This document shows positions 1-56,006 of a stretch of DNA of 56,006 nucleotides, piece after piece (within the stretch, counting starts at the first letter, position 1; every line of letters begins with the position of its first letter). Origin of the DNA: Parcubacteria group bacterium LiPW_41. GTDB taxonomy: Bacteria; Patescibacteriota; Minisyncoccia; UBA6257; GWB1-50-10. The notes beneath the pieces are model-generated. The model was not told the origin of the DNA. It was given only the letters and a program-made list of their open reading frames with translations, and ran no database searches. The DNA lies in contig VMEM01000006.1 of the NCBI GenBank assembly GCA_007375535.1, forward strand, positions 1 to 56,006, given 5' to 3'. Both the position numbers and the translations under genes were made by a program.

Positions 1-2
1 AA

Positions 3-193
3 AGAATCCTACTTCTCACACATACGTCGGAATACTACTAATACATTCAAGAAAGAATAAATCCAAAACAAATACAATTAACTGTGCTGTTTGAGGCACT
101 ATTGGTGCCGAGTTCACAGTTAATTGCTATTTTTTATTTATTCTTGATGAGAATGTATGTAGTATGAAGATTTTGTGTGAGAAGTAGGATTCT
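3..193. repeat. 191-nt long imperfect inverted repeat (rod-like hairpin); candidate structured ncRNA
   Basis: Perfect 20-bp arms 3-22/174-193 (AGAATCCTACTTCTCACACA), nested stems 53-62/136-145 and 75-86/115-126, apical GGCAC/GTGCC hairpin; no ORF. Confidence 0.85.
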
Positions 194-233
194 GGAGTAA
201 TAGTTGTCCACAGTGTCAAGAATTATGGTAATG

Positions 234-242
234 TGCTATAAT
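234..242 (+). promoter_or_regulatory. Extended -10 promoter of lexA
   Basis: TGC-TATAAT 14 nt upstream of the ATG at 257. Confidence 0.6.
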
Positions 243-256
243 CTACATATAAACAT

Positions 257-925
257 ATGCACACAATACAAGAAAAATTATTGGAGCTCGCAAAAATTAA
301 AAACCTCGCATCATTTTCTTTGCGTGAGATTGGTGCATTCATTGGTGAAACTTCTCCTCAAAAAATAAAGCACCACATGGAACAACTTGAGAAGCGGGGA
401 CTTCTAAATATTGATAAAGCAAAAGGAATAATAAAAAACACACGAGACAACTGGAAGAAGGGAACGAACAAGAAACAAGGAACCCTACTCAGCATCCCAA
501 TTCTTGGATATGTGAGCGCTGGACCAGCAACTATGTATGCCGACGTGTTCACTGAAGGGAACATTGAAGGCTTTCTCCGAATATCAGAATCTCTTGTTCG
601 ACCAAGGCCAACCTCTCACGTACTTTTTGCACTCCGCGTAAAGGGTCCAAGTATGAACAAGGCAACAATTGAAAAGAAAAAAATTGAGGATGGGGATTAC
701 GTAATTGTAGATACCAACGATCGAAATCCAAAAAATGGAGATATTGTGCTCTCTATCATCGATGGAATGGCTAATATAAAGCGATACTATCGAGACAATG
801 AAAACAAGCAAATAATTCTCATGTCAGATTCAAACCAAGATTTTCCACCGATATATATTCACGAAAGCGACAACTATATGATTAATGGAAAAGTAGTACA
901 GGTTATTAAGAAACCAAAGATGTAA
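257..925 (+). CDS. lexA: LexA-family repressor (HTH + S24 peptidase)
   Basis: N-terminal wHTH (SLREIG...HMEQLEKRGLL), Ala-Gly cleavage site (VSAG), catalytic Ser (VKGPSM) and Lys (NIKRY). Confidence 0.85.
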   Translation: MHTIQEKLLELAKIKNLASFSLREIGAFIGETSPQKIKHHMEQLEKRGLLNIDKAKGIIKNTRDNWKKGTNKKQGTLLSIPILGYVSAGPATMYADVFTEGNIEGFLRISESLVRPRPTSHVLFALRVKGPSMNKATIEKKKIEDGDYVIVDTNDRNPKNGDIVLSIIDGMANIKRYYRDNENKQIILMSDSNQDFPPIYIHESDNYMINGKVVQVIKKPKM

Positions 926-955
926 TATTTTAGATATATACCACGTATTATAGAT

Positions 956-1333
956 ATGAACGAAGAAAAAAATAATAATCAAGAATCATGTTGTTCTTTC
1001 TGCAAGGGAGGAAAGATGATGTGTGGAAACCAGGGAATGCATATGCATAAAGGGTGCCACATAGTTCGCTGGGTTTTGGCAATTTTAATACTTTGGGCAG
1101 TGTTTATGGGTGGAGTAAAAATTGGAGAACTAAAGGGAATGATTGATGGTGATGGATTCCGTGGATCCCGTCACATGTATGGATCACAAATGATGCGAAG
1201 TGGATATGGACTTAGGAATCAGCAAGACAGTGGATGTATTTATATGAATAAGACCCCAACAGCCTCTGGTATTGAAGAAACAACGATACCAGGCCGAGGA
1301 AAGAATGCACCAGACGGACAATTCCTTCAATAA
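956..1333 (+). CDS. Hypothetical single-pass membrane protein
   Basis: 125-aa ORF with one hydrophobic helix (WVLAILILWAVFMGG), followed by a terminator. Confidence 0.75.
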   Translation: MNEEKNNNQESCCSFCKGGKMMCGNQGMHMHKGCHIVRWVLAILILWAVFMGGVKIGELKGMIDGDGFRGSRHMYGSQMMRSGYGLRNQQDSGCIYMNKTPTASGIEETTIPGRGKNAPDGQFLQ

Positions 1334-1336
1334 TTA

Positions 1337-1359
1337 AAAATCCCCATTAAGGGGGTTTT
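1337..1359. terminator. Intrinsic terminator hairpin
   Basis: AAAATCCCC-ATTAA-GGGGGTTTT just after the stop codon. Confidence 0.7.
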
Positions 1360-1399
1360 AAATTGTATTTAAGATAATCACCAGAGTATACTTATATTT

Positions 1400-2074
1400 A
1401 TGAAGAAAACAGTAATTGCAGGCATTTTTGGGATAATAGTGCTTGTAGGACTTATGTTTCTTATTGCATCAAATACTGCAATAACCACTCCAGAAAAAAC
1501 CGTCTCATCATTCTATACCGCATGGTTTAATGGTGAATTTACAATTTCTGATAGTTCATATCAAAATGCTAGCGAACTTTCAAAAGAGTTTAAGACCAAG
1601 ATTGATTCAATTGTTTCTTCGTTTTCTAGTGGAGGATACGATCCAGTTGTCTGTGCGCAAGATTTTCCAATAGGGTTTGAAATAATTCCAATACTTGTAA
1701 ATGATACCAACGCAGAGGTTGGTGTACGCGAATATTTTGATACCATTGTAAAAGATGTGAAAGTATCTTTGGTTCGTGAAAATGCATTATGGAAAATCAC
1801 CGACGTCATCTGTGGTGATATGCCAAAACAAGACACAACAAGCAGTCAATTTGAACGCGTGGGAAATATCGTGGAAAAAGATAACGAATGGATTCTTATT
1901 CATGAAGAACAAGGGAAGCCAGCACTCTCGGTGCTTTTAGATTTTTCCGACTGGCGTTGTGGAGGCGGTGACGATCGGTGTGTTCCATCTTTTGAACAAG
2001 GAGCACGTGTAAAAGTTATTGGCAAAAAAATCAACGAGACAGTTATTCTCGTTGACTCAGTAGTCGAGCTCTAA
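1400..2074 (+). CDS. Membrane-anchored exported protein, DUF3828-like domain
   Basis: N-terminal TM helix; FY..WF and YDPVVCAQD motifs resemble DUF3828/YbjP. Confidence 0.65.
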   Translation: MKKTVIAGIFGIIVLVGLMFLIASNTAITTPEKTVSSFYTAWFNGEFTISDSSYQNASELSKEFKTKIDSIVSSFSSGGYDPVVCAQDFPIGFEIIPILVNDTNAEVGVREYFDTIVKDVKVSLVRENALWKITDVICGDMPKQDTTSSQFERVGNIVEKDNEWILIHEEQGKPALSVLLDFSDWRCGGGDDRCVPSFEQGARVKVIGKKINETVILVDSVVEL

Positions 2075-2080
2075 ATTTAC

Positions 2081-3469
2081 TTAAGGTCTAAATCGACGTC
2101 GTACCCCATTTCTTGAAGGTGCTGACGACCGACCGCTTCCTCCGTTTCTTGATGGAACAGAAGTTGTTGGTTTGCGATCACTTGAAAATGGTCGTGGACG
2201 TGATGATCCCTGTCCTGTACGTGACCGTGGAGTGCCAAACGAGCGTCGTGGTCTTTCGTCTTGAAAATGACCTCGTGATGGTCCGCGAGAACGAGAAAAA
2301 GATGGACGTCGTTCCTCTCGTTGTTCAATTCTATGAAGTGGATGTGCGGTAGGTAATTCTGGAAGTTTTGACACAGGAAGTTCTCGAGAGATAAGTTGTT
2401 CAATTACTCGAATATCTCTTTTCTCATCTGGTCGCGCAAAAGAAATTGCACGTCCAACTTCACCCGCACGTCCCGTTCTTCCAATTCGGTGAACATAATC
2501 TTCTGCGTTCTCTGGAAGATCATAATTAATAACCAACTCAATATTTTTTACATCAATACCACGTGCAGCGATATCGGTTGCAACAAGCACGCGATAGGTT
2601 CCATTTTTAAATCCTTGCAACGCTTCTTTTCTTTGATTGAGTGAACGATTTGAATGAATCTCTGTTGCGGGATTTCCAAATCCACGCACCATAAGTGCAA
2701 TCTTCCTTGCGCCATGTTTTGTTCGAGCAAACACAAGAACCGAACCCTGATATTCTTGAAGAACTTTTTCAAGAAGACGCGGTTTGTCTTCATGTGGTAC
2801 GAAAAATACTTCCTGTGTAACATCCTTTGCAGTACTTCCTTGTGGCGCAACTTCAACACGTATTGGAAGTGATAGATACATTCGTGCAATTGAAACAATT
2901 GATTCAGGCATTGTTGCCGAAAACAACATTGTTTGTCGTTCCTTAGGAAGTAATGCATGAATTCGTTTTAACTGAGGAGCAAATCCCATATCAAGCATTC
3001 TGTCTGCTTCATCAAGTACAAGAATTTTTACATGCTGCAATGAAACGGTTCGTTGCTCGGTATGGTCAACAATTCTTCCTGGAGTTCCGATAATGATATT
3101 AGGATTGCGAGAAAGTTGTCGTATCTGTTTTCCAATTGGTTCACCACCAATTAACACTGCAGTCTTTATTCCAAGTGGTTTTCCAATTGCAGAAATTGCC
3201 TCATCAATTTGAAGTGCAAGTTCACGTGTTGGGGCAATAACAAGAGATGTTCCTTTCTTCTGAATTGCATTCTGAATAAGCGGAATACCAAACGCAAGCG
3301 TTTTTCCTGTTCCTGTTTGGGCAATACCCATTACATCCTTTCCTTGTAAAAGAGAGGCGATAGCCTGTTCTTGAATTGGTGTTGGAGTAATAAAATTCAA
3401 TTTTGTAAGAATTTCCATGATAGCTGGTGCAATACCAAACCCATGAAATCCTTGTTCTTTCCTATTCAT
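2081..3469 (-). CDS. DEAD-box RNA helicase (RhlE-like) with Arg/Ser-rich tail
   Basis: Q motif, AQTGTGKT, PTRELA, DEAD, SAT, HRIGRTGR motifs. Confidence 0.95.
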   Translation of the reverse strand: MNRKEQGFHGFGIAPAIMEILTKLNFITPTPIQEQAIASLLQGKDVMGIAQTGTGKTLAFGIPLIQNAIQKKGTSLVIAPTRELALQIDEAISAIGKPLGIKTAVLIGGEPIGKQIRQLSRNPNIIIGTPGRIVDHTEQRTVSLQHVKILVLDEADRMLDMGFAPQLKRIHALLPKERQTMLFSATMPESIVSIARMYLSLPIRVEVAPQGSTAKDVTQEVFFVPHEDKPRLLEKVLQEYQGSVLVFARTKHGARKIALMVRGFGNPATEIHSNRSLNQRKEALQGFKNGTYRVLVATDIAARGIDVKNIELVINYDLPENAEDYVHRIGRTGRAGEVGRAISFARPDEKRDIRVIEQLISRELPVSKLPELPTAHPLHRIEQREERRPSFSRSRGPSRGHFQDERPRRSFGTPRSRTGQGSSRPRPFSSDRKPTTSVPSRNGGSGRSSAPSRNGVRRRFRP

Positions 3470-3512
3470 ACTAGTGACTTAACAATATAATAAAAATATT
3501 ATTTTGTCAATT

Positions 3513-4376
3513 CTAGTAGTGCATATCTTGCGGAACTCCACCCTCCATTTGAATACGTTGAAGCTTCAAATTCCCATCTATAATTGCGGTTTTGAGCAAC
3601 TTCATTCGCTTCTCATTCACGAGCGTATAGACTCCTGGTTCTGGATTAAGCGCACGAACCATTCGATCAATTTTCTCTGCTCGTTCTTTTTCTCCCTGCA
3701 TCGCGAGTTGAAGATCATTATGATCAACAAACCCGTCAGCTGAGATAAATTTTTTGGTAAATGTCACCTCTGAATGATTTTGCTCGACGCCTTTTTCCTT
3801 TCCATTCATAAGTCGCGCAATAATCTCTGCAAGCATTGCACCACCAAGATGAGCAAGCACATCGTGAAGCTCTACAAACGATATAGTATTCAAATCAAAT
3901 CCTTTCAATACTTTTTCTTCTATCACTGGTCCGTGATCAATGTCTTTGTCGACAAAATATAATGAAACACCTGTTTCTTTTTCGCCAAACAAAATTGCCG
4001 ATTGAATAGGGGATGAGCCACGCAATTTTGGAAGTAATGATGGATGGACGCCCACCGTTCCATATTTTGGAATATCGAGAATCGATTGTGGAATTATTTT
4101 TGCATATGCAGCGACAACAAATAAATCAACACTCATTTCTTTAAGTGTTGATTCTATCTCGATTAATTTTTCTGGTTGGAATATTTGTATCGAACTTTTC
4201 TTTGATTCAGGTAATTCACTAATATATCGCTTTACTGGCGGGGGAGTAATAATTTTTTTTCGCCCTACAGGTCGATCAGGATTACATACAACTGCAGCAG
4301 GAATATGTCCCGCATCAATAAGATGTTTCAATACTATTTCTGCAAACTCGGGAGTCCCAAAGAAAATATATGACAT
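3513..4376 (-). CDS. fmt: Methionyl-tRNA formyltransferase
   Basis: FFGTPEFA, PDRPVGR, HPSLLPKLRG, D.GP motifs; directly downstream of def. Confidence 0.93.
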   Translation of the reverse strand: MSYIFFGTPEFAEIVLKHLIDAGHIPAAVVCNPDRPVGRKKIITPPPVKRYISELPESKKSSIQIFQPEKLIEIESTLKEMSVDLFVVAAYAKIIPQSILDIPKYGTVGVHPSLLPKLRGSSPIQSAILFGEKETGVSLYFVDKDIDHGPVIEEKVLKGFDLNTISFVELHDVLAHLGGAMLAEIIARLMNGKEKGVEQNHSEVTFTKKFISADGFVDHNDLQLAMQGEKERAEKIDRMVRALNPEPGVYTLVNEKRMKLLKTAIIDGNLKLQRIQMEGGVPQDMHY

Positions 4377-4381
4377 GCTTA

Positions 4382-4894
4382 CTATTTTTTTATTTGGATT
4401 TTTCGTGCGTTCTTCGTTCGATCAATAAACAAGTGTCCATCAAGATGGTCTACCTCGTGTTGGAATATTCGAGCAAGAAGTCCCCACGCTTTTAATTTTA
4501 TTTTCTTTCCTTTTATGTCTTGCCCCTCAAGAGTGACTCGATATGCACGGGGAGTTGGGCCATACATTTCTGGAACACTCAAACATCCTTCTTCAATTGT
4601 TGAAAGTTCTTCAGAAAATTTCGTAATCACCGGATTGAATATTGCATAAAATTTTTGCTTTCCTTGGCTATCCGGTGCCTCAGCAACAAAAAAACGCTCG
4701 TTTATACCAATCTGGTTTGCAGAAAGTCCAACGCCATTTGCGCGCTTCATTGTCTCTCGCATCACCTTAATCAACTCTTTTAACTCCTTTTCTGTATACT
4801 TATCAAAATTAAATGAGACGGTTTTCTTTCGAAGAAACGCTTCGTCTTTGCTTTCCGCTACTGTTACTATTGGTCTTACTTCTTTTTGATTCAT
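4382..4894 (-). CDS. def: Peptide deformylase
   Basis: GVGLSANQIG, EGCLS, HEVDH motifs; start taken at ATG 4894 (MNQKEV) rather than 4924. Confidence 0.95.
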   Translation of the reverse strand: MNQKEVRPIVTVAESKDEAFLRKKTVSFNFDKYTEKELKELIKVMRETMKRANGVGLSANQIGINERFFVAEAPDSQGKQKFYAIFNPVITKFSEELSTIEEGCLSVPEMYGPTPRAYRVTLEGQDIKGKKIKLKAWGLLARIFQHEVDHLDGHLFIDRTKNARKIQIKK

Positions 4895-5180
4895 TGATTT
4901 TCTTTTGTTTGGTTGGTTTCCCAAATTCAGAGAAAAAAACCTTCATAAAATACGCCCCTTTATTTTTTACTTCCTTTTGATCATAAATTCTTCTTGCAAC
5001 CGAAAGCAGTGCACTTGCCCCATACTGCTTTGCGAGCTTCATATAGAGTGCCTTGTGCGTCCTGTCTCCAAGCATTTCAGCGACCTCAAGTCCGGTAAGT
5101 TGATACTCTCTATATACGTGACTCTCCTTGCTCCGCTCTTTTAATAACTTCAAATAATTCTCATCAAGCGGCATTTCCAT
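4809..5180 (-). CDS. Hypothetical basic protein upstream of def
   Basis: 123-aa ORF fills the space up to the thpR promoter; 3' end overlaps def by 86 nt. Confidence 0.7.
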   Translation of the reverse strand: MEMPLDENYLKLLKERSKESHVYREYQLTGLEVAEMLGDRTHKALYMKLAKQYGASALLSVARRIYDQKEVKNKGAYFMKVFFSEFGKPTKQKKINESKRSKTNSNSSGKQRRSVSSKENRLI

Positions 5181-5203
5181 TATTCTATGCTATTATTTAT
5201 GGT

Positions 5204-5749
5204 ATGAAAAGGTTGTTCGTAGCGTTCGAACTACCTATGGCGACACGGGACTCTATTGATGTGGCGTTGTCTTCCATTGTGAAAAAAATTCCGCTCGAGG
5301 CACGGGTTGTTTCTCATGAAAATCTCCATATTACTATTTCTTTTCTTGGTGATCAGGATGATATGATGATAAACCCAATACTTGAATCAATGAGGGGAGT
5401 AACAATACCAGAATCACTTTCGATACGTTTTCAATCAATTGACTACGGTCCGCCATCATACGAAAAAAAGATGGTATGGGCGTCTCTCGCGCGAGAAACA
5501 TCAAAAGAACTGGAATTTATAAAACTTTCCCTTGAAGCAAACCTCTATAGAAACGGGGTTCAATGGGAACGAGATAATTATCCAAATTTTAATGGACATG
5601 TAACACTCGCACGATTCAATCCACGCACTCGTGAACGTCTTGAACCAATTTTTACTCCATTTACCGAATCGTTCCACCCAATAGAACTTTCATTATTTGA
5701 ATCAGAACTCACTCCATTTGGCCCAAACTATTACAAAATAGAAAATTGA
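5204..5749 (+). CDS. thpR: RNA 2',3'-cyclic phosphodiesterase (2H family)
   Basis: RLFVA start and two HxT motifs (LHITISFLG, GHVTLAR). Confidence 0.9.
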   Translation: MKRLFVAFELPMATRDSIDVALSSIVKKIPLEARVVSHENLHITISFLGDQDDMMINPILESMRGVTIPESLSIRFQSIDYGPPSYEKKMVWASLARETSKELEFIKLSLEANLYRNGVQWERDNYPNFNGHVTLARFNPRTRERLEPIFTPFTESFHPIELSLFESELTPFGPNYYKIEN

Positions 5750-5774
5750 CAGATATATAGAAAATACTTATAGT
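5746..5774 (+). promoter_or_regulatory. Sigma70 promoter of the 5807 cassette
   Basis: TTGACA (overlaps thpR stop) -17 nt- TATAGT. Confidence 0.75.
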
Positions 5775-5806
5775 TTCTCCATCATTAACAAAGCTTGGAG
5801 GAAATA

Positions 5807-6319
5807 ATGAACGATGCAAAACGATTTGCTCTCACCTTGGGTATTATCGGTATCATTTTTTCAGTTTTCCGATTCAATCCAATAATCATATTTGGAGAAA
5901 TAATTAATTATCCAAGAATTCTCGATGTTTTGTTTCTTGCAATTATTGGCTACAATGCGGGACATTCCCTCGATGAAGAATACGATGAAGCGGTAGAAAA
6001 AAATACCTACGGATTTATTGTATTCATGGTACTTCTCATTGTGTTACTTCTCATAAACTTCATCATTCATTGGTGTTTTAATAACGAGATATATACATAC
6101 ATAGTGTTAGGAATATCTGCGTTACTTGGAATTATACTTACACTTTTTTCTCAAAATTCTGTATTTGATGAAAAAAAACTTTCTGCGTTGTTTAATTTAA
6201 GCATATTGGTAAGTGTCCCATTTGGAATATTTCTAGGATCAGGACTCATTGCAATACCATTTATGCTCACACCAGTAATAACATTAGGAATGAAGCGTCT
6301 TTTTCTCAAAAAGACGTAA
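5807..6319 (+). CDS. Multi-pass membrane protein, unknown function
   Basis: GGAGG at 5797-5801 before ATG 5807; about 5-6 hydrophobic segments. Confidence 0.75.
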   Translation: MNDAKRFALTLGIIGIIFSVFRFNPIIIFGEIINYPRILDVLFLAIIGYNAGHSLDEEYDEAVEKNTYGFIVFMVLLIVLLLINFIIHWCFNNEIYTYIVLGISALLGIILTLFSQNSVFDEKKLSALFNLSILVSVPFGIFLGSGLIAIPFMLTPVITLGMKRLFLKKT

Positions 6320-6329
6320 TAGTTAAACC

Positions 6330-6354
6330 CACCCCCTACGCGGGGTGTTTTTTT
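6330..6354 (+). terminator. Intrinsic terminator
   Basis: CACCCC-CTACGC-GGGGTG followed by a T-run. Confidence 0.7.
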
Positions 6355-6391
6355 GCATACAACCAGGAACTCTGATTTAATTAGAGATAAT

Positions 6392-7600
6392 ATGTGGAAT
6401 AATAAATGGAAAATCTCTCTTGGTGCATTACTCATTTTAATAATTATTTGTGCCTCACTCTTTGTTGGGTACTCATATGGAAACAAACGATCGGTGGTAA
6501 TATCAGACCCGCGATCGCTTATAAAATCTGATTTTTCTTTATTTTGGGAATCAGTTGATGTGGTCCAAAATAAATATGTTGACTCAAGCGCAATAAAAGA
6601 CGACTCAATGCTCTATGGTGCAATTCGCGGAATGGTTGCATCTCTTGAGGACCCTTATTCTGATTTCTTTGACCCATCAGACGCAAAGAAGTTTGACGAA
6701 GATCTTTCTGGTGCATTTGGTGGTATTGGTGCAGAGATCGGGCTTCGTAATGGAATAGTAACCATTGTAACTCCACTCAAAGGAAATCCAGCAGAAAAAG
6801 CAGGACTACTTCCGCTTGATAAAATACTTCGGATAGACAACACCACCACAACAAATATGTCTACCGAGAGCGCAGTAAAAATAATTCGAGGAGAACCAGG
6901 AACAAAGGTTCGTCTTCTTATTTTCCGTGATTCATTTAAAGAACCGAAAGAATTCACCATAACACGTGCAATCGTTCAGGTTCCAACACTTGATCTCGAA
7001 ATGAAGACCACCTCAAATGGAAAGAAGATCGCACATATGCATTTGTATAATTTCAATGCTAATGTTCCACAAATTTTTCAAGAAAAAATAAATGAAGCCG
7101 CAGATCAAAATGCAGACGGAATTATTCTTGATCTAAGAAATAATCCGGGAGGATTTCTTGAGGTTGCAGTTGATCTCGGGGGATGGTTCTTAGAATCAGG
7201 AAAAACAGTGGTCATCGAAAAAACAAGAACAGGAGAGGAGGTGGTCCGCGTTGCTCGTGGAAGTGGTGTGTTAAAGGATATTCCACTTGTGGTATTGGTA
7301 AATGAAGGAAGTGCATCCGCAGCAGAAATTCTTGCGGGAGCAATTCGCGATATCCGCGGAGTAACTCTTGTTGGAGAAAAAACATTTGGAAAGGGAAGTG
7401 TACAGGAAGTTGTTGATTTAAAAGATGGATCAAAATTAAAGGTGACGATTGCACATTGGTTCACTCCAAAGAAAACAAAAATTGATAAAACAGGAATTGA
7501 TCCAGATATAAAAGTAAAAATGACAGAAAAAGATATCGAACAAAAAAAAGACCCACAACTTGAAAAAGCGTTGGACGTCATAGGAAAACAAATAAACTAA
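6392..7600 (+). CDS. ctpA: Carboxy-terminal processing protease (S41, PDZ)
   Basis: N-terminal [37 protein letters not shown] motifs; start taken at ATG 6392. Confidence 0.92.
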
Positions 7601-7602
7601 TC

Positions 7603-8040
7603 ATGAAAATAATTTTTTTGAAAGATGTAAAAGGAGTAGGAAGGAAAGGAGAAGTGAAAGAAATAAATGATGGATACGCACGAAATTTTCTCATCCTCAA
7701 GGGCTTTGGCGCACAAGCAACATCTGGAGTGATAAACAAGGTTACTAAAGAACAATCAGAAAAAAATGATGCACACATACGAAAAGTGCAATCATTAAAA
7801 AAAATTGGTGAATCAATGAAAAATGTAAAACTTCATTTTTCGCTTAAAGCAGGAGAAAAGGGGGAATTGTTTGGTTCGGTAACTACAAAAGATATAGAAA
7901 AAGATCTTGTAAAATATGGAGCAGAAGAATCAAAAGCGATTCTTGATCACCCAATCAAATCACTTGGAGAACACAAAGTGATGATAGACCTCGGAGAAGG
8001 AGTTACTACAGAAATTGTTGTTGAAGTAAAAAAACAATAA
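7603..8040 (+). CDS. rplI: 50S ribosomal protein L9
   Basis: [24 protein letters not shown] and GELFGSVT motifs. Confidence 0.96.
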
Positions 8041-8044
8041 AAAC

Positions 8045-8070
8045 AAAAATCCCCCTGCGGGGGATTTTTT
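8045..8070. terminator. Bidirectional terminator between rplI and rpmA
   Basis: AAAAATCCCCC-TGC-GGGGGATTTTTT. Confidence 0.85.
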
Positions 8071-8071
8071 A

Positions 8072-8344
8072 TTATTTTACGTTTATTACTGAAACTCTTT
8101 TCTTTGATCGATCGAAGTTCACCTTCTGTTTACTTGAAAACTTTATTGTTCCTGGAACCTTTGCATAAAGTGTGTCATCACCACCACGAAGAACATTTGT
8201 TCCTGGATGATATTTTGTTCCACGTTGGCGAACTAAAACTTCGCCTGCTTTTACAATTTGTCCATCAAAACGCTTCACGCCGAGACGTTTAGATTCGGAC
8301 TCTCGTCCTAATTTGGTAGATCCTTTCGCTTTGGTATGTGCCAT
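8072..8344 (-). CDS. rpmA: 50S ribosomal protein L27
   Basis: [31 protein letters not shown]. Confidence 0.97.
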
Positions 8345-8375
8345 AACTTCTTAACCGATATATAATAATCCAGAT

Positions 8376-8564
8376 ATGCATAACCTGTCAACAATGCCTG
8401 ACGAACACCAGCCTCCGCAGTGGCTGAAAAAGGCTCTTTTTTGGCTCATAATTGCCCTTATAAGCGTCTTTTTCTTCTGTTTGGGATACTTCTACGGAAA
8501 GGGGAATGAGCCCACAAAAATCATTATAGAGAAGGGTTGTAATAACGGGGAAACTGTTCAATAA
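8376..8564 (+). CDS. Small single-TM protein (start 8376 or 8394)
   Basis: One strong TM helix (ALFWLIIALISVFFFCLGYFY); 5' end overlaps the probable rpmA promoter. Confidence 0.5.
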   Translation: MHNLSTMPDEHQPPQWLKKALFWLIIALISVFFFCLGYFYGKGNEPTKIIIEKGCNNGETVQ

Positions 8565-8599
8565 TAGACACAATTCTTTAATAATCTTTAGGAGGAAAG

Positions 8600-8917
8600 A
8601 TGAGCTACAAAACGAGCAAAGGAAGTCTACTTGTCATTCAAATAACTGGGATGGGTGGACGATATATCGCAGAAGTAACAGAAGAAAAACCATTGACTCT
8701 AAAAGTAACCGAAACAGGTCCGTTCTCAAATCTAAAAATATCTGGGGATTTTATCATTAATGAAATTGATTCCATCGCAATTCAAAACGATGAAAGCGGA
8801 GATGCACTGGTTGCAAAATATTTCAATGAAAAAAGACCGTTACAATCAGGACTCGAAGTACTTGGAGTTACTGATGGAAAATTACACGAAATACTTCCAG
8901 GACCAGTCGAAGAATAA
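8600..8917 (+). CDS. Hypothetical protein
   Basis: AGGAGG SD at 8590-8595; 105 aa. Confidence 0.75.
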   Translation: MSYKTSKGSLLVIQITGMGGRYIAEVTEEKPLTLKVTETGPFSNLKISGDFIINEIDSIAIQNDESGDALVAKYFNEKRPLQSGLEVLGVTDGKLHEILPGPVEE

Positions 8918-8932
8918 CTTATTGGAGGAATT

Positions 8933-9181
8933 ATGAATTGGGAAATTCAAACCGATGATATCGGATATCGAATCTTTATTTGTCACTATTGTATTGCAAT
9001 GATTGGTTTAATAATTTCTTTTTCTCATTTTTTGTTTCCAATTGGATTAGCCTTAATAGTGATGATTACAATCTCGGGATTTGCACTGTTTGGCATGAAT
9101 CAATCAGAGCTTTGTGGAGTTTTTTACCGAAACTTCTATACATGGGCAAACCTTCCACAATTTAAAGAAAAAACACATTAA
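8933..9181 (+). CDS. Small 2-TM membrane protein
   Basis: GGAGG SD at 8924-8928; two hydrophobic helices; terminator follows. Confidence 0.72.
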   Translation: MNWEIQTDDIGYRIFICHYCIAMIGLIISFSHFLFPIGLALIVMITISGFALFGMNQSELCGVFYRNFYTWANLPQFKEKTH

Positions 9182-9186
9182 TAAAA

Positions 9187-9212
9187 CCCCGCCAGTCCAT
9201 GGACTAGCGGGG
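9187..9212. terminator. Hairpin terminator
   Basis: CCCCGC-CAGTCC-AT-GGACT-AGCGGGG. Confidence 0.65.
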
Positions 9213-9224
9213 ATCATTATTACA

Positions 9225-9253
9225 TTGACATTTTCAATCTTATGTGCTAAAAT
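9225..9253 (+). promoter_or_regulatory. Consensus sigma70 promoter
   Basis: TTGACA -17 nt- TAAAAT with TG extension. Confidence 0.8.
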
Positions 9254-9278
9254 TGGAACATAACATTTTGGAGGAAGA

Positions 9279-9431
9279 ATGTCCTTTGTAATATTAATAC
9301 TTGGCCTTGTTATTGGTCTACTTACATCTCTTGTCGAATTTTTTACTGAAAATGGCGTAAGAAAATCATTCTGGATGATAACTTTTTTTCTTCTTTTTGC
9401 TGCTGCAATAACAAAATATTTCGGTTTCTAA
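9279..9431 (+). CDS. 50-aa 2-TM microprotein (not in the ORF track)
   Basis: MSFVILILGLVIGLLTSLVEFFTENGVRKSFWMITFFLLFAAAITKYFGF*; has its own promoter, GGAGG SD and terminator. Confidence 0.75.
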   Translation: MSFVILILGLVIGLLTSLVEFFTENGVRKSFWMITFFLLFAAAITKYFGF

Positions 9432-9442
9432 ATCATCACATT

Positions 9443-9478
9443 ATTCCCGACTATTATTGTCGGGAATTTTATTTTCTT
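9443..9478 (+). terminator. Intrinsic terminator
   Basis: ATTCCCGAC-TATTATT-GTCGGGAAT followed by a T-rich tail. Confidence 0.8.
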
Positions 9479-9483
9479 GATTA

Positions 9484-9673
9484 GTGCGCGGGAGAGGATT
9501 TGCCATTCCGGTTAATCACTCGCCGTCGCTCGTGATTACCTTCAGGCCGGCCCTCGCGGTGCATTCTGCTGAATGCACAACGCTCCGGGCTTCAAATTCT
9601 ATCGCAAAACAAAAAATTGTTTTGCTCCTCCCGCTTCATAATAAAAAAGAGCTTTCGCTCTTTTTTGTTTTAT
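9484..9673. mobile_element. Small structured element bounded by a 19-bp duplication of the tRNA-Leu 3' end
   Basis: GTGCGCGGGAGAGGATTTG occurs at 9484-9502 and 9674-9692; interior consists of several hairpins; no recombinase nearby. Confidence 0.45.
9645..9666 (-). terminator. tRNA-Leu terminator
   Basis: AAAAAAGAGC-TTTC-GCTCTTTTTT-type hairpin just 3' of the tRNA. Confidence 0.75.
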
Positions 9674-9674
9674 G

Positions 9675-9756
9675 TGCGCGGGAGAGGATTTGAACCTCCA
9701 AGCCTTGCGGCGCTACCACCTCAAGGTAGTGCGTCTACCAATTTCGCCACCCGCGC
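9675..9756 (-). tRNA. tRNA-Leu(GAG)
   Basis: Acceptor stem GCGCGGG/CCCGCGC, anticodon arm CTACC-TTGAGGT-GGTAG, long variable arm, GGTTCAAATCC T-arm; CCA not encoded. Confidence 0.96.
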
Positions 9757-9826
9757 ATATATAACTGAATTAGTATACAAAATGTCTGAAAATAGTAAAC
9801 CCCTCATTTAAGAGGGGATCAATAAA

Positions 9827-10105
9827 TTAAAACGCTGAAATTTCTATCCGGCGAGTAACCAAGTCACTCAATATAAGTTTCACTCGCCAACCAATCTGGT
9901 CGTGAAGATTCTTGGTACTTTTAAACCATGCCGCAACAGCAAGACATACATTTTTACTTTCATGCTCCAAAACAAAAGAACATCTTAGCTCTTCTGATGC
10001 TTCTAATTCAGCATTAATTTTTTCTATGATTTCATCAACTCGATCTTTCTCGGACTCAGTCAATCGCTTTGATAAAATATCAGTTATCAATACTGGTCTG
10101 GCCAT
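9827..10105 (-). CDS. Hypothetical protein
   Basis: AGGAG SD, upstream TTGACA at 10154-10159, terminator hairpin at about 9800-9817. Confidence 0.72.
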   Translation of the reverse strand: MARPVLITDILSKRLTESEKDRVDEIIEKINAELEASEELRCSFVLEHESKNVCLAVAAWFKSTKNLHDQIGWRVKLILSDLVTRRIEISAF

Positions 10106-10217
10106 TTTTTCTCCTTTTTAATGTTGATATTATTTTGCTATATATAAATAACCTTGTCAATATAAGCAAATAGTAAACCCCTCCATAGAGAAGGGGTTGG
10201 CTTTTATTTTCGCCGAA

Positions 10218-10274
10218 TTAGTGACAAAGCCCTATCGGAATCAATAATTCGGCAATCAATATTTCTTTTAACAT
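10218..10274 (-). CDS. 18-aa peptide MLKEILIAELLIPIGLCH
   Basis: AGGAG SD within a 14-nt leader identical to that of the 10603 gene; terminator at about 10178-10198. Confidence 0.4.
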   Translation of the reverse strand: MLKEILIAELLIPIGLCH

Positions 10275-10312
10275 CTTTGAACTCCTAATTGTTTTTTAAA
10301 AAAAAGAATTTT

Positions 10313-10603
10313 TCAAAATGTTACAAAAACATTTAAATCAATTTTGCCGTCTGAAAATTTCCTATATTTTCCCGAAGCATTCCAACCGGCAGCAGCAAGA
10401 GTCGCAACAATAAAATCAGTATAAATAACTGCGTCATCAACCTTAACAACCCCACAAGGAACTTCCAAGCCATTTTTTAAATCTTCCAATGGGGCTTGAC
10501 CAATTTCTCCATCAATAATAGCTAAGTCGATCTGTGCCGCTGTCCAATCTCTCTCTGTCATTCGGCGCTCAAGAAATCCTATTTTTGTTACAATCTTTAC
10601 CAT
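10313..10603 (-). CDS. Hypothetical protein
   Basis: AGGAG SD and consensus promoter 10633-10661. Confidence 0.75.
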   Translation of the reverse strand: MVKIVTKIGFLERRMTERDWTAAQIDLAIIDGEIGQAPLEDLKNGLEVPCGVVKVDDAVIYTDFIVATLAAAGWNASGKYRKFSDGKIDLNVFVTF

Positions 10604-10632
10604 TTCAAACTCCTAATTGTTAATGTAAGCCA

Positions 10633-10677
10633 ATTATAGCACTTACTATTGACTTTGTCAATATAGTATGATATAAT
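10633..10677. promoter_or_regulatory. Overlapping divergent promoters sharing a palindromic -35
   Basis: +: TTGACT 10649-54 -17- TATAAT 10672-77; -: TTGACA 10661-56 -17- TATAAT 10638-33; both have TGn extensions. Confidence 0.85.
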
Positions 10678-10711
10678 ATAAACACTTAAAAATTAAATAA
10701 GGAAAAGAGAA

Positions 10712-11164
10712 ATGAACGCAAGAAAATTCGTTCGTATACTAGTTCTCATCTGTTTGATCGGTGCGCCCGTCTGGTTCATTACCGATCAGTTCATCGTGAG
10801 CGCTAAAGTTGCTCATATCTGGGATCAATTTGAAACCCTTGTAGAAGCAAAAGAAAGTGGGGCAATTACTTCATATAATGGAAAAATCGATTCTTTGGTA
10901 AATGAGAGAAACAAGGTAGTAAATACCGAAGAATATGTTTTTCTTGGAAAATGGAGTACATATTGGGTTTCATTTGGAATATATTTTGATGCTTCATGGC
11001 TTTCAAAAGATGCAATGCAACTACTTGCTCGCATCGCAAACCATGGGGTAAACAATATATTTGATTATCCAATCATTGGATTTATCCTTTTATTTAAACC
11101 GCTTATATACACATTTCTCTGTTTTGTCTTTTATTGGTTGCGCAAACCCACCACGAAATCGTGA
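10712..11164 (+). CDS. Hypothetical membrane protein
   Basis: N- and C-terminal TM helices; terminator overlaps the 3' end (about 11145-11180). Confidence 0.75.
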   Translation: MNARKFVRILVLICLIGAPVWFITDQFIVSAKVAHIWDQFETLVEAKESGAITSYNGKIDSLVNERNKVVNTEEYVFLGKWSTYWVSFGIYFDASWLSKDAMQLLARIANHGVNNIFDYPIIGFILLFKPLIYTFLCFVFYWLRKPTTKS

Positions 11165-11213
11165 GTGGGTTCTTTTTTTATTTATTAGAAAACTTATTCA
11201 TTTTTTCACTCAT

Positions 11214-11241
11214 TTAAAATTTGAAATTTAGAACTTAAAAT
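11214..11241. repeat. Four tandem degenerate heptamers TTRRAAY
   Basis: TTAAAAT TTGAAAT TTAGAAC TTAAAAT. Confidence 0.7.
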
Positions 11242-11270
11242 TATTTCTGTTGTGGGCTATAATATACCCA

Positions 11271-11621
11271 ATGGTTAAGTATCTACCGTTTTTCAAACAC
11301 CATAAAATCTATACCGCACTTATTCTATTAAGTGTCGCATTTTCGATTGTTTCACTTTTTATAACCATCACAAACTACGGAGCACTTTCTGAATCAATAA
11401 TTATAAAATTTGATCAATTAAAGGGAGTGAGCGTATTTGGTGAAAAAAACAGTATGTGGGGGATTTGGCTTTTGGGATTTACCATACTCGGAATGAATGG
11501 GGTGCTTATGTATGAATTTTGGAATCGCGAACGATTTCTTTCGTACCTCTTTGCGGCCGGAAATGCGTTTCTTGCATTGATGGTGTTTGTCATCATCGCC
11601 GTGTTACTTTCAAATAACTAA
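11271..11621 (+). CDS. 3-TM membrane protein
   Basis: Three hydrophobic helices; TATAAT 7 nt before ATG 11271; coupled to rmuC. Confidence 0.75.
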   Translation: MVKYLPFFKHHKIYTALILLSVAFSIVSLFITITNYGALSESIIIKFDQLKGVSVFGEKNSMWGIWLLGFTILGMNGVLMYEFWNRERFLSYLFAAGNAFLALMVFVIIAVLLSNN

Positions 11622-12691
11622 TGAGCGCAATAGTACTAGTAATTTCAATATGCATTGTCTTGGTCATCGCGGTAGGCGTTGCCTTTGTTTTTATCATTCG
11701 ATTGTTAAAAAAACCACAACAAAAAGAAGACAACTCTTCGTTGTTGTTATTACAAAACCAAATCCAAGAACTTTCTCGGGCAATTGATTCACGACTTCAT
11801 GAATCTTCTCGGTTTATGCAAACACAATATGGCGAGTCACATAAAATTATTAAAGATGTAACTGATCGACTTGCAAAACTTGATGAAACAAACAGACAAG
11901 TAGTAGGGTTTGCCGACCAACTACAATCGCTTCAAGATATTTTAAAAAACCCAAAACAACGCGGAATTGTTGGAGAGTACTATCTTGAAACACTTCTGAA
12001 AAATGTTCTCCCTCCTGGAAGCTACGAGATGCAATATCATATGGGACGGGATGACGAAGGAAAAGAACTTATTGTTGATGCGGTAGTGTTTGTTAAAGAT
12101 AAAATTATTCCTATTGATTCAAAGTTTTCACTCGAAAACTATAATCGTCTTGTTGAAGAACGAGACGAGGTAGAACGCGCACGTCTTGAAAAAACATTTA
12201 TTGGAGATTTAAAAAAACGAATCGAAGAAACATCGAAATATATTAGACCAGAGCAAAATACAATGGAATTTGCATTTATGTTTATTCCACACGAGGCAAT
12301 TTATTATGATTTACTCATTAATAAAATTGGAGCATTAAAAGATGAAAATACTGAGAGCTTGATCCAGCGCGCAGCAGGGAAGTACAAGGTAATTATCGTT
12401 TCACCAACATCATTCCTTGCATACCTCCAGACAGTACTTCAAGGACTTAAAGCAATGCAAATTGAAGAATCTGCAAAAGAAATTCGAAAACGTGTTGAAG
12501 AACTTGGAAAACATATAGGTGCACACGATCAATTTATGCAGTCATTAGGGAAATCACTAGAGACAACAGTAAATCACTATAACAAGGCCTCGAAAGAGTT
12601 GGGGAAAATTGATAAGGATGTATTAAGAATTACCGGAACAAACACTGGGGTAGAACCTCTAACTCTCATAACACCAGAAAGAGATGAGTAG
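11621..12691 (+). CDS. rmuC: DNA recombination protein RmuC
   Basis: N-terminal TM + coiled coil, KQRG..GE..LE, D....IPIDSKF, FAFMFIP.E.IY, SPTSFLAYL. Confidence 0.92.
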   Translation: MSAIVLVISICIVLVIAVGVAFVFIIRLLKKPQQKEDNSSLLLLQNQIQELSRAIDSRLHESSRFMQTQYGESHKIIKDVTDRLAKLDETNRQVVGFADQLQSLQDILKNPKQRGIVGEYYLETLLKNVLPPGSYEMQYHMGRDDEGKELIVDAVVFVKDKIIPIDSKFSLENYNRLVEERDEVERARLEKTFIGDLKKRIEETSKYIRPEQNTMEFAFMFIPHEAIYYDLLINKIGALKDENTESLIQRAAGKYKVIIVSPTSFLAYLQTVLQGLKAMQIEESAKEIRKRVEELGKHIGAHDQFMQSLGKSLETTVNHYNKASKELGKIDKDVLRITGTNTGVEPLTLITPERDE

Positions 12692-13580
12692 TGATTTAAA
12701 ACAAAAGGTTCTTGAATTCATTTCGTTTTATGCAACGATGGGACGAGCAACTTCTTTAATGGAGATAAAAACTCGTGCGCCAATAAGTAATAAAATAACA
12801 ATCACAGACATATTGGATGTGTTAAGCGTCTTAAACAAAAAAGGTGACATAGCATTCAAAGATGGTTTTTATACAACAAGGGAACGCATAGCACTTTTAG
12901 AATCACGAACCACACAAGATTTTAATTTAGATAAAAAATGGGAACGTCTGCTTCGTGGCGCACAATGGTTTCACCACATTCCCTTCATTGATTTTGCCGC
13001 AGTAAGTGGGTCAATCTCATTCGGTGCAATTCGTTCGTCATCAGACTTTGATATTATTCTCGGAGTAAAGAAAGGAAGAATTTTTACTGCACGCTATTTT
13101 GCAAGCGCACTTTTTTCATTATTGCGAATTCGAAGACTTGATGATCTTGAAGCAAGTAGTCCAAATAAATTCTGCTTCAATCACATTGTTACACCAAGTA
13201 CTTATGAGAAAGAGCCACATAATTACTATAGATACGAATTATATAGACACATGATTCCTATTTTTATTAATGGGAATTCTTTCAATGATTTTATTGAAAT
13301 GAATAAATGGGCAAACATCTCACCTCTAAATATTGAACACGCGAAAGAAACACTAAGACATCCAAGTAAAATAAAAAAATATATTGAATCCATTCTCGAT
13401 GGACGAATTGGAAATTATATCGAACAGTATATTGCACGACCAATCGCAACAAAAAGACTTTCAAATTATATCAACCAAAAACAAACCAGGGGCAGGGTAG
13501 TAGTGAGCGATGAAGAACTTGAATTTCATTTTTCACTCAATTATGAGGAACAATTCTCTCATTTTTTAATTGAAAAATAG
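12684..13580 (+). CDS. Nucleotidyltransferase-fold protein
   Basis: GS...DxD motif (VSGSISFG...SSDFDII) after an N-terminal wHTH-like segment. Confidence 0.6.
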   Translation: MSSDLKQKVLEFISFYATMGRATSLMEIKTRAPISNKITITDILDVLSVLNKKGDIAFKDGFYTTRERIALLESRTTQDFNLDKKWERLLRGAQWFHHIPFIDFAAVSGSISFGAIRSSSDFDIILGVKKGRIFTARYFASALFSLLRIRRLDDLEASSPNKFCFNHIVTPSTYEKEPHNYYRYELYRHMIPIFINGNSFNDFIEMNKWANISPLNIEHAKETLRHPSKIKKYIESILDGRIGNYIEQYIARPIATKRLSNYINQKQTRGRVVVSDEELEFHFSLNYEEQFSHFLIEK

Positions 13581-13585
13581 GATGC

Positions 13586-13615
13586 AAAAAACCCACCCCG
13601 CTTGCGCGGGGTGGG
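13586..13615 (-). terminator. Intrinsic terminator with minus-strand polarity
   Basis: 10-bp stem CCCACCCCGC-TTGC-GCGGGGTGGG; U6 tract only on the - strand (A6 at 13586-91). Confidence 0.85.
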
Positions 13616-13671
13616 AAATGGAAGAATTTCCTTATGCCCTTGAGAGGCACTAGTAAATTCACTCACTCAAC
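13586..13671 (-). ncRNA. Candidate ~85-nt sRNA divergent from secA
   Basis: Lies between a consensus - strand promoter and a - polarity terminator; no ATG ORF; internal hairpin GAATTT..TGCCTC-TCAA-GGGCA..AAATTC. Confidence 0.6.
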
Positions 13672-13677
13672 ACTTGC

Positions 13678-13706
13678 ATTGTAGCATACATCTCTTAAAA
13701 ATGCAA
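13678..13706 (-). promoter_or_regulatory. Sigma70 promoter of the candidate sRNA
   Basis: TTGCAT -17 nt- TACAAT with TGC extension on the - strand. Confidence 0.7.
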
Positions 13707-13791
13707 GCCTTAATTATTGAGACTAGAACTATATTTTCCTCTATTTTTAAGATATTGCCTTGGGGAAACGATGTGGTACTATATACCCATA

Positions 13792-13895
13792 GCGGTATTG
13801 GGCGGCGCGGGCGACTACGGATTGCGCACTCGCTCAACAACATTGTTAAAATGGAGGTCACCACCGTAGTCGCCCTCGAATCCTAATACCGTTTT
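13792..13895 (+). promoter_or_regulatory. Structured 5' leader of secA (rod hairpin ending in a U-run)
   Basis: Stems 13792-802/13882-892 (G.U pairs favour the + strand) and perfect 12-bp 13809-20/13864-75; promoter TTGCCT..TACTAT at 13755-13782. Confidence 0.65.
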
Positions 13896-13908
13896 GTCTT
13901 ACACATTT

Positions 13909-16413
13909 ATGTCACTTTTTTCAAAACTATTTAAAACGGATGAAACAAAAGAGTTACGTGAACGCGTTGCTGAAATTTCTGCACTTGAGGCTGTTATTGA
14001 AAAACTTTCAGACGTTGAATTATTAGAATCAGCTCAAAAGCTAAGGGAAACAATTCAGTCATCTGATGATATTGAAAGAGCACTTGATTCAGCACTTCCT
14101 CGTGCATTTGCACTCACTCGCGAAGCAGCAAAACGAAAATTAAAACAACGACACTATGACGTTCAGCTCATCGGTGGAATTGTGCTTCATGAAGGAAAAA
14201 TTACCGAAATGTTAACAGGAGAAGGAAAAACACTCACTGCAACTTCAGCGGTATTTCTTAATGCACTCGGAGGTAAGGGAGTGCACGTGGTTACCGTGAA
14301 TGACTACCTCGCTCAACGTGATGCAATTTGGATGGGACAAATCTACCATGCACTTGGACTTTCAACTTCTTGTATAGTCCATGATAACGCATTTATGTAT
14401 GATCCATCATATGAAGGAACTGAAGCAGATAAAGAACGTGATGAACTGGGAAGTTTCCGCGTTGTTGAAAAATTTTTGCGTCCAATTTCTCGACGAGAAG
14501 CATATGAAGCAGATATTACCTATGGAACAAACCACGAATTCGGATTTGATTATTTGCGCGACAACCTTGTCTCCACGCTTTCAGAAAGAGTTCAACGTGA
14601 ATACAACTTCGCCATTATTGATGAGGTTGATTCGATTTTAATTGATGAAGCGCGAAACCCTCTCATTATTGCGGGGTCTGATAGTGAATCAAGTGGATAC
14701 TATAAAACATTTGCACGCATTGCAGAACGGTTAGTACCCGAAGAAGATTATTTAATTGATGAAAAACTGAAAACTGTTTCAATTTTGGAATCAGGAATTG
14801 AAAAAGTTGAACGTGAAATGGGTATTGAAAATATGTATACCCCAGAAAATGCACGGCTTGTTCATTTTCTTCAAGAGAGTGTTCGCGCTCGCGCATTATT
14901 TCATAAAGACAAAGAGTACGTTGTTCGTAACGGAGAAATTTGTATAGTTGATGAATTTACCGGACGAATGATGCAAGGACGAAGATATTCTGGGGGACTT
15001 CATCAAGCAATTGAAGCAAAAGAAGGAGTTCTTGTGAAAGAAGAAAATCGAACCTACGCACAAATCACACTTCAGAATTATTTCAGACTTTATAAGAAAA
15101 TTGCAGGAATGACTGGTACTGCACAAACTTCTGCAGAAGAATTTCATAAGACATACAAACTTGGAGTTATTTCTGTTCCACCAAATAAACCTACTATTCG
15201 CATTAATTATGATGATGTCATCTACAAGACAAAAGATGCGAAATATCGAGCAATAGCAAAGGAAGTCCGCGTACGACACGAGAAAGGACAACCAGTTCTT
15301 ATTGGTACAACATCTATTTCTAACAACGAAGATATTTCTCGATATCTTATGGAGGAGGGAATCACTCATGAGGTTTTGAATGCAAAAAACAATGAACGAG
15401 AAGGAGCAATCATCGCTCAAGCAGGAAAACTTGGAGCAGTAACTGTTGCAACCAATATGGCAGGACGTGGAGTTGATATTATTCTTGGGGGTATTCCATT
15501 TAATAAAGAGCTTGCAGAAAAAGTAAAAGAACTTGGTGGACTTCATGTAATTGGAACCGAGAGACACGAAGCACGCCGAATTGATAATCAGCTTCGTGGG
15601 CGCGCAGGGCGACAAGGAGATCCGGGATCGTCACAATTCTTCCTTTCTGTTGAGGACGACTTGATGCGCATATTCGGAGGCGATCGAATTGGGTCAGTAA
15701 TGCAAATGATGAATCTTCCTGATGATGTTCCGATTGAATCAAAGATTATTTCAAAAGCGGTAAACCAGGCTCAACAAAAAGTTGAAGGAAATAATTTTGA
15801 CCTCAGAAAACATCTTCTTGAATTCGATGATGTATTAAACAAACAACGTGGCGCCCTCTACGGACGCAGAACAAACATATTGAAAGCAGGGGAGAATAAT
15901 ACCATTCTTCCAATGGTTTGTGACCTTCTCGATTCATTTTTACACAATTATGAATCTGCAATTAAACACAGTACAGAGAATCTCGACGAAGAAGATATCA
16001 AAAAGCTCGAGGAAGCAAAAACACTTCGATCAAAAGTTCCCGAAACAATTGAAAATGAGCGAGCACTCATCATCGCACAACAACTCGTAAGGATTCTTGA
16101 TACATTGTGGATTGAACACTTGGAACATTTGGAATCTCTTCGCGATACAGTAAACTTGCGAGCATATGGCCAACATGAACCAATCGTTGAGTATCGCCGT
16201 GAGGCACACATCCTCTTTGAACGACTACTCCGTGCATTTGAACAAATAATATTTAATTCAATATTTCCAATATTTGAAATGGATATATCAAATATAAATT
16301 TCAACAAGCCAGCACGAAAAGTTATTCCTCCAACTGATGCAAAAGACATTGGAAGAAATGATCCTTGTTACTGCGGATCAGGAAAAAAGTACAAGAAGTG
16401 CCACGGTGCGTAG
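13909..16413 (+). CDS. secA: Preprotein translocase ATPase SecA
   Basis: TGEGKT, DEVDSILID, ATNMAGRG, QLRGRAGRQGD, C-terminal SEC-C GRNDPCYCGSGKKYKKCH. Confidence 0.98.
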   Translation: MSLFSKLFKTDETKELRERVAEISALEAVIEKLSDVELLESAQKLRETIQSSDDIERALDSALPRAFALTREAAKRKLKQRHYDVQLIGGIVLHEGKITEMLTGEGKTLTATSAVFLNALGGKGVHVVTVNDYLAQRDAIWMGQIYHALGLSTSCIVHDNAFMYDPSYEGTEADKERDELGSFRVVEKFLRPISRREAYEADITYGTNHEFGFDYLRDNLVSTLSERVQREYNFAIIDEVDSILIDEARNPLIIAGSDSESSGYYKTFARIAERLVPEEDYLIDEKLKTVSILESGIEKVEREMGIENMYTPENARLVHFLQESVRARALFHKDKEYVVRNGEICIVDEFTGRMMQGRRYSGGLHQAIEAKEGVLVKEENRTYAQITLQNYFRLYKKIAGMTGTAQTSAEEFHKTYKLGVISVPPNKPTIRINYDDVIYKTKDAKYRAIAKEVRVRHEKGQPVLIGTTSISNNEDISRYLMEEGITHEVLNAKNNEREGAIIAQAGKLGAVTVATNMAGRGVDIILGGIPFNKELAEKVKELGGLHVIGTERHEARRIDNQLRGRAGRQGDPGSSQFFLSVEDDLMRIFGGDRIGSVMQMMNLPDDVPIESKIISKAVNQAQQKVEGNNFDLRKHLLEFDDVLNKQRGALYGRRTNILKAGENNTILPMVCDLLDSFLHNYESAIKHSTENLDEEDIKKLEEAKTLRSKVPETIENERALIIAQQLVRILDTLWIEHLEHLESLRDTVNLRAYGQHEPIVEYRREAHILFERLLRAFEQIIFNSIFPIFEMDISNINFNKPARKVIPPTDAKDIGRNDPCYCGSGKKYKKCHGA

Positions 16414-16432
16414 GAATTGATAAAATAAAAAT

Positions 16433-16759
16433 ATGAATCAATCGAAAAATGTAAAAATCGTGGTATTTGTACCAGAATCGCATACGAATATAGTCCGCGA
16501 AACGATTGGAAAAGCTGGTGCAGGGAAGATCGGAAACTATACTTACTGCAGTTTTTCTTCAAAAGGTATTGGCAGATTCAAACCAGAAGAAGGTGCACAT
16601 CCAGCCATAGGCGAAGTTGGAAAACCGGAATCGGTCCAAGAAGAACGAATTGAATTTGTTTGCGACCGTAGTCTTGTAAAAGACGTTATTGCAGCCATAA
16701 AGAAGGTGCATCCTTACGAAGAAGTCGCACTGGATATATATCCATTAGAAGAGATTTGA
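16433..16759 (+). CDS. Stand-alone NIF3/YqfO PII-like domain protein
   Basis: KIVVFVP...AGAGKIGNY..CSF...G.F.P..GA.P..G...HPYEE.A.DIYPL. Confidence 0.85.
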   Translation: MNQSKNVKIVVFVPESHTNIVRETIGKAGAGKIGNYTYCSFSSKGIGRFKPEEGAHPAIGEVGKPESVQEERIEFVCDRSLVKDVIAAIKKVHPYEEVALDIYPLEEI

Positions 16760-16794
16760 TTCCTGCGGATAGGGGTTAAAGATCAAGAAGTGTC

Positions 16795-17214
16795 ATGGAC
16801 AGTAAAATTCCAAAAGCTTTACGAGAAGTGGGTTATGAAATGTACTGCGACGCAGAAAAGTTGGGGTCATTAGATATCCCTGTTGTGGAATTTGAAATCA
16901 AAGATCTAATATGGAATTTTGATCTCCCTCTATGGGGAAAGGATGGAGAAAGTTGGAATCTAACTCCATGGGACGTCATTAACAAAGCTCCAGGAAGCGC
17001 CAACCAACGGAAACGAGTGGAGAATGTTGATATGAGCTACCCGATATTAATTACCAAAGAGAATGAGAGGTGGCTCATCATAGATGGCGTGCATCGATTA
17101 GCAAAGGCACACCTAGATAATCAACAAACAATTCGTGCAAAAATAATATCAAAGGATTTAATTGAAAAATATCCATGGAACGCTGACTCAAAAAATATTA
17201 ATGAATCACGGTAA
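16795..17214 (+). CDS. ParB/Srx N-terminal-like domain protein
   Basis: YPIL...IIDGVHRL motif; no HTH, so not a canonical ParB. Confidence 0.6.
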   Translation: MDSKIPKALREVGYEMYCDAEKLGSLDIPVVEFEIKDLIWNFDLPLWGKDGESWNLTPWDVINKAPGSANQRKRVENVDMSYPILITKENERWLIIDGVHRLAKAHLDNQQTIRAKIISKDLIEKYPWNADSKNINESR

Positions 17215-17227
17215 ATAAAATTATTGT

Positions 17228-17734
17228 ATGGAGTATAACCAATTTCATCCAGAAAAAAAGGAAATTAAATCCATTATCACAGAAACGCTTTCTGCGGACG
17301 AATTACATAAAATTATTTATCAAGACGGGAGCATTCCAAAAGGAAAAAAGTTTTTAGATATAAAAGATGGGGGAGACTTCCAGTATTTTGATATAAGAAA
17401 ATTTGTGGATCGAGGAATTCATAATCGAAAAATGTTCTATCCTATAGTACGCACCAATAAAGAAATTGTTGGAATTTGTGAGCTAGAAAAAAGCCCCTAC
17501 AGAGAAAATACTTATTGGATATCATTTATGTCAGTGAAAGAATCTGAGCAAGGAAAGGGTTACGGATCAAAACTAGCAGAAGAAACATTTCGCTTCGCAA
17601 AAGAAAAAGAGATAACTATTGAGGGATCAAGATACACAAATATGGGAAGAGAAAAATTAAAATCAAAATATAAAGAACTCTCTGAAAAATACGGAGTTAC
17701 ATTTATTGATTCAGACGACAAACACAAAATATAA
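17228..17734 (+). CDS. GNAT-family acetyltransferase
   Basis: Acetyl-CoA motif SVKESEQGKGYGSKL. Confidence 0.75.
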   Translation: MEYNQFHPEKKEIKSIITETLSADELHKIIYQDGSIPKGKKFLDIKDGGDFQYFDIRKFVDRGIHNRKMFYPIVRTNKEIVGICELEKSPYRENTYWISFMSVKESEQGKGYGSKLAEETFRFAKEKEITIEGSRYTNMGREKLKSKYKELSEKYGVTFIDSDDKHKI

Positions 17735-17735
17735 A

Positions 17736-17760
17736 CCCCTCAAAAGAGGGGATTTATTTT
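17736..17760. terminator. Terminator between convergent GNAT and NUDIX genes
   Basis: CCCCTC-AAAA-GAGGGG followed by a T-rich tail. Confidence 0.75.
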
Positions 17761-18193
17761 ATTCATCAAAAAAGTTTTTTCCAGTTTTATACGCCTCAAA
17801 AAATGTGTCTAATCGATAAAACAATCGTTCCATTGGGATCGCATCAAGCGGATACCATTCCCATCCTTCACATTTTTCTGGTTCCATAATTGTTGGCTCC
17901 CCAGATGCCCAATCAGCAACAAGTCCAATATCAACAAAATGTTTTGGTGGGTATCCCTTGAGATTCAATAGACGCAAAAATCGAATGTTTTTTATCTCTA
18001 TTCCTGCCTCTTCCTTTACCTCACGACGCGCACAATCCTCAAACGATTCCATATGCTCCATTTTTCCCCCAGGGAACGACAAATCTCCTGCACCATGTGC
18101 ACCCTTTCGTTTTCCCATTAAAACCCTATCGTCTTTTAGGATCATTACTGCAATTCCTACCTTTGGCCAATATTCATGATTCACGTCGTTCAT
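17759..18193 (-). CDS. NUDIX hydrolase (MutT/NUDT15-like)
   Basis: Nudix box GGKMEHMESFEDCARREVKEEAG; EPEKCEGWEW; start taken at 18193. Confidence 0.9.
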   Translation of the reverse strand: MNDVNHEYWPKVGIAVMILKDDRVLMGKRKGAHGAGDLSFPGGKMEHMESFEDCARREVKEEAGIEIKNIRFLRLLNLKGYPPKHFVDIGLVADWASGEPTIMEPEKCEGWEWYPLDAIPMERLFYRLDTFFEAYKTGKNFFDE

Positions 18194-18295
18194 ATATTCA
18201 ATAATACCAGAGTGCAAAGAACACTTATTGACATAAATCTATTAAAATTGTATGTTTATATTCTTAAAAACTAAATAAAGAGAGAGGCTTCGATA

Positions 18296-18757
18296 ATGAG
18301 ACTAACGGAATTTATTGTGTATGCAAAAAAGAGGGGGTATGCAAATATCCACAAAGACACAGAGGTAATAAAAAATCTCAAAACTGGTTCAATAAAAATA
18401 ATCATTCGATATGGAGACTGGGAGTATATCGATAAATATGATGGATCCACTGCATTTATGGGTAGAGAGGTTGTGTATTTTAAAGGGAAACCAGTGTGGG
18501 GAATGAATTACCAAGGAAGAATTTTTATAAAAGCAAAAGAAATCAAACCAGAGATCACTGCGTTCCTTAAAAAAGCACTTCTGAATGTTGAGGAGAAAAA
18601 ACCATTCAGAGGACCACAAACATTTTCTGATGAAGAGTTTAGCTATATGAATTCGGTACATGGACCACTCCATTTCTTCTCAGGTGAAGAAATGATTTCA
18701 AAAAGAACCGGAGGGATGCTCTACGAACTCAGATATAACGGCGGAAATCTCAAATAA
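18296..18757 (+). CDS. DUF5680-like protein
   Basis: Y.D.Y.G...F.G.E.VY..GKPVW.MNY.G...FLKKAL...PFRGP pattern. Confidence 0.7.
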   Translation: MRLTEFIVYAKKRGYANIHKDTEVIKNLKTGSIKIIIRYGDWEYIDKYDGSTAFMGREVVYFKGKPVWGMNYQGRIFIKAKEIKPEITAFLKKALLNVEEKKPFRGPQTFSDEEFSYMNSVHGPLHFFSGEEMISKRTGGMLYELRYNGGNLK

Positions 18758-18764
18758 CAATATT

Positions 18765-18790
18765 CTCCCCAAATGGGGAGATTTTTTTAT
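18765..18790. terminator. Terminator between convergent genes
   Basis: CTCCCC-AAAT-GGGGAG followed by a T-run. Confidence 0.75.
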
Positions 18791-19557
18791 TTTAAATATC
18801 CAATTTTTTTTAACCACTCCTCATGTTCCCATTCCCACAAACGTTTTGCGCCGAGAAATGCTTCAAAATCGTTTTCAACATTATGAAGTTCCTTTAGTTC
18901 AATATATCCAACGAGTGGGCCAAACTCATGTTTACACGAACGCATAAAGGGGTCATCCCATTTAATTTTTACCTGCTCACGCCCACCTTTTGCACGGAGC
19001 GCTGCACCACAATTCATACAAAGTCGACTCTGATCGATTCGTAATATCCAACGGGTAGAGAGTTCTGGAAATAATTCTTTCATTGCATAAAAATATGCGG
19101 AGGTTTGAATATTATAATCCCGATAAATCTCTTGCGAAGTCTTAATGTCCAGTATTCCAAGCTTTCCTCCAATACGCGCAATTGCATCAAGCGTTCCCGC
19201 ATATTTATGTTCATCACTTTTAAGTCGAACCTCAACATGTTTTGGATCAACCTCAATATTATTATCAAGAAGATACTCTGCAAACGCTGCCATTGATGGG
19301 GTAATAGAGTAGGGAATAACTGGCTTCTGCCCCATAAGAATTGCCTCAGCCGCCTCATGAATCATTGTTCCTTCTACTGCTGACTGTTCTTTTACCTGTT
19401 CCGCCGCACGATAATTGGGCATCTTTGCATAAAAATAATAGAGTGCTGGCTTCGCTTTAATCTCAACAATTTTTGTCACTCGGGGATACCACACATCGTT
19501 TTCTAGAGTATATCCACATGCATCTTTAAATTCATCCGGAGTTTTGAAGTCATCCAT
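18787..19557 (-). CDS. PD-(D/E)XK nuclease (AddB/Cas4/phage exonuclease-like)
   Basis: YPRVT.I, GTMIHE, E, YAGTLDA, DIKTS, Q.SAY motifs; start taken at 19557. Confidence 0.85.
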   Translation of the reverse strand: MDDFKTPDEFKDACGYTLENDVWYPRVTKIVEIKAKPALYYFYAKMPNYRAAEQVKEQSAVEGTMIHEAAEAILMGQKPVIPYSITPSMAAFAEYLLDNNIEVDPKHVEVRLKSDEHKYAGTLDAIARIGGKLGILDIKTSQEIYRDYNIQTSAYFYAMKELFPELSTRWILRIDQSRLCMNCGAALRAKGGREQVKIKWDDPFMRSCKHEFGPLVGYIELKELHNVENDFEAFLGAKRLWEWEHEEWLKKIGYLK

Positions 19558-19658
19558 ATTATCCAATTGTATCAGTGTTTTTCTCTTGCTTGTATTGACA
19601 CAAATAGACAATTATATTAGTATCACCTAGCACATTAAATCACTAAATCGGAGGCTTC

Positions 19659-19865
19659 ATGATAGCTGTTGATGTTGATATCCCAAAATACTTTTTACGC
19701 GCTGATCTCTACAGAAATAATTCACTTGAAAATGTGGATAAAAGAGTGAATGCGCAAGATGATCAAACTGCATTTAAAGAAAGGGACAGGTTAATTGAGA
19801 AACATCAAAAAATTGGAAATATAGTAAATCCAAAACTGACAAAAAACGGTCAAATCATTGGATAG
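19659..19865 (+). CDS. Small hypothetical protein
   Basis: GGAGG SD at 19650-54. Confidence 0.6.
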   Translation: MIAVDVDIPKYFLRADLYRNNSLENVDKRVNAQDDQTAFKERDRLIEKHQKIGNIVNPKLTKNGQIIG

Positions 19866-19873
19866 GAGGTTCA

Positions 19874-20143
19874 ATGTATTACAAACTTAGGTACCCACTA
19901 AAAAAACCTGGTGTCAAAGAACCGGAAGGAAAGACAACTATCTCGGGACGAAAAAAAGATATTTTTGTTCATACATTCCAGGCAGATAGTATTACAAAAG
20001 CAAAAGAACACGCAAAAGAACACCTTAACTCTGCAGCAAACGACGACGTACTCGGTAAAGGCAAAATAACATTGTGTGAAGGAATATCGGCATACAAAGG
20101 ACACTTCCAAGTGACAAAAAAAATTCCATTCACATACAAATAA
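19874..20143 (+). CDS. Small basic hypothetical protein
   Basis: AGGAGG SD at 19864-69; terminator follows. Confidence 0.68.
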   Translation: MYYKLRYPLKKPGVKEPEGKTTISGRKKDIFVHTFQADSITKAKEHAKEHLNSAANDDVLGKGKITLCEGISAYKGHFQVTKKIPFTYK

Positions 20144-20149
20144 CAATTA

Positions 20150-20176
20150 CCCCGCGCAATGCGGGGCTTTTATTTT
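20150..20176 (+). terminator. Intrinsic terminator
   Basis: CCCCGC-GCAAT-GCGGGG followed by T-runs. Confidence 0.75.
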
Positions 20177-20423
20177 AGACAAATAGTACCTTAATGTGTT
20201 ATTTCATGGAAATGCGGGGGAGTACCACAAATAATGAATTAACATAAAAATAAGAACATTAAATTATTTTTTGAAAACAAATTTTCTATAGAAATTATTT
20301 TAAAGATAGAAAGTAAAATAAATACCACAAACAAAGTGGATCATAGGTGGAAAACCATATTTAAATAAGTGTTGGAAAACCCGAGGGGAAGTGTGAAAAA
20401 CACTAGTATTCTGACGTTTAGAT

Positions 20424-20451
20424 ATGTCGCACAATATACCTTTTGCGACAT
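20424..20451. other. dif-like tyrosine-recombinase site (11-6-11)
   Basis: ATGTCGCACAA-TATACC-TTTTGCGACAT; arms inverted with 1 mismatch; spacer resembles the E. coli dif spacer; sits at the gene-polarity switch. Confidence 0.55.
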
Positions 20452-20551
20452 TAGTATGTAATTACTAATGTCACAAATACATGCTTAATCCTTTTACGAC
20501 GAGATTTATTTAGTCGTAAAAGGATAGTTTGCGACAGTACCGGATAAACAA

Positions 20552-20579
20552 AAAATCTGTCATTGCAATGACAGATTTT
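20552..20579. terminator. 28-bp perfect palindrome, probable terminator of the long - strand operon
   Basis: AAAATCTGTCATTGCAATGACAGATTTT. Confidence 0.6.
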
Positions 20580-20600
20580 ATTTTCTACAACAACTCTATC

Positions 20601-21032
20601 TTATACCATCTCAATAATCTTTCGCATAATTTCGAAAATATATTTAATAAATTGTCTCACTATGTCTGTCGCGCGCCCAACAAAATCTGGCGCATCAGCA
20701 GGATTTGTGCTGCCGATAAGCCCTGAGACCCGTTCCAATAGGTTCATTGTGTATTCTGGTGTTATTTTCTGCGAAGATCCTGCATTGACGCCTGGCAGTG
20801 CCTGTCCTGTGGCCATTTTTTCAATATCAACTCCAAACTTTGATTCCATTTTCTTTTTTGCTTGGTCAGCAATATCAAATACTTCTTTTACTGGCTCAGG
20901 AAGAAAACTTTTTAAAATTATCTCAAGCGGATTCGTCGAACTTGTTGTTTGAGCATTTACATTGTTTGAAACAAAAAAGGAACTCAAAAACAAAAGTGTT
21001 ACCATTGCGTTACATAGAATTATTTTTTTCAT
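20601..21032 (-). CDS. Secreted hypothetical protein
   Basis: Signal peptide MKKIILCNAMVTLLFLSSFFVSNNVNA|Q. Confidence 0.75.
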   Translation of the reverse strand: MKKIILCNAMVTLLFLSSFFVSNNVNAQTTSSTNPLEIILKSFLPEPVKEVFDIADQAKKKMESKFGVDIEKMATGQALPGVNAGSSQKITPEYTMNLLERVSGLIGSTNPADAPDFVGRATDIVRQFIKYIFEIMRKIIEMV

Positions 21033-21040
21033 ATATAATT

Positions 21041-22366
21041 TTATTTGCATCCAGAATCTCTCCCATGTGGATATCCAACAAGAGACGGAAGATATGTTGC
21101 CGGATCAATGGTGACACCAATCGGCACAACTCCAGCTGCTGGTGGTATTACTTTATATTGTAACGTAGGGGCCCACAAAACACCAAAATGTAAATGTGGC
21201 CCAAATGAATAACCAGTATTACCCGAATATCCTATTATCATTCCTTTTTCCACTCGATCTCCCTCTTTTACTGACTGCGAAGAAAGATGGGCATAAATGG
21301 TGGCAAGATTATTGTCATGTTTTATAACAACATATTTTCCATATTGATATTTTGTCCATCGAGTTTTTCCTCGATCGTTATTCCCTACCTTTACAATTTT
21401 TCCTGATTCAACTGCAAGAATGGGAGTTCCAACTGGTGTTCCAAAATCAACTCCGTTATGCGATTTTGTTTTGTACAATTTCTGTGCTGAAGGAGTCTTT
21501 CCATAACACTGCGTTACATATGGTGACTCAACTGGAAAATCCAAAACTCCAAATCGTTGAATTGGTAAAAGATTTGGGTTGAATCCAGAGCGCAGCTTGT
21601 CTTCTACTGCAGCAATTGCATTTCCAATTTCTTCCTGCTTCTTATCAAGTTCTTCAAGTTGTTTTGCATACAGTTGCTCTTGTGATTTTGTAACCTCAAG
21701 AATTTTTTGTTTTTCTGCTTTTTGTTCCGCAGTTATTTGTTGCAAAGATTGTAACGTCTCTTTTTGTGTTTCTTTTTGTCCTTTCTTTTGTTTTGTTAAT
21801 TGAAGCTTATCTTTGTATTCAACTTGTAATGATTGTAAATCTTTTATATTAGTTGACAAAGCAGAATTAAGTGTTTTAATAGTTTCAATTTTTTCGATAC
21901 TATCACTCAAGGATTCACTCTTTAACAATCGCTCAATAAATGACTCACTATCTGCCTGTTGTAACTCCCCTACTAATCTTCCAATAGCTATTCTCTTTGT
22001 CTCGATTTCATTGGCGATATTACGAATATCACTGCCTAAAACACCAATTTCCATATCAAGCTTTTCAATATGAACCGAACTTGATTTTATAGAAAGATTC
22101 AATTGATTAATACTTGTATTGTAAACTTGAATATCTTTTTTTAATGAATTTCCAACCTCACTTACCGCATCAAGTGAGCGCTGCAAAAGATCTCTTTGTT
22201 CTTTTATTTTTTCGAGCTCACTACTTTTTTCTTGAATATTTTTTTCTAAATCACCAAGCGCATTAGAAAAAAAAGAAAACGGAGAAGACTGCGCAAAGAC
22301 ACTATTAAAAAGAAAAAAGACAACAACGGCTACGCTCGCGATACATAATCTAAGCGTTTTTTTCAT
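21041..22366 (-). CDS. Coiled-coil + M23 peptidase (EnvC/PcsB-like murein hydrolase)
   Basis: Signal peptide, long coiled coil, H.G.D (HNGVD) and HxH (GPHLHF) zinc motifs. Confidence 0.9.
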   Translation of the reverse strand: MKKTLRLCIASVAVVVFFLFNSVFAQSSPFSFFSNALGDLEKNIQEKSSELEKIKEQRDLLQRSLDAVSEVGNSLKKDIQVYNTSINQLNLSIKSSSVHIEKLDMEIGVLGSDIRNIANEIETKRIAIGRLVGELQQADSESFIERLLKSESLSDSIEKIETIKTLNSALSTNIKDLQSLQVEYKDKLQLTKQKKGQKETQKETLQSLQQITAEQKAEKQKILEVTKSQEQLYAKQLEELDKKQEEIGNAIAAVEDKLRSGFNPNLLPIQRFGVLDFPVESPYVTQCYGKTPSAQKLYKTKSHNGVDFGTPVGTPILAVESGKIVKVGNNDRGKTRWTKYQYGKYVVIKHDNNLATIYAHLSSQSVKEGDRVEKGMIIGYSGNTGYSFGPHLHFGVLWAPTLQYKVIPPAAGVVPIGVTIDPATYLPSLVGYPHGRDSGCK

Positions 22367-22367
22367 A

Positions 22368-23753
22368 TTAAGAAATTTTTTGAATCGCAATTTCTATCCT
22401 CTTTTCGGCTTCACTAGATCCAAGTACCGTTAAAAGTTCAATTGGTCCAGGTGAATTTTGAAGTCCAGAAAGCGCAACACGAAGTGGCCACAATACATTT
22501 CCCTTTCCTTCCTTTGTTGCATACTCCATTATTTGCGTAGCACTATCTCCCCCTTTTCTGAGAATGGTCAAAATTTCTTCTAAATGCTTCTTTGATTCCG
22601 AAAGTGGCAGATCTTTCCACATAAGAAGTTGAGAATCATATGAAATAATCTCAAAAAATGGACGCGCCTCAATTCTAAAATCGCTTAATTTTTTCATTCG
22701 CTCCCGAGCAAGCTCAACTGCTCGAGAAAGTTTTTCCTTGTTGGATTTCCATTCTTCAGGAATGAATGTGAGTACTTGTTCAACAAGATCAGGAAGTGGA
22801 ACCATTCGTATGTGCATAGCATTCAGCCAATCAAGTTTTTCAGTATTGTATACTGCACCAGCTTTTTGAACTCGTTTGAGAGAAAATTCTTTTTTCATCT
22901 CTTCGACAGTTAATATTTCTCGATCATTTTCTGGATGCCAACCCAACAAAACAAGAAAATTCAAAACCGCAGAAGGAAGATATCCCTCTTCACGATATTT
23001 ATTCAATGCGTCTTGAATAAACCTCTTTGAAAGTTTCTTTTTGTTTGCATCTAAGATAAGTGGCAAGTGCCCATACTGAACGTGTGGGAAACCAAGCAAA
23101 TCCTGAATCACAACTTGCTTTGGAGTATTTGGTAAATGCTCCTCTCCACGGATGACATGGGTAATTTTTGTTTCATGATCGTCAATTACTACTGCAAAAT
23201 TATAAAGAGGCTCTAAAAGATTTTTTGCAATAATGATATCACCAAATAATTTTGTCTCGAAACTAACCTTTCCACGAATTACATCATTAAATACAACTGT
23301 TTCTTCTGGCATTTTAATTCTAATAACAGAACTAAGCGCCATTTTCTTTTGCTCTTCGATATCTTTTGCGCGAGAACGACATCGCCCGCTATACTTCGGT
23401 ACCAATCCCTGACTCATTTGCGCTTGATATTCCGCCTCAAGATCTTCTTCGGAACACGTGCAACAATATGCTTTTCCTTCTTCGATAAGCTTCAAAAGAT
23501 AGTTTTTGTAGGTTTCCGTACGTTCACTTTGACGCCAAATTGGCTCATCGGAATATATTCCAAACCATTCAAGGTTTTTAATAATATCGTCTTCAAAGCG
23601 CTTTTCTGAACGCTCTTTGTCTGTATCTTCAATACGCAAAATAAACTTTCCACCCTCTTTTTTAGCGAAAAGCCAGTTAAATAGCGCTGTTCTAACACCC
23701 CCAATATGTAGAAATCCTGTCGGCGATGGTGCAAAACGTACACGAACACTCAT
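22368..23753 (-). CDS. gltX: Glutamate--tRNA ligase
   Basis: RVRFAPSPTG.LHIGG, RIEDTD, KLSKR. Confidence 0.97.
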   Translation of the reverse strand: MSVRVRFAPSPTGFLHIGGVRTALFNWLFAKKEGGKFILRIEDTDKERSEKRFEDDIIKNLEWFGIYSDEPIWRQSERTETYKNYLLKLIEEGKAYCCTCSEEDLEAEYQAQMSQGLVPKYSGRCRSRAKDIEEQKKMALSSVIRIKMPEETVVFNDVIRGKVSFETKLFGDIIIAKNLLEPLYNFAVVIDDHETKITHVIRGEEHLPNTPKQVVIQDLLGFPHVQYGHLPLILDANKKKLSKRFIQDALNKYREEGYLPSAVLNFLVLLGWHPENDREILTVEEMKKEFSLKRVQKAGAVYNTEKLDWLNAMHIRMVPLPDLVEQVLTFIPEEWKSNKEKLSRAVELARERMKKLSDFRIEARPFFEIISYDSQLLMWKDLPLSESKKHLEEILTILRKGGDSATQIMEYATKEGKGNVLWPLRVALSGLQNSPGPIELLTVLGSSEAEKRIEIAIQKIS

Positions 23754-23785
23754 ATGCCCCATTATACCTCATTTTTGAGCCTCCG

Positions 23786-24937
23786 TCACGCTTTTACGAG
23801 CCCATTTACCTCTTCAGCAATTCGAACTGCAGACTGAGGAACAAAGAAGGTGTTAATCACTTCTTCTCCATTTTTTGGTTTAAAATCTGAGGAAATGAGA
23901 GTATGAATTCTTGACTGAAGTGTATGAAGTGTCATATTAGCTTCCTCAAGTACAAAAGCATATCCAGTTTTTGAATATGAGAATGCATTAACCCTCTGAT
24001 GATCTCCCGCAGATTCTTCAAGAGGAATGAGAATTGATGGCGTCTTAAATGATGCTATCTCAAAAATTGCACCAGAACCTGCACGAGAAATAATAACATC
24101 AGCAGCGGTCATTGCGTGTTTCATTTCTTCAACACTCATATATGCAATCGCTCTATATCTACTATGAAGTTCTCGAGGTACAAGCGCCATTATCTCGCGC
24201 ATAGACATTTCAATTTCTTGATAATTACCTTGGCCCACTTGATGTAAAACTTGTACATCTTTAAGTAATTCCACCAAATTCTCTGTTATAAATGAATTTA
24301 TTCGTTGTGACCCCTGAGACCCACCAAGAACTAATGCTAATGGGATGTGTTCATCCATTCTCCAAAAATTTTTTGCTCCTTCTTTTGACATCCTGTTCTT
24401 TATAAATTCATCACGAATTGGATTTCCAGTAATAACTACTTTTTTTTCATTAAAGAATTCTTTCGATTCAGAAAATGCAACACAAATCTTATCAGCAAAT
24501 TTTGAAGAAATTTTGTTTGAAAGTCCAGGAACTGCATCTGACTCATGAATAACAATAGGAATTCTATAAAACCAAGCGGCAATAACAACAGGAATTGATC
24601 CTGGTCCCCCTTTTGAAAAAAGTACATCAGGCATTACCAAGAGTAAAGAAAAAAGTGCTTGGAATATACTAATAAAAAATTTTGGTACATCAAAAATATT
24701 TTGAATAGAAGCATATCGCCTCAATCTACTTCCAATTATTGGATGAACACGAATATTTCTGAATTCAAATTCATTCAAATAAATTCCGGGATTTCCAAAA
24801 TAATGAAACGTAACAACTGTATCGTCATAAGGACCGCGTTTTTTTGAAAGCGCGTCGCATACTGAAAGTAATGGATAAATATGTCCACCTGTTCCACCTC
24901 CAGTAATTCCTATTCTTATTTTTTTATTTTCTCTCAT
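23786..24937 (-). CDS. murG: MurG N-acetylglucosaminyl transferase
   Basis: TGGGTGGHIYP, IHESD..PG, GNPIR, GGSQG, SRAG, HQ..NA. Confidence 0.95.
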   Translation of the reverse strand: MRENKKIRIGITGGGTGGHIYPLLSVCDALSKKRGPYDDTVVTFHYFGNPGIYLNEFEFRNIRVHPIIGSRLRRYASIQNIFDVPKFFISIFQALFSLLLVMPDVLFSKGGPGSIPVVIAAWFYRIPIVIHESDAVPGLSNKISSKFADKICVAFSESKEFFNEKKVVITGNPIRDEFIKNRMSKEGAKNFWRMDEHIPLALVLGGSQGSQRINSFITENLVELLKDVQVLHQVGQGNYQEIEMSMREIMALVPRELHSRYRAIAYMSVEEMKHAMTAADVIISRAGSGAIFEIASFKTPSILIPLEESAGDHQRVNAFSYSKTGYAFVLEEANMTLHTLQSRIHTLISSDFKPKNGEEVINTFFVPQSAVRIAEEVNGLVKA

Positions 24938-24939
24938 AG

Positions 24940-26070
24940 TTATCGTTTATATTTTGATACATTTGCAATAATTCCTGCCATAGTAAGAAATACAGCAAGA
25001 GCTGTTCCTCCATAACTCACAAACGGTAGCGGAACACCAGTTAAAGGAATAACCCCAGAGATTGCAGCAATATTAACAAATGTCTGAAGTCCCAATATAC
25101 TCATAAACCCAACAACTAAATATTTTCCAAAACTATCTGGGGCACGAGTAGCAATTCTAAACCCACGCCAAAGAAACGCTAAGAAAAAAATAAGAAATCC
25201 AATTGCCCCAATAAATCCAAGTTCCTCTGCAATAACAGCAAAGATAGAATCCCCAATTGGTTCAGGGAGAAAATGAAGTTTTGAAGTAGATTTTCCAAAT
25301 CCAACCCCAAACACTCCTCCAGATCCAATTGCATTGAGGGCCTGATTTATATGCCAACCCTTCCCAAGTGGATCACTTTCTGGATGCAAAAAAGTTGTAA
25401 CACGCTTCAATCGATAATTTTCTCCACTCTCATTTTTTACCCCAAAAATGAGAACACCCAAAGAAACAACCCCAATAAGAATCATTCCAATAAAAAACTT
25501 TGGTTTTGCTCCCGCAATAAAATAAGTAATAAGAGAAGAAAAAAACACAAGTGCAGCTGTTGAAGTTGCTGGTTGCAATATAAGCAAAATCATCACCGCA
25601 CCAACAAGAAGTGAAAAGGGAATAAAACCACTAATAAAACTTTTACTTCGTTCTTGATTTTTTCCAACCCACGCAGATAAGTAAACAAGAAATGCTAACT
25701 TAATGAACTCACCGGGTTGGAACTTAAAGACTTTAAAATCAACCCAACGAGCGCCACCTTTTTGTACATCAACCAACGGAGTAAATACCAAACACAATAA
25801 TATAATTCCAAGAACAAGAAGTGGAATTGAAATTTTTTCCCACACTCTATAATACAAAAAATATCCAATAAGGAATCCAATTATCCCAACAGATAACCCA
25901 TTTGTTATTTGATGTTTAAGAAAATACATACTATCCCCCGTTTCTGTTTTTGCTAAATCAGAAGACGCACTCGTTAGTATTACTAAACCAAAAATAATAA
26001 TAACAATAAGGAATCCAAGAAAAACAAAATCAGGAGATGAACTTTTAGGAATTCGTATCTTTTTAATCAT
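24940..26070 (-). CDS. ftsW: SEDS peptidoglycan polymerase FtsW
   Basis: About 10 TM helices, GGARW, QPGEF.K, GSGG..G.G, PFVSYGG; ATGA-coupled start at 26070. Confidence 0.93.
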   Translation of the reverse strand: MIKKIRIPKSSSPDFVFLGFLIVIIIFGLVILTSASSDLAKTETGDSMYFLKHQITNGLSVGIIGFLIGYFLYYRVWEKISIPLLVLGIILLCLVFTPLVDVQKGGARWVDFKVFKFQPGEFIKLAFLVYLSAWVGKNQERSKSFISGFIPFSLLVGAVMILLILQPATSTAALVFFSSLITYFIAGAKPKFFIGMILIGVVSLGVLIFGVKNESGENYRLKRVTTFLHPESDPLGKGWHINQALNAIGSGGVFGVGFGKSTSKLHFLPEPIGDSIFAVIAEELGFIGAIGFLIFFLAFLWRGFRIATRAPDSFGKYLVVGFMSILGLQTFVNIAAISGVIPLTGVPLPFVSYGGTALAVFLTMAGIIANVSKYKR

Positions 26071-27572
26071 TTTACTGTTGATTTGATAACCATACCGCTT
26101 CGAACACCGCAGATTTCCTTTTCCTGGCTCCAAAAATGTGTTCCATTTACGAAAGTGTCAACGGGTTTATTTTCAGACCAAATAACAATATCAGCATAAT
26201 TTCCCTCAACTATAGATCCTCTATTTTTAATTCCAAACTTTTTTGCGGGAATACTTGTCACCTTTTCAACTGCCTTCTCAAATGGAATAATTTTCTTTTT
26301 CTGTACAAGAGAAAAGAATTCAGGAATGGTACTTATTCCTTGATGTTGTTTAAATTCCTTTTTCCCAAACGCAGCACTGTTTGAGGAAATAATTGATTGG
26401 GAACTATTTATTGCGTCTTGCAATAATTGCGTATCAACTGACTTTGCACCCACTGTTGCTCTAAACCGCGTTATGATCATCAACTGAATAATCATAGACT
26501 CATATGATTTATTTTCTCGCATTGAAAGTTCTCGAATTGATTTTCCCTCAAGAAACTTTAACGCTTTATCTGGTATATGACTTATTACATAATCCCGTGC
26601 TGCGTTCTTTTTCAAAAAATCAATAATACGTGAGGAAAATGCATTTGACTTTATGCCTTGATACATTCGATCAAATGACTCATCTTGTGCCCATTCTGGA
26701 AGTAATTCATAAATGAGAAGTGGGATTGTTTCAAATGTATTCACATCAAAATGAACATGAGCAGTATTTGCATGATTTGAAATATGCAACAAAGCTTCTG
26801 CATATTGCTTTCCATACTTCTTTATTGGTTGCATATGACTAATATGCATGTTTGCCTGTGTGTGTTCAGAAATCTCAATACATTCACGAACGGACTCCAT
26901 TACTCCCTCTTTCATGTCCCGCATATGAATGGCACAAACACCACCACGGCGCGTCACCGCCCGCGCAATATGCTCAATTTCATAAAATGGAGTTTTCACT
27001 CCATGGATATGTCCCAACCCAAAAGAGACACCAAGTGCTCCCTCATGAATTGATACTTCCACCATTCTTTCAATCGAATGTATTTCTCCATCAGTAAGAT
27101 CACGAAACATATTTTTCGTAATTCCCTTTCTCAACCCAGTATATCCAACTAAAGTTCCAAAATTTACACCAAGTGGTTTATTTTTTATGTAAAGAAGAAA
27201 ATCTCTCATTGTTTTCCAACTTACATTTATACCCACATTGCTGCCCCATTCCGCTGCAATATCAGGAGGAACCCCAAAAAGTGGAGCAAGAGACACACCA
27301 CAATTTCCTCCAACTATTGAAGTTATACCCTGAGAAACAAAATCTTGTTGATTTGGTTCATAAAATAAAGAATAGTGATGGTCAGAATGTGTAGTAATAT
27401 CAATACACCCAGGTGTAACAATCATCCCACCAGCATCAATAACCTCATCCCCATGGGAACGAGACAAGTTTCCAATTTTCGTAATACGCTCTCCACGAAT
27501 AAGAACGTCCCTCTGTTCTGGAATATTTCCGAGACCATCATATACTAAGCCATTTTTTATGAGAACAGCCAT
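26067..27572 (-). CDS. N-acyl-D-amino-acid deacylase-like amidohydrolase, catalytically degenerate
   Basis: PG.ID..THSD, GNCG, HMRD, ISH, G.I..G.YADIV motifs; first His and catalytic Asp replaced. Confidence 0.85.
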   Translation of the reverse strand: MAVLIKNGLVYDGLGNIPEQRDVLIRGERITKIGNLSRSHGDEVIDAGGMIVTPGCIDITTHSDHHYSLFYEPNQQDFVSQGITSIVGGNCGVSLAPLFGVPPDIAAEWGSNVGINVSWKTMRDFLLYIKNKPLGVNFGTLVGYTGLRKGITKNMFRDLTDGEIHSIERMVEVSIHEGALGVSFGLGHIHGVKTPFYEIEHIARAVTRRGGVCAIHMRDMKEGVMESVRECIEISEHTQANMHISHMQPIKKYGKQYAEALLHISNHANTAHVHFDVNTFETIPLLIYELLPEWAQDESFDRMYQGIKSNAFSSRIIDFLKKNAARDYVISHIPDKALKFLEGKSIRELSMRENKSYESMIIQLMIITRFRATVGAKSVDTQLLQDAINSSQSIISSNSAAFGKKEFKQHQGISTIPEFFSLVQKKKIIPFEKAVEKVTSIPAKKFGIKNRGSIVEGNYADIVIWSENKPVDTFVNGTHFWSQEKEICGVRSGMVIKSTVK

Positions 27573-27599
27573 GTATATTTATTATATCTGATTGAGTTT

Positions 27600-28646
27600 T
27601 TATATAAACCGAGCGATGAAAAACAACGCAAGACCAACAGTAGTGGTTACTGCGGTAATAAACCAAAAACGCATTGTAATTTGTGTTTCTGGCCATCCGA
27701 GAGCTTCAAAATGATGATGTATTGGCGTAGAAAGAAAAATTTTCTTTTTTCGTATCTTTTTACTTAACATTTGGATGATCACAGTTATCGATTCAAACAC
27801 AAGAATTGATCCAAAGAATGGAAGAAAGAAAACGCTATTGGTGAGCATCGCCATTGCACCAACGGTGATTCCTAGCGACATCGAACCAGTGTCCCCCATA
27901 AAAAACCGAGCGGGATAAATATTAAACCAAAGAAACGCAAGAAGCGCACCTAAAATTACCGCGTTCATCGCTGCAAGATCAAAATGCTTAATAGTAAATG
28001 CAATAACGGTAAACGCCCCAAAAATAAAGAATAATGTTCCACCAGCAAGTCCATCAAGTCCATCAGTTTCATTTGTTGAAAATGCAGAAGCAATAATAAC
28101 AAACATAAATAATGGAATATACCACCAACCAATAATTACATCACCGAGAAAAGGAATATAAATCGAATTCCATCCGAGACGGAAATAAAACCACCACGCA
28201 CCAACAGCAGAAACGACAGTGTACATGAGAATTTTATGCCTCATACTGAGCCCCCCACCCTTAGGACCAATACGCAAAACACCCAAAAAATCATCAATCA
28301 AACCAACAATTGCTGCGAATAGAAGATACCCAAGTGGAAGATATGTTTCTGATCTACTAATGAAGTTAAAATAATTTGCAAATCCACCAAATAATTCTCC
28401 AAAAATAAAAAATAATAATGCTAATAGTATAACCGTACCCCAGATAATAACGCCTCCCATAGTTGGAGTTTCCCCTTTATTTTTATGAAATTGATGAAAC
28501 ACTGGGGCAGTTTCTGCATCCCGAATATTTTTCTTTTTTATTCCAAATTTCATCAAAATCCTTAAAACAATCGGAGTAATCATAAGAGCCACCACAAACG
28601 AAAGGGCAAATAATATAAGAACACGAATTGCTTCAAATGCTACCAT
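27600..28646 (-). CDS. mraY: Phospho-N-acetylmuramoyl-pentapeptide transferase
   Basis: K..TPTMGG, GLIDD, N.TDGLDGLA, FMGDTGS, P.HHHFE. Confidence 0.97.
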   Translation of the reverse strand: MVAFEAIRVLILFALSFVVALMITPIVLRILMKFGIKKKNIRDAETAPVFHQFHKNKGETPTMGGVIIWGTVILLALLFFIFGELFGGFANYFNFISRSETYLPLGYLLFAAIVGLIDDFLGVLRIGPKGGGLSMRHKILMYTVVSAVGAWWFYFRLGWNSIYIPFLGDVIIGWWYIPLFMFVIIASAFSTNETDGLDGLAGGTLFFIFGAFTVIAFTIKHFDLAAMNAVILGALLAFLWFNIYPARFFMGDTGSMSLGITVGAMAMLTNSVFFLPFFGSILVFESITVIIQMLSKKIRKKKIFLSTPIHHHFEALGWPETQITMRFWFITAVTTTVGLALFFIARFI

Positions 28647-28654
28647 AGTCGTAA

Positions 28655-29569
28655 TTATTTTTTCTCCTCAGGATATGCCGACTGAATCCAATCAAACAAT
28701 TTTTCCTTTGTGTTTACCCTATCATAACTTCCTAAAATTATACAAACAACACGTTCCCCGCGAAACGTGAAAAAACCAAGTATATTCTCTCTCGCCTCAG
28801 GAGATGTCCCTGTTTTTCCACCAAGAAAAGAGAAGTCTTTTATAAAAGGATTTACATTGTAAACAATTCTGCTTTCAGAACTATTTGTCGCTTGAGCAAA
28901 AAAACTCTGCAAACGAGTTAGACTCAAAATTTCTGGATGTTTCTCTGCAATATACCGAGCAAGTTTTATAAGATCATTTGGCGTTGAAACATTTTTAGGA
29001 GAAATTCCGGAAGCATCCTCAAGAAATGTATCATTCATTCCAATCTCTATTGCTTTTTTATTTAATAACGAAACAAATGCCACACGTCCACCTGCAACTT
29101 CTTCAATTGCTGTTGCAGCATCATTTGATGATGCTAACAATAAAATAGTAATTAAATCTTGCCCAGAATACACTTCACCGCTTTTGAATTCACCAGACAA
29201 CCCTTCGGTTTCAAGTGCAACTTTTGAAATCGGTATTTTCTTTTGAATACCAATATCTTCAATAAGAACAACTGTTGTAAGAAGTTTTGTAATTGATGCA
29301 ATTGGCCATTTTTTATATGTCTGATAATTCAAATAAGAAAAATTAGAATCAAGAGAGTAAACCATTGCTCCTTCCCCATTGATAACAGGGTCCGAAATAT
29401 TCCAATCTCTCGTTGGATATTTTTTTTGTTCTTTTTTTTCTGAAAGCACTATTTCTTCCTGACTTTTATTTACTTCATCTTTTTTTTCGTCTTTAACAAA
29501 AAAATTAGAAACTACAACCGAAACAATAAGGAGACAAATAAGTAAGAAAAACTGAACATGTGATTTCAT
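28655..29569 (-). CDS. D-Ala-D-Ala carboxypeptidase (peptidase S11)
   Basis: SxxK (ASITK), SxN (SSN), KTG motifs; N-terminal anchor. Confidence 0.9.
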   Translation of the reverse strand: MKSHVQFFLLICLLIVSVVVSNFFVKDEKKDEVNKSQEEIVLSEKKEQKKYPTRDWNISDPVINGEGAMVYSLDSNFSYLNYQTYKKWPIASITKLLTTVVLIEDIGIQKKIPISKVALETEGLSGEFKSGEVYSGQDLITILLLASSNDAATAIEEVAGGRVAFVSLLNKKAIEIGMNDTFLEDASGISPKNVSTPNDLIKLARYIAEKHPEILSLTRLQSFFAQATNSSESRIVYNVNPFIKDFSFLGGKTGTSPEARENILGFFTFRGERVVCIILGSYDRVNTKEKLFDWIQSAYPEEKK

Positions 29570-29573
29570 GAAA

Positions 29574-30182
29574 TTACTGAGTTATTTCCTTTGCAGGTTC
29601 GTCAAACGGCGTCTCGGACACTTTTTCTTCTTTTTCCAAAACTGGCGTCTCCTCCATTGTGCGAGCAAACGTCTCAAGAAGTGTGTGATATCGATCGTAT
29701 TCTGGGAGCATTTTTATGTTCGAGATACCAATATGCTTTAAAAATTCTTGTGTTGGAGCATATCGAAACGAAGCGCCCTTCTCTTCTCCGCGCTCCACAA
29801 GTCCACGCATTGAAAGGTTCCGTATGGAATAACTTGAATTTACCCCACGTATATAATCAACAGTCGCCCGAGTTACTGGACCAAGATAAGAAACAAGAGC
29901 AAGTGTTTCGAGTGCCGCGGGAGTAAGCGACTCACGAAATTCATCTTTAACAATGGCCTCGCCAATTTCCTTTAACTCTGGCTTTGTTGCAAGTTGTATT
30001 GAGCTACCCCTTCTTAAAACAATGAGCCCTCTCTCATTTGATGAAATAAGTATCTGCTCGTAATGTGACACCACTGCCTCACACTCTTCTAAAGAAATGC
30101 CAAGCATTCGAGCAATTGTTGTTAATTCAATTGGCTCACCAAAGAAAAATAACAATGCTTCAAGTTTTGCTGAAAGTTCCAT
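29574..30182 (-). CDS. scpB: SMC-Scp complex subunit ScpB
   Basis: LEALLF, AALETLA.V.Y..PVTR..VDYIRGVNS, Y..T..FL..IG. Confidence 0.95.
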   Translation of the reverse strand: MELSAKLEALLFFFGEPIELTTIARMLGISLEECEAVVSHYEQILISSNERGLIVLRRGSSIQLATKPELKEIGEAIVKDEFRESLTPAALETLALVSYLGPVTRATVDYIRGVNSSYSIRNLSMRGLVERGEEKGASFRYAPTQEFLKHIGISNIKMLPEYDRYHTLLETFARTMEETPVLEKEEKVSETPFDEPAKEITQ

Positions 30183-30190
30183 ACTTTATA

Positions 30191-30949
30191 TTATTCTACC
30201 TTTAACTCACCCATCTTCGCAATCGTAATTTCACTAAAATGATCTCCCTGCTCTACTCTCACGATCTGCTGTTTAATAAGATGAAGTATTGCTAAAAACA
30301 ACACTACAAGTTCTGTTTTACTTCCCTCACCATGAAGTTCACGAAGATTTTTGGGTGCGTTTGTAAGTTTTGCTATAACTTCTTCAATTTTTGTGCGCAA
30401 ATTGAGAATTTGATTTTTTACTCTAACCTTAGGAGTCATTGCAACCTCAAGTGCTCCAGAAATTTTTAATATCGCCCCCAATAACTCATTTGGACCAACC
30501 TGCGATGGTGGATAAAATATTGTAGGAGCAGAAAGCATAAACTCACGAGTGTACATTTTTGGCATTTCGCTCCACTGTGCACGAATATATTCCTGTGTTT
30601 TTTTGAATTCCTGATACAACTTCAGTCGAACCTCAAGATCTTGTATCTCTTCTTGTTCCTCTTGAGTTAACTCAAGCGACGGAAGAAGTGTTTTTGACTT
30701 AATCAATAACAACCTTGATGCAACGACGAGAAAATCAGCAAGAAGTTCAAGTGGTGCATTATACTGCACTTGTTCATCAACCACTTTTTCATCAATTCCA
30801 AAATCAATTTTAAATCCTTCAAGATATTGTAAAAAATCAGCCGTAACACTTGCAAGCGCAATAGTGCTGATTTCCATTTTTTTTGATTCAATAAGTTCTA
30901 ATAACTTATCGAGTGGACCTTGGTAGTGATCGAGTTTTAATTCGTACAT
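30191..30949 (-). CDS. scpA: SMC-Scp kleisin ScpA
   Basis: Y.GPLD.LL.LI, DFLVVAS.LLLIKSK.LLP, FLAILHL.K. Confidence 0.93.
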   Translation of the reverse strand: MYELKLDHYQGPLDKLLELIESKKMEISTIALASVTADFLQYLEGFKIDFGIDEKVVDEQVQYNAPLELLADFLVVASRLLLIKSKTLLPSLELTQEEQEEIQDLEVRLKLYQEFKKTQEYIRAQWSEMPKMYTREFMLSAPTIFYPPSQVGPNELLGAILKISGALEVAMTPKVRVKNQILNLRTKIEEVIAKLTNAPKNLRELHGEGSKTELVVLFLAILHLIKQQIVRVEQGDHFSEITIAKMGELKVE

Positions 30950-30988
30950 ATGAATAAGTCTAACTCTACTTCTTTCAGTATACCGCAA

Positions 30989-31984
30989 TTAACCGTGACG
31001 AATTTCTATAACATCTCCATCTTGAACAATATAATCTTTTCCTTCCAAACGGAACCAACCTTTTTGCTTTGCTTGGCTCCACCCACCCGCTTCAACAAAC
31101 TTTGAATAATTAACGACTTCAGCTCTTATAAATTTATGTTCAAAATCAGTATGAATTGTTCCTGCTGCTTCTGGAGCCTTCGCGCCACGCTCAATTGTCC
31201 ATGCTCTAGTCTCGTCCTCTCCCGTAGTAAGAAAACTGATAAGATTTAAAATTTCATATGCCTTTACTATTATTGGAGACACGTCTTCGGTAAAACCAAG
31301 ATTCATAACGATGTATTGTCCACCAAGTTCTGATATTTTCTCTTTCAATTCCAAAGGAACATCCTCTTCCTCTCCATTCAAAAGAAACATTTGTTCTTTT
31401 GCGGTAAGAAGCGAAAGATCTTTCATAATTGTTTCATGAGCAAACGCTCGTGTAAGTCCTCCACTTTCAAGTGTTTTTTTAACCGCTTGTAATATTTCAA
31501 TATCTTTTAGTGCTTGCTTGTCTCCTGTGCGCACCTCTTTCTCACACTTACTGAGTCGTTTGGTAACCGTATCGAGATCTTTAAAAATAAGCTCTGTCAC
31601 AATAATATCCAAATCACGAACTGGATCAGTTGTTTGTTCTACGTGAATAATGTCAGAATCCTTAAAACAGCGAAGCACTTGTATGATTGCTTTACATTCT
31701 CGTATATTCGCCAAAAATTGATTTCCCAATCCCTCACCTTTGTGTGCATCTTTCACAAGTCCTGCAATATCATAAAACTCAACAACAGCGGGAACTGTTT
31801 TTTTTGATTTTGATAATTTCGTAAGTACATCAAGTCGCTCATCAGGGACAGGAACAACTCCCACATTTGGATCAATGGTTGCAAAAGGATAATTTGCAAC
31901 TGTTACATTTTGCTTGGTGAGAATGGTAAATAGTGTTGACTTCCCAACATTCGGCATACCAACAATGCCTATAGACAGTTTCAT
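30989..31984 (-). CDS. ychF: Redox-regulated ATPase YchF
   Basis: GIVGMPNVGKST, NYPFATIDPN, DIAGLV, C-terminal TGS domain. Confidence 0.96.
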   Translation of the reverse strand: MKLSIGIVGMPNVGKSTLFTILTKQNVTVANYPFATIDPNVGVVPVPDERLDVLTKLSKSKKTVPAVVEFYDIAGLVKDAHKGEGLGNQFLANIRECKAIIQVLRCFKDSDIIHVEQTTDPVRDLDIIVTELIFKDLDTVTKRLSKCEKEVRTGDKQALKDIEILQAVKKTLESGGLTRAFAHETIMKDLSLLTAKEQMFLLNGEEEDVPLELKEKISELGGQYIVMNLGFTEDVSPIIVKAYEILNLISFLTTGEDETRAWTIERGAKAPEAAGTIHTDFEHKFIRAEVVNYSKFVEAGGWSQAKQKGWFRLEGKDYIVQDGDVIEIRHG

Positions 31985-32060
31985 ATTTTTATAGTATTGT
32001 ACAAACGTACATTTACTTACAAATAATATAGAAAAAAACAAAAAAACAAAAGGAGTTGTT

Positions 32061-32273
32061 ATGGAAGTAGGATTGTGGATCGCTTTTTTTGGATTATTTC
32101 TATACCTTGCTATCGGTCTCGGTATCAGCGAACTATGGTATAGAAAGAAACTATTTAAAAAGATATCACGTGGCGAAATGTTTATTTCTACAAAAAAACT
32201 TGAAAGAACACTTTTTTATATGTGGTTTTTCTGGATCGGTATGTTTCCGTACAAATATTACAAATTAACCTAA
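32061..32273 (+). CDS. Small membrane protein
   Basis: AAGGAG SD; two hydrophobic segments. Confidence 0.65.
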   Translation: MEVGLWIAFFGLFLYLAIGLGISELWYRKKLFKKISRGEMFISTKKLERTLFYMWFFWIGMFPYKYYKLT

Positions 32274-32286
32274 TGGCGGAGTCTTT

Positions 32287-32559
32287 ATGGGAAAGTGGGC
32301 GTATGAAACTATCTGCCCCGCGTGCTTGAATGAATATTCCGATATTAATATTGAACATCAAAAAACAAAGCATCACATACTTCCAAAACGTTTTTTTGGA
32401 GGTGGAGGTGGACAGATCGAATTATGTAGATCGTGCCACAACGATCTAGAAAAGGAAATCCCTCAAAAGAAAGTACTCTCACAAAACAAATATGTTGAAA
32501 TTATAAAAAACTTCTTCAAAAAGCGAAACCAAGATTTCAAAATCCCGCATGAATATTAA
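32287..32559 (+). CDS. Small HNH-like zinc-binding nuclease
   Basis: CPAC...TKHHILP..F.G....LCRSCH. Confidence 0.65.
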   Translation: MGKWAYETICPACLNEYSDINIEHQKTKHHILPKRFFGGGGGQIELCRSCHNDLEKEIPQKKVLSQNKYVEIIKNFFKKRNQDFKIPHEY

Positions 32560-32569
32560 TGCGGGATTT

Positions 32570-32980
32570 TTATATAAGACTTCGTATTTCTGATAACACA
32601 TCCTCTGGAATTGCATCCCGTATGGGACTTACCCCGGGATATCTCCATACCGTAATTATTTTAAATCTCTTTCCTGTACTCCCTAAAAACGACTGCATAT
32701 TATCAAGTGGCCTCTCTTTCTTTTTCTCTTGTTTAGGATTTCGAAATTCGTCATTCGAAATTCCTTTTTGATTTTCATCAAAAAGGACGTACATCACCCA
32801 CATCTCTTGTTTCCCCGCAGGTTGCATTGCCGCAATTGCTCCATCAAGAACCCCCTCTTCGGTGCGTTTTGGAAATCGAACAATTCTTCTCACTCTTTGA
32901 TCAGAAATTCCATACTGTTGCATCTTCTCCCATGCATGAGAAGTCCAAATATATTTAGAATCATTCTTCGGCTGTTTCAT
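32570..32980 (-). CDS. DUF4258-like (RelE/BrnT-fold) protein with low-complexity insert
   Basis: WTSHA.EKM..YGIS...V...R.P...IITVW pattern. Confidence 0.55.
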   Translation of the reverse strand: MKQPKNDSKYIWTSHAWEKMQQYGISDQRVRRIVRFPKRTEEGVLDGAIAAMQPAGKQEMWVMYVLFDENQKGISNDEFRNPKQEKKKERPLDNMQSFLGSTGKRFKIITVWRYPGVSPIRDAIPEDVLSEIRSLI

Positions 32981-32983
32981 ATA

Positions 32984-33013
32984 TTCGAAATTAGAAATTC
33001 GTCATTCGAAATT
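32984..33013. repeat. Tandem heptamers TTCGAAA/TTAGAAA/TTCGTCA; 20-nt copy at 32743-32762
   Basis: GAAATTCGTCATTCGAAATT at 32743-32762 and 32994-33013. Confidence 0.8.
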
Positions 33014-33017
33014 AATT

Positions 33018-33473
33018 TTATCTCCCATACATTCCAACCAATTCAGCTTTTGAGATGATATGTCCCTCCATTGCTCGCAATAACTCATCTTTTTTTGCTC
33101 CCTCAGGAAGTTCTAATTCACAATCAAGTGCGTATAACGAAAATATATAATGATGTGGATCTTTTCCTTTTACTGGGCACGGTCCCATATATTTTATCTT
33201 TCCATTACTTCCAGTCCCTTGCACCGCACCAGAAGGAACAACACCCTCCTGAATATATTGTGAGCGTGGTGGAATATTCCACATCAACCAATGATCCCAC
33301 GGAACCCCACGGGTTGCATCAGGATCATCAATAATAAGTGCTAAACTCTTTGCATTGTCAGGTACGTGTCGTATCTCAAGCAAGGGATTTGTATCCTCTC
33401 CATCACAGGTATATTTTGTCGGAATCATCTCACCATCTTTAAATGATGAGCTTTTTATCTTCATTTCTTCCAT
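33018..33473 (-). CDS. YbhB/YbcL (PEBP, Raf kinase inhibitor-like) protein
   Basis: IP.KYTCDG, DDPDA, HW..WNIP, Y.GPCP, H.Y.F.LYALD. Confidence 0.92.
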   Translation of the reverse strand: MEEMKIKSSSFKDGEMIPTKYTCDGEDTNPLLEIRHVPDNAKSLALIIDDPDATRGVPWDHWLMWNIPPRSQYIQEGVVPSGAVQGTGSNGKIKYMGPCPVKGKDPHHYIFSLYALDCELELPEGAKKDELLRAMEGHIISKAELVGMYGR

Positions 33474-33532
33474 ATATATGTAGTATACCGTAAAAAAGCT
33501 AAAAGTTTAATCACAAAAATAAAAAATGTGTC

Positions 33533-33567
33533 TCACTTTTGCACTTTGCGCTTTGAATTTTGCACTA
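33533..33567. repeat. Tandem degenerate heptamers upstream of the dnaX -10 box
   Basis: TCACTTT TGCACTT TGCGCTT TGAATTT TGCACTA. Confidence 0.7.
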
Positions 33568-33579
33568 TATAATGTTCCT

Positions 33580-34701
33580 ATGTCACGAGCGTTTTATAGA
33601 ACCTACCGCCCATCCTCTTTTGAGGATCTTTTGGGTCAGGAACCAATTCAAAAAACGCTTCGAGAAGCAGCGCGACAAGACAAACTTGCACACGCATATT
33701 TATTCGCGGGTCCTCGAGGAACCGGAAAAACAACAACGGCACGACTTATCGCAAAAATTGCAAATTGCGAAACCCGTGCAAAAGATACTAAATTCAAAGA
33801 AAAGGGAGAGCCATGTAATCATTGTCAGTTTTGTAAAGACATTGATGACGGACGTTCGATGGACGTTATTGAGATTGACGCAGCATCAAATCGTGGAATT
33901 GATGAAATGCGAAATCTAAAAGAAACGATTCGTGTTGTTCCAACTTCAGCATCTCACCGAGTTTTTATTATTGATGAAGCACACCAACTCACCAAAGACG
34001 CGTGGAACGCATTATTAAAATCTCTTGAGGAACCTCCTGAGTATGTAATTATTATTCTCGCAACTACCGAATCCGACAAAGTCCCCGCAACTATTCTTTC
34101 ACGCGCACAACAGTTTTATTTCAAACAAGCATCACTTGCAGTAATCGGAAAAAAACTTTCGCATATTATAAAAGAAGAATCTATTTCTATTGATAGCGAA
34201 GCCCTCGAACTCATTGCAGCAACCGCTGAGGGAAGTTTCCGCGATGCAGAATCTCTCTTGGATCAACTTGCATCATTTACCGCAGGAAAAATAACACTTG
34301 AAAATGTTGAATCAATGGTGGGGAAAGTTGGATTTGATAAAATTTGGAAATTTTCCGCGACCGTATTAAAAAATGATTTACCATCTGCACTCTCTTCTCT
34401 TTCTTCTCTGTATGAAACAGGAACAAATATCGTGCAATTCACCAAAGATCTTATTCAACACATCCGCAGAATTGCTGTACTTCATTACAACCCAGAAATG
34501 AAAACAGTATTTGCAAACGAGGTTATGAACGACCACCTCGAGAAACTTGAAGAGCAATCAAAATATTTTACAGACAAACACATTGAACTTCTCAAAGCAC
34601 TCATTGAAGCCCACGGTCAGATGAAATATAGTAAATTTCCTATTATTCCACTTGAAGTTGCGATCATTGAAAGCTTGAAATCGAACACCAATATTATATA
34701 A
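33580..34701 (+). CDS. dnaX: DNA polymerase III subunit gamma/tau (short form)
   Basis: YRTYRP..F....GQE, GPRGTGKTT, PC..C..C, EIDAASNRG, IIDE.H, SRAQ, GS.RDA. Confidence 0.96.
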   Translation: MSRAFYRTYRPSSFEDLLGQEPIQKTLREAARQDKLAHAYLFAGPRGTGKTTTARLIAKIANCETRAKDTKFKEKGEPCNHCQFCKDIDDGRSMDVIEIDAASNRGIDEMRNLKETIRVVPTSASHRVFIIDEAHQLTKDAWNALLKSLEEPPEYVIIILATTESDKVPATILSRAQQFYFKQASLAVIGKKLSHIIKEESISIDSEALELIAATAEGSFRDAESLLDQLASFTAGKITLENVESMVGKVGFDKIWKFSATVLKNDLPSALSSLSSLYETGTNIVQFTKDLIQHIRRIAVLHYNPEMKTVFANEVMNDHLEKLEEQSKYFTDKHIELLKALIEAHGQMKYSKFPIIPLEVAIIESLKSNTNII

Positions 34702-34727
34702 TTGACATATAATCTTTGTTCGATTTC

Positions 34728-35414
34728 ATGACATATAATAACTCAATAAAAGAAAAAGTGGTAACTTTGAGAAAAAGTGGCCTTTCCTATTCTGAGATAC
34801 TCAAAAAAATCCCTGTTGCAAAATCAACACTGGCGGCATGGCTTCAGTCGGTCAACTTATCTAAAAAACAGAAACAACGACTAACCGAGCGAAAAAAACA
34901 AGCGCAACTTCGTGGCGCTTTAGCAAGAAAAGATATACGCATTCAAAATACTAAGAAAATATTTATTGAGGCAAAAAAAGACATACCAAATATTATAAAA
35001 GATCCTTTTTGGATTTCTGGAATTCTCCTTTATTGGGCAGAGGGATCAAAACAAAAAGAAAACAACCCATCTTCAACAATGCGTTTCTCTAATTCTGATC
35101 AAAAAATGATCAGACTCTTTCTTGAATGGTCAAAAAAATATTTAAACTTAAAATCTAGTGATTTTGCTTTTGATTTATACATACATAAAACTGGAGATTT
35201 AGAAAAATCTCTCATTTTTTGGACCAATATTATTAATTGCAAAAAAGACGATATCCATGTATATTTTAAAAAGCATCAACCAAAAACAACACGAAAGAAT
35301 GTGGGAGAAAATTACCATGGGCTTATTCGAATAAATCTACGTAAAAGTACAAATTTATATCGGAAAGTTGATGCATGGATATCCCATTTGTGTGAATATT
35401 GCGGGATCGTCTAA
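34728..35414 (+). CDS. HTH + single-motif LAGLIDADG-like protein
   Basis: N-terminal HTH (LRKSGLSYSEI...VAKSTLAAWL), GILLYWAEG motif, FSNSD..MI..FL.W; last 5 codons lie inside tRNA-Gln. Confidence 0.7.
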   Translation: MTYNNSIKEKVVTLRKSGLSYSEILKKIPVAKSTLAAWLQSVNLSKKQKQRLTERKKQAQLRGALARKDIRIQNTKKIFIEAKKDIPNIIKDPFWISGILLYWAEGSKQKENNPSSTMRFSNSDQKMIRLFLEWSKKYLNLKSSDFAFDLYIHKTGDLEKSLIFWTNIINCKKDDIHVYFKKHQPKTTRKNVGENYHGLIRINLRKSTNLYRKVDAWISHLCEYCGIV

Positions 35415-35470
35415 CGGTAGGACAGCGGACTTTGAATCCGTCAATCTAGGTTCGATTCCTAGTCCCGCAG
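35400..35470 (+). tRNA. tRNA-Gln(TTG)
   Basis: Acceptor TGCGGGA/TCCCGCA, anticodon arm GCGGA-CTTTGAA-TCCGT, GGTTCGATTCC T-arm; CCA not encoded. Confidence 0.96.
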
Positions 35471-35473
35471 CAT

Positions 35474-35505
35474 AAAAAAGAACACATGAAGATGTGTTCT
35501 TTTTT
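35474..35505. terminator. Bidirectional terminator
   Basis: AAAAAAGAACACA-TGAAGA-TGTGTTCTTTTTT. Confidence 0.85.
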
Positions 35506-35522
35506 ATGTTTTTTTTAGTTTT

Positions 35523-36665
35523 CTATTTCCACTCTTTTGCCACCTGCCATTTTATATTTAACATAGCACCAAGAGTTATAGCAGCAGAAACGCATATTAT
35601 TATCCAACCCATAAAAGGTATTAAACCAAGAAGCATATAAATCACCACTCCAAGTAAAATAGTTTTCCAGTTAACAATATATTCTGATTTGCTAATCCAC
35701 CTATAAACAAGAGAACCCAAAAATAGTGGGGTTAGTATTGATGCAAAAACAAAGAGGATAATAAACGAAAGCAATCCAATTATTCCAAAGGGAATTCCAA
35801 TAATAGTAACAAGGAGAATGATTGAAAGTATCGGAAGAACAATGAGAGTCACAATTCCTCGTCCCAACTCTTTAAGAGGATTTGCTGTTGCCTTTTCCAC
35901 AAGCTCTTTACTATATTTAGTGAAAATAAGTCCAATAACAAGGGATGAAACTAATAATGTCACAAATTTAGTAAGAAGTGCGAAATCAAAAAAACCAAAT
36001 ACTCCATTTGTGTCTTTTCTCCCTCCTTTGTTTCTTTTTATTTCGGTGAAAGACGTTTCTCCGCTAACTTTTCCTCCCTCCTCAATAGTAACGGGTTTTG
36101 TTGCTTCATATTTGAGGTTTCCTTTTATGTTTGCGTTTGGACCCAAAGTAAGATTTTCAGCCTTGATGTCTACATTGCCATCGATAGGTGCATTGATATA
36201 AATTTTTCCACCAGCAATTTTTGCCTTACCTTTAACTTCGGAATCCACTCTCACCGTTCCACCAGCAATCGCGACATCTCCACCCACTGATTTACCAGAC
36301 AAGGTTATTTGTCCCCCACCTATAACGGCGTCACCCGCAATATCACCAGTTATTATGATAGTTCCACCACCTATGCGCACGTCTCCAAGAATCTGACTTG
36401 AAACTGTTACATTACCTCCTACTGCAAATAAATCACCTGCAACCGGCCCAGATATAAGAGCTGTACCACCAGCAACAAGAAGATCTTTTTCTATACTTCC
36501 TGCACTAATAACAGTTCCGCCAGCCATATAAAGATTCCCCTCTGTTTTCTCTTGGGAGGTAAAAGACGACTGCTCTCCCGCTCGAAATTCCGCAGCAAAT
36601 AGTGCACCGGGAAACACGAGTAAGAATAAAGCTAATACAACAAGAGCCTTATTAAAATTTTTCAT
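35523..36665 (-). CDS. Bactofilin/polymer-forming beta-helix protein with C-terminal multi-TM domain
   Basis: Signal peptide, repeated G.V.GD...AGG.V units, about 4-5 C-terminal TM helices. Confidence 0.8.
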   Translation of the reverse strand: MKNFNKALVVLALFLLVFPGALFAAEFRAGEQSSFTSQEKTEGNLYMAGGTVISAGSIEKDLLVAGGTALISGPVAGDLFAVGGNVTVSSQILGDVRIGGGTIIITGDIAGDAVIGGGQITLSGKSVGGDVAIAGGTVRVDSEVKGKAKIAGGKIYINAPIDGNVDIKAENLTLGPNANIKGNLKYEATKPVTIEEGGKVSGETSFTEIKRNKGGRKDTNGVFGFFDFALLTKFVTLLVSSLVIGLIFTKYSKELVEKATANPLKELGRGIVTLIVLPILSIILLVTIIGIPFGIIGLLSFIILFVFASILTPLFLGSLVYRWISKSEYIVNWKTILLGVVIYMLLGLIPFMGWIIICVSAAITLGAMLNIKWQVAKEWK

Positions 36666-36745
36666 ATGGTTATTATATAACAGATACACCCCCTCAATAC
36701 AATTTTAAGATTGGAGGTATTTCTTAACTAACATATAATACAACT

Positions 36746-37039
36746 ATGAAAAAGCCCTTTCTAAACGCATTAGCGGCAATTACTTATATTGCCACCATTG
36801 TTTCTATAATAAGTCTTACATCATCATTAGCACCAAAAGAAGATAGTATTTTCGCTCCGATAGTGATGTTAAGTCTTTTAGTGCTATCGGTGTCACTTAT
36901 GGGATTTTTATTTTTCTATCAACCATTCAATCTCTACACAGAAAATCATAAACAAGAAGCAGTTTCTTTCTTTCTGAAAACCATTGGCTTTTTTGCCTGC
37001 TTCATGATCATTTTTCTACTGTTACTTCTATTTATATAA
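36746..37039 (+). CDS. 3-TM membrane protein
   Basis: Three hydrophobic helices; leaderless-type promoter; terminator at 37062-37082. Confidence 0.75.
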   Translation: MKKPFLNALAAITYIATIVSIISLTSSLAPKEDSIFAPIVMLSLLVLSVSLMGFLFFYQPFNLYTENHKQEAVSFFLKTIGFFACFMIIFLLLLLFI

Positions 37040-37055
37040 ATATAAAAAACCAATT

Positions 37056-37083
37056 AAAAAACCCGCCAAAAGGCGGGGTTTTA
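37056..37083. terminator. Bidirectional terminator
   Basis: AAAAAACCCGCC-AAAA-GGCGGGGTTTT. Confidence 0.8.
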
Positions 37084-37668
37084 GTAATATTCAATAATTG
37101 AATGAATAATTTTTTCTGTGGCGCGAATCGCTCGCTTAAGATTTCCATTTCGGTTTAAAATACAGAAATCGAATTCAGACATAGACGCAATTTCAATTTT
37201 TGCCTTCTCCATTCTTCGCTGAATCTCTTCTTCACTCTCAGTGCCTCTACTTCGGAGACGCTCCTCAAGTACTTTTAAAATTGGTTCTCCAGGATGAACG
37301 AAAATGATATGAGAACAATCAGGAAATTTCTTTTTGAGAGCAAGCGCACCGAATACATCAAGCTCAAATAGCGGAATTTTTCCATTATTCACAATTCTAT
37401 CAATCTCAGAAAAAAGAGTTCCATAAAGCTTCCCCTTGTAAACCTCTTCATGTTCAATAAATTCCCCATTTGCAAGTCTTTCCTTAAACTCATCAAGAGA
37501 AATAAAAAAATACTCAAGGCCATGAGTTTCACTTGGTCGTTTTGATCGTGTGGTCGCAGAAATTGAAAATTGAAGTTTTTTATTTGATTCTAAGACTTTT
37601 TTTACAATACAACTCTTTCCCCCACCCGACGGTGAAGAAATTGCAATAATTGGAAATTTCTTATCCAT
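37081..37668 (-). CDS. gmk: Guanylate kinase
   Basis: SSPSGGGKS, SATTRSKRPSE.HG.EYFF, EFIE.EEVY...YGT, LEERL.SRGTE. Confidence 0.95.
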   Translation of the reverse strand: MDKKFPIIAISSPSGGGKSCIVKKVLESNKKLQFSISATTRSKRPSETHGLEYFFISLDEFKERLANGEFIEHEEVYKGKLYGTLFSEIDRIVNNGKIPLFELDVFGALALKKKFPDCSHIIFVHPGEPILKVLEERLRSRGTESEEEIQRRMEKAKIEIASMSEFDFCILNRNGNLKRAIRATEKIIHSIIEYY

Positions 37669-37775
37669 ATTACACTCCCACTTGTTTTAATTTACTGGTA
37701 TCAAGATACACCAGACAAAAATAAAGTTCAAATAAAATTCCCCACAAATGTGGGGAATTCTGATTTTAATATAGC

Positions 37776-38129
37776 TTACGACGCAGGAAGAATTTTAAAT
37801 ACTGGATGAGTATCTCCAATTGAATCCAAAATAGCTCTTGTTTGTGTTTCCCAACGCGCATCGCTATCAATAGGATTTTCACTCTCAATACACTCCTTTG
37901 CCTCTTCAAAAGTTGCAAACAATCCAGCAATTGGAGAGCTGTTCCAATCATCCCAAAATATACTTCTTCCAATAACCACCTGACTCCATTTTGGACTCAT
38001 TTTGAAACCAACAAGAATTGCGCTTTTGCCTTTCAAATACACCTTTTCTAAGGTCACCACCCCTGTTTTTTCGTCATAGATTATCTGATAAATCGACGTT
38101 CTCGTAACAGCAAAAAATTCCGTTATCAT
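37776..38129 (-). CDS. Hypothetical protein
   Basis: GGAGG SD before ATG 38129; terminator at about 37737-37760. Confidence 0.7.
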   Translation of the reverse strand: MITEFFAVTRTSIYQIIYDEKTGVVTLEKVYLKGKSAILVGFKMSPKWSQVVIGRSIFWDDWNSSPIAGLFATFEEAKECIESENPIDSDARWETQTRAILDSIGDTHPVFKILPAS

Positions 38130-38233
38130 TGTTCCTCCACTAATTTTAAAGATATTCACATGGTATTCTTGAGCACACTAAGAGTCAATGTTCGATTTTT
38201 TTGTAAGAAAATATGGGTGTATAGTGTAGTAAT

Positions 38234-38791
38234 ATGGTGGAGCAAAATCCAGAACTAAGCGACGAAATTATTGCCGCTCGAATCCAGCAAGGAAATACAG
38301 ATGCTCTCGGATTATTAATTGATCGATACGAGATAAAACTGAAACGCTATGGAATGCGCTTTTTGGTATACGATGACGATATCGAAGATGCCGTCCAAGA
38401 AATTTTTATCAAATCATATCAAAATATTCAAAGCTTTGATGCAAATCGAAAATTCTCATCATGGATTTACCGCATTGCACACAATGAGTTTATAAATCAC
38501 ATCCGAAGACACGCTCGCGATCCACTTCCCTTTCTTGATTTTGAAGTTGATACATTAATACCTCATCCGTTTTCCAACGATACACCCGAAAGCGATCTCG
38601 AGAAAAAAGAAACGAGAGAGTTAATGGATAGAGCACTCAAAAAACTTTCCCCAAAATACCGCGAAATTCTCCTTCTCTTCTACTACGAAGAACTCTCATA
38701 TGAAGAAATTGCTGAAATTTTGCGAATACCAAAGACAACGGTGGGAGTACGATTAAGTCGAGCAAAGAAAGAATTAAAAAAATATCTATGA
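38234..38791 (+). CDS. ECF RNA polymerase sigma factor
   Basis: Region 2 (DAVQEIFIK.Y....FD....FSSWIYRIAHN) and region 4 (LSYEEIAEIL.IP..TV..RLSRAK). Confidence 0.93.
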   Translation: MVEQNPELSDEIIAARIQQGNTDALGLLIDRYEIKLKRYGMRFLVYDDDIEDAVQEIFIKSYQNIQSFDANRKFSSWIYRIAHNEFINHIRRHARDPLPFLDFEVDTLIPHPFSNDTPESDLEKKETRELMDRALKKLSPKYREILLLFYYEELSYEEIAEILRIPKTTVGVRLSRAKKELKKYL

Positions 38792-39489
38792 CACATATAA
38801 AAGAAACAATATTAAAAAAGATTCACGAACGTGAAGTCATAATGAAACCACGGTGGCCTTTTGTGCTTCGTGGAATACTGACACTTATACTTGCCTGCAC
38901 CATCATTTTTTTTGCTATATTCGTAATTATCATACTCACCTTGTCACTCAAAGAAACAGGAATGATGCACCTCCCCGTTTTTGGAGTACCGGGACTGTTT
39001 CATTTCCTTATTAATCTTCCATGGCTTATTATACTTGGCGTATTTATTGCACTTATTATTGTAGAAATATTGTTTAGAAAATTTTCATTTGGATATCGAA
39101 CACCAGCTATCATAACATTAGGCGTCATTGGCGTTTCAACAGTTCTTGGAGGGATTTTCCTTTCATCTATCGGACCAAAAAATGTTACAAAACAAATTCG
39201 TGATAGCAATTTTGTACGACTTCAAATGCATGAAGGTCCTGAGTTTAGAAAACAACGACCACTTACTCACGGAATAATTCGGACATTGAACAGTTCTGAT
39301 ATGTCCATTGAAACAGAAGATGAAACACTAAAAGTGATATTTAATGATTCAACACAATTTCCCGATGGAAAGGAAATACTTTCGATTGGATCATCAGTGT
39401 TTGTCGGTGGTCTGCGCAGTGGAGACACTATAAACGCATTCGGTATATCAAACGAACCTCCTGAATTACGTTTTCCAAAATATAAATAA
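38788..39489 (+). CDS. Membrane protein with C-terminal OB/DUF5666-like domain; putative anti-sigma
   Basis: ATGA overlap with the sigma gene; 3 TM helices; beta-rich C-terminus. Confidence 0.65.
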   Translation: MTHIKETILKKIHEREVIMKPRWPFVLRGILTLILACTIIFFAIFVIIILTLSLKETGMMHLPVFGVPGLFHFLINLPWLIILGVFIALIIVEILFRKFSFGYRTPAIITLGVIGVSTVLGGIFLSSIGPKNVTKQIRDSNFVRLQMHEGPEFRKQRPLTHGIIRTLNSSDMSIETEDETLKVIFNDSTQFPDGKEILSIGSSVFVGGLRSGDTINAFGISNEPPELRFPKYK

Positions 39490-39523
39490 TTAAAAAATAC
39501 CCCCGTTATGCGGGGGTTTTTGA

Positions 39524-39670
39524 TTACATATAGACACGCATGTAGCGCGCATCTATAGGCCACTCTTCGGGTGTACCAAAGTCTGACTTTTCTTGTTCTT
39601 CATGAACATTATTGACTTCTTTTTTCTCTTCTTGAGAAGTCGTTGGGGTATTATCGTCAGTGCGTTCCAT
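39524..39670 (-). CDS. 48-aa acidic microprotein (not in the ORF track)
   Basis: MERTDDNTPTTSQEEKKEVNNVHEEQEKSDFGTPEEWPIDARYMRVYM*; GGAG SD; flanked by hairpin terminators. Confidence 0.5.
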   Translation of the reverse strand: MERTDDNTPTTSQEEKKEVNNVHEEQEKSDFGTPEEWPIDARYMRVYM

Positions 39671-39747
39671 AACTACTCCATTTATTTAGTTGTTAAAAAG
39701 CAAAAACCCTCCATTTTTGTGGAGGGCATAAATTCGGTATTATCTGA

Positions 39748-39846
39748 CTACTTTCGAATTTTTTTCTCCACAGGCCTACTTCCCACAATAATAATGAGGG
39801 TAAGGACAAGCACTATAAGAATTGAGACAAAAATCGAAATTGCCAT
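39748..39846 (-). CDS. 32-aa single-TM microprotein (alternative start 39867)
   Basis: MAISIFVSILIVLVLTLIIIVGSRPVEKKIRK*; TGG-TATACT -10 upstream; terminator at about 39703-39727. Confidence 0.55.
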   Translation of the reverse strand: MAISIFVSILIVLVLTLIIIVGSRPVEKKIRK

Positions 39847-39896
39847 TACAAAATCAGTATACCACATATATTCACTTTTGTGATAGTATATGAATA

Positions 39897-40247
39897 ATGA
39901 GGCAATTCATAGAGAGTTTTAGTCATGCATTCGATGGTCTTTGTTTTGTATGGAAAGAAGAAAAAAACTTTAGAATTCAAGTTATTATCGGAATTCTTGT
40001 AATTGTTGTAATGGGAATATTTGGATTCTCCTACTTAGAAATGAGTATGTTTATTGTAGCAATTACATTAGTTCTTACCGCAGAAACAATAAACACCACA
40101 TTTGAAGATACACTTAACAAGATACAACCGGAACATGATCCAGTCGTTGGAAAAATTAAAGATATTTCCGCTGGGATAGTAGTGCTTTGTGTATTGGGTG
40201 CAATTTGTATAGGAATTCTCATCTTTCTCTCTCATTTTTCCTTCTAA
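39897..40247 (+). CDS. dgkA: Prokaryotic diacylglycerol/undecaprenol kinase family
   Basis: SF.HAF.G....W.EE.NFRIQ, E.INT..E, KIKDISAG.V. Confidence 0.9.
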   Translation: MRQFIESFSHAFDGLCFVWKEEKNFRIQVIIGILVIVVMGIFGFSYLEMSMFIVAITLVLTAETINTTFEDTLNKIQPEHDPVVGKIKDISAGIVVLCVLGAICIGILIFLSHFSF

Positions 40248-40268
40248 TTTCTGCTACAATTAATAGTA

Positions 40269-41699
40269 ATGGATCTGGTAAGACTCTTAACAAGAGAGGA
40301 ATCTATTGCTGGAATTGAGATTAGTGACACACATGTTCGTGTTGCTCTTTTTCGTACATCACACGAAAAAACTGAAATTTATAATTTAGAATATTTTGGA
40401 GAGGAGGCCCTAGAAAAAGGGGTTATTACCGAAGGAGTAATTACGAATGAGCCGGCTCTTTTACAAGCAATTCGCGCAGTACTTAAAAAATCAAAAAAAA
40501 GAATTCGCTATGTAGTTGTTTCACTTCCCGCATCGTTGGGTTTTTATAAAACATTTTCTTTTCCTAAAAATATTTCTCTAGAAAAACGAGAAGAAAGTAT
40601 GCGTATTGCATCTGAGTTTCAACTTCCACTCCAAAAAGATCAGATATATGTTGACTGGGAAGAAATTAAAGGAATTCGCGATAATACTATCGAACAAATA
40701 CTTGTTGCAGGAAATAAGGAAAAAATTGATGCATACAATTCTCTTCTGGTTAAACTTAAACTTCATGTAATCGCTATCGAAACACACCCACTAAGTATCG
40801 CAAGAATTCTTCAAATAAGTGAGACGCCAGAACTTTTTGCAATTCAAGAAACAACTGATACCGCGCTCATGATAGTACAAAATGGAGCGCTCAGATTCGT
40901 GAGAACTCTCCCAAAAATATTTTTTGATGGTGGAGGAAATATAAAAGAAGAAATTGAACGAATTTCTGACTTTTTTGAAGTTGAATATGGGGTCAGACCA
41001 AAAATACGTGAAATAAAAACTATTCGTCTTGGAGAGCAATTTTCAAACACCGCAAAAGAATTAATCTCTGGAGATATGTGCGCGGTTGCGGGCGCAGCAC
41101 TCCGTGGCGCACTTCCAAGAAACACAGATACTGAGGTAAGCCTAATCCCCGTTGGAACCGAAGAGGCATACGAACTTGAAAAAGCAAAAGCATTTGCCAC
41201 ATTTATATTAAATATTTCTGTTGCAGTAATGATATTCTTTGTTGTTGCATATATCGGAGCATGGCTTATCATGGTTCAAATTCAAAACACAGCAACGAAT
41301 AGATTTACACAAGTGAATAGCACCCCAGCACCAGAAGGAGCCGCTGAGTTCGAAACACGCGCAATACGCCTTAACAACTATCTTGATGTGAGTGATGCAA
41401 TATTAACCAAATCCCCTCGTTGGAGTCTTGTTATTGAGTCTCTAACAAAATTAGTTCCTCAAGGCGTCACTATCCACACCATTTCTCTTCCTGCATATAA
41501 CGGACAATTTTCAATAGCTGGCGTTGCTGCAAGTCGACCAATACTAAGTGGATTCCGATCAACACTTGAAACATCTTCCATTTTTTCTAATATCACGCTC
41601 CCACTTTCAAATCTTGATAAAACGGGAGATATTCCATTTTCGATAACTCTATCACTAAAGGAACCAGAGCTTTATTTACTTTCACATTATGCTCAATAG
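40269..41699 (+). CDS. Type IV pilus PilM-PilN fusion
   Basis: N-terminal actin-like PilM region, one TM helix (about aa 310-335), C-terminal PilN-like domain (W...I..L...VP.GV.I..I...F.IAG.A). Confidence 0.7.
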   Translation: MDLVRLLTREESIAGIEISDTHVRVALFRTSHEKTEIYNLEYFGEEALEKGVITEGVITNEPALLQAIRAVLKKSKKRIRYVVVSLPASLGFYKTFSFPKNISLEKREESMRIASEFQLPLQKDQIYVDWEEIKGIRDNTIEQILVAGNKEKIDAYNSLLVKLKLHVIAIETHPLSIARILQISETPELFAIQETTDTALMIVQNGALRFVRTLPKIFFDGGGNIKEEIERISDFFEVEYGVRPKIREIKTIRLGEQFSNTAKELISGDMCAVAGAALRGALPRNTDTEVSLIPVGTEEAYELEKAKAFATFILNISVAVMIFFVVAYIGAWLIMVQIQNTATNRFTQVNSTPAPEGAAEFETRAIRLNNYLDVSDAILTKSPRWSLVIESLTKLVPQGVTIHTISLPAYNGQFSIAGVAASRPILSGFRSTLETSSIFSNITLPLSNLDKTGDIPFSITLSLKEPELYLLSHYAQ

Positions 41700-42252
41700 A
41701 AAAGTACTTATTTCTTATATCATCAAACTTTCAATCTTTTTTTTGATACTCTTAAGTATCTCTATTGGGATTATAGTATTTCTTCGAATAAGAATAGAAA
41801 AAATCCAAACAACGCTCCAAGAAAACCAGCGCCTTATTCGTTCACTTGAAAGACGCGGAGAGACAATCTCAGAACTACGAAAACAATTTGAAGAAATAAA
41901 AACAACCGACACCACGATAATTGATGCGTTTCCATATTCCGATGATATCTTAAGTACTATCAATTCAATAGAACTTATTGCAAACACACACGGACTCCAG
42001 ATTGTTAAACAATTTGGAACTCCAACACTGTTTATGACAATTCCTGATGGAACAAAAATCTCAGTAATTCCTTTTTCGCTTTCTCTTCAAGGAAATGTAA
42101 ATTCACTTACAAAATTTTTAAGTGCAGTTGAATCACTTCCCTATTTTGTTAGTATCTCTTCAGCATCGCTTCAATCTCAATCTACCTCAGATTGGAACAA
42201 TATATCTAGCATATCACTGAGTGGTTCTTTATATACACGGGAACGAGAATAA
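41689..42252 (+). CDS. PilO-like pilus assembly protein
   Basis: TM + coiled coil + ferredoxin-like F.L.L.G....L..FL..VE.LP. Confidence 0.65.
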   Translation: MLNRKVLISYIIKLSIFFLILLSISIGIIVFLRIRIEKIQTTLQENQRLIRSLERRGETISELRKQFEEIKTTDTTIIDAFPYSDDILSTINSIELIANTHGLQIVKQFGTPTLFMTIPDGTKISVIPFSLSLQGNVNSLTKFLSAVESLPYFVSISSASLQSQSTSDWNNISSISLSGSLYTRERE

Positions 42253-42257
42253 ACACT

Positions 42258-42830
42258 ATGAACAAAAATATTAAAAAATATATATATCCGTCGATAACTG
42301 TGTTTGTAATATTAGTTATTATTGGTGCTTTTGTTTTTTCCGCCCTTTTTATTACAAAATCTATTGATGCGGCGCTCATCTCCGAACAAGAATCCCAAAC
42401 AAAAGACCTCCAGATAAAAATGCAAGCACTTGAAGCAGCAAGACAAAAGCTTTCTCTTGAAAATTTGGATATACCAATAAATATCTCTACAACAACCGAA
42501 ACTACCATTTCAACTACAACAGAGGAAGAAAAAATCGTGGAAAACAAAACACTTCTTTCTCTAGCAGTTCTCAATAGCACTGGAATTCCTGGAAAAGCTG
42601 GAGAACTTGCAAAATTAATAAGTACTTCTGGATTTAAGGTTTCCTTTACTGGAAATGCAAAAAAATTAGAACCAACAACGGTTATTCAAATTAAAGAGAC
42701 ATCTAAAAAAATATTCCCTGAATCACTAAAAGAGTTGTTCAGTGTAGTAAGAGGTAGATATTCAGTTACCGAATCTATTCTTGAAGAGAATTCCGAATAT
42801 GATGCAATCGTTATAATTGGAACTAATTAG
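42258..42830 (+). CDS. LytR C-terminal-domain membrane protein
   Basis: VLNSTGIPG.AG.....I...GF.V...GNA...D..VIIG. Confidence 0.75.
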   Translation: MNKNIKKYIYPSITVFVILVIIGAFVFSALFITKSIDAALISEQESQTKDLQIKMQALEAARQKLSLENLDIPINISTTTETTISTTTEEEKIVENKTLLSLAVLNSTGIPGKAGELAKLISTSGFKVSFTGNAKKLEPTTVIQIKETSKKIFPESLKELFSVVRGRYSVTESILEENSEYDAIVIIGTN

Positions 42831-43305
42831 TAATTTCTGCCCACGTTGAAGAAGAGATTTGACCATTATCCGAAGCATCAAATTCAAGTGTGATGCGAAG
42901 CGTTCGCGCGTATAGACCTGCATATCCAGTCGAAGTTACCACCTTTGGGTCAACCGATGATCCACTGTTTGAACTCACAGAAATATAGGCACACGCATCA
43001 TTCGACGAACATCCATTACTTATAAAAGGAATGCTATAGCAATTTTGCGATACACACGAATAGGTTTTGTTAACTGCAATTCTTCTCATCGCTTCTCGTG
43101 CTCCCGCTTCAGCATAGCTTAATGCTTTTTGTGATTGCGACTGCCCCTCAGAGGTAAAAAGTTCAGAAAGGCTAGCAGTCGAAATTCCAATCCCAATTGC
43201 AAGAACAAGCACTCCGAGCGCAATAATAGTAGGAAGTGTTGCTACCCCATTTCTTGTGGTCTGATTAATTTTTTTTAATCGTATTTTAAATTCGTTGTAG
43301 GTCAT
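42823..43305 (-). CDS. PilX-like minor pilin
   Basis: G|VATLPTII hydrophobic N-terminus lacking Glu5; ALSYAEAGAREA helix. Confidence 0.7.
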   Translation of the reverse strand: MTYNEFKIRLKKINQTTRNGVATLPTIIALGVLVLAIGIGISTASLSELFTSEGQSQSQKALSYAEAGAREAMRRIAVNKTYSCVSQNCYSIPFISNGCSSNDACAYISVSSNSGSSVDPKVVTSTGYAGLYARTLRITLEFDASDNGQISSSTWAEITN

Positions 43306-43330
43306 TTATCGTCTGTTATTAGTTACTTAA

Positions 43331-43879
43331 TTAATACATCATGAACGTTGTTTTCTTGCTTCCAGAATATTGCCAGTCAGGACTTGTTCCTGCATAACTC
43401 ATTCCAACTGCAACTTCAACGCTTATTGCGGTCTTCCCTGTTATTGTATTTGCATTTTCAAGTCGAGTGAACACAAGATTTGTTATTGAAACGTTTTGAG
43501 AGCTTATTGCCTCTGAAGATGCAGAACACGTACCGCCAATTTGTCTTCTTAATATTCCGCTTATCAAACAGTATGCGATCTGGGTTCCTGAAACGGTTGT
43601 CGTAAGAGACGTCGAAGTAGCACCAGAAGCAGGAACAGAGATTGAGCTTGCAGAACGAATATCTTGCCCAATTCGCTCTAATACAAATCGTATATTTGAA
43701 TTCACTTCAATCTGTGCTTCAGACTTCCCTCTTCCCTTATTTATAGCAGTAAATGACGCAGCAAGAATTACCATAACAATCGCAAGGATTGCAATATATA
43801 TCAAAAGTTCAAGCAAACTAAATCCATCATGCGAATGACGAATTTTATTTTTTCCACTTTTGTATATTCTTTGATACAT
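43331..43879 (-). CDS. Prepilin-type (PilW-like) minor pilin
   Basis: G|FSLLELLIYIAIL N-methylation motif. Confidence 0.88.
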   Translation of the reverse strand: MYQRIYKSGKNKIRHSHDGFSLLELLIYIAILAIVMVILAASFTAINKGRGKSEAQIEVNSNIRFVLERIGQDIRSASSISVPASGATSTSLTTTVSGTQIAYCLISGILRRQIGGTCSASSEAISSQNVSITNLVFTRLENANTITGKTAISVEVAVGMSYAGTSPDWQYSGSKKTTFMMY

Positions 43880-43926
43880 AATTTTTTACTAACTATTAAA
43901 CCCTACACCCTCATCAAGTCTATTCC

Positions 43927-45510
43927 TTATGGCGACCAGTTCACAATTATATCATCAACAGCTGGACTTGTGCTTCCTGCACTCGAACAATCACTCGCCG
44001 AACAAATTTGAATTTTATATCTGAAGTATCTCTGATTTGTATGATAGTCTTTTGCACATAAAATTTCAGTTGGCTTCCCAGGACCACCTCCAGATCCTGA
44101 AAGTCCGGTATCATACCAGAATGATGATCCACATGTTGTTCCGTCTGACCCAATATAATTCCAAGGTCCCGCCTCACTATTTGCTGTTGCTAGCTGAAAC
44201 TTTACACGTCCACTTCCTTCGGTTCCCTTCCACATTATTGAGTTAAACGTTGCTCCATCAGCAACTTGTGTATCAAACACAATTGAAGTAAGTTCTCCAG
44301 TTGCAGGAAGTCCCGCTTGAACTGTTGCGCGAGCATATCGCGTATAATTCATATTTGTCGTACTTCCGTTATTAGTAACTCGAAAACAGTAAGAGGCACC
44401 GGGTGTCGCATTAGCAGTTGCTGCTATTGAAAACTCTACTTCAGTGAAATTACTTGATGAAAGCGTAATCGCTCCAGTCGTATTTCCTGTTGTTTTTACC
44501 TGGCCAGCAACAAATGTTGCGTTTTCATCAGTTAGTCCACCACTTACATTTGTTGTGGCAGATGCATCACTTAAATAAGTTGTCGAAGTAACAACCCAAT
44601 GTCCCGTTGGAACAGTTGGCACCGCACTATATGTTCCCGAAGAGCAGGTGGCAGTTTGTGCAACCTCAAGTGTGAATTGTGGAGCATTTCCCCTAGTCCA
44701 ACCTTCATTTGAAATGAGAAATCGAAGACGTTTTTTTGTTTGACTTGGGATATTTAAATAGTCACCATCTTCACTTACCGCAAAGGTGGCCGCAGATTCA
44801 TTTCCATCGTCATTACGCCACCTGAAATGAATCGTGTCATAAAGAGGAGTAAAAATACCATATAACCAATACAATATTCCCGAATATACAGCTTTTGTAT
44901 TTGTTATGATTCCTGTTGCAAGTTGCCCCCCCGCACTTCTATTTCTATAATTTGTTGAACTCGCACTCCCTACAATCGACATAGGTCGTGACGCATGAAT
45001 TTCATAACTTGCCGAACTTATATATGGATTGGATGAAGGTGGAGCATTTCCAGTAGTAAATGAATAACAAGATGTAGAATCAAAGAAAGTATTTGATTGA
45101 TCGGGGTCTTTTACTGAAACCTTCCACCAATATTGTGTATTTCCCGAAAGTGTACTTTGTACTGTGTAATATGCTGACGAACCATTTGTATAACAAGAAG
45201 TCGGTGGATTGGTACATGTAGTATTTTGTCCGGTCCAACCAGTAGAACTCACCGCCTGATCATTCGTTTGAACAACATTTGTTGAGCACCCACTACTTGA
45301 ATAGATTGTTACTTTATAAGAAAGATTGTTCCCCTCAGGATCAGCGCCAAGCATTTGAAATTGTGGCGTCACCGAAACATTGGATTCAGTATCATAGGGA
45401 GAATAAGGAATTGCGCTATTTGGAGGAAGCGCAAACGTTTCGTTAAACGAAAAACCAAAAAAAAGACATATAAGAAATACCACCGTCACATATGTCTGTT
45501 TTGTTCTCAT
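43927..45510 (-). CDS. Secreted modular beta-rich surface protein
   Basis: Signal peptide, Fn3/Ig-like N-terminal domain, FRWRNDDG.E..AT module, C-terminal RYFRYKI..SP.VDDI domain. Confidence 0.75.
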   Translation of the reverse strand: MRTKQTYVTVVFLICLFFGFSFNETFALPPNSAIPYSPYDTESNVSVTPQFQMLGADPEGNNLSYKVTIYSSSGCSTNVVQTNDQAVSSTGWTGQNTTCTNPPTSCYTNGSSAYYTVQSTLSGNTQYWWKVSVKDPDQSNTFFDSTSCYSFTTGNAPPSSNPYISSASYEIHASRPMSIVGSASSTNYRNRSAGGQLATGIITNTKAVYSGILYWLYGIFTPLYDTIHFRWRNDDGNESAATFAVSEDGDYLNIPSQTKKRLRFLISNEGWTRGNAPQFTLEVAQTATCSSGTYSAVPTVPTGHWVVTSTTYLSDASATTNVSGGLTDENATFVAGQVKTTGNTTGAITLSSSNFTEVEFSIAATANATPGASYCFRVTNNGSTTNMNYTRYARATVQAGLPATGELTSIVFDTQVADGATFNSIMWKGTEGSGRVKFQLATANSEAGPWNYIGSDGTTCGSSFWYDTGLSGSGGGPGKPTEILCAKDYHTNQRYFRYKIQICSASDCSSAGSTSPAVDDIIVNWSP

Positions 45511-45536
45511 ATATATTTTGTATTAAAAGACGCCAA

Positions 45537-45952
45537 CTACTTCTGTTCTTTTGCTTTTTCAATAAGAGAAACAACCTGTGCATCCTTCGCCAACCGTTCC
45601 CAAAACATAACCGACGCTCGATTAACTGTCATTTGATTGTCTGTTTTGTTTGTTAAGTTCGTTCCTCGATGCACTAAGTTATAAATCTTTTGTGGCGGGG
45701 TCTGCAATTGAAAATTCTGACTTCCAGAAATTTCTGCTTTGTTTTCGGTTAATTCAATTGAATACACGTCCTCCATAACAATTTCATCTGAAGTAATTCG
45801 ACTAATATGACCATAAAATGTATTGCCATCTGCAAGTTTCATTGCATACCAATCAGTGCTGCTTTGTCTCCCTAATAATGAGTTAGAAAGAATACCAAGA
45901 GAAATAGGACGACTATTGTTGTTATTAATAAAATATTTTTTTTAATATTCAT
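45537..45952 (-). pseudogene. Membrane-anchored hypothetical protein split by a 1-nt frameshift (or sequence error)
   Basis: TM leader 45952-45872 (MNIKKNILLITTIVVLFLLVFFLTHY*) is out of frame with the body ...WYAMKLADGNTFYGHI (ends 45537). Confidence 0.5.
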
Positions 45953-45964
45953 ATATAAAAAATG

Positions 45965-46510
45965 TTAGCGTGGATTGTACCATGAGCCCTTACTCCCTTG
46001 ATCAGCGACAAAAATATAATATTCTCCCGAATCAATTCCAAACGTAGAAAGATCAATACTCTCTTTTATTCTTCCACCCTCAGGACATTCATGTGCACTA
46101 TTTATTTTTGCCGATGTCGGATTTTTTTTGTAGTCATCTCGCGCATCAAATACTACAATTGTGTAATACACATCAGTACATGTTCCAGTTAAATCAATAA
46201 CTTTTCCTTTCGTCGAATCGTATGAAAATGTCTGAAAAATTTTACTCTCAGGAAGCTTTTCAATGTTTTTTGCCTCAACTTTTTCTCCTTTATAATCAAT
46301 TACCGGTGCTTCTACCGTTATTGATTCATGAGGAATCGCTATCGCCTCCTTCAATGAAACCGAGGATTCGGGTGTAGAATTTTTAATCTCAATTGTTTTT
46401 TCGGGCAACTTGAATAGCGAACCATATAATACAGTAAGAATTATGATTGCAACGCCAATTGCGAGGCCGCCGTACTCCACTATTTTTTTAATTCGTGTCT
46501 TATCTTCCAT
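45965..46510 (-). CDS. Membrane-anchored hypothetical protein
   Basis: N-terminal TM; Cys-containing beta-rich C-terminus. Confidence 0.75.
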   Translation of the reverse strand: MEDKTRIKKIVEYGGLAIGVAIIILTVLYGSLFKLPEKTIEIKNSTPESSVSLKEAIAIPHESITVEAPVIDYKGEKVEAKNIEKLPESKIFQTFSYDSTKGKVIDLTGTCTDVYYTIVVFDARDDYKKNPTSAKINSAHECPEGGRIKESIDLSTFGIDSGEYYIFVADQGSKGSWYNPR

Positions 46511-46514
46511 AATC

Positions 46515-47024
46515 TTATTTTACTACCTTTAATTCAACGAGAATATCAGAAACAGCATTAAAATAGTGCATTTGCGCAAATTGCTTTGCTTCGTCGCTTT
46601 TCTTATCCCATGGAGGGTTAAAAAACGCCATAATTTTTTCCACCGAAAAATCTGAATGTATTGGGTAATGATCAAGTTTATTCATCACTCTCCAATCTTT
46701 ACTAAAATACTGCCACGTTGCCTCCGAAAGTGCCCGTGTGTGTGTCGGGTCCTGCCACGCACGAATCGAAGTGTAATAAGGCCCCAAAATGGTCACTTTT
46801 GCACCATTTTCACAGATTCTCCATACTTCATTCATAAATTTCATTAGATCCTTTGTATGCTCTGCGTAGTGCGAAATATGCACCTCTTCTATTGAATTAT
46901 CTTTAAACGGCTCCCAAGGAAATTGTTCTAAATCCCAAACAAAATCTACTCCTGGACCAGAAATTATATCAACCCCTTTAAATCCTTCTCTCTTGTTTTG
47001 TCCACACGCAATATCAAGTTTCAT
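46515..47024 (-). CDS. Class I SAM-dependent methyltransferase
   Basis: LDIACG motif I, GVD, D.S......SH..EH, E.WR....G. Confidence 0.88.
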   Translation of the reverse strand: MKLDIACGQNKREGFKGVDIISGPGVDFVWDLEQFPWEPFKDNSIEEVHISHYAEHTKDLMKFMNEVWRICENGAKVTILGPYYTSIRAWQDPTHTRALSEATWQYFSKDWRVMNKLDHYPIHSDFSVEKIMAFFNPPWDKKSDEAKQFAQMHYFNAVSDILVELKVVK

Positions 47025-47026
47025 TG

Positions 47027-47983
47027 TTAATTATTTATTACATATTCATACGCCATTTTTGAGATTTCAGTCATAAAACTTTTTGCCCCCTCTTCGTCAC
47101 TTCCATTTGATGCAAGACACAAGATATAGTGTCGCTGTGGCGCGTACACAATTCCGCAATCAGCAAATGTATCAACTCCTGCCGCAACTCCAATTTTATG
47201 CGAAACACTGATATGCTCAGGAACACCCGATCGAATTTTTTCGTTAAAAGGAGTTTCGGAAAGCAATTTTAAAATATTATTTGAGTTTTCAGAATTTATA
47301 TATGTCGCATTATAAAGAGACAAAAACATATTCGCTAATGTCTTCACATTAATTTTTCCAAAATCACTTTGCTTTCCAATTTCAGCAAATTCCCATCCCA
47401 TTTCTGAATATACTTCAGTAAATGGATCAGTTATTCCAATTCGCTCAAGTGCCTTTGAAATTGCATTTGTTGCAGTATTGTCAGAATCATGAAGCATATA
47501 CTCCATCAATTGCTCCAATGTAAATGTATTCCCAGATCCCTTTTTATATAATTCTCCAAATCGTGAATTTAAATTTAACTCATCAAGTGTATACATATCA
47601 CTCATTTTTATTTTTCCACTCTCAACTGCCTTATATACCGTCATCGCAAGTGGAACTTTTACCGTACTTGCAGATGCAAACAATTCTCGCTCATTTATAC
47701 CAACCCACGCAGCATTATTTAGATATAAAAAATAAATATAAGTGTGTTGTGAATATTTTTTCTGTATTTCTTCAAATTTTTTCCTAAGTGGTTGAAAGTT
47801 AATAATAAAATGTTTATCAAGACCAGCAACAAGAGTTGGATTTAAAAATGTCGAAGTTTTTTCGCTTACAACTCCACTTGGTGTTTCAATAAATTTTTCA
47901 TTCGATGATGCACCTAAAATAAATGCACCACAAATTAATACAATTGCGACAATAATAAAAATTCCATTTTTTTTGTTTACCAT
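47027..47983 (-). CDS. Class A beta-lactamase-fold serine hydrolase (membrane-anchored)
   Basis: SxxK (ASTVK), SDN, HKIG triad; no recognisable omega-loop E166 motif. Confidence 0.8.
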   Translation of the reverse strand: MVNKKNGIFIIVAIVLICGAFILGASSNEKFIETPSGVVSEKTSTFLNPTLVAGLDKHFIINFQPLRKKFEEIQKKYSQHTYIYFLYLNNAAWVGINERELFASASTVKVPLAMTVYKAVESGKIKMSDMYTLDELNLNSRFGELYKKGSGNTFTLEQLMEYMLHDSDNTATNAISKALERIGITDPFTEVYSEMGWEFAEIGKQSDFGKINVKTLANMFLSLYNATYINSENSNNILKLLSETPFNEKIRSGVPEHISVSHKIGVAAGVDTFADCGIVYAPQRHYILCLASNGSDEEGAKSFMTEISKMAYEYVINN

Positions 47984-48693
47984 ACAATATCAGTGTTTAC
48001 ATCTAAATGTCCGACTTTCACCCGTGTGTCACAAGCGACTTTATACCCAAGTTTTCGAATATGCTCAAAAAAATAAAGATCTTGTGTATACATTTTTGCT
48101 CCTTTTTCTGGACTAAACTCTTGGCAAGTTTTAAACCAGGGCTTCTCTATTCTCTCATCTTTAAAAATTTTTGTTTTAAAAAGTGTAAATCCCATTCCCA
48201 ATCCATCACATTCTTGAATATCTTTACTCGGTGGTTGTGGTCGAAAGTGTAAATCTCCCTCCTTCCCCTCTCCATAAATCATCGGTTGCCCCTCCTCTCC
48301 CTTCGTCCAATAAAGTCCCCCAATCACATCATATTCCTCTGCATTCTCATAGAGTCGTAACAATCCATCGGGAGGCGGAAGATTGTCTTCTTCAAGTGTT
48401 AAAATGTATTTCCATTTTGAAAGTTCTTCATTTGCAAGAATCTGCTCAATCATATTGTTATATGCCTCACCAACTTCCATGCCCACCGCAAACACTTTCG
48501 TACACTTCTGATTCATTGGTTGAATCAGTGCCCACCACGAAGAAACAGCCTTTGCATGCACAATCCCTCGTGTTGGAATAACAATAATAGTGGAAAGATC
48601 TTTGTATGTGTTTCCCTGAATAACTCGTGGAATTGAATGTTCCGAATGAATTCCTCCTTGCTCTTTATGAAGTTCTACTGATTTTATTTCCAT
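47977..48693 (-). CDS. GT-A fold (family 2-like) glycosyltransferase
   Basis: IVIPTRG, N.MIE..L, LTLEED, G.GMGF.L, QD.YF....RKLGYK...D..VKVGH. Confidence 0.8.
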   Translation of the reverse strand: MEIKSVELHKEQGGIHSEHSIPRVIQGNTYKDLSTIIVIPTRGIVHAKAVSSWWALIQPMNQKCTKVFAVGMEVGEAYNNMIEQILANEELSKWKYILTLEEDNLPPPDGLLRLYENAEEYDVIGGLYWTKGEEGQPMIYGEGKEGDLHFRPQPPSKDIQECDGLGMGFTLFKTKIFKDERIEKPWFKTCQEFSPEKGAKMYTQDLYFFEHIRKLGYKVACDTRVKVGHLDVNTDIVW

Positions 48694-48697
48694 ATTG

Positions 48698-50503
48698 TTA
48701 TTCTCCAACATTATTAAAAATGATGTATGGAATTACTCCCGCATTTGCCTGACCACCTACACGAAGTTGAGAAAACGCAACACTCGCAGGCATCGCAGTT
48801 GAAAACGTTACCGAATATACCCCAACCCCAGGGAACCCAGCACGGTATGTTGTTGAATTAGTATTACTCACACCAATCTGTCCAGAGTTGAGCGAGGTAA
48901 TCCACCTAAATCCTGAAATAGACATCGGCACAGCAAGGTTCGAACTACGCATCCATAGTCCTACCCAGTACTGAGTTTGAGAAAAGGTTGGCGCAACACT
49001 CCACTGTGATGAATGAAGTGTAAGTCGACGTGGCCCATGATACATTGCAGAATTTCCTGTCCATCCCGCTCCAGTACCAAATGAGGTTGATGCACTATTT
49101 AATAGTGAAAGTGACTGACCATTCAACGTATAAATTCCAATACTAACACGATGAGTATGTGAGGAAGATGAGGCGGTTGCGGTAAGTGAACCAGAAATAC
49201 CAATTGCCATTGTATTCACTGTCATGTTTCCAGGAAACACCCCATTATATGGATCAAGTGGAAATAATAGCAGTGACATATTTGCCGTTCCTGCAAGTGG
49301 TCCAGTTTGTGAACCAAAATTGTTTGCCCACACATTTAAATTTGGTGCAGCCCCACCACCTCCAGCATTTACACTCGCAGTCATCGTCTGTCCGTTAAGA
49401 CCAAATGAAACTCCATTTGCATTAGAAAATACAATTGTTCCACTTGTTGCCGTTGATACCCCACCCCCAATTGCAACACCGCCCCCACCCCCAGTTGGAC
49501 CAATAATAGTCACTGCATTTCCATTTTGTGAAAGCGTAATATTATTTCCTCCAGCAAGAGATAATGTTCCCGAAGAAATCTGCGCCATGACACCCGCAGT
49601 ATTTCCTGACAATGTTATATTGTGAAGATTTTGTGTTTGTACCGATTGCGATGGAACTGAAAATTGCAACGTACTTCCCGTTTGACTGATCGTTATATTA
49701 TTTGATCCTGAAAAATTGATTGTACCTGAAGTGATTGTACTTCCCGAGCTTTGTTCTTTTATTCCAGCAACTTCTGATGCATTATCAAGTGCAACAATTG
49801 TTGACGTTTTACACATCAATGCTCTTGTTATCGAAGAGTTATACCAGATCGCGCCATTGAATGATCCAGAAGGACATGCACCACCAATAGTGTCAGACAC
49901 ATTGCGCCAATCCAAACTCATCCAAATAGGAGTTGCGGCACCCGTTCCTGTTCCCACCTGCACTTTTGTCGCCGAAGTTCTGAGCGCATCACCATATACA
50001 TCTGCGGCAACACGCGCATATGCGGTTGCATCAATTCTTTGTCGAGGAGTGAGTGACTCAAATGGAGCCGAGCCACATGTTCCATTTGATGAGGCAACTT
50101 CAACATTCAGATAGGTTGTATCATTTGATGAAAAATCAAATCCGAGAACATCAGAATCTCCAATACCAATATTAAAGACCCCGCTTGATACCGTTGCTGA
50201 TATCGAGGTTGGCGTTCCTGTTGGCCATACTTTGGTACCCGCCGAACTTGCATCATAAATAGAGACACAAAAGTAATAAGTTCCAGAAAGTGGATTTCCA
50301 CTTGTATCCGTTAAACGTCCCTGATATGCAAGCTTCTTTGAAACTCCAGCCGCAGCCTCTGCCTGTTCAGGAAATATGATATGACTTGCGATAGTTATTG
50401 AAAGAAATGCAGAAAGAGCAAACTCAAATATAGAAAATAAGAGTGCGGCAGCAACTCCTCTTTTCTTATATTCAAAACGAACGTTCGCTTCACGAATGGA
50501 CAT
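48698..50503 (-). CDS. Fibre/adhesin-like secreted protein with phage-fibre-like repeats
   Basis: Signal peptide (AEA|A), YQGRL.D..G.P module, three SGT+.F...N.+ repeats, Gly runs, beta-rich C-terminal domain. Confidence 0.7.
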   Translation of the reverse strand: MSIREANVRFEYKKRGVAAALLFSIFEFALSAFLSITIASHIIFPEQAEAAAGVSKKLAYQGRLTDTSGNPLSGTYYFCVSIYDASSAGTKVWPTGTPTSISATVSSGVFNIGIGDSDVLGFDFSSNDTTYLNVEVASSNGTCGSAPFESLTPRQRIDATAYARVAADVYGDALRTSATKVQVGTGTGAATPIWMSLDWRNVSDTIGGACPSGSFNGAIWYNSSITRALMCKTSTIVALDNASEVAGIKEQSSGSTITSGTINFSGSNNITISQTGSTLQFSVPSQSVQTQNLHNITLSGNTAGVMAQISSGTLSLAGGNNITLSQNGNAVTIIGPTGGGGGVAIGGGVSTATSGTIVFSNANGVSFGLNGQTMTASVNAGGGGAAPNLNVWANNFGSQTGPLAGTANMSLLLFPLDPYNGVFPGNMTVNTMAIGISGSLTATASSSSHTHRVSIGIYTLNGQSLSLLNSASTSFGTGAGWTGNSAMYHGPRRLTLHSSQWSVAPTFSQTQYWVGLWMRSSNLAVPMSISGFRWITSLNSGQIGVSNTNSTTYRAGFPGVGVYSVTFSTAMPASVAFSQLRVGGQANAGVIPYIIFNNVGE

Positions 50504-50556
50504 CTATACTTATTATAACCTATAGACAACGACTAACAACCTACAACTGGGGAGAT

Positions 50557-51189
50557 TTATACGTTAAATTTGAATGATTTAATTATTGAATCAGCCTCTT
50601 CGTATGTCTTAATAAGTTGATCTTTTAACTCTTCAATCTCAGGAAATTTTTTGCTATCAAAATGACGATTTATGTGGACCCCAAGCTCCAAAGGAGAAAC
50701 AACCTTTGTAAACCAAACCTCTTTATATTTTTCTTTTTGATTATCTAGAGTAAATTGAATACCAACATCTAAAACATCTCTTGTTTCTGACTTCCCCATT
50801 TTAAACATTGATGAATAAATTTCTTTTATCGGAACCAATGTGTTGAATCGATAATAAATATCAAAATTGAATCCATAGGCAACAATCGGAATAGTATCAA
50901 AAAGCGCCTCCTTAATTTTGTGAAGTTGGTATGGAAGCATTGAAACCTGTAATTCACGTTTCGATTCATCTTCAATTCGTACGCGATGCCCTTCGAGGAT
51001 AATACGTGATTCAAAATGAGGAACAACAAGAACTTTTGAATTCATAACAGGGTTATCAATAAAACGAATTCCTGTCGCTTCGATTCCACTAAAAACACTT
51101 GCAAACTGACTATTATCAGGTGCTTTAAATTTTGATTCATCAAACAATATAGCAATGTTGGTGTGATAGAGAGATTTAGAAGTAATCAT
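50557..51189 (-). CDS. Hypothetical cytoplasmic protein inside the pilus locus
   Basis: 210 aa, no TM; AYGFNFD pattern loosely TIGR04255-like. Confidence 0.65.
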   Translation of the reverse strand: MITSKSLYHTNIAILFDESKFKAPDNSQFASVFSGIEATGIRFIDNPVMNSKVLVVPHFESRIILEGHRVRIEDESKRELQVSMLPYQLHKIKEALFDTIPIVAYGFNFDIYYRFNTLVPIKEIYSSMFKMGKSETRDVLDVGIQFTLDNQKEKYKEVWFTKVVSPLELGVHINRHFDSKKFPEIEELKDQLIKTYEEADSIIKSFKFNV

Positions 51190-51247
51190 TATTAATGGTT
51201 TTTATATGTTGTAGTAAGTATTACGCATAGAAAATAAATTGTGAAGA

Positions 51248-51895
51248 CTAACACCCACTACAAATCGTTAGCGTTGTTGTTGCATTGATATTTGTTTTTG
51301 AGCTATATGTTGTTACTGGACAAGTACCCGTTGCAGTCGAAGTCGACATCCAAGACCCCTGTGCACATGTCTTATTTCTCCAGCGTGATATGAATCCTTT
51401 TATTACCGTTGGAGCAGTCGAGGTGGTAGCTACAGTCACAGTAACCTGCTCTGTCGCTGGATCAAACACCCCCCCACTTGTAGTACACGTTGTACCGGCA
51501 CCAGATGTATCGGTAACTCCAGTTATATTTCGCGTTGAAGTGCTCCTGCAAATATTTTGAATAGTAAACGATCGTGAATAGGAATCATTACTTATACTCA
51601 CCACTTCTGTTCCGGTAGCAACAATCCACTTTCCCCCTGATTTTTGCGGATAATATGGCGAAGCGGTGTCAGACTTCGTGAGTAAATAAATGTTCTGCCA
51701 TTTCTCAGTAACGATACTCTCAACTGCAGTAAGTGTCTCTTCAGCGAGCCCTAGTGCAGTATTTTCCGCTCCTGTTGATTGGTTGCTTCTTAACCCAACA
51801 TACACAAGTTGTGAACCAAGTGCCAAAAGCCCAACCCCGGCTGCAACAGCAATAATGATTTCTATGAGTAATTGTCCTGATCTATTATTTCTCAT
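51248..51895 (-). CDS. PilV-like minor pilin
   Basis: G|QLLIEIIIAV motif with Glu5; Cys-bridged C-terminus. Confidence 0.8.
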   Translation of the reverse strand: MRNNRSGQLLIEIIIAVAAGVGLLALGSQLVYVGLRSNQSTGAENTALGLAEETLTAVESIVTEKWQNIYLLTKSDTASPYYPQKSGGKWIVATGTEVVSISNDSYSRSFTIQNICRSTSTRNITGVTDTSGAGTTCTTSGGVFDPATEQVTVTVATTSTAPTVIKGFISRWRNKTCAQGSWMSTSTATGTCPVTTYSSKTNINATTTLTICSGC

Positions 51896-52353
51896 TGATA
51901 AATAAGTCCAGATGTCGCGACATTAATTGATTTGGTAAGCGTATCACGACGAAGCACAATAGATGTAGATGTGGTATTTCCTGAAATTTTGCTAAACACA
52001 ACATCAAGTGAAGTGGAAGATGTCGGAGTGTCAAACGAAATAACAGAATTTAAATATGTTGTTGATACAATAGTGCTTGATACGCCACCGTACACCGTTG
52101 GAGTACTAAATAATTCATAATAATCCTGCGAAGCATTTGTAAATCGGATTCCCCACTTCATTTGATTTTTTCCTGCAAGTGCATTTTCGCGCGCCAATTT
52201 TAAATCAGCAACAATTGCTTTTGCTGTTTCATCCAATTCTATACCACGAGAAAATTGAATATAAAACCCAGAACCTATTGCTCCTATAACTGCAATAACT
52301 GCAATAGTAAGTAAGAGCTCTAACAGTGAAAATCCGCTTTTTTTATTTTTCAT
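51892..52353 (-). CDS. FimT/GspH-like minor pilin
   Basis: G|FSLLELLLTIAVI; DL..AR..A...WGI.F. Confidence 0.88.
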   Translation of the reverse strand: MKNKKSGFSLLELLLTIAVIAVIGAIGSGFYIQFSRGIELDETAKAIVADLKLARENALAGKNQMKWGIRFTNASQDYYELFSTPTVYGGVSSTIVSTTYLNSVISFDTPTSSTSLDVVFSKISGNTTSTSIVLRRDTLTKSINVATSGLIYQ

Positions 52354-52359
52354 AATCTA

Positions 52360-53586
52360 TTAACGGAACTTCCCAACTAATTGATAGATTGGAAGAAGAA
52401 TTGAAAGCGCAATGACACCAATCACCAATCCCATAAATAGTAGTAATAATGGTTCAAGAAGTGTTGTCATCTCTTTTAATGCATTATCAACCTCCTCATC
52501 ATAAAAATCAGCAAACGTTGTCAAAATATGTTCCAATGTTCCAGTTTTCTCTCCAACAACAATCAAACTAGTAAGAAACCGAGGAAACAGATCAGGGTGT
52601 TTTGCTAATGATTCTGAAAATGGAATTCCATTTTTTATTTCTTCAATCACCTTCTCAATCGCCTTCTCATACATAATATTTCCCACCGATCGAGCAGCGA
52701 GATGTAATGATTCAATAATCGGCATCCCAGCATTAATCAAACTTGCAAGCGTTCGAGTAAATCGAACAAGCGCAATTTTTCTTAATAACTCGCGAAGGAC
52801 AGGCACCTTAAACGCAAAACGAGTAATACTTCGCCTTCCAATATCGGTTTTTCGAAACACTACAAAAAACCAGATAATTCCAGCAATAATTGCAATATCA
52901 AGAATTGGACTCCAAGCAAGTACAGAACTAATATCTAAAAGTATCCTTGTTATTACCGGAATTTGAGCTCCTCCTTGAGTAAGAGTTTTCATTAATCGAG
53001 GAAGAACAAAAACAAGAAGAAGAAACACAACACCAAGTGATGCACTTAATAAAAGCACTGGATACGCAAGAGCTCCACGAACACGTCGAACAAGGTTGTA
53101 TTCACGAGCCATGTGTCGATTCAATTCAGAAAGAGTTTCATCAAGTTTTCCTGATGCTTCTCCAGCACGAAGTAGTCCAACAAAAATTGGTGGAAAAATT
53201 TTAGGATAACTCTGAAATGTATCAGAAAGATTTCTCCCATTTTCTAAATTCGTCTTTGCTCGAACAAGTATCTCTTTCATTAATTTCTTTGTTGTATCGG
53301 AAATTAAAATATTAAGAGATTCAACAAGATCAAGTCCTGCGCGCACTGTTGCACCAAGGTTTCGAACAAGCAAGATTTTATCCAATGTAGTTACTCGCTC
53401 AAATAAAGTTATTGAATTGAGATTTCTTTTTGTGTTTTTTTCATTAGATTCATCCCCCATTATCTTCACGGGAATGTATCCTTTTTTTTCAAGAAATAAT
53501 ACTACGTCCGCCTTTGTCGGCGCATCATATTCTCCCAATTTCTGGGTACCCCTTTTTGTTGTTGCTTCGTATTTCCAAATTGGCAT
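52360..53586 (-). CDS. pilC: Type IV pilus platform protein PilC/GspF
   Basis: Two T2SSF domains: AGEASGKLDE.L, AL.YP, GE.TG.LE..L, LLEP. Confidence 0.93.
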   Translation of the reverse strand: MPIWKYEATTKRGTQKLGEYDAPTKADVVLFLEKKGYIPVKIMGDESNEKNTKRNLNSITLFERVTTLDKILLVRNLGATVRAGLDLVESLNILISDTTKKLMKEILVRAKTNLENGRNLSDTFQSYPKIFPPIFVGLLRAGEASGKLDETLSELNRHMAREYNLVRRVRGALAYPVLLLSASLGVVFLLLVFVLPRLMKTLTQGGAQIPVITRILLDISSVLAWSPILDIAIIAGIIWFFVVFRKTDIGRRSITRFAFKVPVLRELLRKIALVRFTRTLASLINAGMPIIESLHLAARSVGNIMYEKAIEKVIEEIKNGIPFSESLAKHPDLFPRFLTSLIVVGEKTGTLEHILTTFADFYDEEVDNALKEMTTLLEPLLLLFMGLVIGVIALSILLPIYQLVGKFR

Positions 53587-53590
53587 ATTT

Positions 53591-55303
53591 TTATTCGCTA
53601 ATTGTCCTGAATACTTCTTCTATAGACGTTATCCCTTGTTGTGCTTTCTTTAAACCATCTTCAAACATCGTCACCATTCCTTCTTTAATGGCGACATTAC
53701 GTATTTCACTCGATGGAGCATTCTTAATAATCAAAGGACGAATTGCGTCTGAAATTGGAAATATTTCAAACACACCAATTTGTCCAGCGAAACCAGAGCC
53801 CGCACAAACACCACATCCTTTTCCTCGATAAAGTGATGTTGGAACTTTTGCTTTCTTTCCTTTTATTGATTTAATCTGTTCACTCATCATTGTTTGAACT
53901 TCCTTCGAAACTTTGTACGACTCAACACATGAGGTACAAATCTTCCTTACAAGTCTTTGAGCAACCACAACATTAATTGTCGAAGAAAGTAAAAACGGAG
54001 CTGCGTGCATATCAATAAGACGCGGAATTGCCGACGTTGCATCATTGGTATGTAAAGACGAAAGCACTAAATGTCCGGTAAGTGCTGCATGCACTGAAAT
54101 CTCTACTGTCTCATCGTCACGAATTTCTCCAATCATGATAATATCTGGATTCTGTCTTAAAAGCGCACGAAGTCCATTTGCAAACGTCACACCCGCTTTT
54201 ACATTCACTTGTGTCTGATTGATACCAGGAACTGAGTATTCAATAGGATCTTCTATGGTGGTTATATTTACTTTTGATGTATTTAAAATCTGGAGCACCG
54301 CATAAAGCGTTGTTGTCTTTCCATGCCCAGTTGGTCCAGTCACCAAAATCATTCCATGAGGTTTTTGAATTTGTTCTTCAAATATTTTTGTTGCACCCTC
54401 CGAAAGCCCAAGATCTTCTAGAGACAGTGGTCGCGCAGAATTTTTAAGTAGACGCATTTCAACTTTCTCTCCATACATAACAGGCATCACATTAACACGA
54501 ACATCAATTCCCGACCCAATTTCAGTTTCAAACTTGAACCTTCCATCTTGTGGAATTCTATGTTCATCAATCTGAAGATTAGCAAGAATCTTTACGCGCG
54601 CCACAAGAATCGGTTCAATAATTTCATTTAAACTCAAAACTTCTTGCAATACTCCATCAACACGAAAACGAACTAAAATCTCTTTTTTTGCAAGAGGCTC
54701 AAAATGAATATCCGAAGCATTAAGAGAAACCGCATGATTCAAGATTGCATCAAGAATTGAAGTAATTGAAACCGTCTCTGCAAGCTTTGCAAGGTCTGCT
54801 GTTCCTGAAATGGAAAGAAAATTTTCAACATTTTCAGAAACAACCTTCGCAAATGTTCCCCCAATTTGTTTTTTATATTGTTTGAGTGCAAATCGCAAAC
54901 TTTGTGAAGTAGTAAAATGAACCTCAATCCACATTCCTAACTTTGCACGAAGATACTCAATAACCTCATAATTTTTTGGATCAGTAGTAGCAACACGCAC
55001 TATCTTTTTTGTTTTATCAAATTCATACGCAACGATACTGTTTGTTTTTGCATATGTTTCAGGAATCAATTCGATTATATCTTTTGGAATTACTACTCCA
55101 AGCAAATTAATTATTGGAACAGAAAAATAGGGTTCCAATAGCTCCCCTAAATAATCTTCGGTAATGTCTCCTCTTCCAATCAAGACATTAATAAGTGACT
55201 GACCAGAACGAAATGACTCTTCTTGTGCACGCAAAAAAGCCTCCTCGGTTACCACCTCAGAAGCGAGAAGAAGTTCTTTTAATTTCGCATCGGTAATGTG
55301 CAT
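53591..55303 (-). CDS. pilB: Type IV pilus assembly ATPase PilB/GspE
   Basis: MshEN-like N-terminus, ASDIHFEP, R.PQDG, GPTGHGKTTT, TIEDPIE, LRQNPDII.IGEIRD, tetracysteine motif. Confidence 0.94.
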   Translation of the reverse strand: MHITDAKLKELLLASEVVTEEAFLRAQEESFRSGQSLINVLIGRGDITEDYLGELLEPYFSVPIINLLGVVIPKDIIELIPETYAKTNSIVAYEFDKTKKIVRVATTDPKNYEVIEYLRAKLGMWIEVHFTTSQSLRFALKQYKKQIGGTFAKVVSENVENFLSISGTADLAKLAETVSITSILDAILNHAVSLNASDIHFEPLAKKEILVRFRVDGVLQEVLSLNEIIEPILVARVKILANLQIDEHRIPQDGRFKFETEIGSGIDVRVNVMPVMYGEKVEMRLLKNSARPLSLEDLGLSEGATKIFEEQIQKPHGMILVTGPTGHGKTTTLYAVLQILNTSKVNITTIEDPIEYSVPGINQTQVNVKAGVTFANGLRALLRQNPDIIMIGEIRDDETVEISVHAALTGHLVLSSLHTNDATSAIPRLIDMHAAPFLLSSTINVVVAQRLVRKICTSCVESYKVSKEVQTMMSEQIKSIKGKKAKVPTSLYRGKGCGVCAGSGFAGQIGVFEIFPISDAIRPLIIKNAPSSEIRNVAIKEGMVTMFEDGLKKAQQGITSIEEVFRTISE

Positions 55304-55360
55304 CTATATATAAGTATAACTGACCAGATACAACCCACAACTAAAGACTTGGGGAAAAAA

Positions 55361-55392
55361 CAAACCCGCCATTTATGAGGGGCGGGTTGTTT
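55361..55392. terminator. Terminator after the major pilin
   Basis: AACCCGCC-ATTTATGAG-GGCGGGTT with an A-run on its left (U-run on the - strand). Confidence 0.7.
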
Positions 55393-55405
55393 AAAATTCA
55401 TTAAT

Positions 55406-56006
55406 TTAAAAATCGTTTGTTGAAGGAAGAATTGTTAAATCAGTTCCCACTTCATATAACGTCGCATTGTTTCCTCCGTCTTTTGAACCACGGTTGTCGT
55501 TAGTGGTATATTCAGTACTTTCAAGTTTTGCGTCAATCTCATACGTTAATGGAGATTTCTTACATGCGTAACGATACATGAGATCAGCATTTGTTACCGC
55601 AGAAACAGTTCCAATTGTATTTGTAGGATCAAGTGGAAGATTCGAAATTGGAGATCCGCCAATTATTCCATTGAAGTTTACAGGAATCCAACCAGTTCCA
55701 TCGGTAACGGTTGATGCTGCTACTGTTGCTGATTGCTGCCATGATGTTCCCGCTTGTGTCCATCCTGATGGTGGTGTTGCATCCGAAATTGTTGCTACCG
55801 CAGTTGGCACGCTTACCCAAAGTTCTTCATTTGCTCCCGTTCCCCCGTCACATTTGTCATTTATTGTTCCACCCGTTCCATCAAGCTGAGGACTAGAAGT
55901 AGTAGTAAGATACATTCCGAATGCTGACTTCATTGTTGCAAGATCGGAAATACGCTGTGAATCGCGCGACTTCTGTAGTGTCTCAGTTGGATTGATAACA
56001 ATAACC
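55406..56006 (-). CDS. Probable major type IV pilin (5' end beyond the window)
   Basis: Frame is open to the window edge: VIVINPTETLQKSRDSQRISDLATMKSA..., a pilin alpha1 helix; has its own terminator. Confidence 0.8.
   Translation of the reverse strand, partial: VIVINPTETLQKSRDSQRISDLATMKSAFGMYLTTTSSPQLDGTGGTINDKCDGGTGANEELWVSVPTAVATISDATPPSGWTQAGTSWQQSATVAASTVTDGTGWIPVNFNGIIGGSPISNLPLDPTNTIGTVSAVTNADLMYRYACKKSPLTYEIDAKLESTEYTTNDNRGSKDGGNNATLYEVGTDLTILPSTNDF

Follow-up and report, generated by a model that had tools for sequence, protein, structure and literature searches.

A predicted small RNA and a conserved hairpin upstream of secA covary at their pairing sites in a Parcubacteria-type bacterium and its relatives

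The 328-nt spacer upstream of secA in Parcubacteria group bacterium LiPW_41 lies within a 56,006-nt stretch of contig VMEM01000006.1 (GCA_007375535.1), hereafter referred to as the window. The spacer follows a gene at 12684-13580 and contains a predicted small RNA (sRNA) gene on the - strand and a long hairpin on the + strand. The hairpin (13788-13896) ends 13 nt before the secA ATG. The features of the locus, with positions numbered from the first nucleotide of the window, are as follows.

13701-13706 (-): -35-like hexamer TTGCAT of the predicted sRNA promoter, weak (3 of 6 positions matching TTGACA)
13678-13686 (-): extended -10 TGCTACAAT of the sRNA promoter, with TACAAT at 13683-13678 preceded by TG at 13686-13685
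13586-13671 (-): predicted sRNA, ~86 nt, with its 5' end predicted near G13671 and its 3' end in the U6 tract
13660-13671 (-): sRNA 5' seed GUUGAGUGAGUG, the sRNA side of helix 1
13625-13659 (-): central hairpin of the sRNA, short in this clade and longer in others (UUUCCUU...AAGGAAA arms)
13616-13624 (-): CUUCCAUUU, the sRNA side of helix 2, just 5' of the terminator
13586-13615 (-): predicted intrinsic terminator of the sRNA (10-bp stem, GCAA loop, U6)
13755-13782 (+): predicted promoter of the hairpin/secA transcript (TTGCCT, 16 nt, TGgTACTAT)
13788-13898 (+): conserved long hairpin RNA, with arms 13788-13820 and 13864-13896 around a 43-nt apical loop; here it is the secA 5' leader
13827-13838 (+): loop site 1, CACUCGCUCAAC, the leader side of helix 1
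13849-13857 (+): loop site 2, AAAUGGAGG, the leader side of helix 2
13853-13862 (+): GGAGGUCACC, invariant in every locus found through SecA alone
13892-13900 (+): U-rich tract UUUUGUCUU directly after the hairpin, a possible terminator tail
13909-16413 (+): secA, whose ATG has no Shine-Dalgarno (SD) sequence

A preliminary description of this sequence had proposed that a - strand promoter and terminator define an ~85-nt RNA without an ATG ORF, that the first 12 nt of this RNA are complementary to the apical region of the secA leader, and that the two DNA sites form a 13-nt direct repeat with one mismatch. We find each of these sequence features to be present as described. The only terminator-like site in the region is on the - strand, CCCACCCCGC-GCAA-GCGGGGTGGG (13615-13592) followed by U6 (13591-13586), whereas on the + strand the same stem is followed by AAAUGG. 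The -35 hexamer is separated from the -10 box by 17 nt and, matching TTGACA at only 3 of 6 positions, was not listed by a consensus scan; the promoter rests on the extended -10. The 86 nt contain no ATG, and two GTG ORFs (35 and 41 aa) run through the terminator and have their frames broken by indels in relatives. The repeat consists of CACTCACTCAACA (13660-13672) and CACTCGCTCAACA (13827-13839). The 12-mer occurs only at these two places in the 56 kb, against 0.30 expected, and 4 of 100 shuffles give two or more occurrences, although this test is circular on its own; the real significance comes from the comparative data below. The sRNA folds at -40.6 kcal/mol (z = -5.8) and the hairpin at -51.8 kcal/mol (z = -5.4). 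The identity of secA is supported by Pfam (SecA_DEAD, 3.4e-113, and further SecA domains), and only 13 of 57 genes in the window have any SD-like motif.

Both elements are found upstream of secA in a graded series of SecA relatives (96% to 63% identity), and a scan of metagenomes added about 30 more non-redundant loci, giving about 40 in total from related Paceibacteria (individual loci are designated L followed by a number). Among 80 GTDB secA loci retrieved with SecA 43-63% identical to that of the window, only L001 carries the hairpin. The hairpin is single-copy in the window (one covariance-model hit, 93 bits) and always occupies the same syntenic position in relatives, unlike the many dispersed copies expected of a repetitive palindromic element (REP/MITE). 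Because the metagenome loci were selected on the loop motifs, which inflates apparent loop invariance, only L001 and L081-L089 count as independent evidence for the invariance of GGAGGUCACC.

The hairpin stem shows extensive covariation, with 93% of cells paired and double changes at 18 of 18 variable stem pairs (246 cells against 79 +/- 8 in shuffles). The covariation score is 0.68 against 0.18, with 0 of 500 shuffles as high and slid controls at or below 0.18. G.U pairs occur in the stem, so selection acts on the + strand RNA. A -10 box lies 8-10 nt before the hairpin in relatives despite sequence change.

The sRNA gene is likewise conserved as an independent unit, with homologous genes in 37 of 43 non-redundant loci; L128, L139/L157 and L144 show no sRNA in the available flanks. 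TTGCAT, TTGCAA or TTGCTT is kept 17 nt from the -10, and TGCTA[C/T]AAT-like boxes sit 3-7 nt before the seed in most of 30 listed loci, whichever strand the gene is on, although a few diverge (for example, TACACT and TAGAGT). The terminator stem shows compensatory changes in relatives (CCCACCTCGC/GCGAGGTGGG; CCCACACGTTTC/GAAACGTGTGGG). The gene is divergent in the window clade, co-oriented upstream in most clades, and convergent downstream in L124 and L138, and its promoter and terminator move with it, yet it stays complementary to its own neighbour. No conserved ORF was found in the sRNA. Alignment of the whole sRNA family with MAFFT and RNAalifold was too gapped to recover the central hairpin.

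Complementarity between the sRNA and the hairpin loop is maintained by compensatory evolution at two sites. That seed and target should be conserved and covary in relatives had been set in advance as a condition the proposal could fail, and it is fulfilled. In helix 1, the seed and loop site 1 form a 12-bp duplex of -21.3 kcal/mol in the window, and duplexes of -13.5 to -23 kcal/mol form in every locus. Three intermolecular pairs carry changes on both sides (overall G.U, U-A, G-C and A-U): pair 8/34 takes UA, AU, CG and UG, pair 6/36 takes AU and UA, and pair 9/33 takes GC and AU, amounting to 10 double-change cells against 2.4 +/- 1.3, with 0 of 500 shuffles as high. The cognate mean is -17.7 against a permuted mean of -14.6, with 0 of 20,000 permutations as low (tests that do not model phylogeny explicitly). 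Helix 2, which the preliminary description missed, pairs sRNA CUUCCAUUU with leader AAAUGGAGG over 9 bp with one G.U and covers part of the invariant GGAGGUCACC, including GGAGG. Its cognate mean is -9.4 against -7.9 within 14 lineages, again with 0 of 20,000 permutations as low, and examples include AAAUGGAGG/CUUCCAUUU in the window, AAUAGGAGG/UUUCCUAUU in L088, and CACAAAUUG/CAAUUUGUG in L098 against CACAAUUUG/CAAAUUGUG in L097. A blind anchor-based alignment for helix 2 picked terminator CCUCC stretches in several loci and was abandoned in favour of the permutation test.

Thermodynamic co-folding was less informative. RNAcofold of the sRNA with the leader or the isolated loop uses a nested model that can place neither intermolecular pairs inside a closed loop nor both helices at once, and it returned a spurious 6-bp pairing to secA codons 2-3 (13912-13917) that is not conserved in L085 or L087. 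A second 10-nt copy of the target inside secA (14309-14318) is not conserved in L081 and is attributed to chance. Folding of wider windows suggested outer pairs reaching the ATG in some loci, but these involve bases upstream of the predicted start and AT-rich sequence and were not trusted.

Neither RNA matches an Rfam 15 family. At gathering thresholds the window contains two tRNAs only, the region 13400-14100 searched at E values up to 10 gave only spurious miRNA/snoRNA-type hits far below threshold, and L001 and 14 further loci gave nothing; the raiA motif (RF03072) was not hit in the permissive search or in these other loci. SRP RNA, 6S, tmRNA, T-box and hammerhead identities were rejected as there were no model hits and no consensus motifs by eye. 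No conserved ORF exists between 13581 and 13908, which argues against a SecM-type arrest peptide; the preliminary description was correct that secM is absent, but this absence is uninformative.

The genomic context of the hairpin varies across clades, and it is not strictly a secA leader as had been proposed. In the window secA follows directly and hpf is not adjacent, whereas hpf is next in the L097, L121 and L168 clades and murB-hpf-secA follows in L098, L127 and L142. In most loci the hairpin ends 4-15 nt before the ATG of secA or murB, leaving no room for another promoter, so it is unavoidably part of that mRNA. In L124, L128, L138 and L139, however, it diverges from the murB-hpf-secA operon and is not followed by any gene it could lead; L124, L138 and L139 show a terminator hairpin after it and L128 a U-run, so there it cannot act in cis on secA. 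Some clades carry a nested double version with an extra domain of roughly 200-300 nt, and a Pol-beta-type nucleotidyltransferase gene precedes the hairpin in many clades. The U-rich tract after the hairpin is UUUUGUCUU in the window and U7-U8 in L085/L086, but tails are only moderately U-rich overall (mean 5 of 12 in an AT-rich genome) and the 43-nt loop is atypical of a terminator.

Unstranded metatranscriptome contigs from an L085-like relative join the hairpin to secA coding sequence, running through the U-rich tract. One such contig covers the sRNA region but extends past both predicted ends to include its promoter and the 3' end of the upstream gene, and it may therefore come from + strand read-through or from DNA. 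A search of RNA runs with L138 returned a single uninformative run.

These observations suggest that the spacer holds two RNA genes that work as a pair. In this view, a + strand transcript starts near 13789 from an extended -10 promoter, folds at once into a ~30-bp hairpin and continues into secA, while the divergent sRNA pairs with both halves of the apical loop, although not necessarily simultaneously. In the free leader, GC.CUC of site 1 is predicted to pair with GAG.GU of GGAGGUCACC, a small helix that never varies and so lacks comparative support; the open CUCAAC would then serve as a toehold, and sRNA binding would open this helix and cover GGAGG. We regard the existence and conservation of both genes, RNA-level selection on the hairpin stem and covariation of both intermolecular helices as established by comparison, whereas transcription of the sRNA with the predicted ends, and any change in the output of the hairpin-led transcript (secA here; murB-hpf-secA or hpf-secA elsewhere), are inferred. 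Our preferred mechanism is that the sRNA, by clamping the loop, blocks whatever reads the exposed GGAGGUCACC/A-rich loop, whether 30S standby binding or a protein; it may also alter termination or RNase III processing at the long hairpin and U-tract, and the net sign is most likely repression. Reading GGAGG as a ribosome-binding signal is uncertain, as most genes here lack an SD, many look leaderless, and GGAGG lies inside the loop about 50 nt from the ATG, too far to act as its SD. Pairing of the two RNAs is highly likely, regulation of secA expression by that pairing is about as likely as not, and our confidence in the explanation as a whole is moderate. The earlier interpretation, a trans-acting antisense RNA tuning SecA, is thus only partly supported: an independent sRNA gene whose 5' end pairs with the loop is borne out, but the tuning of SecA remains inference.

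A possible though less likely alternative is that the hairpin RNA is itself a trans-acting ncRNA, terminated at its own U-tract or terminator, with the sRNA as its dedicated partner, either an antagonist/sponge or one half of a two-RNA complex. The position before (murB-)hpf-secA would then be inherited synteny, secA would be expressed by read-through, and the pair would do something other than tune secA. The divergent hairpins of L124, L128, L138 and L139 favour this view, as they are still under selection with compensatory stem changes among them, as do the U-rich tracts in the window and L085/L086, the invariance of GGAGGUCACC beyond what helix 2 needs, the nested double versions, which are typical of structured ncRNAs, and the analogous position of the raiA motif RNA of Bacillota, which acts in trans (PMC10861870). 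Against it stand the close spacing to the ATG in most loci, the RNA contigs joining hairpin and secA, the lack of any other known target or partner, and the absence of further copies of the 12-mer target from the 56 kb. More speculatively, and doubtful on present evidence, the two RNAs may form an obligate, co-inherited complex, a junction built from the hairpin stem, two intermolecular helices and the sRNA's own hairpin that displays GGAGGUCACC. Its function would lie beyond cis control of secA, for example as a ribosome- or secretion-linked ribonucleoprotein or a CPR counterpart by position of the still-unexplained raiA RNA, and it may be connected to the nucleotidyltransferase gene.

The remaining alternatives are very unlikely. 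The preliminary description had named two copies of a protein operator as the rival reading, and the sites are indeed direct repeats 167 bp apart flanking two promoters, one of them overlapping the predicted +1 of the - strand promoter. In most clades, however, the sRNA gene is co-oriented with the hairpin, so the two DNA sites are inverted and lie at varying distances (from -136 to -2180 and at +155), their differences follow RNA pairing rules (G.U pairs, 1-nt bulges) rather than sequence identity, a second, unrelated pair of sites also covaries, and the hairpin site lies inside a transcribed, structure-constrained loop. A type I toxin-antitoxin-like pair, in which the hairpin transcript would encode a small peptide (ATG at 13852, MEVTTVVALES, 13852-13887) translated from a GGAGG-proximal start in the loop and repressed by the sRNA, is suggested by a layout resembling tisB/IstR-1, zor/orz and shoB/ohsC and by an ATG 7-8 nt after GGAGG in about 40% of loci. 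Yet the window ORF starts upstream of GGAGG, has no SD of its own and is not conserved: L088 has TAG in place of the start codon, the codon after GGAGG is GTA, ATA, GCA, AAC, ACC and others in most clades, and the peptides would be 9-11 aa, variable and encoded by the covarying stem arm. Chance similarity plus an ordinary bidirectional terminator of the upstream gene might account for a terminator 6 nt after that gene's stop codon, RNA contigs crossing it from the upstream gene and a weak -35, but it is contradicted by the U-tract being on the - strand only and by conservation of promoter, seed, body and terminator as a unit that moves to other strands and to contexts with different upstream genes (map in L088, rny in L098).

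Literature searches for a described sRNA or secA-linked RNA motif in the Candidate Phyla Radiation (CPR)/Patescibacteria found neither a published base-pairing sRNA nor such a motif, and the covariation of the two RNAs points to a previously undescribed RNA-RNA control module in this group. This is therefore an sRNA-target pair in these reduced, uncultivated bacteria with strong covariation support at both intramolecular and intermolecular levels, and its mechanism is still open. The pair is tied to secA, and in sister clades to murB-hpf-secA, core functions whose regulation outside model bacteria is poorly understood. Both RNAs are short and the predicted contacts are explicit, which makes the hypothesis directly testable without cultivating the organism. 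The invariant GGAGGUCACC and the lineages in which the hairpin stands alone suggest that there may be more to find than simple antisense control.

Several characterized systems share aspects of this arrangement. The adjacent trans-acting sRNAs of Escherichia coli (IstR-1/tisB, and the zor-orz and shoB-ohsC type) lie next to their targets without overlapping them, are often divergent, and pair through a short 5' region far upstream of the start codon in a structured 5' UTR; IstR-1 works by occluding a ribosome standby site, the mechanism favoured here. In the present case there is no conserved toxin ORF, the downstream gene is the essential secA or murB-hpf-secA, pairing is bipartite and inside a hairpin loop, and the organism is a CPR bacterium. 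The raiA motif RNA (RF03072; PMC10861870), a structured ncRNA of unknown function, typically sits upstream of raiA/hpf and near secA and prfB; the hairpin sits upstream of hpf-secA or murB-hpf-secA in several clades but not in the window, and it has no covariance-model match to the raiA motif even at permissive E values, is much smaller (~105 nt), has a dedicated base-pairing partner and is found in Patescibacteria rather than Bacillota or Actinomycetota. In countertranscript-driven attenuation of plasmids pT181, pIP501 and pAMbeta1, a small RNA also binds the loop of a nascent leader upstream of an essential gene, and the leader ends in a hairpin followed by a U-tract, but those RNAs are cis-antisense, fully complementary and act by switching between antiterminator and terminator folds, whereas here the sRNA is encoded separately with 12 + 9 bp of pairing and no alternative leader fold was found.

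In the OxyS-fhlA two-site loop-loop (kissing) interaction, one sRNA similarly uses two separate regions to contact two sites of a single target RNA, one of which covers an SD-like sequence. Here both sites lie in one apical loop, the sRNA uses single-stranded 5' and 3' regions flanking its own hairpin, and the regulator and target genes are linked and co-inherited. Finally, the C/U-rich-region sRNAs of Gram-positives (RsaE/RoxS) pair with SD sequences, in line with the predicted pairing of a pyrimidine-rich single-stranded stretch (CUUCC) with a GGAGG element in this locus, although the GGAGG here is not the SD of any start codon and target specificity comes mainly from a second, longer 5' seed.

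The spacer between the upstream gene (12684-13580, + strand) and secA (13909-16413, + strand; all SecA Pfam domains present) is 328 nt long, which is long for a compact genome. The features read from the sequence of this spacer are as follows.

13706-13701, - strand: -35 hexamer TTGCAT of the predicted sRNA promoter, followed by a 17-nt spacer
13686-13678, - strand: extended -10, TGCTACAAT
13615-13592, - strand: 10-bp GC stem followed by U6, about 85 nt downstream and the only terminator-like site of the region
13755-13782, + strand: promoter elements TTGCCT, 16 nt, then TGgTACTAT
13788-13820 and 13864-13896, + strand: arms of a long hairpin with a 43-nt apical loop, ending in UUUUGUCUU, 13 nt before the secA ATG
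13660-13672 and 13827-13839: 13-nt direct repeat

The - strand promoter was not listed by a consensus scan because its -35 matches at only 3 of 6 positions, and it is bracketed by the inverted repeat CTTGCAT...ATGCAAG (13674-13707), with the -35 forming one arm. The predicted 86-nt RNA folds well (-40.6 kcal/mol, z = -5.8) and has no ATG, while the + strand hairpin folds at -51.8 kcal/mol (z = -5.4). The direct repeat noted in the preliminary description is real, and its 12-mer occurs only at these two places in 56 kb. Two further short matches to the sRNA seed lie inside secA, CTCGCTCAAC in the coding region (14309-14318) and UCACUU at codons 2-3 (13912-13917), but neither is conserved in close relatives and both are probably due to chance.

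A search of the GTDB species-representative genomes gave only one close locus, here termed L001 (SecA 63% identical), which carries a recognizably homologous hairpin upstream of secA with two compensatory stem changes. A protein search then yielded a graded series of SecA relatives at 96, 93, 88, 84, 82, 82, 70 and 70% identity, whose contigs all carry both the hairpin and the small RNA gene in front of secA. Source names on the SecA homologues place the lineage among Paceibacteria/Parcubacteria, with Jorgensenbacteria and Brennerbacteria as neighbours. A metagenome scan with the loop motif added about 30 more non-redundant loci, mixed with GC-rich coding false positives. As these metagenome loci were selected on GCACUNNCNCAAC...GGAGGUCACC, only L001 and the loci L081-L089, found through SecA alone, can speak to the invariance of those motifs, and all of them have the motifs intact.

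Comparative analysis indicates that the hairpin is an RNA under selection. On a covariance-model alignment of 39 instances, 93% of cells are paired and all 18 variable stem pairs show changes on both sides, amounting to 246 cells against 79 +/- 8 in shuffles. The covariation score is 0.68 against 0.18, with 0 of 500 shuffles as high, and slid controls stay at or below 0.18. G.U pairs occur in the stem, so selection acts on the + strand RNA rather than on a DNA cruciform. The element is single-copy in the window, and among the 80 secA loci fetched from the GTDB species representatives (SecA 43-63% identical to that of the window) only L001 carries it; it therefore belongs to one clade and is not a dispersed repeat. 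No Rfam family matches it. In L001 (~700-1110) and the metagenome locus L127 (~660-1130) (motif-oriented), and also in L134, L150, L158 and L171, the hairpin occurs in a nested double version, in which an outer hairpin with its own GGAGGUCACC encloses in its loop a complete inner hairpin plus an extra structured domain of roughly 200-300 nt, making the element a much larger RNA in these clades. A different CPR lineage, L018 (~600-740), has an apparently unrelated long hairpin upstream of secA whose apical part contains ACTCGCTCA; the covariance model does not hit it.

A gene homologous to that of the predicted sRNA was found in 37 of 43 non-redundant loci. It comprises a TGCTAYAAT-type -10, a 5' seed, a central hairpin with UUUCCUU...AAGGAAA arms, a pyrimidine-rich single strand and a GC terminator with a U-run, and the terminator stems differ between lineages by compensatory changes. 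The placement of the gene relative to the hairpin varies, being divergent in the window clade, co-oriented and upstream in most others (including L088 and L089, at 70% SecA identity), 2.2 kb away in L168, and convergent and downstream in L124 and L138, where it shares a bidirectional terminator. This mobility as a unit rules out a mere terminator of the upstream gene, and it also rules out a pair of protein operators, the alternative raised in the preliminary description. In the clade of L098 (~4745-4760), L124 (~665-680) and L138 (~4420-4435; motif-oriented), a DnaA-box-like TGTGGATAA / TTATCCACA sits beside the palindromic -35 region of the sRNA promoter, with an RNase Y-like gene beyond it. 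Insertions also occur within the module. L089 (~265-430) has a ~170-nt segment flanked by a 24-bp inverted repeat between the hairpin and the secA ATG, and L087 (~2200-2880) has a ~570-nt insertion between the sRNA gene and the hairpin, with pairing potential kept in both.

The 298-aa gene just upstream in the window (12684-13580, + strand) has a G-S...D-x-D motif and a weak Pfam Pol-beta nucleotidyltransferase hit (E = 0.053, below threshold). Its homologues lie directly upstream of the sRNA/hairpin in many clades (L110, L113, L114, L117, L123, L134, L150, L158 and L162), so the synteny NTase - sRNA - hairpin - secA is conserved, although a functional link to the RNAs is speculative.

The comparative data support pairing of the two RNAs at two sites. 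Helix 1, which joins the sRNA 5' end to the 5' half of the loop, can be formed in every locus at -13.5 to -23 kcal/mol, and it covaries: the central pair is G.U in the window clade, U-A in L088 and L096, G-C in L089 and L116, and A-U elsewhere. The CUCAAC/CACAAC polymorphism of the loop is matched by GUUGAG/GUUGUG in the sRNA, and the loop C-to-U change in L121 is matched by G-to-A. Formally, 3 pairs and 10 cells have double changes, against 2.4 +/- 1.3 cells in shuffles, and the covariation score is 0.157 against 0.065, with 0 of 500 shuffles as high for both cell count and covariation score.

Helix 2 was absent from the preliminary description. Here, the sRNA stretch just 5' of its terminator (CUUCCAUUU in the window, 13624-13616) pairs with the 3' half of the loop (AAAUGGAGG, 13849-13857), and the dinucleotide before GGAGG (AU, UA, UU or AA) is mirrored in the sRNA. 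In the L097/L098 clade the helix shifts to CACAAAUUG/CAAUUUGUG, while L097 has CACAAUUUG/CAAAUUGUG, a double compensatory change. In permutation tests applying the same duplex search to cognate and non-cognate pairs, cognate pairs won for both helices, within 14 independent lineages as well as in the full set of 19, with 0 of 20,000 permutations as low; the five-lineage L098 group alone is too small to be significant. Helix 2 is less uniform than helix 1 (6-12 bp), and we regard it as supported but less firmly.

Because the sRNA 5' end pairs with the 5' site and its 3' region with the 3' site, the complex would be a junction of four helices, namely the hairpin stem, helix 1, the sRNA's own hairpin and helix 2, with the A-rich linker of the loop bridging the far ends, provided that both intermolecular helices form at the same time. 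Nested-structure programs cannot represent this arrangement. In the free leader, RNAalifold pairs GC.CUC (within site 1, the loop side of helix 1) with GAG.GU (within GGAGGU), but these positions never vary, so this helix rests on prediction alone. If it is real, the open CUCAAC would act as a toehold for the sRNA 5' end, and binding would exchange this helix for helices 1 and 2.

In most loci the invariant GGAGGUCACC ends 33-60 nt before the secA ATG, and the base of the hairpin is then 4-15 nt from the ATG, leaving no room for another promoter. Metatranscriptome contigs from an L085-like relative run from inside the hairpin into secA, and nothing covers the promoter gap at 13697-13809. So in the window the hairpin is the secA 5' leader. 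This arrangement is not universal. In other clades the hairpin precedes murB-hpf-secA or hpf-secA, whereas in L124, L128, L138 and L139 it diverges from murB and is followed by a terminator hairpin (L124, L138 and L139) or a U-run (L128). No sRNA was seen in the available flanks of L128, L139/L157 and L144. The hairpin always abuts the 5' end of murB(-hpf-secA) but can face either way in closely related lineages (L098, L105, L127, L142, L122 and L103 versus L124, L128, L138 and L139; MurB 60-78% identical), as if inverted between its own long arms. In the divergent lineages it must act in trans, if it acts at all.

The expression data are weak, consisting only of unstranded assembled contigs. 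One contig from a relative covers the sRNA body but also the sRNA promoter and 208 nt of the upstream gene, and one contig identical to the window crosses the terminator from the upstream gene. Either could come from + strand read-through or from DNA, and neither allows a conclusion on the - strand RNA.

The sequence observation of the preliminary description held, whereas its proposal of an antisense RNA tuning SecA is supported only in part, in that the pairing is shown comparatively while any consequence for secA expression is inferred. The sRNA would cover most of the apical loop, including GGAGG, and the remaining UCACC is equally invariant, which suggests that something else reads this element. 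GGAGG cannot be the secA SD, as it lies about 50 nt from the ATG. The genome hardly uses SD sequences at all, with any SD-like motif in only 13 of the 57 genes (long ORFs) of the window, and many genes have a TATAAT-like box 7-12 nt before the ATG, which suggests widespread leaderless or very short-leader mRNAs. The 120-nt structured secA leader is exceptional in this genome. We favour occlusion of a loop-borne binding site, for a 30S standby or a protein, as IstR-1 does on tisB, with a possible second effect on termination or RNase III processing at the ~30-bp stem and U-tract. The main rival is that the hairpin RNA is a trans-acting ncRNA and the sRNA its dedicated partner, with secA expressed by read-through.

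By mode of action, the closest systems are adjacent trans-acting sRNAs such as IstR-1/tisB, the two-site OxyS-fhlA contact and plasmid countertranscript attenuation. By genomic position, the closest is the raiA motif RNA, which lies upstream of raiA/hpf and near secA (PMC10861870), although the raiA covariance model does not match here. The module is therefore best described as a predicted base-pairing sRNA with a linked target, a kind of arrangement already known, which, as far as the literature searched shows, is new for this phylum and new for secA, and unusual in its bipartite loop clamp and in the co-inheritance of the two genes.

Follow-up and report, generated by a model that had tools for sequence, protein, structure and literature searches.

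A 28-bp sequence in a gene-free gap of this contig, consisting of two 11-bp inverted arms around a 6-bp centre, is probably the chromosomal dif site of this CPR (Paceibacterota-type) bacterium, a reading to which we give a probability of roughly 70%. This reading draws on the architecture of the site, its strict conservation as DNA, its near single-copy state, its independence of the neighbouring transcripts and the linkage of an Xer gene to it elsewhere in the CPR. From these we infer Xer binding and catalysis, dimer resolution, any control by FtsK and a position at the terminus. An earlier note on this DNA had proposed a dif-type Xer site, which is borne out here by other evidence than the note had used: conservation, Xer linkage, a direct-repeat module and an inversion that pivots on the site.

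The window analysed is the whole contig of 56,006 bases (GC 36–37%), whose proteins are most like those of Candidatus Paceibacterota MAGs (CPR/Patescibacteria group). The coordinates of the site and of the features around it, together with those of the recombinase genes found near it in other contigs, are collected in the table below. Inside 20144–20600 no ORF of at least 45 aa is contained, the longest being 30–44 aa; a 65-aa ORF starting at 20529 exits the gap. The 450-bp gene-free gap described earlier is therefore confirmed, as is the convergence of genes on it, with the + strand gene ending at 20143 and the - strand gene at 20601. Each flanking transcript has its own terminator-like hairpin, and the site lies within the ~385 bp outside both transcripts. 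Compared to shuffles, the gap shows no excess of promoter-like matches.

Table. Features of the window and of related contigs (coordinates are those of the window unless a contig is named).
Feature	Coordinates	Strand	Remarks
28-bp dif-like site	20424..20451	.	28-mer ATGTCGCACAA-TATACC-TTTTGCGACAT
Left (conserved) arm	20424-20434		ATGTCGCACAA
Central region	20435-20440		TATACC
Right (variable) arm	20441-20451		TTTTGCGACAT
Terminator-like hairpin and T-run	20150..20166	+	ends the 89-aa gene; left gap boundary
Bidirectional terminator-like hairpin	20552..20579	.	ends the - strand operon; right gap boundary
89-aa ORF without Pfam match	19874..20143	+	last left-hand gene, converging on the site
149-aa small secreted-type protein gene	20601-21050	-	
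M23 peptidase gene	21041-22390	-	with the 149-aa gene converges on the site; syntenic anchor, outside the site
Strain-variable 85-bp segment	20465..20549	.	extra half-site copies in alternating orientation
Xer-family recombinase	L058 10840-11790		
Xer-family recombinase	L137 10001-10951		
Xer-family recombinase	L138 10001-10942		
Xer-family recombinase	L008 2337-2948		

To the right of the site runs a - strand operon with ychF, scpA, scpB, a D-Ala-D-Ala carboxypeptidase gene, mraY, an amidohydrolase-like gene, ftsW, murG, gltX and the genes for the M23 peptidase and the 149-aa small protein; scpA and scpB thus sit inside a cell-wall/division operon (29574–30988). The left-hand side holds secA and small genes, most of them on the + strand. 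An 89-aa gene was also called at the equivalent position in the related locus L130, likewise oriented towards the site. Exact look-ups of both flanking proteins returned no match, probably as a result of differing called start codons. One left-hand neighbour recurs among loci, a 274-aa protein (18787–19611, - strand) that weakly matches a PD-(D/E)XK nuclease: its family lies beside the site in 22 loci, on the - strand every time, and a second nuclease-like family occurs in 10 more loci, on the - strand and left of the site in 9 of the 10. A purine-rich box (GAGGGGAAGTGTG and variants, 20383–20395) is found about 25–40 nt left of the site and at the equivalent position in L001, L130, L002, L003, L133, L135 and L136, where the remaining spacer is unalignable. 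Elsewhere in the window, type IV pilus genes (a PilM/PilN fusion, a T2SSF platform protein and a T2SSE ATPase) are located at 38234–42830 and 50557–55303. An integrase had been suspected beside tRNA-Gln (35400–35471); the 388-aa - strand neighbour (35523–36689) is bactofilin-like only.

The sequence and pairing of the 28-mer agree with the earlier description. Its arms are complementary at 10 of 11 positions across the 6-bp spacer, in an 11-6-11 layout. The symmetry is concentrated in the outer positions, where all six pairs between positions 1–6 and 23–28 form; between positions 7–12 and 17–22 the count is 4/6, with C9/T20 and T12/C17 unpaired. Kono et al. (2011) call for more than 4/6 complementary pairs in this inner region (PMC3025954), so that the site falls just short of their inner-arm palindrome rule. 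It is identical to E. coli dif at 18/28 positions, to V. cholerae dif1 at 17/28 and to B. subtilis dif at about 16/28 by hand count.

Two arguments of the earlier note did not carry the weight placed on them. The match to E. coli dif is correct as a count, but not as evidence: composition-matched shuffles of the window each give about five matches as good (5–8 of at least 18/28), and the window itself holds a second real 18/28 match at 27377. The symmetry is likewise real, but does not single out the site, since the window contains 10 palindromes of this 11-6-11 type in which 10 or more of the 11 positions pair (1.2 expected), and most of them are terminators. These two observations are what would be expected of a chance palindrome without function. 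That reading is refuted, its probability being practically nil, by the conservation described below, in which 23–28 of the 28 positions are kept where the neighbouring proteins are only 42–82% identical and the intergenic DNA is unalignable.

Relatives were chosen through the neighbouring M23 peptidase, without use of the motif (L001–L003 and L130–L136, n = 10). When species-representative genomes were searched with the M23 peptidase, three Paceibacterota MAGs were recovered (protein identity 80, 62 and 46%), and these carry the site at 28/28 (L001), 27/28 (L002) and 23/28 (L003). Seven further relatives, found by M23 homology only (42–82% identity, GC 33–58%), all have the site, 40–130 bp past the small gene downstream of M23. 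The 28-mer that the earlier note suggested seeking in relatives is therefore present in all ten synteny-derived loci, within about 40–470 bp of the operon end, and as the site or a variant in both of two loci derived from Xer homology (see below). The site is identical in L001 and differs at one to five positions in L002, L003 and L130–L136, with unalignable flanks in each instance. It is important to note that the synteny with the M23-gltX-murG operon is strong, so that these loci are not independent.

In an alignment of 14 loci, the conserved block spans exactly 28 columns. The left arm and centre are almost invariant, reading TGTCGCA(C/T)A(A/T) and TA(T/C)A(C/T)C, and the right arm is more variable, with the form TTTT(G/A)CGACA(T/C). 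Position 9/20 is a conserved asymmetry, at which a pair never forms in the 14 sequences.

Metagenomes were scanned with a 20-nt core pattern of 19 specified bases that left seven right-arm positions free. The core pattern was found in at least 120 metagenome contigs, mostly from groundwater and sediment and with very diverse flanks. Among the matches listed, 119 of 120 contigs hold a single copy, the free right-arm positions 23–26 are still 85–97% conserved, and conservation ends at the edges of the 28-mer. Within the 56-kb contig itself there is no second 28-mer within seven mismatches. In run X4 (mine drainage), read depth is 58 over the 28-mer compared to 2–7 beside it, with many different flanks, which indicates that the 28-mer is common to many organisms in that one sample. 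The M23 gene adjoins the site in 57 of ~125 loci among the matches listed, and the site also occurs in unrelated contexts, such as a group with a gtctagcg flank. These results demonstrate that the 28-mer is real and almost unchanged over more than 100 Patescibacteria (CPR) contigs and MAG loci, of which a few carry organism labels.

Additional half-site sequences are present beside the site in some strains and lineages. The 85-bp segment just downstream is made of copies of the right-arm sequence that alternate in direction, and contains ATGTCACAAA in inverted orientation (20466–20477), a hairpin derived from CCTTTTACGAC (20488–20505/20508–20525) and TTTGCGACA (20528–20536). A related-strain contig in run X4 joins 20464 straight to 20550 and lacks exactly these 85 bp. 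Four of the 14 matches to TTTGCGACA in the window (at most one mismatch) cluster within 112 bp at 20425–20536, and this local cluster is beyond chance. Over the loci at large, an exact repeat of the locus's own variable arm follows no more than 150 bp downstream in 8 of 111 distinct loci and is found upstream in none; a 60-nt inverted-copy test gave a perfect inverted copy downstream in 8 of 116 loci compared to none in the control. The inverted copies track arms that have diverged, as in L003 (CTGACGG/CCGTCAG) and L076 (CCGTCCT/AGGACGG). These downstream copies could serve as accessory or decoy half-sites, or could have arisen by duplication of a palindrome.

A recurrent downstream module was also observed, made up of the inverted variable arm followed by AAAAGGT, a GC-rich stretch of 7–8 nt (N7-8) and TTTTGCRAC, often within a long hairpin. 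It lies within about 100 bp of the variable arm in L003, L017, L035, L076, L100, L105, L115 and L130, as confirmed by regular expression, and was recognised by eye in L133 and L135. The module looks like an inverted pseudo-site with a 10–11-bp centre.

One alternative considered was that the 28-mer is transcribed and forms an RNA hairpin between both terminators, whether as a terminator, a 3' UTR element or a small RNA. An 11-bp stem could fold, alternative pairings are available with the downstream copies at 20463–20477 and 20513–20536, and the perfect inverted copies of the variable arm, found in eight loci, lie downstream and never upstream. Several observations speak against it. A search of the gap against Rfam, at the gathering threshold or at E-values up to 10, gave no relevant match. 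Covariation over the 11-pair hairpin in the 14-sequence alignment is 0.088, compared to 0.084 in shuffles, and hence without excess; the symmetry is maintained through conservation of the sequence itself. Among the pattern-derived sites, covariation appears at the outermost pair 1/28 only (chi-square p = 1.4e-4). The supposed loop, TATACC, shows the same degree of conservation as the stem, there is no T-run after the stem, and several stem pairs are broken in L003 and L135. In addition, L132 has the site turned round with respect to its M23 gene, the orientation is flipped in about 10% of M23-linked loci, and in 9 of 58 M23-linked cases the M23 gene is found on the opposite side. Taken together, the missing Rfam match, the covariation at shuffle level, the broken pairs and the flipped orientation point to a DNA site that is recognised by protein and is independent of neighbouring transcripts. 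An RNA element is accordingly very unlikely.

The next question is which protein would recognise the site. No tyrosine recombinase or Xer gene was found in the 56-kb window, in agreement with the earlier note, and in the window's own lineage none lies within 20–36 kb of the site; in the M23-linked relatives there is no Xer gene within 10 kb. In other CPR contigs, an Xer gene lies beside the site. In the case of L058, a 1.29-Mb contig, a 317-aa recombinase with Phage_int_SAM_1 and Phage_integrase domains is encoded 2.6 kb from the site. Its bit scores are 242.6 with the XerD model and 241.3 with the XerC model, neither of which reaches the family cutoff, and 205 with XerA, which is nearly at cutoff. 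The Xer homologues of L137 and L138 were picked without reference to the site. In L137 the variant ATGTCGCACAATATAACTTTTGCGAAGT (25/28) is found 0.7 kb upstream of the Xer gene, and in L138 the variant ATGACGTACAATAATACTTTTGCGACTA (21/28) is found 1.9 kb upstream, each in a gene-poor gap. By tblastn, a clear Xer homologue (63% identical over 204 aa) was found in L008 at a distance of 1.35 kb, and L034 has only a 55-aa Xer-like fragment at 45% identity near the site. In these five CPR contigs the order is site, variable arm, xer, in constant orientation and on the same strand, with the site 0.7–2.6 kb upstream. The recombinase family is itself very conserved in CPR bacteria, the best 120 cluster representatives being 60–94% identical; the few among them that carry labels are Microgenomates or Patescibacteria. 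A crude motif scan for DnaA, FtsK and GyrA over 1.1 Mb of flanking DNA found none of them, which is a weak negative.

This linkage bears on a second alternative, in which the 28-mer binds some other protein, such as a regulator, or an organiser of the nucleoid or terminus, whose role is linked to the end of the scpAB-mraY-ftsW-murG-gltX-M23 operon, and no recombination takes place. The frequent position downstream of the M23 operon, in all ten synteny-derived relatives and nearly half of the listed loci, agrees with such a factor, as do a dyad symmetry suited to a dimeric binder and a likeness to known dif sites that is at chance level. On the other hand, the site lies between convergent 3' ends, where no promoter needs control, and it also occurs in unrelated contexts and with flipped orientation. 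The Xer gene beside the site in five contigs, and the direct copies flanking a cargo that are described next, also argue against this reading, which we regard as unlikely.

Traces that resemble recombination were seen at two loci. In L051 (1323–3796), two direct copies of the conserved arm and centre, with degenerate right arms, lie 2446 bp apart. They flank a 2.4-kb cargo consisting of a DUF4258/DUF2283 pair, a SAM methyltransferase gene and an 88-nt tRNA, and the arrangement resembles an IMEX element or a dif module. The L051 contig is listed by IMG/VR as a 40-kb viral genome (IMGVR_UViG_3300012202_000004), and two further viral-listed contigs, L126 and L128, carry the site; comparison with PHROGs did not confirm the viral-listed contigs as phages. 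In L131 (16939–20404), the genes scpA-scpB-carboxypeptidase (S11)-mraY are inverted and lie on the other side of the site compared to the window (27600–30988), and the inverted block still points at the site. This is a symmetric inversion with the site as its pivot, the pattern left by an inversion symmetric about a terminus.

The L051 arrangement could also be taken to mean that the 28-mer is primarily an attachment or target site, or a mobile-element end, of CPR integrative elements, with dimer resolution not its primary role. The cargo between direct copies on a viral-listed contig, the two other viral-listed contigs and the presence or absence of the adjacent 85-bp segment between strains would all suit this explanation. 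It is harder to reconcile with the single copy in nearly every listed contig and in the window, with flanks of housekeeping genes in conserved order, and with M23-linked loci that have no accompanying integrase or transposase. Xer-exploiting elements (IMEX) insert at genuine dif sites, so that the explanation largely presupposes a dif site in any case. As a primary role, it is quite improbable.

Whether the dif-like site also marks the replication terminus was assessed from gene orientation and strand composition. The long genes of the window are mostly on the + strand to the left and almost all on the - strand at 20.6–32 kb and 42.8–56 kb. In pooled coding DNA from the about 125–130 loci listed, 70% is on the + strand left of the site and 90% on the - strand right of it. 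Raw GC skew in the window is +0.02 over the 5–10 kb left of the site and lies between about -0.15 and -0.16 right of it, with a cumulative maximum at 17651. When gene strand was controlled for by regression, the replication-type component was -0.003 on the left and -0.092 on the right. The skew change suggested by the spot-checks of the earlier note holds as a significant step (bootstrap 95% interval 0.028–0.141), but not as a change of sign, and at third codon positions skew is negative on both sides of the site.

Pooled over loci, strand-controlled skew is +0.019 (95% interval 0.006 to 0.033) left of the site and -0.024 (-0.048 to 0.002) right of it, intervals that are optimistic given the phylogenetic and syntenic relatedness of the loci. 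A same-strand comparison of - strand genes went in the terminus direction in 20 of 23 loci. Fits to single loci changed sign in 7 of 22 and were noisy and partly contradictory; in the closest relatives, L001 and L130, skew steps the opposite way. In L138 (1–20942), which holds the weak 21/28 variant, skew is +0.08 to +0.30 throughout, whatever the gene strand. This would place gyrA and gyrB there on the lagging strand and the weak variant off any skew switch. Since raw skew is confounded by gene strand and the fits to individual loci are noisy and contradictory, skew was dropped as proof. As to the terminus proposed in the earlier note, the convergent gene orientation and the skew step speak for it, but there is no sign inversion in the window, and L001, L130 and L138 are contrary. 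A terminus position is plausible, at slightly better than even odds.

If the 28-mer functions as dif, one monomer of an Xer-family tyrosine recombinase would bind each 11-bp arm. The two copies of the site on a chromosome dimer would synapse late in division, and sequential strand exchanges across the 6-bp TATACC would convert the dimer to monomers. Of the two arms, the invariant one would have high affinity, as the XerD arm does, and the variable one would be weaker and resemble the XerC arm. Polarity would come from the asymmetric centre together with the conserved C9/T20 mismatch. A single Xer acting on the site would fit the near-symmetric outer arms and the linkage in five contigs; the unequal conservation of the arms and the 9/20 asymmetry sit less well with it.

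A full-text literature search found no paper describing a dif site for CPR/Patescibacteria. If the reading is true, the site provides a one-line sequence marker of the dimer-resolution locus in a very large group that is uncultured and represented almost entirely by MAGs, and would flag the terminus region too if the locus has the terminal position that it has in other bacteria. MAG assemblies could be oriented and checked with such a marker, and integrated Xer-exploiting elements recognised. It would also provide an anchor for growth-rate estimates based on ori/ter, dif being used for growth-rate estimation by GRiD (PMC6251912). The site and a linked Xer gene make up a directly testable pair for biochemistry.

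Several known systems offer comparisons. With IMEX and plasmid dif modules (CTX-phi, the gonococcal genetic island, Acinetobacter pdif), the L051 locus shares direct copies that flank a toxin-antitoxin-type pair, a methyltransferase and a tRNA. According to Kono et al., phage dif-like sites have one degenerate arm (PMC3025954), and the L051 copies are alike in this respect. Unlike IMEX, L051 is a single CPR example in which no excision or integration junctions were seen.

Near-symmetric arms are shared with the single-recombinase systems XerS/difSL (streptococci and lactococci), XerH/difH (Helicobacter and Campylobacter) and XerA/dif (archaea). The proximity of the recombinase gene to the site in five CPR contigs (a fragment only in L034) is also shared, and recombinase-site linkage, which XerS/difSL and XerH/difH typically show, has been put forward as a possible sign of a single-recombinase module (PMC5357621). 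The XerC and XerD models give the CPR Xer equal scores, and its XerA score is just short of the cutoff. In contrast, the CPR centre is 6 bp rather than the 11 bp of difSL, the CPR recombinase has about 315 aa rather than about 355 aa, and the lineage of the window departs from single-recombinase modules in having no Xer gene near the site. One arrangement that would accommodate these features, although it is doubtful when taken as a whole, is an Xer system of the CPR's own. Here, one highly conserved recombinase, as distant from XerC as from XerD, would act alone on both near-identical arms of a CPR-specific dif. An ancestral linked dif-xer module would have been kept in some lineages and separated in Paceibacteria, and the inverted half-site arrays or long hairpins on the variable-arm side would be accessory or regulatory in some lineages.

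With the dif sites of XerC/XerD systems (E. coli, and B. subtilis with CodV/RipX), the CPR site shares a length of 28 bp, two 11-bp arms in imperfect dyad symmetry and a 6-bp AT-rich centre, the counterpart of CPR TATACC being TATACA when E. coli dif is read on the matching strand. It also shares one arm that is more conserved, an intergenic location, convergent gene orientation and conservation throughout the lineage (PMC5357621; PMC3025954). It differs in its conserved arm, which has GTCGCA rather than the canonical TTATGTTAAAT-type XerD arm, in an overall identity that is at chance level, and in being palindromic in the outer arm halves, whereas XerCD dif is palindromic in the inner halves. 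Given that it has the architecture of dif but fails canonical-dif similarity and the inner-arm palindrome rule, the site is best described as a lineage-specific dif of CPR bacteria.

Follow-up and report, generated by a model that had tools for sequence, protein, structure and literature searches.

The window, meaning the whole stretch of 56,006 nucleotides that was analysed, covers positions 1 to 56,006 of contig VMEM01000006.1 of Parcubacteria group bacterium LiPW_41. It contains a run of cell-wall genes in which an amidohydrolase homologue (hereafter AH) lies between mraY and ftsW. Read from upstream to downstream, the features are:

28655..29569, minus strand: DacS11, an S11 D-Ala-D-Ala carboxypeptidase (profile matches and context comparison).
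27600..28646, minus strand: mraY, next to AH on its upstream side and within one operon-like run (TIGR00445 match above the cut-off, at 203.5 bits).
26067..27572, minus strand: the AH gene, encoding a 501-aa amidohydrolase homologue of D-aminoacylase fold with a degenerate active site.
24940..26070, minus strand: ftsW, encoding a SEDS protein (profile matches; ATG at 26070).
23786..24937, minus strand: murG (profile matches).
21041..23762, minus strand: gltX and an M23 peptidase gene, a conserved pair that closes the block on its downstream side in the window's taxonomic order.

The open reading frame, profile and junction data bear out the sequence-only reading that a D-aminoacylase homologue separates mraY from ftsW and runs into the latter through an ATGA overlap. 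The AH gene ends in ...GTA AAA TGA and ftsW begins with ATG ATT AAA..., so that the stop codon of the one and the start codon of the other overlap as ATGA; the same 4-nt overlap is called in the relatives L140-L142. Each of the three context groups with an mraY has DacS11 ahead of it, and the AH block also carries gltX, scpA and scpB. In a search of sequencing runs the AH locus was present solely in DNA metagenomes from groundwater and mine drainage, and no RNA run containing it was found.

Profile searches match AH to Pfam Amidohydro_3 and Amidohydro_1, and these generic models are the only ones whose curated cut-offs it passes; the highest-scoring NCBIfam model is PRK09061, which reaches 75.9 bits where the cut-off is 340. 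Among PDB sequences the strongest match of AH is to the Alcaligenes D-aminoacylase (DAA, 1m7j; E 8e-42). The AlphaFold2 (AF2) model of AH (pLDDT 92.8, pTM 0.92) combines a beta-sandwich, a (beta/alpha)8 barrel and an inserted alpha/beta lid, and Foldseek aligns it at TM 0.80-0.86 to 1m7j, 1rjq, 9kb3, 9g5m and 3gip, the top matches all being D-aminoacylase-type enzymes. A Mur-ligase domain or Mur_ligase_M ATP-binding domain was not found in AH by profile search. The protein is cytoplasmic, as its N-terminal end lines up with the beginning of the DAA beta-domain. A literature search found no publication describing the AH family.

Active-site residue states were obtained by sequence-based mapping, using profile-to-PDB alignment and MAFFT. 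The profile-to-PDB alignment places the family's 'siiasNsas' onto 'MIGSDG' of DAA, in agreement with MAFFT, and the D366 position is fixed because the D366A mutant entry 1rjq has 'MIGSAG' there. At H67, H69, C96, Y192, H220, H250, Y283, P284, D366 and R377, where DAA reads HHCYHHYPDR, the window's AH reads THCHHHNTNQ, as follows:

27387..27395, minus strand: T60-T61-H62, equivalent to DAA H67-x-H69; first His replaced by Thr, second kept.
27300..27302, minus strand: C91, equivalent to Cys96, a beta-site metal ligand in motif GGNCG; kept.
27009..27011, minus strand: H188, equivalent to Tyr192, the acyl/oxyanion-site Tyr; Tyr to His.
26925..26927, minus strand: H216, equivalent to His220, a beta-site ligand in motif HMRD; kept.
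26835..26837, minus strand: H246, equivalent to His250, a beta-site ligand in motif ISH; kept.
26736..26741, minus strand: N278-T279, equivalent to Tyr283-Pro284, the carboxylate-site Tyr and the YPY hinge Pro; both replaced.
26379..26381, minus strand: N398, equivalent to Asp366, the general base/acid after beta-8, in motif SSNS; Asp to Asn.
26340..26342, minus strand: Q411, equivalent to Arg377, the alpha-carboxylate-binding Arg; Arg to Gln.

The mapping upholds the motifs as first called (GGNCG, HMRD and ISH kept, TTH and SSNS replacing HxH and GSDG) and with them the view of a canonical catalytic apparatus that has degenerated while keeping its beta-site Cys/His/His (C91, H216, H246). AH lacks an intact HxH pair (H67, H69), of which the second His alone is left, and lacks the catalytic beta-8 Asp (D366), the Tyr283/Arg377 carboxylate site, the YPY hinge and the acyl-site Tyr192. 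In KleDacyl the carboxylate site is made up of Tyr279, Arg373 and the YPY hinge (PMC12149444), and the roles assigned here to the acyl-site Tyr and the carboxylate site come from the same study. In PpOngB each of the single mutations D368A, H68A and H70A abolishes activity (PMC12017989). With the base, the first HxH histidine, the oxyanion Tyr and the carboxylate clamp all gone, we infer that the window's AH most likely no longer hydrolyses N-acyl-D-amino acids. The suggestion that it binds D-aminoacyl ligands is weakened for this protein as well, because the clamp (Tyr283 and Arg377 equivalents), the hinge Pro and the oxyanion Tyr (Tyr192) are replaced. AH is related to the D-amino-acid deacylases, well folded and strongly conserved, but no longer has the residues that their chemistry requires. 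The Cys/His/His site, together with His62, could still hold a metal. As a counterpoint to a pseudoenzyme, the kept ligands could also reflect a surviving metal-dependent reaction in which His62 or some other residue acts as the base.

The common gene order in Patescibacteria is mraY-AH-murD-ftsW-murG, sometimes with murI or murL alongside; mraY-AH-murD-ftsW is found in 15 of 20 more distant contexts, two with murI or murL between AH and murD. Within the window's taxonomic order murD lies outside the cluster and the arrangement is mraY-AH-ftsW-murG. Of 80 related loci, 74 have ftsW next after AH, mostly across junctions of -4 to +26 nt; roughly half of the loci in this order lack mraY immediately ahead of AH, and the AH-ftsW pairing is the only robust one there. 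Where the cluster is broken AH travels with murD, for example as gapA-AH-murD, and AH occupies the mraY-(murD)-ftsW core in three different arrangements. It belongs to an unnamed patescibacterial dcw-cluster family of ~500-565 aa proteins with the DAA fold, encoded directly upstream of murD/ftsW. AH is present in 98 of the 121 genomes of the window's taxonomic order and MurD in 81 of them; most of the MurD-less genomes keep AH, most of the AH-less families keep MurD, and the presence of AH is independent of MurD in this order. The position is thus not sporadic in relatives, but to describe it as the murD slot, as was done at first, is misleading: AH lies mostly between mraY and murD, a bona fide MurD is encoded elsewhere in 36 of 50 related AH-bearing genomes, and the apparent slot exists because murD left the cluster. 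Together with the presence of MurD in 43 of the 46 AH-positive genomes of a phylum sample, this makes AH a regular extra member of the Patescibacteria cell-wall cluster that normally stands beside murD and does not replace it.

Across the family the catalytic residues have been eroded stepwise. At the ten positions above, the forms encoded in mraY-AH-murD contexts read QHCYHHYPDR, those in gapA-AH-murD contexts NHCYHHYPNR and those of the window's taxonomic order NDCYHHYPNR, and degeneracy at the catalytic positions is greatest in the window's clade. In the family tree the window's AH falls in a clade with other ftsW-linked members (support 100/99) on a long terminal branch (0.79). Progressive loss of catalytic residues and a long branch are what a decaying, functionless remnant would leave, but the 501-aa frame is intact, the AF2 model is confident, and 23 columns are invariant over 41 AH sequences with 29-78% identity to the window protein. 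In the clade without MurC and MurD the dN/dS of AH is 0.08-0.11, equal to that of its essential neighbours (murG 0.08, gltX 0.10). AH is under purifying selection at a level like that of murG and gltX, and because of these selection data a remnant is effectively refuted.

The window contains no Mur ligase, as had been noted, since the only two Mur-ligase-type genes of the whole genome, MurE and MurF, lie on contigs C5 and C1, respectively. The proposed check for murC-F elsewhere in the genome recovered this pair and neither MurC nor MurD, genome-wide PF08245 and TIGR01087 searches matching MurE/MurF only. To catch divergent MurC, MurD or MurI proteins that E. coli queries might miss, the searches were repeated with up to 12 Patescibacterial queries each, and these returned MurE/MurF cross-matches only. 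MurC and MurD are absent from the window genome and five close relatives (G000-G005). Neither MurI nor MurL was found in the window genome; MurI is absent from four of the five close relatives, the MurL search having covered the window genome, and from 11 of 12 genomes tested in the group of the window's taxonomic order, in which MurL adjoins the relocated murD in 0 of 16 regions. NF041275 recognises MurL in the MurL-MurD fusion of a relative, and a phmmer search with the MurL domain of such a fusion against all genome ORFs, AH included, gave no match. An identity of AH with MurL was accordingly rejected, MurL being a different, PP-loop-type protein without similarity to any ORF of the genome. 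A second Ddl-like ATP-grasp (C6:105636-106640) was considered as a clade-specific bypass ligase and set aside, as close orthologues of it are found in genomes with MurC/MurD as well as in genomes without them.

A genome that lacks MurC, MurD, MurI and MurL and has MurA, MurB, MurE, MurF, MraY and MurG, and in which AH is retained under selection, could be taken to use AH in place of MurD, or of MurC and MurD, in a non-canonical, Mur-ligase-independent route for stem-peptide positions 1-2. This is very improbable, as AH and MurD occur together in the 36 of 50 related and 43 of 46 phylum-sample genomes, AH is ancestrally adjacent to murD, it has neither an ATP-binding motif nor a Mur-ligase domain, and the amidohydrolase fold offers no driving force for amide synthesis; in addition, MurB is missing from four of the six MurC/MurD-less genomes, which suggests pathway erosion rather than bypass. 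We give equally little credence to AH handling D-glutamate, either by freeing D-Glu from scavenged N-acyl-D-Glu or L-Ala-D-Glu or by epimerising a Glu-terminated MurD precursor. The closest characterised relatives do include an N-acyl-D-Glu deacylase (3gip), AH adjoins murD together with murI or murL in distant relatives, the Asp366, Tyr283 and Arg377 equivalents are kept in murD-linked forms, and the scarcity of MurI in the group of the window's taxonomic order would leave room for such a role. However, MurI is present in 24 of 46 AH-positive versus ~35% of AH-negative genomes of the phylum sample (301 genomes), and D-Glu salvage in place of MurI was rejected on this lack of anticorrelation. 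AH and MurD also occur independently in the window's taxonomic order, the window's clade keeps AH without any MurD to use D-Glu, and the window's AH has lost both the carboxylate clamp and the base, so that this reading is already disfavoured for it.

It is less easy to dismiss, though still unlikely, that AH remains an enzyme, a mononuclear metallo-hydrolase or isomerase whose rebuilt pocket accepts another wall-related substrate (e.g. an N-acetyl sugar acid or a precursor amide) and uses His62 or another residue as the base. Such an activity would account for the strong purifying selection and for the beta-site Cys/His/His being conserved in 7/7 members of the window's clade and ~90% of its taxonomic order, and E. 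coli NagA functions with QxN instead of HxH. PpOngB, a GlcNAc1A deacetylase, is moreover a natural case in which the fold has come to act on a sugar acid (PMC12017989). Yet no characterised subtype V member works without the beta-8 Asp, PpOngB D368A being inactive, and the N, G, H, A and R found at this position among the AHs of the window's taxonomic order look like relaxed constraint and not a new catalytic residue; the Cys/His/His triad is also gone in some members (e.g. P0075, L016, L018, L020 and L055). A function outside the cell wall, with AH as an operon hitch-hiker in some other structural or moonlighting role, is improbable. The peptidoglycan tie of AH comes from gene context, and gltX, scpA and scpB share its block; against this, AH is found within the mraY-(murD)-ftsW core in three arrangements, moves with murD when the cluster is broken, and forms tight junctions with ftsW that suggest co-translation.

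AH most likely assists the membrane steps of wall synthesis as an accessory protein that does not hydrolyse but possibly binds a metal, and is most likely neither a MurD substitute nor a D-Glu supplier. We lean, with modest confidence, towards a non-catalytic pseudoenzyme partner of the membrane-associated steps (MraY, MurG, FtsW) and not a MurD replacement, and infer the partnership from gene order and coupling. An ancestor of the AH family would have inserted into the division/cell-wall cluster between mraY and murD; murD would have moved out of the cluster in the window's taxonomic order, and AH would therefore have come to abut ftsW, with translational coupling between the two. The genus-level clade of the window lacks murC and murD, and the window genome also lacks murI and murL. 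The window's AH would have kept the fold and a possible metal site, lost the hydrolysis of N-acyl-D-amino acids, and could serve as a scaffold, adaptor or ligand-binding regulator.

The division/cell-wall cluster is among the most conserved bacterial gene arrays and, according to one study, no gene has been added to it since the last bacterial common ancestor (PMC8871954). AH is a strongly selected extra member of it in hundreds of Patescibacteria species, progressively stripped of catalytic residues, and points to an unrecognised wall-synthesis or division component in a major uncultivated radiation; its family members line up as a natural series from a plausibly active enzyme to a pseudoenzyme. 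That AH, MraY, MurG and FtsW are kept without MurC/MurD raises the question of where episymbionts obtain stem-peptide precursors. A bolder and doubtful version would make AH an essential non-enzymatic subunit of the MraY-MurG-FtsW machinery in Paceibacteria-type bacteria, a former D-acyl-amino-acid-binding enzyme turned precursor-handling or regulatory adaptor that helps feed external or unconventional precursors to MraY and FtsW in lineages which, like this one, have dropped MurC and MurD (and here MurI and MurL as well). If true, a cluster otherwise taken to change by loss only (PMC8871954) would have gained a gene.

Among known systems, AH has its three-part fold in common with DAA of Alcaligenes faecalis DA1 (1M7J; mutants 1RJQ and 1V4Y) and the Klebsiella D-acylase (9G5M, 9GV8), at TM 0.80-0.86 and 21-25% identity in the Foldseek alignments. 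AH agrees with DAA in its beta-site Cys/His/His and in the second HxH histidine and differs by H67T, Y192H, Y283N, P284T, D366N and R377Q; its gene lies in a cell-wall cluster and not in catabolic contexts. The N-acyl-D-glutamate deacylase Bb3285 of Bordetella bronchiseptica (3GIP, 3GIQ) has the same fold (TM 0.80-0.85), and its D-Glu specificity echoes the murI/murL/murD neighbourhood of distant AH members, but AH lacks the base and carboxylate clamp and its genome lacks MurD, MurI and MurL. PpOngB (9KB1, 9KB3), again of the same fold, demonstrates that the D-aminoacylase scaffold can be adapted to a ligand derived from a sugar (PMC12017989); it keeps His68, His70, Asp368 and the triad, whereas AH naturally carries two of the three inactivating lesions. 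With MurD and the MurD2/MurL route AH shares a neighbourhood, its gene standing immediately ahead of murD in the majority of distant relatives and ahead of murL-murD in G074, but no sequence or fold relationship; AH has neither a Mur-ligase nor a PP-loop domain. The eukaryotic CRMP/DPYSL proteins (e.g. 4B91, 6JV9), weaker Foldseek matches of AH (TM ~0.55), belong to another subfamily of only distant similarity and have no cell-wall link; they are a precedent within the amidohydrolase superfamily for the loss of catalysis in favour of a binding or scaffolding role.

The open reading frame between mraY and ftsW encodes a 501-aa amidohydrolase homologue, here AH, which a sequence-only reading had placed as a degenerate D-aminoacylase in the murD slot of the dcw cluster. 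Its observations, namely the degenerate amidohydrolase, the order mraY-AH-ftsW-murG and the ATGA overlap shared by the AH stop and the ftsW start codon, are borne out in every detail:

26067-27572, minus strand: AH, 501 aa, matched by generic Pfam amidohydrolase models
27600-28646, minus strand: mraY, neighbour of AH
ATG at 26070, minus strand: ftsW, neighbour of AH
23786-24937, minus strand: murG, same neighbourhood
28655-29569, minus strand: S11 D-Ala-D-Ala carboxypeptidase gene, directly 5′ of mraY

The order scpA-scpB-dac-mraY is maintained across distant Patescibacteria classes. Many NCBIfam amidohydrolase models also match AH, all weakly (top, PRK09061, at 75.9 bits where the cut-off is 340). 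The best PDB sequence match is Alcaligenes D-aminoacylase (1m7j, E 8e-42), the other top matches being the carbohydrate deacetylase PpOngB, the Klebsiella D-acylase and the N-acyl-D-Glu deacylase 3gip. From an alignment of 41 family sequences AlphaFold2 gives a confident model (pLDDT 92.8, pTM 0.92), whose nine best Foldseek hits are all enzymes of these four types (TM 0.80-0.86), followed by dihydroorotases and allantoinases (TM ∼0.55).

The 1m7j sequence, rebuilt from HMMER output, was aligned with 100 AH family members and scored at ten canonical positions (H67, H69, C96, Y192, H220, H250, Y283, P284, D366 and R377, Alcaligenes numbering), where the window's AH has T60, H62, C91, H188, H216, H246, N278, T279, N398 and Q411. 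The canonical catalytic set is thus degenerate, as had been proposed, but the beta-site Cys/His/His triad is still there, as is the second His of HxH. Gone are the first His of HxH, the acyl/oxyanion Tyr, the general base Asp, the Tyr of the carboxylate site together with the hinge Pro, and the carboxylate-binding Arg, so that residues for recognising the D-amino-acid carboxylate are missing as well. The D366 assignment is secure, as 'siiasNsas' of the family profile falls opposite 'MIGSDG', a stretch that is 'MIGSAG' in the crystal entry of the D366A mutant. In the homologue PpOngB, D368A, H68A and H70A each singly abolish activity (PMC12017989), and the carboxylate site of the Klebsiella enzyme consists of Tyr279, Arg373 and a YPY hinge (PMC12149444). 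Given these losses, canonical N-acyl-D-amino-acid hydrolysis would not be expected of AH.

Residues at the ten canonical positions in forms of AH
mraY-AH-murD forms: QHCYHHYPDR; Asp366 in 13/16, Tyr283, Pro284 and Arg377 in 16/16
gapA-AH-murD forms: NHCYHHYPNR
AH of the window's order: NDCYHHYPNR; Asp366 in 2/72, Arg377 in 51/72, Tyr283 in 44/72
AH of the window's own clade: Asp366 and His67 lost in all, Tyr192, Tyr283 and Arg377 in most

In a maximum-likelihood tree the ftsW-linked forms are one clade (support 100/99), and the window's AH sits at the end of a long terminal branch (0.79) within a subclade that evolves fast.

At least 558 of the species-representative genomes scanned encode an AH relative. 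The position of the gene is conserved and tightly coupled rather than sporadic: among the best 80 loci, AH-ftsW-murG(-gltX-M23) occurs in 74, with mraY directly upstream of AH in about half. In four more distant loci murD follows AH, and murD-murI does so once. AH and murD match coordinates were compared in 301 evenly sampled Patescibacteria genomes; of the 30 best matches outside the window's order, ∼20 had AH immediately before murD and 4 more had it within ∼1.5 kb. Twenty fetched contexts bear out scpA-scpB-dac-mraY-AH-murD-ftsW-murG-murC-murB as a widespread order; murI adjoins AH in four of them, and in one (genome G074) AH and murD have a separate murL between them. A second arrangement is gapA-AH-murD. 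The mraY-AH-murD contexts make AH an extra cluster gene with murD as its ancestral neighbour; murD has been relocated in the window's order, hence the appearance of a filled slot. The idea that AH stands in for murD fails on these contexts and on the bona fide MurD encoded elsewhere in 36 of 50 AH-bearing relatives.

Within the window's order, AH is present in 98/121 genomes and MurD is above its cut-off in 81/121. Since most MurD-less genomes retain AH and most AH-less families retain MurD, AH does not depend on MurD. The window's class within the 301-genome sample has a MurD-strength match in 13/17 genomes and glutamate racemase in only 2/17. For 16 genomes of the order, looking up to ∼4 kb from the relocated murD gave no MurL. 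An 848-aa protein of genome G034 (L143:1927-4473, minus strand) is a MurL-MurD fusion (NF041275 MurL on residues 7-423, E 8e-94; TIGR01087 murD on 466-843), and G015, G039, G383, G409 and G452 have ORFs about as long (847-887 aa). Judging from this fusion, the MurD2/MurL route (L-Glu, then epimerisation) appears to exist in Patescibacteria, which are not among the groups listed for it in a 2021 review (PMC8788868). In G356, G386, G412, G434 and G455, which belong to one family (f132) of the order, the AH, murD and murC matches align from end to end despite 1-7 in-frame TGA codons, so TGA may be read there as a sense codon.

The window's genome (747 kb, 6 contigs, 98.8% complete) has MurA, MurB, MurE (N-terminally short), MurF, MraY, MurG, FtsW, FtsI and two Ddl-type ATP-grasp genes; it lacks MurC, MurD, MurI and MurL. 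MurC and MurD are missing from the five closest genomes (G001-G005) too, and the next relatives have both. Of these five and the window's genome, MurI is missing from 5/6 (present in G003). With MurB found in only 2/6, the cytoplasmic wall pathway seems to be eroding while the mraY-AH-ftsW-murG block persists. MurE (C5:147415-148668, 417 aa) matches its model only from position 75, so it is without the N-terminal UDP-binding domain that MurE normally has; the Mur-ligase ORFs of relatives are about as long (∼420-445 aa). A cytoplasmic LD-carboxypeptidase gene (Peptidase_S66, LdcA-like, a murein-peptide recycling enzyme; C6:104607-105590, plus strand) adjoins the second Ddl-type ligase (C6:105636-106640, minus strand), a paralogue present also in relatives having MurC and MurD.

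On balance we lean towards AH no longer hydrolysing N-acyl-D-amino acids and serving the membrane-associated steps of wall synthesis as a partner without catalysis, perhaps stabilised by a metal; in the window's order AH always accompanies the genes for those steps. That it is still an enzyme with rerouted activity is unlikely; the triad that persists in the window's AH speaks for it, the loss of the triad in a few family members against it. Less probable again is a function that is conserved but has nothing to do with the wall.

A bypass of MurC and MurD, which the clade's missing ligases might invite, is highly improbable. Equally little credence goes to D-Glu supply or epimerisation; as a stand-in for glutamate racemase AH is ruled out by the phylum sample, in which MurI occurs in 24/46 AH-positive genomes versus ∼35% of the others. 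Least credible of all is a functionless remnant, for all the lost residues: against two close relatives (78% and 86% identity, identical gene order) the dN/dS of AH is 0.08-0.11, beside 0.08 for murG, 0.10 for gltX, 0.06-0.08 for ftsW and 0.03 for mraY, and the gene is functional and under purifying selection.

Full-text literature searches found no paper on an amidohydrolase in Patescibacterial dcw clusters. For comparison, a study that left these bacteria out of its account of dcw evolution concluded that the cluster has had losses and probably no gains (PMC8871954); in Patescibacteria, AH is an additional member.

Follow-up and report, generated by a model that had tools for sequence, protein, structure and literature searches.

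What does a fibre gene, together with a glycosyltransferase (GT), a β-lactamase-fold protein (BLA), and a methyltransferase (MT), do between the minor pilins of a type IV pilus (T4P) operon? The question is raised by a 56,006-nucleotide stretch of DNA, referred to here as the window, from a tiny groundwater bacterium of the CPR/Patescibacteria. Little is understood about how ultrasmall CPR bacteria select and retain their hosts, and the locus offers a concrete, testable candidate in the form of a fibre with a conserved base, swappable tips shared with phages, and its own modifying enzymes. To our knowledge, the only CPR adhesins tested so far are the T4P minor pilins of oral Saccharibacteria. 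The reading preferred here, to which a probability of roughly 0.55 is assigned, is that the locus encodes a glycosylated or methylated adhesion fibre of phage type, with a swappable tip and with cell-specific partners for export and anchoring.

The core is composed of four tightly packed ORFs on the minus strand, and the positions, short junctions, and pilus flanks reported in the first-pass annotation were all recovered. These are the fibre (48698-50503, 601 aa), a soluble GT-A glycosyltransferase (47977-48711, 244 aa, probably 238 aa), a class-A-β-lactamase-fold protein with an N-terminal membrane anchor (47027-47983, 318 aa), and a small soluble class I SAM methyltransferase (46515-47024, 169 aa). 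The fibre and GT ORFs overlap by 14 nucleotides if the first ATG is used, or are separated by 4 nucleotides if the GT starts at M7, as in its database entries (238 aa). The GT and BLA ORFs overlap by 7 nucleotides, a 2-nucleotide gap separates BLA from MT, and a 4-nucleotide gap separates MT from the next gene, p181. The 53-nucleotide gap before the fibre gene contains a promoter-like site (TTGTTA-16-TATAAT, 50512-50539, minus strand), which is a consensus match only.

The unit had been described as four genes, but the conserved unit is wider and has nine genes (43927-51189), including p210, the fibre, GT, BLA, MT, p181, p101, and p527. This order is kept in more than 15 Patescibacteria loci (L001-L018, L106, and L108; tblastn with the window's proteins, and gene calls for some). 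Because the gene set and order recur in more than 15 independent loci, the coupling is far above chance, and the proposal that a surface fibre is the centre of a dedicated module inherited as a unit is borne out.

The remaining partners are also encoded on the minus strand. The conserved soluble protein p210 (50557-51189) lies directly upstream of the cellular fibre gene in every case. The p181 protein (45965-46510) is extracytoplasmic and anchored at its N-terminus; a membrane protein of 550-650 aa, encoded upstream of the stand-alone modules, ends in the same C-domain (aa ~85-181 of p181). The p101 ORF (45537-45965) is homologous to a 134-165-aa TM-anchored protein. A 4-nucleotide deletion near position 45884 shifts its 5' part out of frame, so the module may be partly decaying in this strain. 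The p527 protein (43927-45510) is secreted and β-rich, with an RWRNDDG core (aa 166-400), an N-terminal extension (aa 30-165) private to the window's lineage, and a Cys-rich C-domain found only in T4P-nested modules. With BLA, these proteins can now be defined as a five-protein, cell-only partner set. Their most likely roles would be targeting, peptidoglycan passage or anchoring, and attachment.

The fibre begins with an extended signal peptide or anchor, which contains a conserved MSxxxxGV motif, a TM helix (aa 17-43), and an AxA site (AEA/A). A conserved N-domain (aa ~55-176) carrying YQGRL follows and is modeled by AF2 as a β-sandwich. It is succeeded by shaft repeats (GGNNITLSQNGNAVTI and VFSNANGVSFGLNGQTMTASV) and a variable, β-rich, jelly-roll-like tip (aa ~395-601). 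The AF2 model has a pLDDT of 69 and is confident for the N-domain and tip, but not for the shaft. The fibre has no match in Pfam and no fold match in the PDB at E ≤ 0.001, the fold matches being weak. Base and tip are uncoupled across the fibre family: the N-domain is 52-63% identical, while tip identity ranges from 52% down to undetectable, with no correlation between the two. An assignment as type IV pilin or modular minor pilin was rejected, because the conserved Glu is at +11 rather than +5 and the AxA site is of the signal peptidase I type. Unlike the fibre, the flanking pilin genes carry the class III signal motif (G followed by hydrophobic residues, with Glu at +5). Export of the fibre would proceed through Sec, leading to surface display.

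The first-pass annotation pointed to fibre-GT-MT trios in phage structural regions, and such trios were located. The GT is carried by 113 viral contigs in IMG/VR, 80 of which were fetched. MT is present in 78 of the 80 GT loci, nearly always directly downstream of GT, and in each of the 79 loci with both genes detected, the two share a strand and are mostly adjacent. Fibres with shaft repeats or a tip of the window's type occur in about 50 of the 80. Terminase, portal, and major head genes were confirmed on GT-bearing phage contigs. GT and MT are thus the constant companions of the fibre. PHROG glycosyltransferase and methyltransferase families match the GT and MT, respectively.

Compared with the phage ORFs that immediately precede GT, the window's fibre has 56-69% identity in the shaft and 41% in the tip (E 2e-27); the tip of a 1033-aa phage tail fibre also matches a cellular tip (E 4e-18). 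The N-domain (aa 50-240) has no phage match, and BLA, p210, p181, p101, p527, and pilus genes are found in 0 of the 80 phage loci. The fibre can be compared with the tail fibres or receptor-binding proteins of uncultured Caudoviricetes (IMG/VR, L019-L104), which share homologous shaft repeats and tip followed by GT and MT. It differs from them in lacking the phage N-terminal attachment part, in having a Sec-type signal and a cell-specific base, and in its five extra partner genes. The fibre would accordingly be described as a chimera, in which a cell-type export signal and conserved base domain are joined to a phage-homologous shaft and a tip of receptor-binding type. Since shaft, tip, GT, and MT are common to tailed phages, the device is probably one for host recognition that was borrowed or shared.

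The block could instead be read as what is left of a decaying prophage, or as a selfish insertion, lodged among the pilus genes and without function for the cell. The phage homology of three of its genes, the patchy distribution of the GT (2 of 401 genomes of the phylum and 5 of 41 relatives), the p101 frameshift, and the selfish genes (GIY-YIG and 23S-IVP-like) inserted in some module copies agree with this. However, the cellular loci examined contain no phage hallmark genes and are flanked by housekeeping or pilus genes. Their ORFs are intact and their order is fixed even though fibre identity is only 37-58%, with GT, MT, and BLA at 50-78%. The fibre has also acquired a base domain specific to cells and an export signal of Sec type that is conserved, and five cell-only partner genes co-evolve with it. 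A remnant of this kind is considered very improbable.

The GT belongs to a very large family of at least 4931 unnamed proteins, which, with its partner MT, makes up a pair linked to fibres in both phages and cells. It scores 14.1 bits against the Pfam GT2 model PF00535, below the gathering cut-off of 23.3. The AF2 model (pLDDT 78) has a Rossmann-like GT-A fold, and Foldseek found 85 matches in the PDB at E ≤ 0.001. Those at the top are all GT-A enzymes, the best being LH3, COLGALT1, and ppGalNAc-T2 (E down to 3e-8), which glycosylate proteins. Two motifs do not vary across 33 sequences: the acidic E107-E108-D109-N110, which is a DxD motif in an EED variant, and T209-Q210-D211 within the invariant TQDL. 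By sequence, the only PDB match is a weak one to STIV A197 (E 0.07). The chlorovirus enzymes and STIV A197 are viral GT-A enzymes. The MT matches Methyltransf_11 (PF08241) with 22.0 bits against a cut-off of 21.2 and has motif I, LDIACG, at aa 3-8. The two enzymes would form an obligate maturation pair for the fibre in phages and cells alike. The fibre is most likely glycosylated in the cytoplasm by the GT, and the MT would methylate the sugar or the protein.

There is precedent for such modification. In mycobacteriophages, capsid and tail proteins are modified by the products of GT and O-methyltransferase genes of the phage (Freeman 2023, cited in PMC11600133), and a phage tail protein requires methylation and glycosylation for receptor binding (PMC13445384). 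The virion glycosylation cassettes of phages resemble the window's pair in having one or more soluble virus-encoded GTs and an MT, beside structural genes, which modify virion proteins. The window's pair differs in that it is part of a bacterial chromosome and has a secreted fibre as its neighbor.

GT and MT could alternatively act on a cell-envelope polymer (wall polysaccharide, a teichoic-acid-like polymer, or peptidoglycan) rather than on the fibre. With the PBP-like BLA and the LytR_C protein they would then build a matrix that holds the fibre or blocks phages with the same tip. The phages that encode serotype-converting or teichoic-acid glycosyltransferases provide a model, and the fibre shows no enrichment of N-x-S/T sequons (z = 0.9). 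The position of a presumably wall-active enzyme between GT and MT would suit this reading, but in phages the pair belongs to the late structural block and follows the fibre genes directly, on one strand throughout. In some cellular copies, genes for an NDP-sugar epimerase/dehydratase and a nucleotidyltransferase separate BLA from MT, which would also fit the sugar role proposed above for the pair, and the LytR_C gene is conserved beside PilO; yet no flippase, polymerase, or lipid-carrier enzyme accompanies the pair in the phage loci. GT and MT are small soluble proteins in which no membrane segment occurs, and the closest GT folds are those of protein-glycosylating GT-A enzymes. The envelope-polymer explanation appears unlikely, and modification of the fibre itself is favored.

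The BLA protein matches Pfam Beta-lactamase2 (E 8e-38). PBP-A (Tll2115) of Thermosynechococcus is a class-A-β-lactamase-like DD-peptidase. It is the best solved relative of BLA (E 7e-17; PDB 2J9O/2J7V), and the two share SxxK, SDN, and K-x-G motifs and have no Glu at the Glu166 position. The window's protein differs in its N-terminal membrane anchor, in having K-I-G rather than K-T-G, and in its fibre-module setting. S106-T-V-K109 (SxxK), S167-D-N (SDN), and K263-I-G265 (K-x-G) are invariant in 16 homologues, and the variable Ω-loop region of these homologues contains no conserved Glu corresponding to the general base Glu166. A true class A β-lactamase was rejected, since NF033103 gives 85 bits against a cut-off of 200 and Glu166 is not conserved. 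Because Glu166 is not conserved while the other three motifs are kept, the protein, which resembles cyanobacterial PBP-A, is probably a DD-peptidase, judging from its sequence. Its earlier description as membrane-anchored and PBP-like is upheld, and it may, as first suggested, act on the peptidoglycan of a host.

On one side of the module lie two minor pilins, GspH/FimU-like (153 aa) and G/QLLIE (215 aa; both within 51248-52353), followed by PilC (408 aa) and PilB (570 aa; 52360-55303), all on the minus strand. On the other side are a G/FSLLE pilin (182 aa) and a PilX-like protein (160 aa; 42823-43879, minus strand). Beyond these, a PilM-N fusion, PilO, and the LytR_C protein (40269-42830) are encoded divergently on the plus strand. 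PilB, PilC, PilM/N/O, and prepilin-type pilins thus occur together in one locus, as in a T4P operon. The window's genome has three PilC paralogues, and the module sits in the accessory third T4P system, where it would occupy a variable adhesin slot between two minor-pilin pairs.

The module was expected to be tied to pilus loci, but for approximately half of its cellular copies no T4P gene lies within 10 kb, and its pilus link is optional. The comparison with syntenic pilus loci that had been called for shows that the same T4P subtype also occurs without it, in the relatives G410 and G428 (PilC 48% and 41% identical). In G410, the slot that follows the two minor pilins is occupied by another gene, which is complete and encodes a large secreted protein of 1418 aa. 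The G428 contig ends 155 aa into the gene in the slot, which begins with the same N-terminal motif as the large protein of G410. Both same-genus genomes are without the module and without the window's T4P genes; in one of them (G402), DAGK, LytR_C, and a pilin gene are still adjacent to each other.

These arrangements bear on whether the fibre module is an independent appendage, such as an S-layer-like or wall-anchored fibre, for which the T4P position is only co-regulation or a permissive insertion site. The stand-alone modules adjoin housekeeping genes or WxL/Pam-like surface genes, the fibre gene has a putative promoter of its own, and the fibre bears a Sec signal rather than a prepilin signal. 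Nesting between the same minor pilins nevertheless recurs in at least seven independent loci (PilB identity 57-96%), the T4P-nested p527 has a C-terminal domain of its own and directly precedes the pilin genes, and the relatives' slot carries another large secreted protein. An independent appendage is regarded as a doubtful, though serious, alternative. As the module fills the adhesin slot, the fibre complex probably serves as, or works with, a pilus adhesin for host-cell attachment. The exchangeable tips would set its specificity.

T4P tip adhesins such as Pseudomonas PilY1 and Nanosynbacter lyticus PilX1/PilX2 (bioRxiv 10.64898/2026.10.06.756255) are likewise large binding proteins encoded between minor-pilin genes. 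The Nanosynbacter minor-pilin adhesins bind host cell-wall components and were proposed as host-range determinants (same preprint). In the window, by contrast, neither the fibre nor p527 is a pilin, and the slot is taken up by an entire module that includes enzymes. No PilY1 homology was detectable in either protein.

Bdellovibrio bacteriovorus, which attacks other bacteria, also uses surface chimeras resembling phage fibres, the mosaic adhesive trimer (MAT) fibres, with a conserved base and variable tips (PMC10769870). The N-terminus of the window's fibre weakly matches NCBIfam Bdello_MAT_N (NF053851, E 2e-4). At 21.2 bits against a cut-off of 60, membership in the MAT family was rejected. 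We know of no MAT fibre with a GT/MT pair or inside a pilus operon.

A closer parallel in gene content is the Pam pilus operon of Saccharimonadia (Troman et al., bioRxiv 2026, PMC13278184), a CPR pilus operon with a phage-type fibre and GT/MT. The Pam pilus is of the donor-strand-exchange type, whereas the window's is type IV, and the window adds the PBP-like protein, p210, p181, p101, and p527. The window was rejected as a Pam cassette, which would have adjacent Pam pilins and C-terminally anchored PapD-like chaperones; its neighbors are T4P genes. The parallel is evidence for phage receptor-binding modules moving between viruses and two unrelated pilus systems.

Capture from a virus, as first suggested, is one possible direction of transfer. 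In the GT tree, another group of T4P-nested GTs is nested inside the phage GTs, which agrees with capture. The window's GT clade falls outside the phage clade, and the cellular copies form one clade in the MT tree.

A broader and tentative reading, held at well below even odds, is that Patescibacteria episymbionts have repeatedly equipped their pili with a receptor-binding kit of phage type and have exchanged tips with phages. The kit would be the fibre shaft and tip with their obligatory glycosyl- and methyltransferase pair. The recipient would be the Pam pilus in Saccharimonadia and the adhesin slot of a T4P operon in the window, where an export and wall-anchoring set including the PBP-A-like peptidase would have been added. 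Tip exchange would extend to phages on contigs with a GC content of 56-67%, which are unlikely to infect CPR cells. The tips would then set host range, and if the reading is true, an epibiont's host range would be set by the receptor-binding domains that its host's phages use. If tips match those of phages infecting the epibiont's host, host range could be predictable from sequence. WxLIP_PGBD-type neighbors belong to other loci only (L011 and L107) and not to the window; at L107, in genome G277, the fibre-GT-MT trio lies beside WxLIP-type genes.

The source genome is 747 kb in six contigs and is approximately 99% complete. The locus lies in a row of minus-strand genes that spans 55.3 kb down to 42.8 kb of the window. 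The row begins with PilB and PilC of a type IV pilus (T4P), followed by two pilins, one GspH-like (153 aa) and one of G|QLLIE type (215 aa). Next in order are p210, a 601-aa fibre (48698-50503), a 244-aa glycosyltransferase (GT, 47977-48711), a 318-aa Beta-lactamase2 protein (BLA, 47027-47983), and a 169-aa SAM methyltransferase (MT, 46515-47024), then p181, p101 (45537-45965), and p527 (43927-45510). The row ends at 42.8 kb with genes for a G|FSLLE pilin of 182 aa and a PilX-like protein of 160 aa. LytR_C, PilO, and PilM-N are on the strand opposite to the row, and the major-pilin gene is truncated by the contig end at 56006. The sequence is present in groundwater metagenomes, the matching runs being groundwater DNA only, and its relatives carry the labels Patescibacteria, Paceibacteria, or Parcubacteria.

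The first-pass annotation described the fibre, GT, BLA, and MT as a tightly coupled four-gene cassette. The coordinates of these genes hold, as does the coupling, since no junction exceeds an overlap of 7 nt, or a gap of 4 nt when the GT starts at M7 (the database start). The interpretation stands in part, and the observation itself is widened from four genes to nine. When the window's proteins were compared with the fetched loci by tblastn, the order p210-fibre-GT-BLA-MT-p181-p101-p527 recurred in over 15 independent Patescibacteria loci. The conserved unit is a nine-gene module (43927-51189). The most conserved parts are the GT, MT, and BLA (50-78% identity), and the more variable parts are the fibre, p210, p181, p101, and p527.

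The GT scores under the Pfam GT2 threshold. Its family is very large, with at least 4931 matches, none of which is named or has a Pfam domain; the best 120 of these are at least 63% identical. The EEDN and TQDL motifs are invariant in the homologues. The AlphaFold model (pLDDT 78) has a GT-A fold, and the PDB folds closest to it are those of enzymes that glycosylate proteins (the LH3 glycosyltransferase domain, COLGALT1, and ppGalNAc-T2). The sole PDB sequence match is weak, to the viral GT A197 of STIV (E 0.07). The MT is a minimal class I SAM enzyme. In some module copies, genes for an NDP-sugar epimerase/dehydratase and for a nucleotidyltransferase lie between BLA and MT, which supports a sugar-related role.

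The BLA protein had been proposed to be membrane-anchored and of penicillin-binding type, and both points are borne out by a membrane helix at its N-terminus and by its closest solved relative, the PBP-A protein Tll2115 of Thermosynechococcus (E 7e-17). Across 16 homologues, SxxK, SDN, and K-I-G are invariant, and the Ω-loop is variable with no conserved Glu. The protein also scores far under the NCBI class A cut-off. These two features favour a function as DD-peptidase or PBP over hydrolysis of β-lactams.

The fibre begins with a conserved extended signal (MSxxxxGV...), a transmembrane helix at aa 17-43, and an AxA site. This N-terminus is without the G|xxxxE motif, and the fibre was therefore rejected as a giant pilin. 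AlphaFold modelled the base domain (aa ~55-176) with confidence as a β-sandwich, the shaft repeats at low confidence, and the tip as β-rich. Fold matches were weak (phage central fibres, jelly-roll capsids and folds, and TNF-like folds), with none at E ≤ 0.001, and PDB sequence and profile searches returned no match. N-x-S/T sequons are not enriched (12 observed against 9.6 expected, z = 0.9), and a sequon-directed, NGT-like mechanism was dropped for this reason. In 48 cellular fibres, identity to the window's fibre is consistently 52-63% in the base, and in the tip it runs from 52% down to undetectable, with no correlation between the two. Such a pattern marks a conserved anchor that carries shuffled tips. 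A diversity-generating retroelement acting on the tip had been considered on account of bAvd/23S-IVP-like genes in L005 and L015, two relatives with the module; neither L005 nor the window yielded a template/variable repeat pair, and the idea was rejected.

Fibre-GT-MT trios had been mentioned for phage structural regions, and such trios were recovered. The IMG/VR profile scan returned 113 viral contigs with the GT, 80 of which were fetched and counted. Terminase, portal, and major head genes identify the contigs as tailed phages. The MT is present in 78 of the 80 loci; in 79 of 79 loci with both genes detected, the two lie on the same strand, the MT mostly directly downstream. Approximately 50 of the 80 have, upstream of the GT, ORFs with the shaft repeats of the fibre (56-69% identity) or with its tip. 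The window's own tip type has a best phage match of 41% identity over 199 aa (E 2e-27), and a 1033-aa PHROG-annotated tail fibre (L019) ends in a homologue of a second cellular tip type (E 4e-18). The fibre base domain (aa 50-240) has no phage counterpart, and BLA, p210, p181, p101, p527, and pilus genes occur in none of the 80 loci. For the window's tip, the best phage matches lie on contigs with GC contents of 67% (L068) and 56% (L045), versus ~37% for the window; this tip type thus occurs in phages unlikely to infect CPR bacteria. In INPHARED, the GT is present in three uncultured Caudoviricetes from Manatee Spring (MW202524.1, MW202718.1, and MW202743.1; 42,585 bp), where it has 42% identity, is annotated 'has synthase', and adjoins a 'methyltransferase domain' gene. 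No isolated phage of known host in INPHARED has the GT.

The GT tree has a clade with 99% support that unites 78 phage GTs and four cellular ones; the window's clade falls outside it, and the T4P-nested GTs of L005, L007, L017, and L018 fall inside. The MT tree groups the cellular sequences into what is essentially a single clade. Phage-cell exchange thus occurred more than once. Both trees were built without an outgroup.

The cellular modules can be sorted into two settings. In setting (a), the module is nested between the same T4P minor pilins (the window, L001, L005, L006/7, L008, L017, and L018). In setting (b), there is no pilus gene within 10 kb (L002-4, L010-13, L015, L016, and G426 [L106]), and the module is preceded by a 550-650-aa membrane protein with a p181-like domain at its end. 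G415 (L108) resembles setting (b), except for one weak pil182-like match ~5 kb from the module. The pilus-free copies show that the module does not depend on an adjacent T4P. The cassette genes keep together, and the proposed tie to pilus loci does not hold. More secreted-protein genes follow the module in L002 and L011; those of L011 include a weak WxLIP/fn3_5-type match (334 aa) and cohesin/dockerin and Ig-like proteins. The stand-alone module of L002 (1-9343) adjoins a >1700-aa protein with a faint ART-PolyVal match (LPD38), a protein with a faint PG_binding_1 match, and a 651-aa HTH_17 protein ending in a p181-like domain. The surroundings could be those of a mobile element.

The T4P subtype is itself accessory. 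The source genome has three PilC paralogues, and PilC orthologues of this subtype were found in two of 40 relatives (G410 and G428), both without the GT. The module is present in the pilus loci of setting (a) and missing from these two. In G410 (L105, G410:C8 2583-7446), the two minor pilins are followed in this slot by a 182-aa membrane protein and then a 1418-aa secreted protein. In G428 (L109, G428:C15 6827-7293), the contig ends 155 aa into the gene. The slot proteins share an N-terminal GDGR(L/I)(L/I)YGE motif. A different large secreted protein at this position marks a variable adhesin slot, and this protein may be an alternative pilus adhesin.

The GT is rare, present in two of 401 species representatives of the phylum. 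Two same-genus genomes, G401 and G402, lack both the pilus genes and the module. Their loci were compared with window 38234-42830 and 55406-56005. G402 (L025, G402:C2 13311-17041) has a sigma factor, DAGK, LytR_C, and the major-pilin gene directly adjacent, the pilin being 73% identical to that of the window. G401 (L026, G401:C2) retains LytR_C and DAGK and has no pilin gene. Neither has PilM-N/PilO or the 12.5-kb stretch 42823-55303. What remains suggests that the sister species lost an ancestral locus. A recent insertion in the source genome was not adopted, since the G402 remnants fit such a loss no less well than a gain.

Searches gave no family and no solved relative for p210, p181, p101, or p527, and PDB sequence and profile searches were empty for p210 and p527. 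Remote homologues of p210 form 131 clusters, all ~205 aa and without a Pfam domain. Residues 30-165 of p527 are a ~135-residue N-terminal extension present in the window and L001 only; the other homologues start at the conserved core. An hhalign match to a stand-alone-module neighbour had raised p527 as a possible pilin of the Pam type, a pilus type of Saccharimonadia; this match comes from a C-domain that belongs to the stand-alone members and not from the window's protein. Within 45843-45965, p101 shows a 4-nt deletion (near 45884) relative to L001 (95% identical) and to a related strain in run X3, which shifts the N-terminal membrane helix out of frame. Independent contigs from run X1 match the window, so the frameshift is probably a population feature and not a window-specific error.

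Small 23S-rRNA-IVP/bAvd-like genes and one GIY-YIG-like gene are inserted between module genes in some relatives (L005 8148-8498 and 11904-12236, L015 8548-8907, and L016 9494-9754). L005 also has a 47-nt direct repeat (79% identical) after MT (9063-9109) and after p527 (11795-11841), with the second copy immediately before a 23S-IVP-like gene.

The proposed mechanism takes as its basis the gene content, order, and conservation, the folds of the GT and PBP-like protein, the phage homology of the shaft, tip, GT, and MT, and the fact that module and T4P are separable. The soluble GT and MT would modify the fibre in the cytoplasm, with methylation of either the sugar or the protein. The fibre would then be exported through Sec and displayed, with the five cell-only proteins targeting, passing, and anchoring it. 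The PBP-like enzyme could remodel or cross-link peptidoglycan locally. In the source genome, the complex may act as, or with, the accessory pilus's adhesin. Parallels are described in four sources: mycobacteriophage GT and O-methyltransferase genes modify virion proteins (Freeman 2023, via PMC11600133); methylation and glycosylation of a phage tail protein are needed for binding (PMC13445384); minor-pilin adhesins of the Nanosynbacter T4P bind host wall components (bioRxiv 10.64898/2026.10.06.756255); and a protein resembling a tail fibre co-localises with the operon for the Pam pilus (Troman et al., PMC13278184). No literature description of a nine-gene fibre module seated in a T4P operon was found. 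On its sequence features, the locus is best described as a phage-type, enzyme-accompanied fibre module in an expanded, nine-gene, and putatively Sec-exported form within a T4P operon. In another genome, G277 (L107), a fibre-GT-MT trio adjoins WxLIP-type genes.
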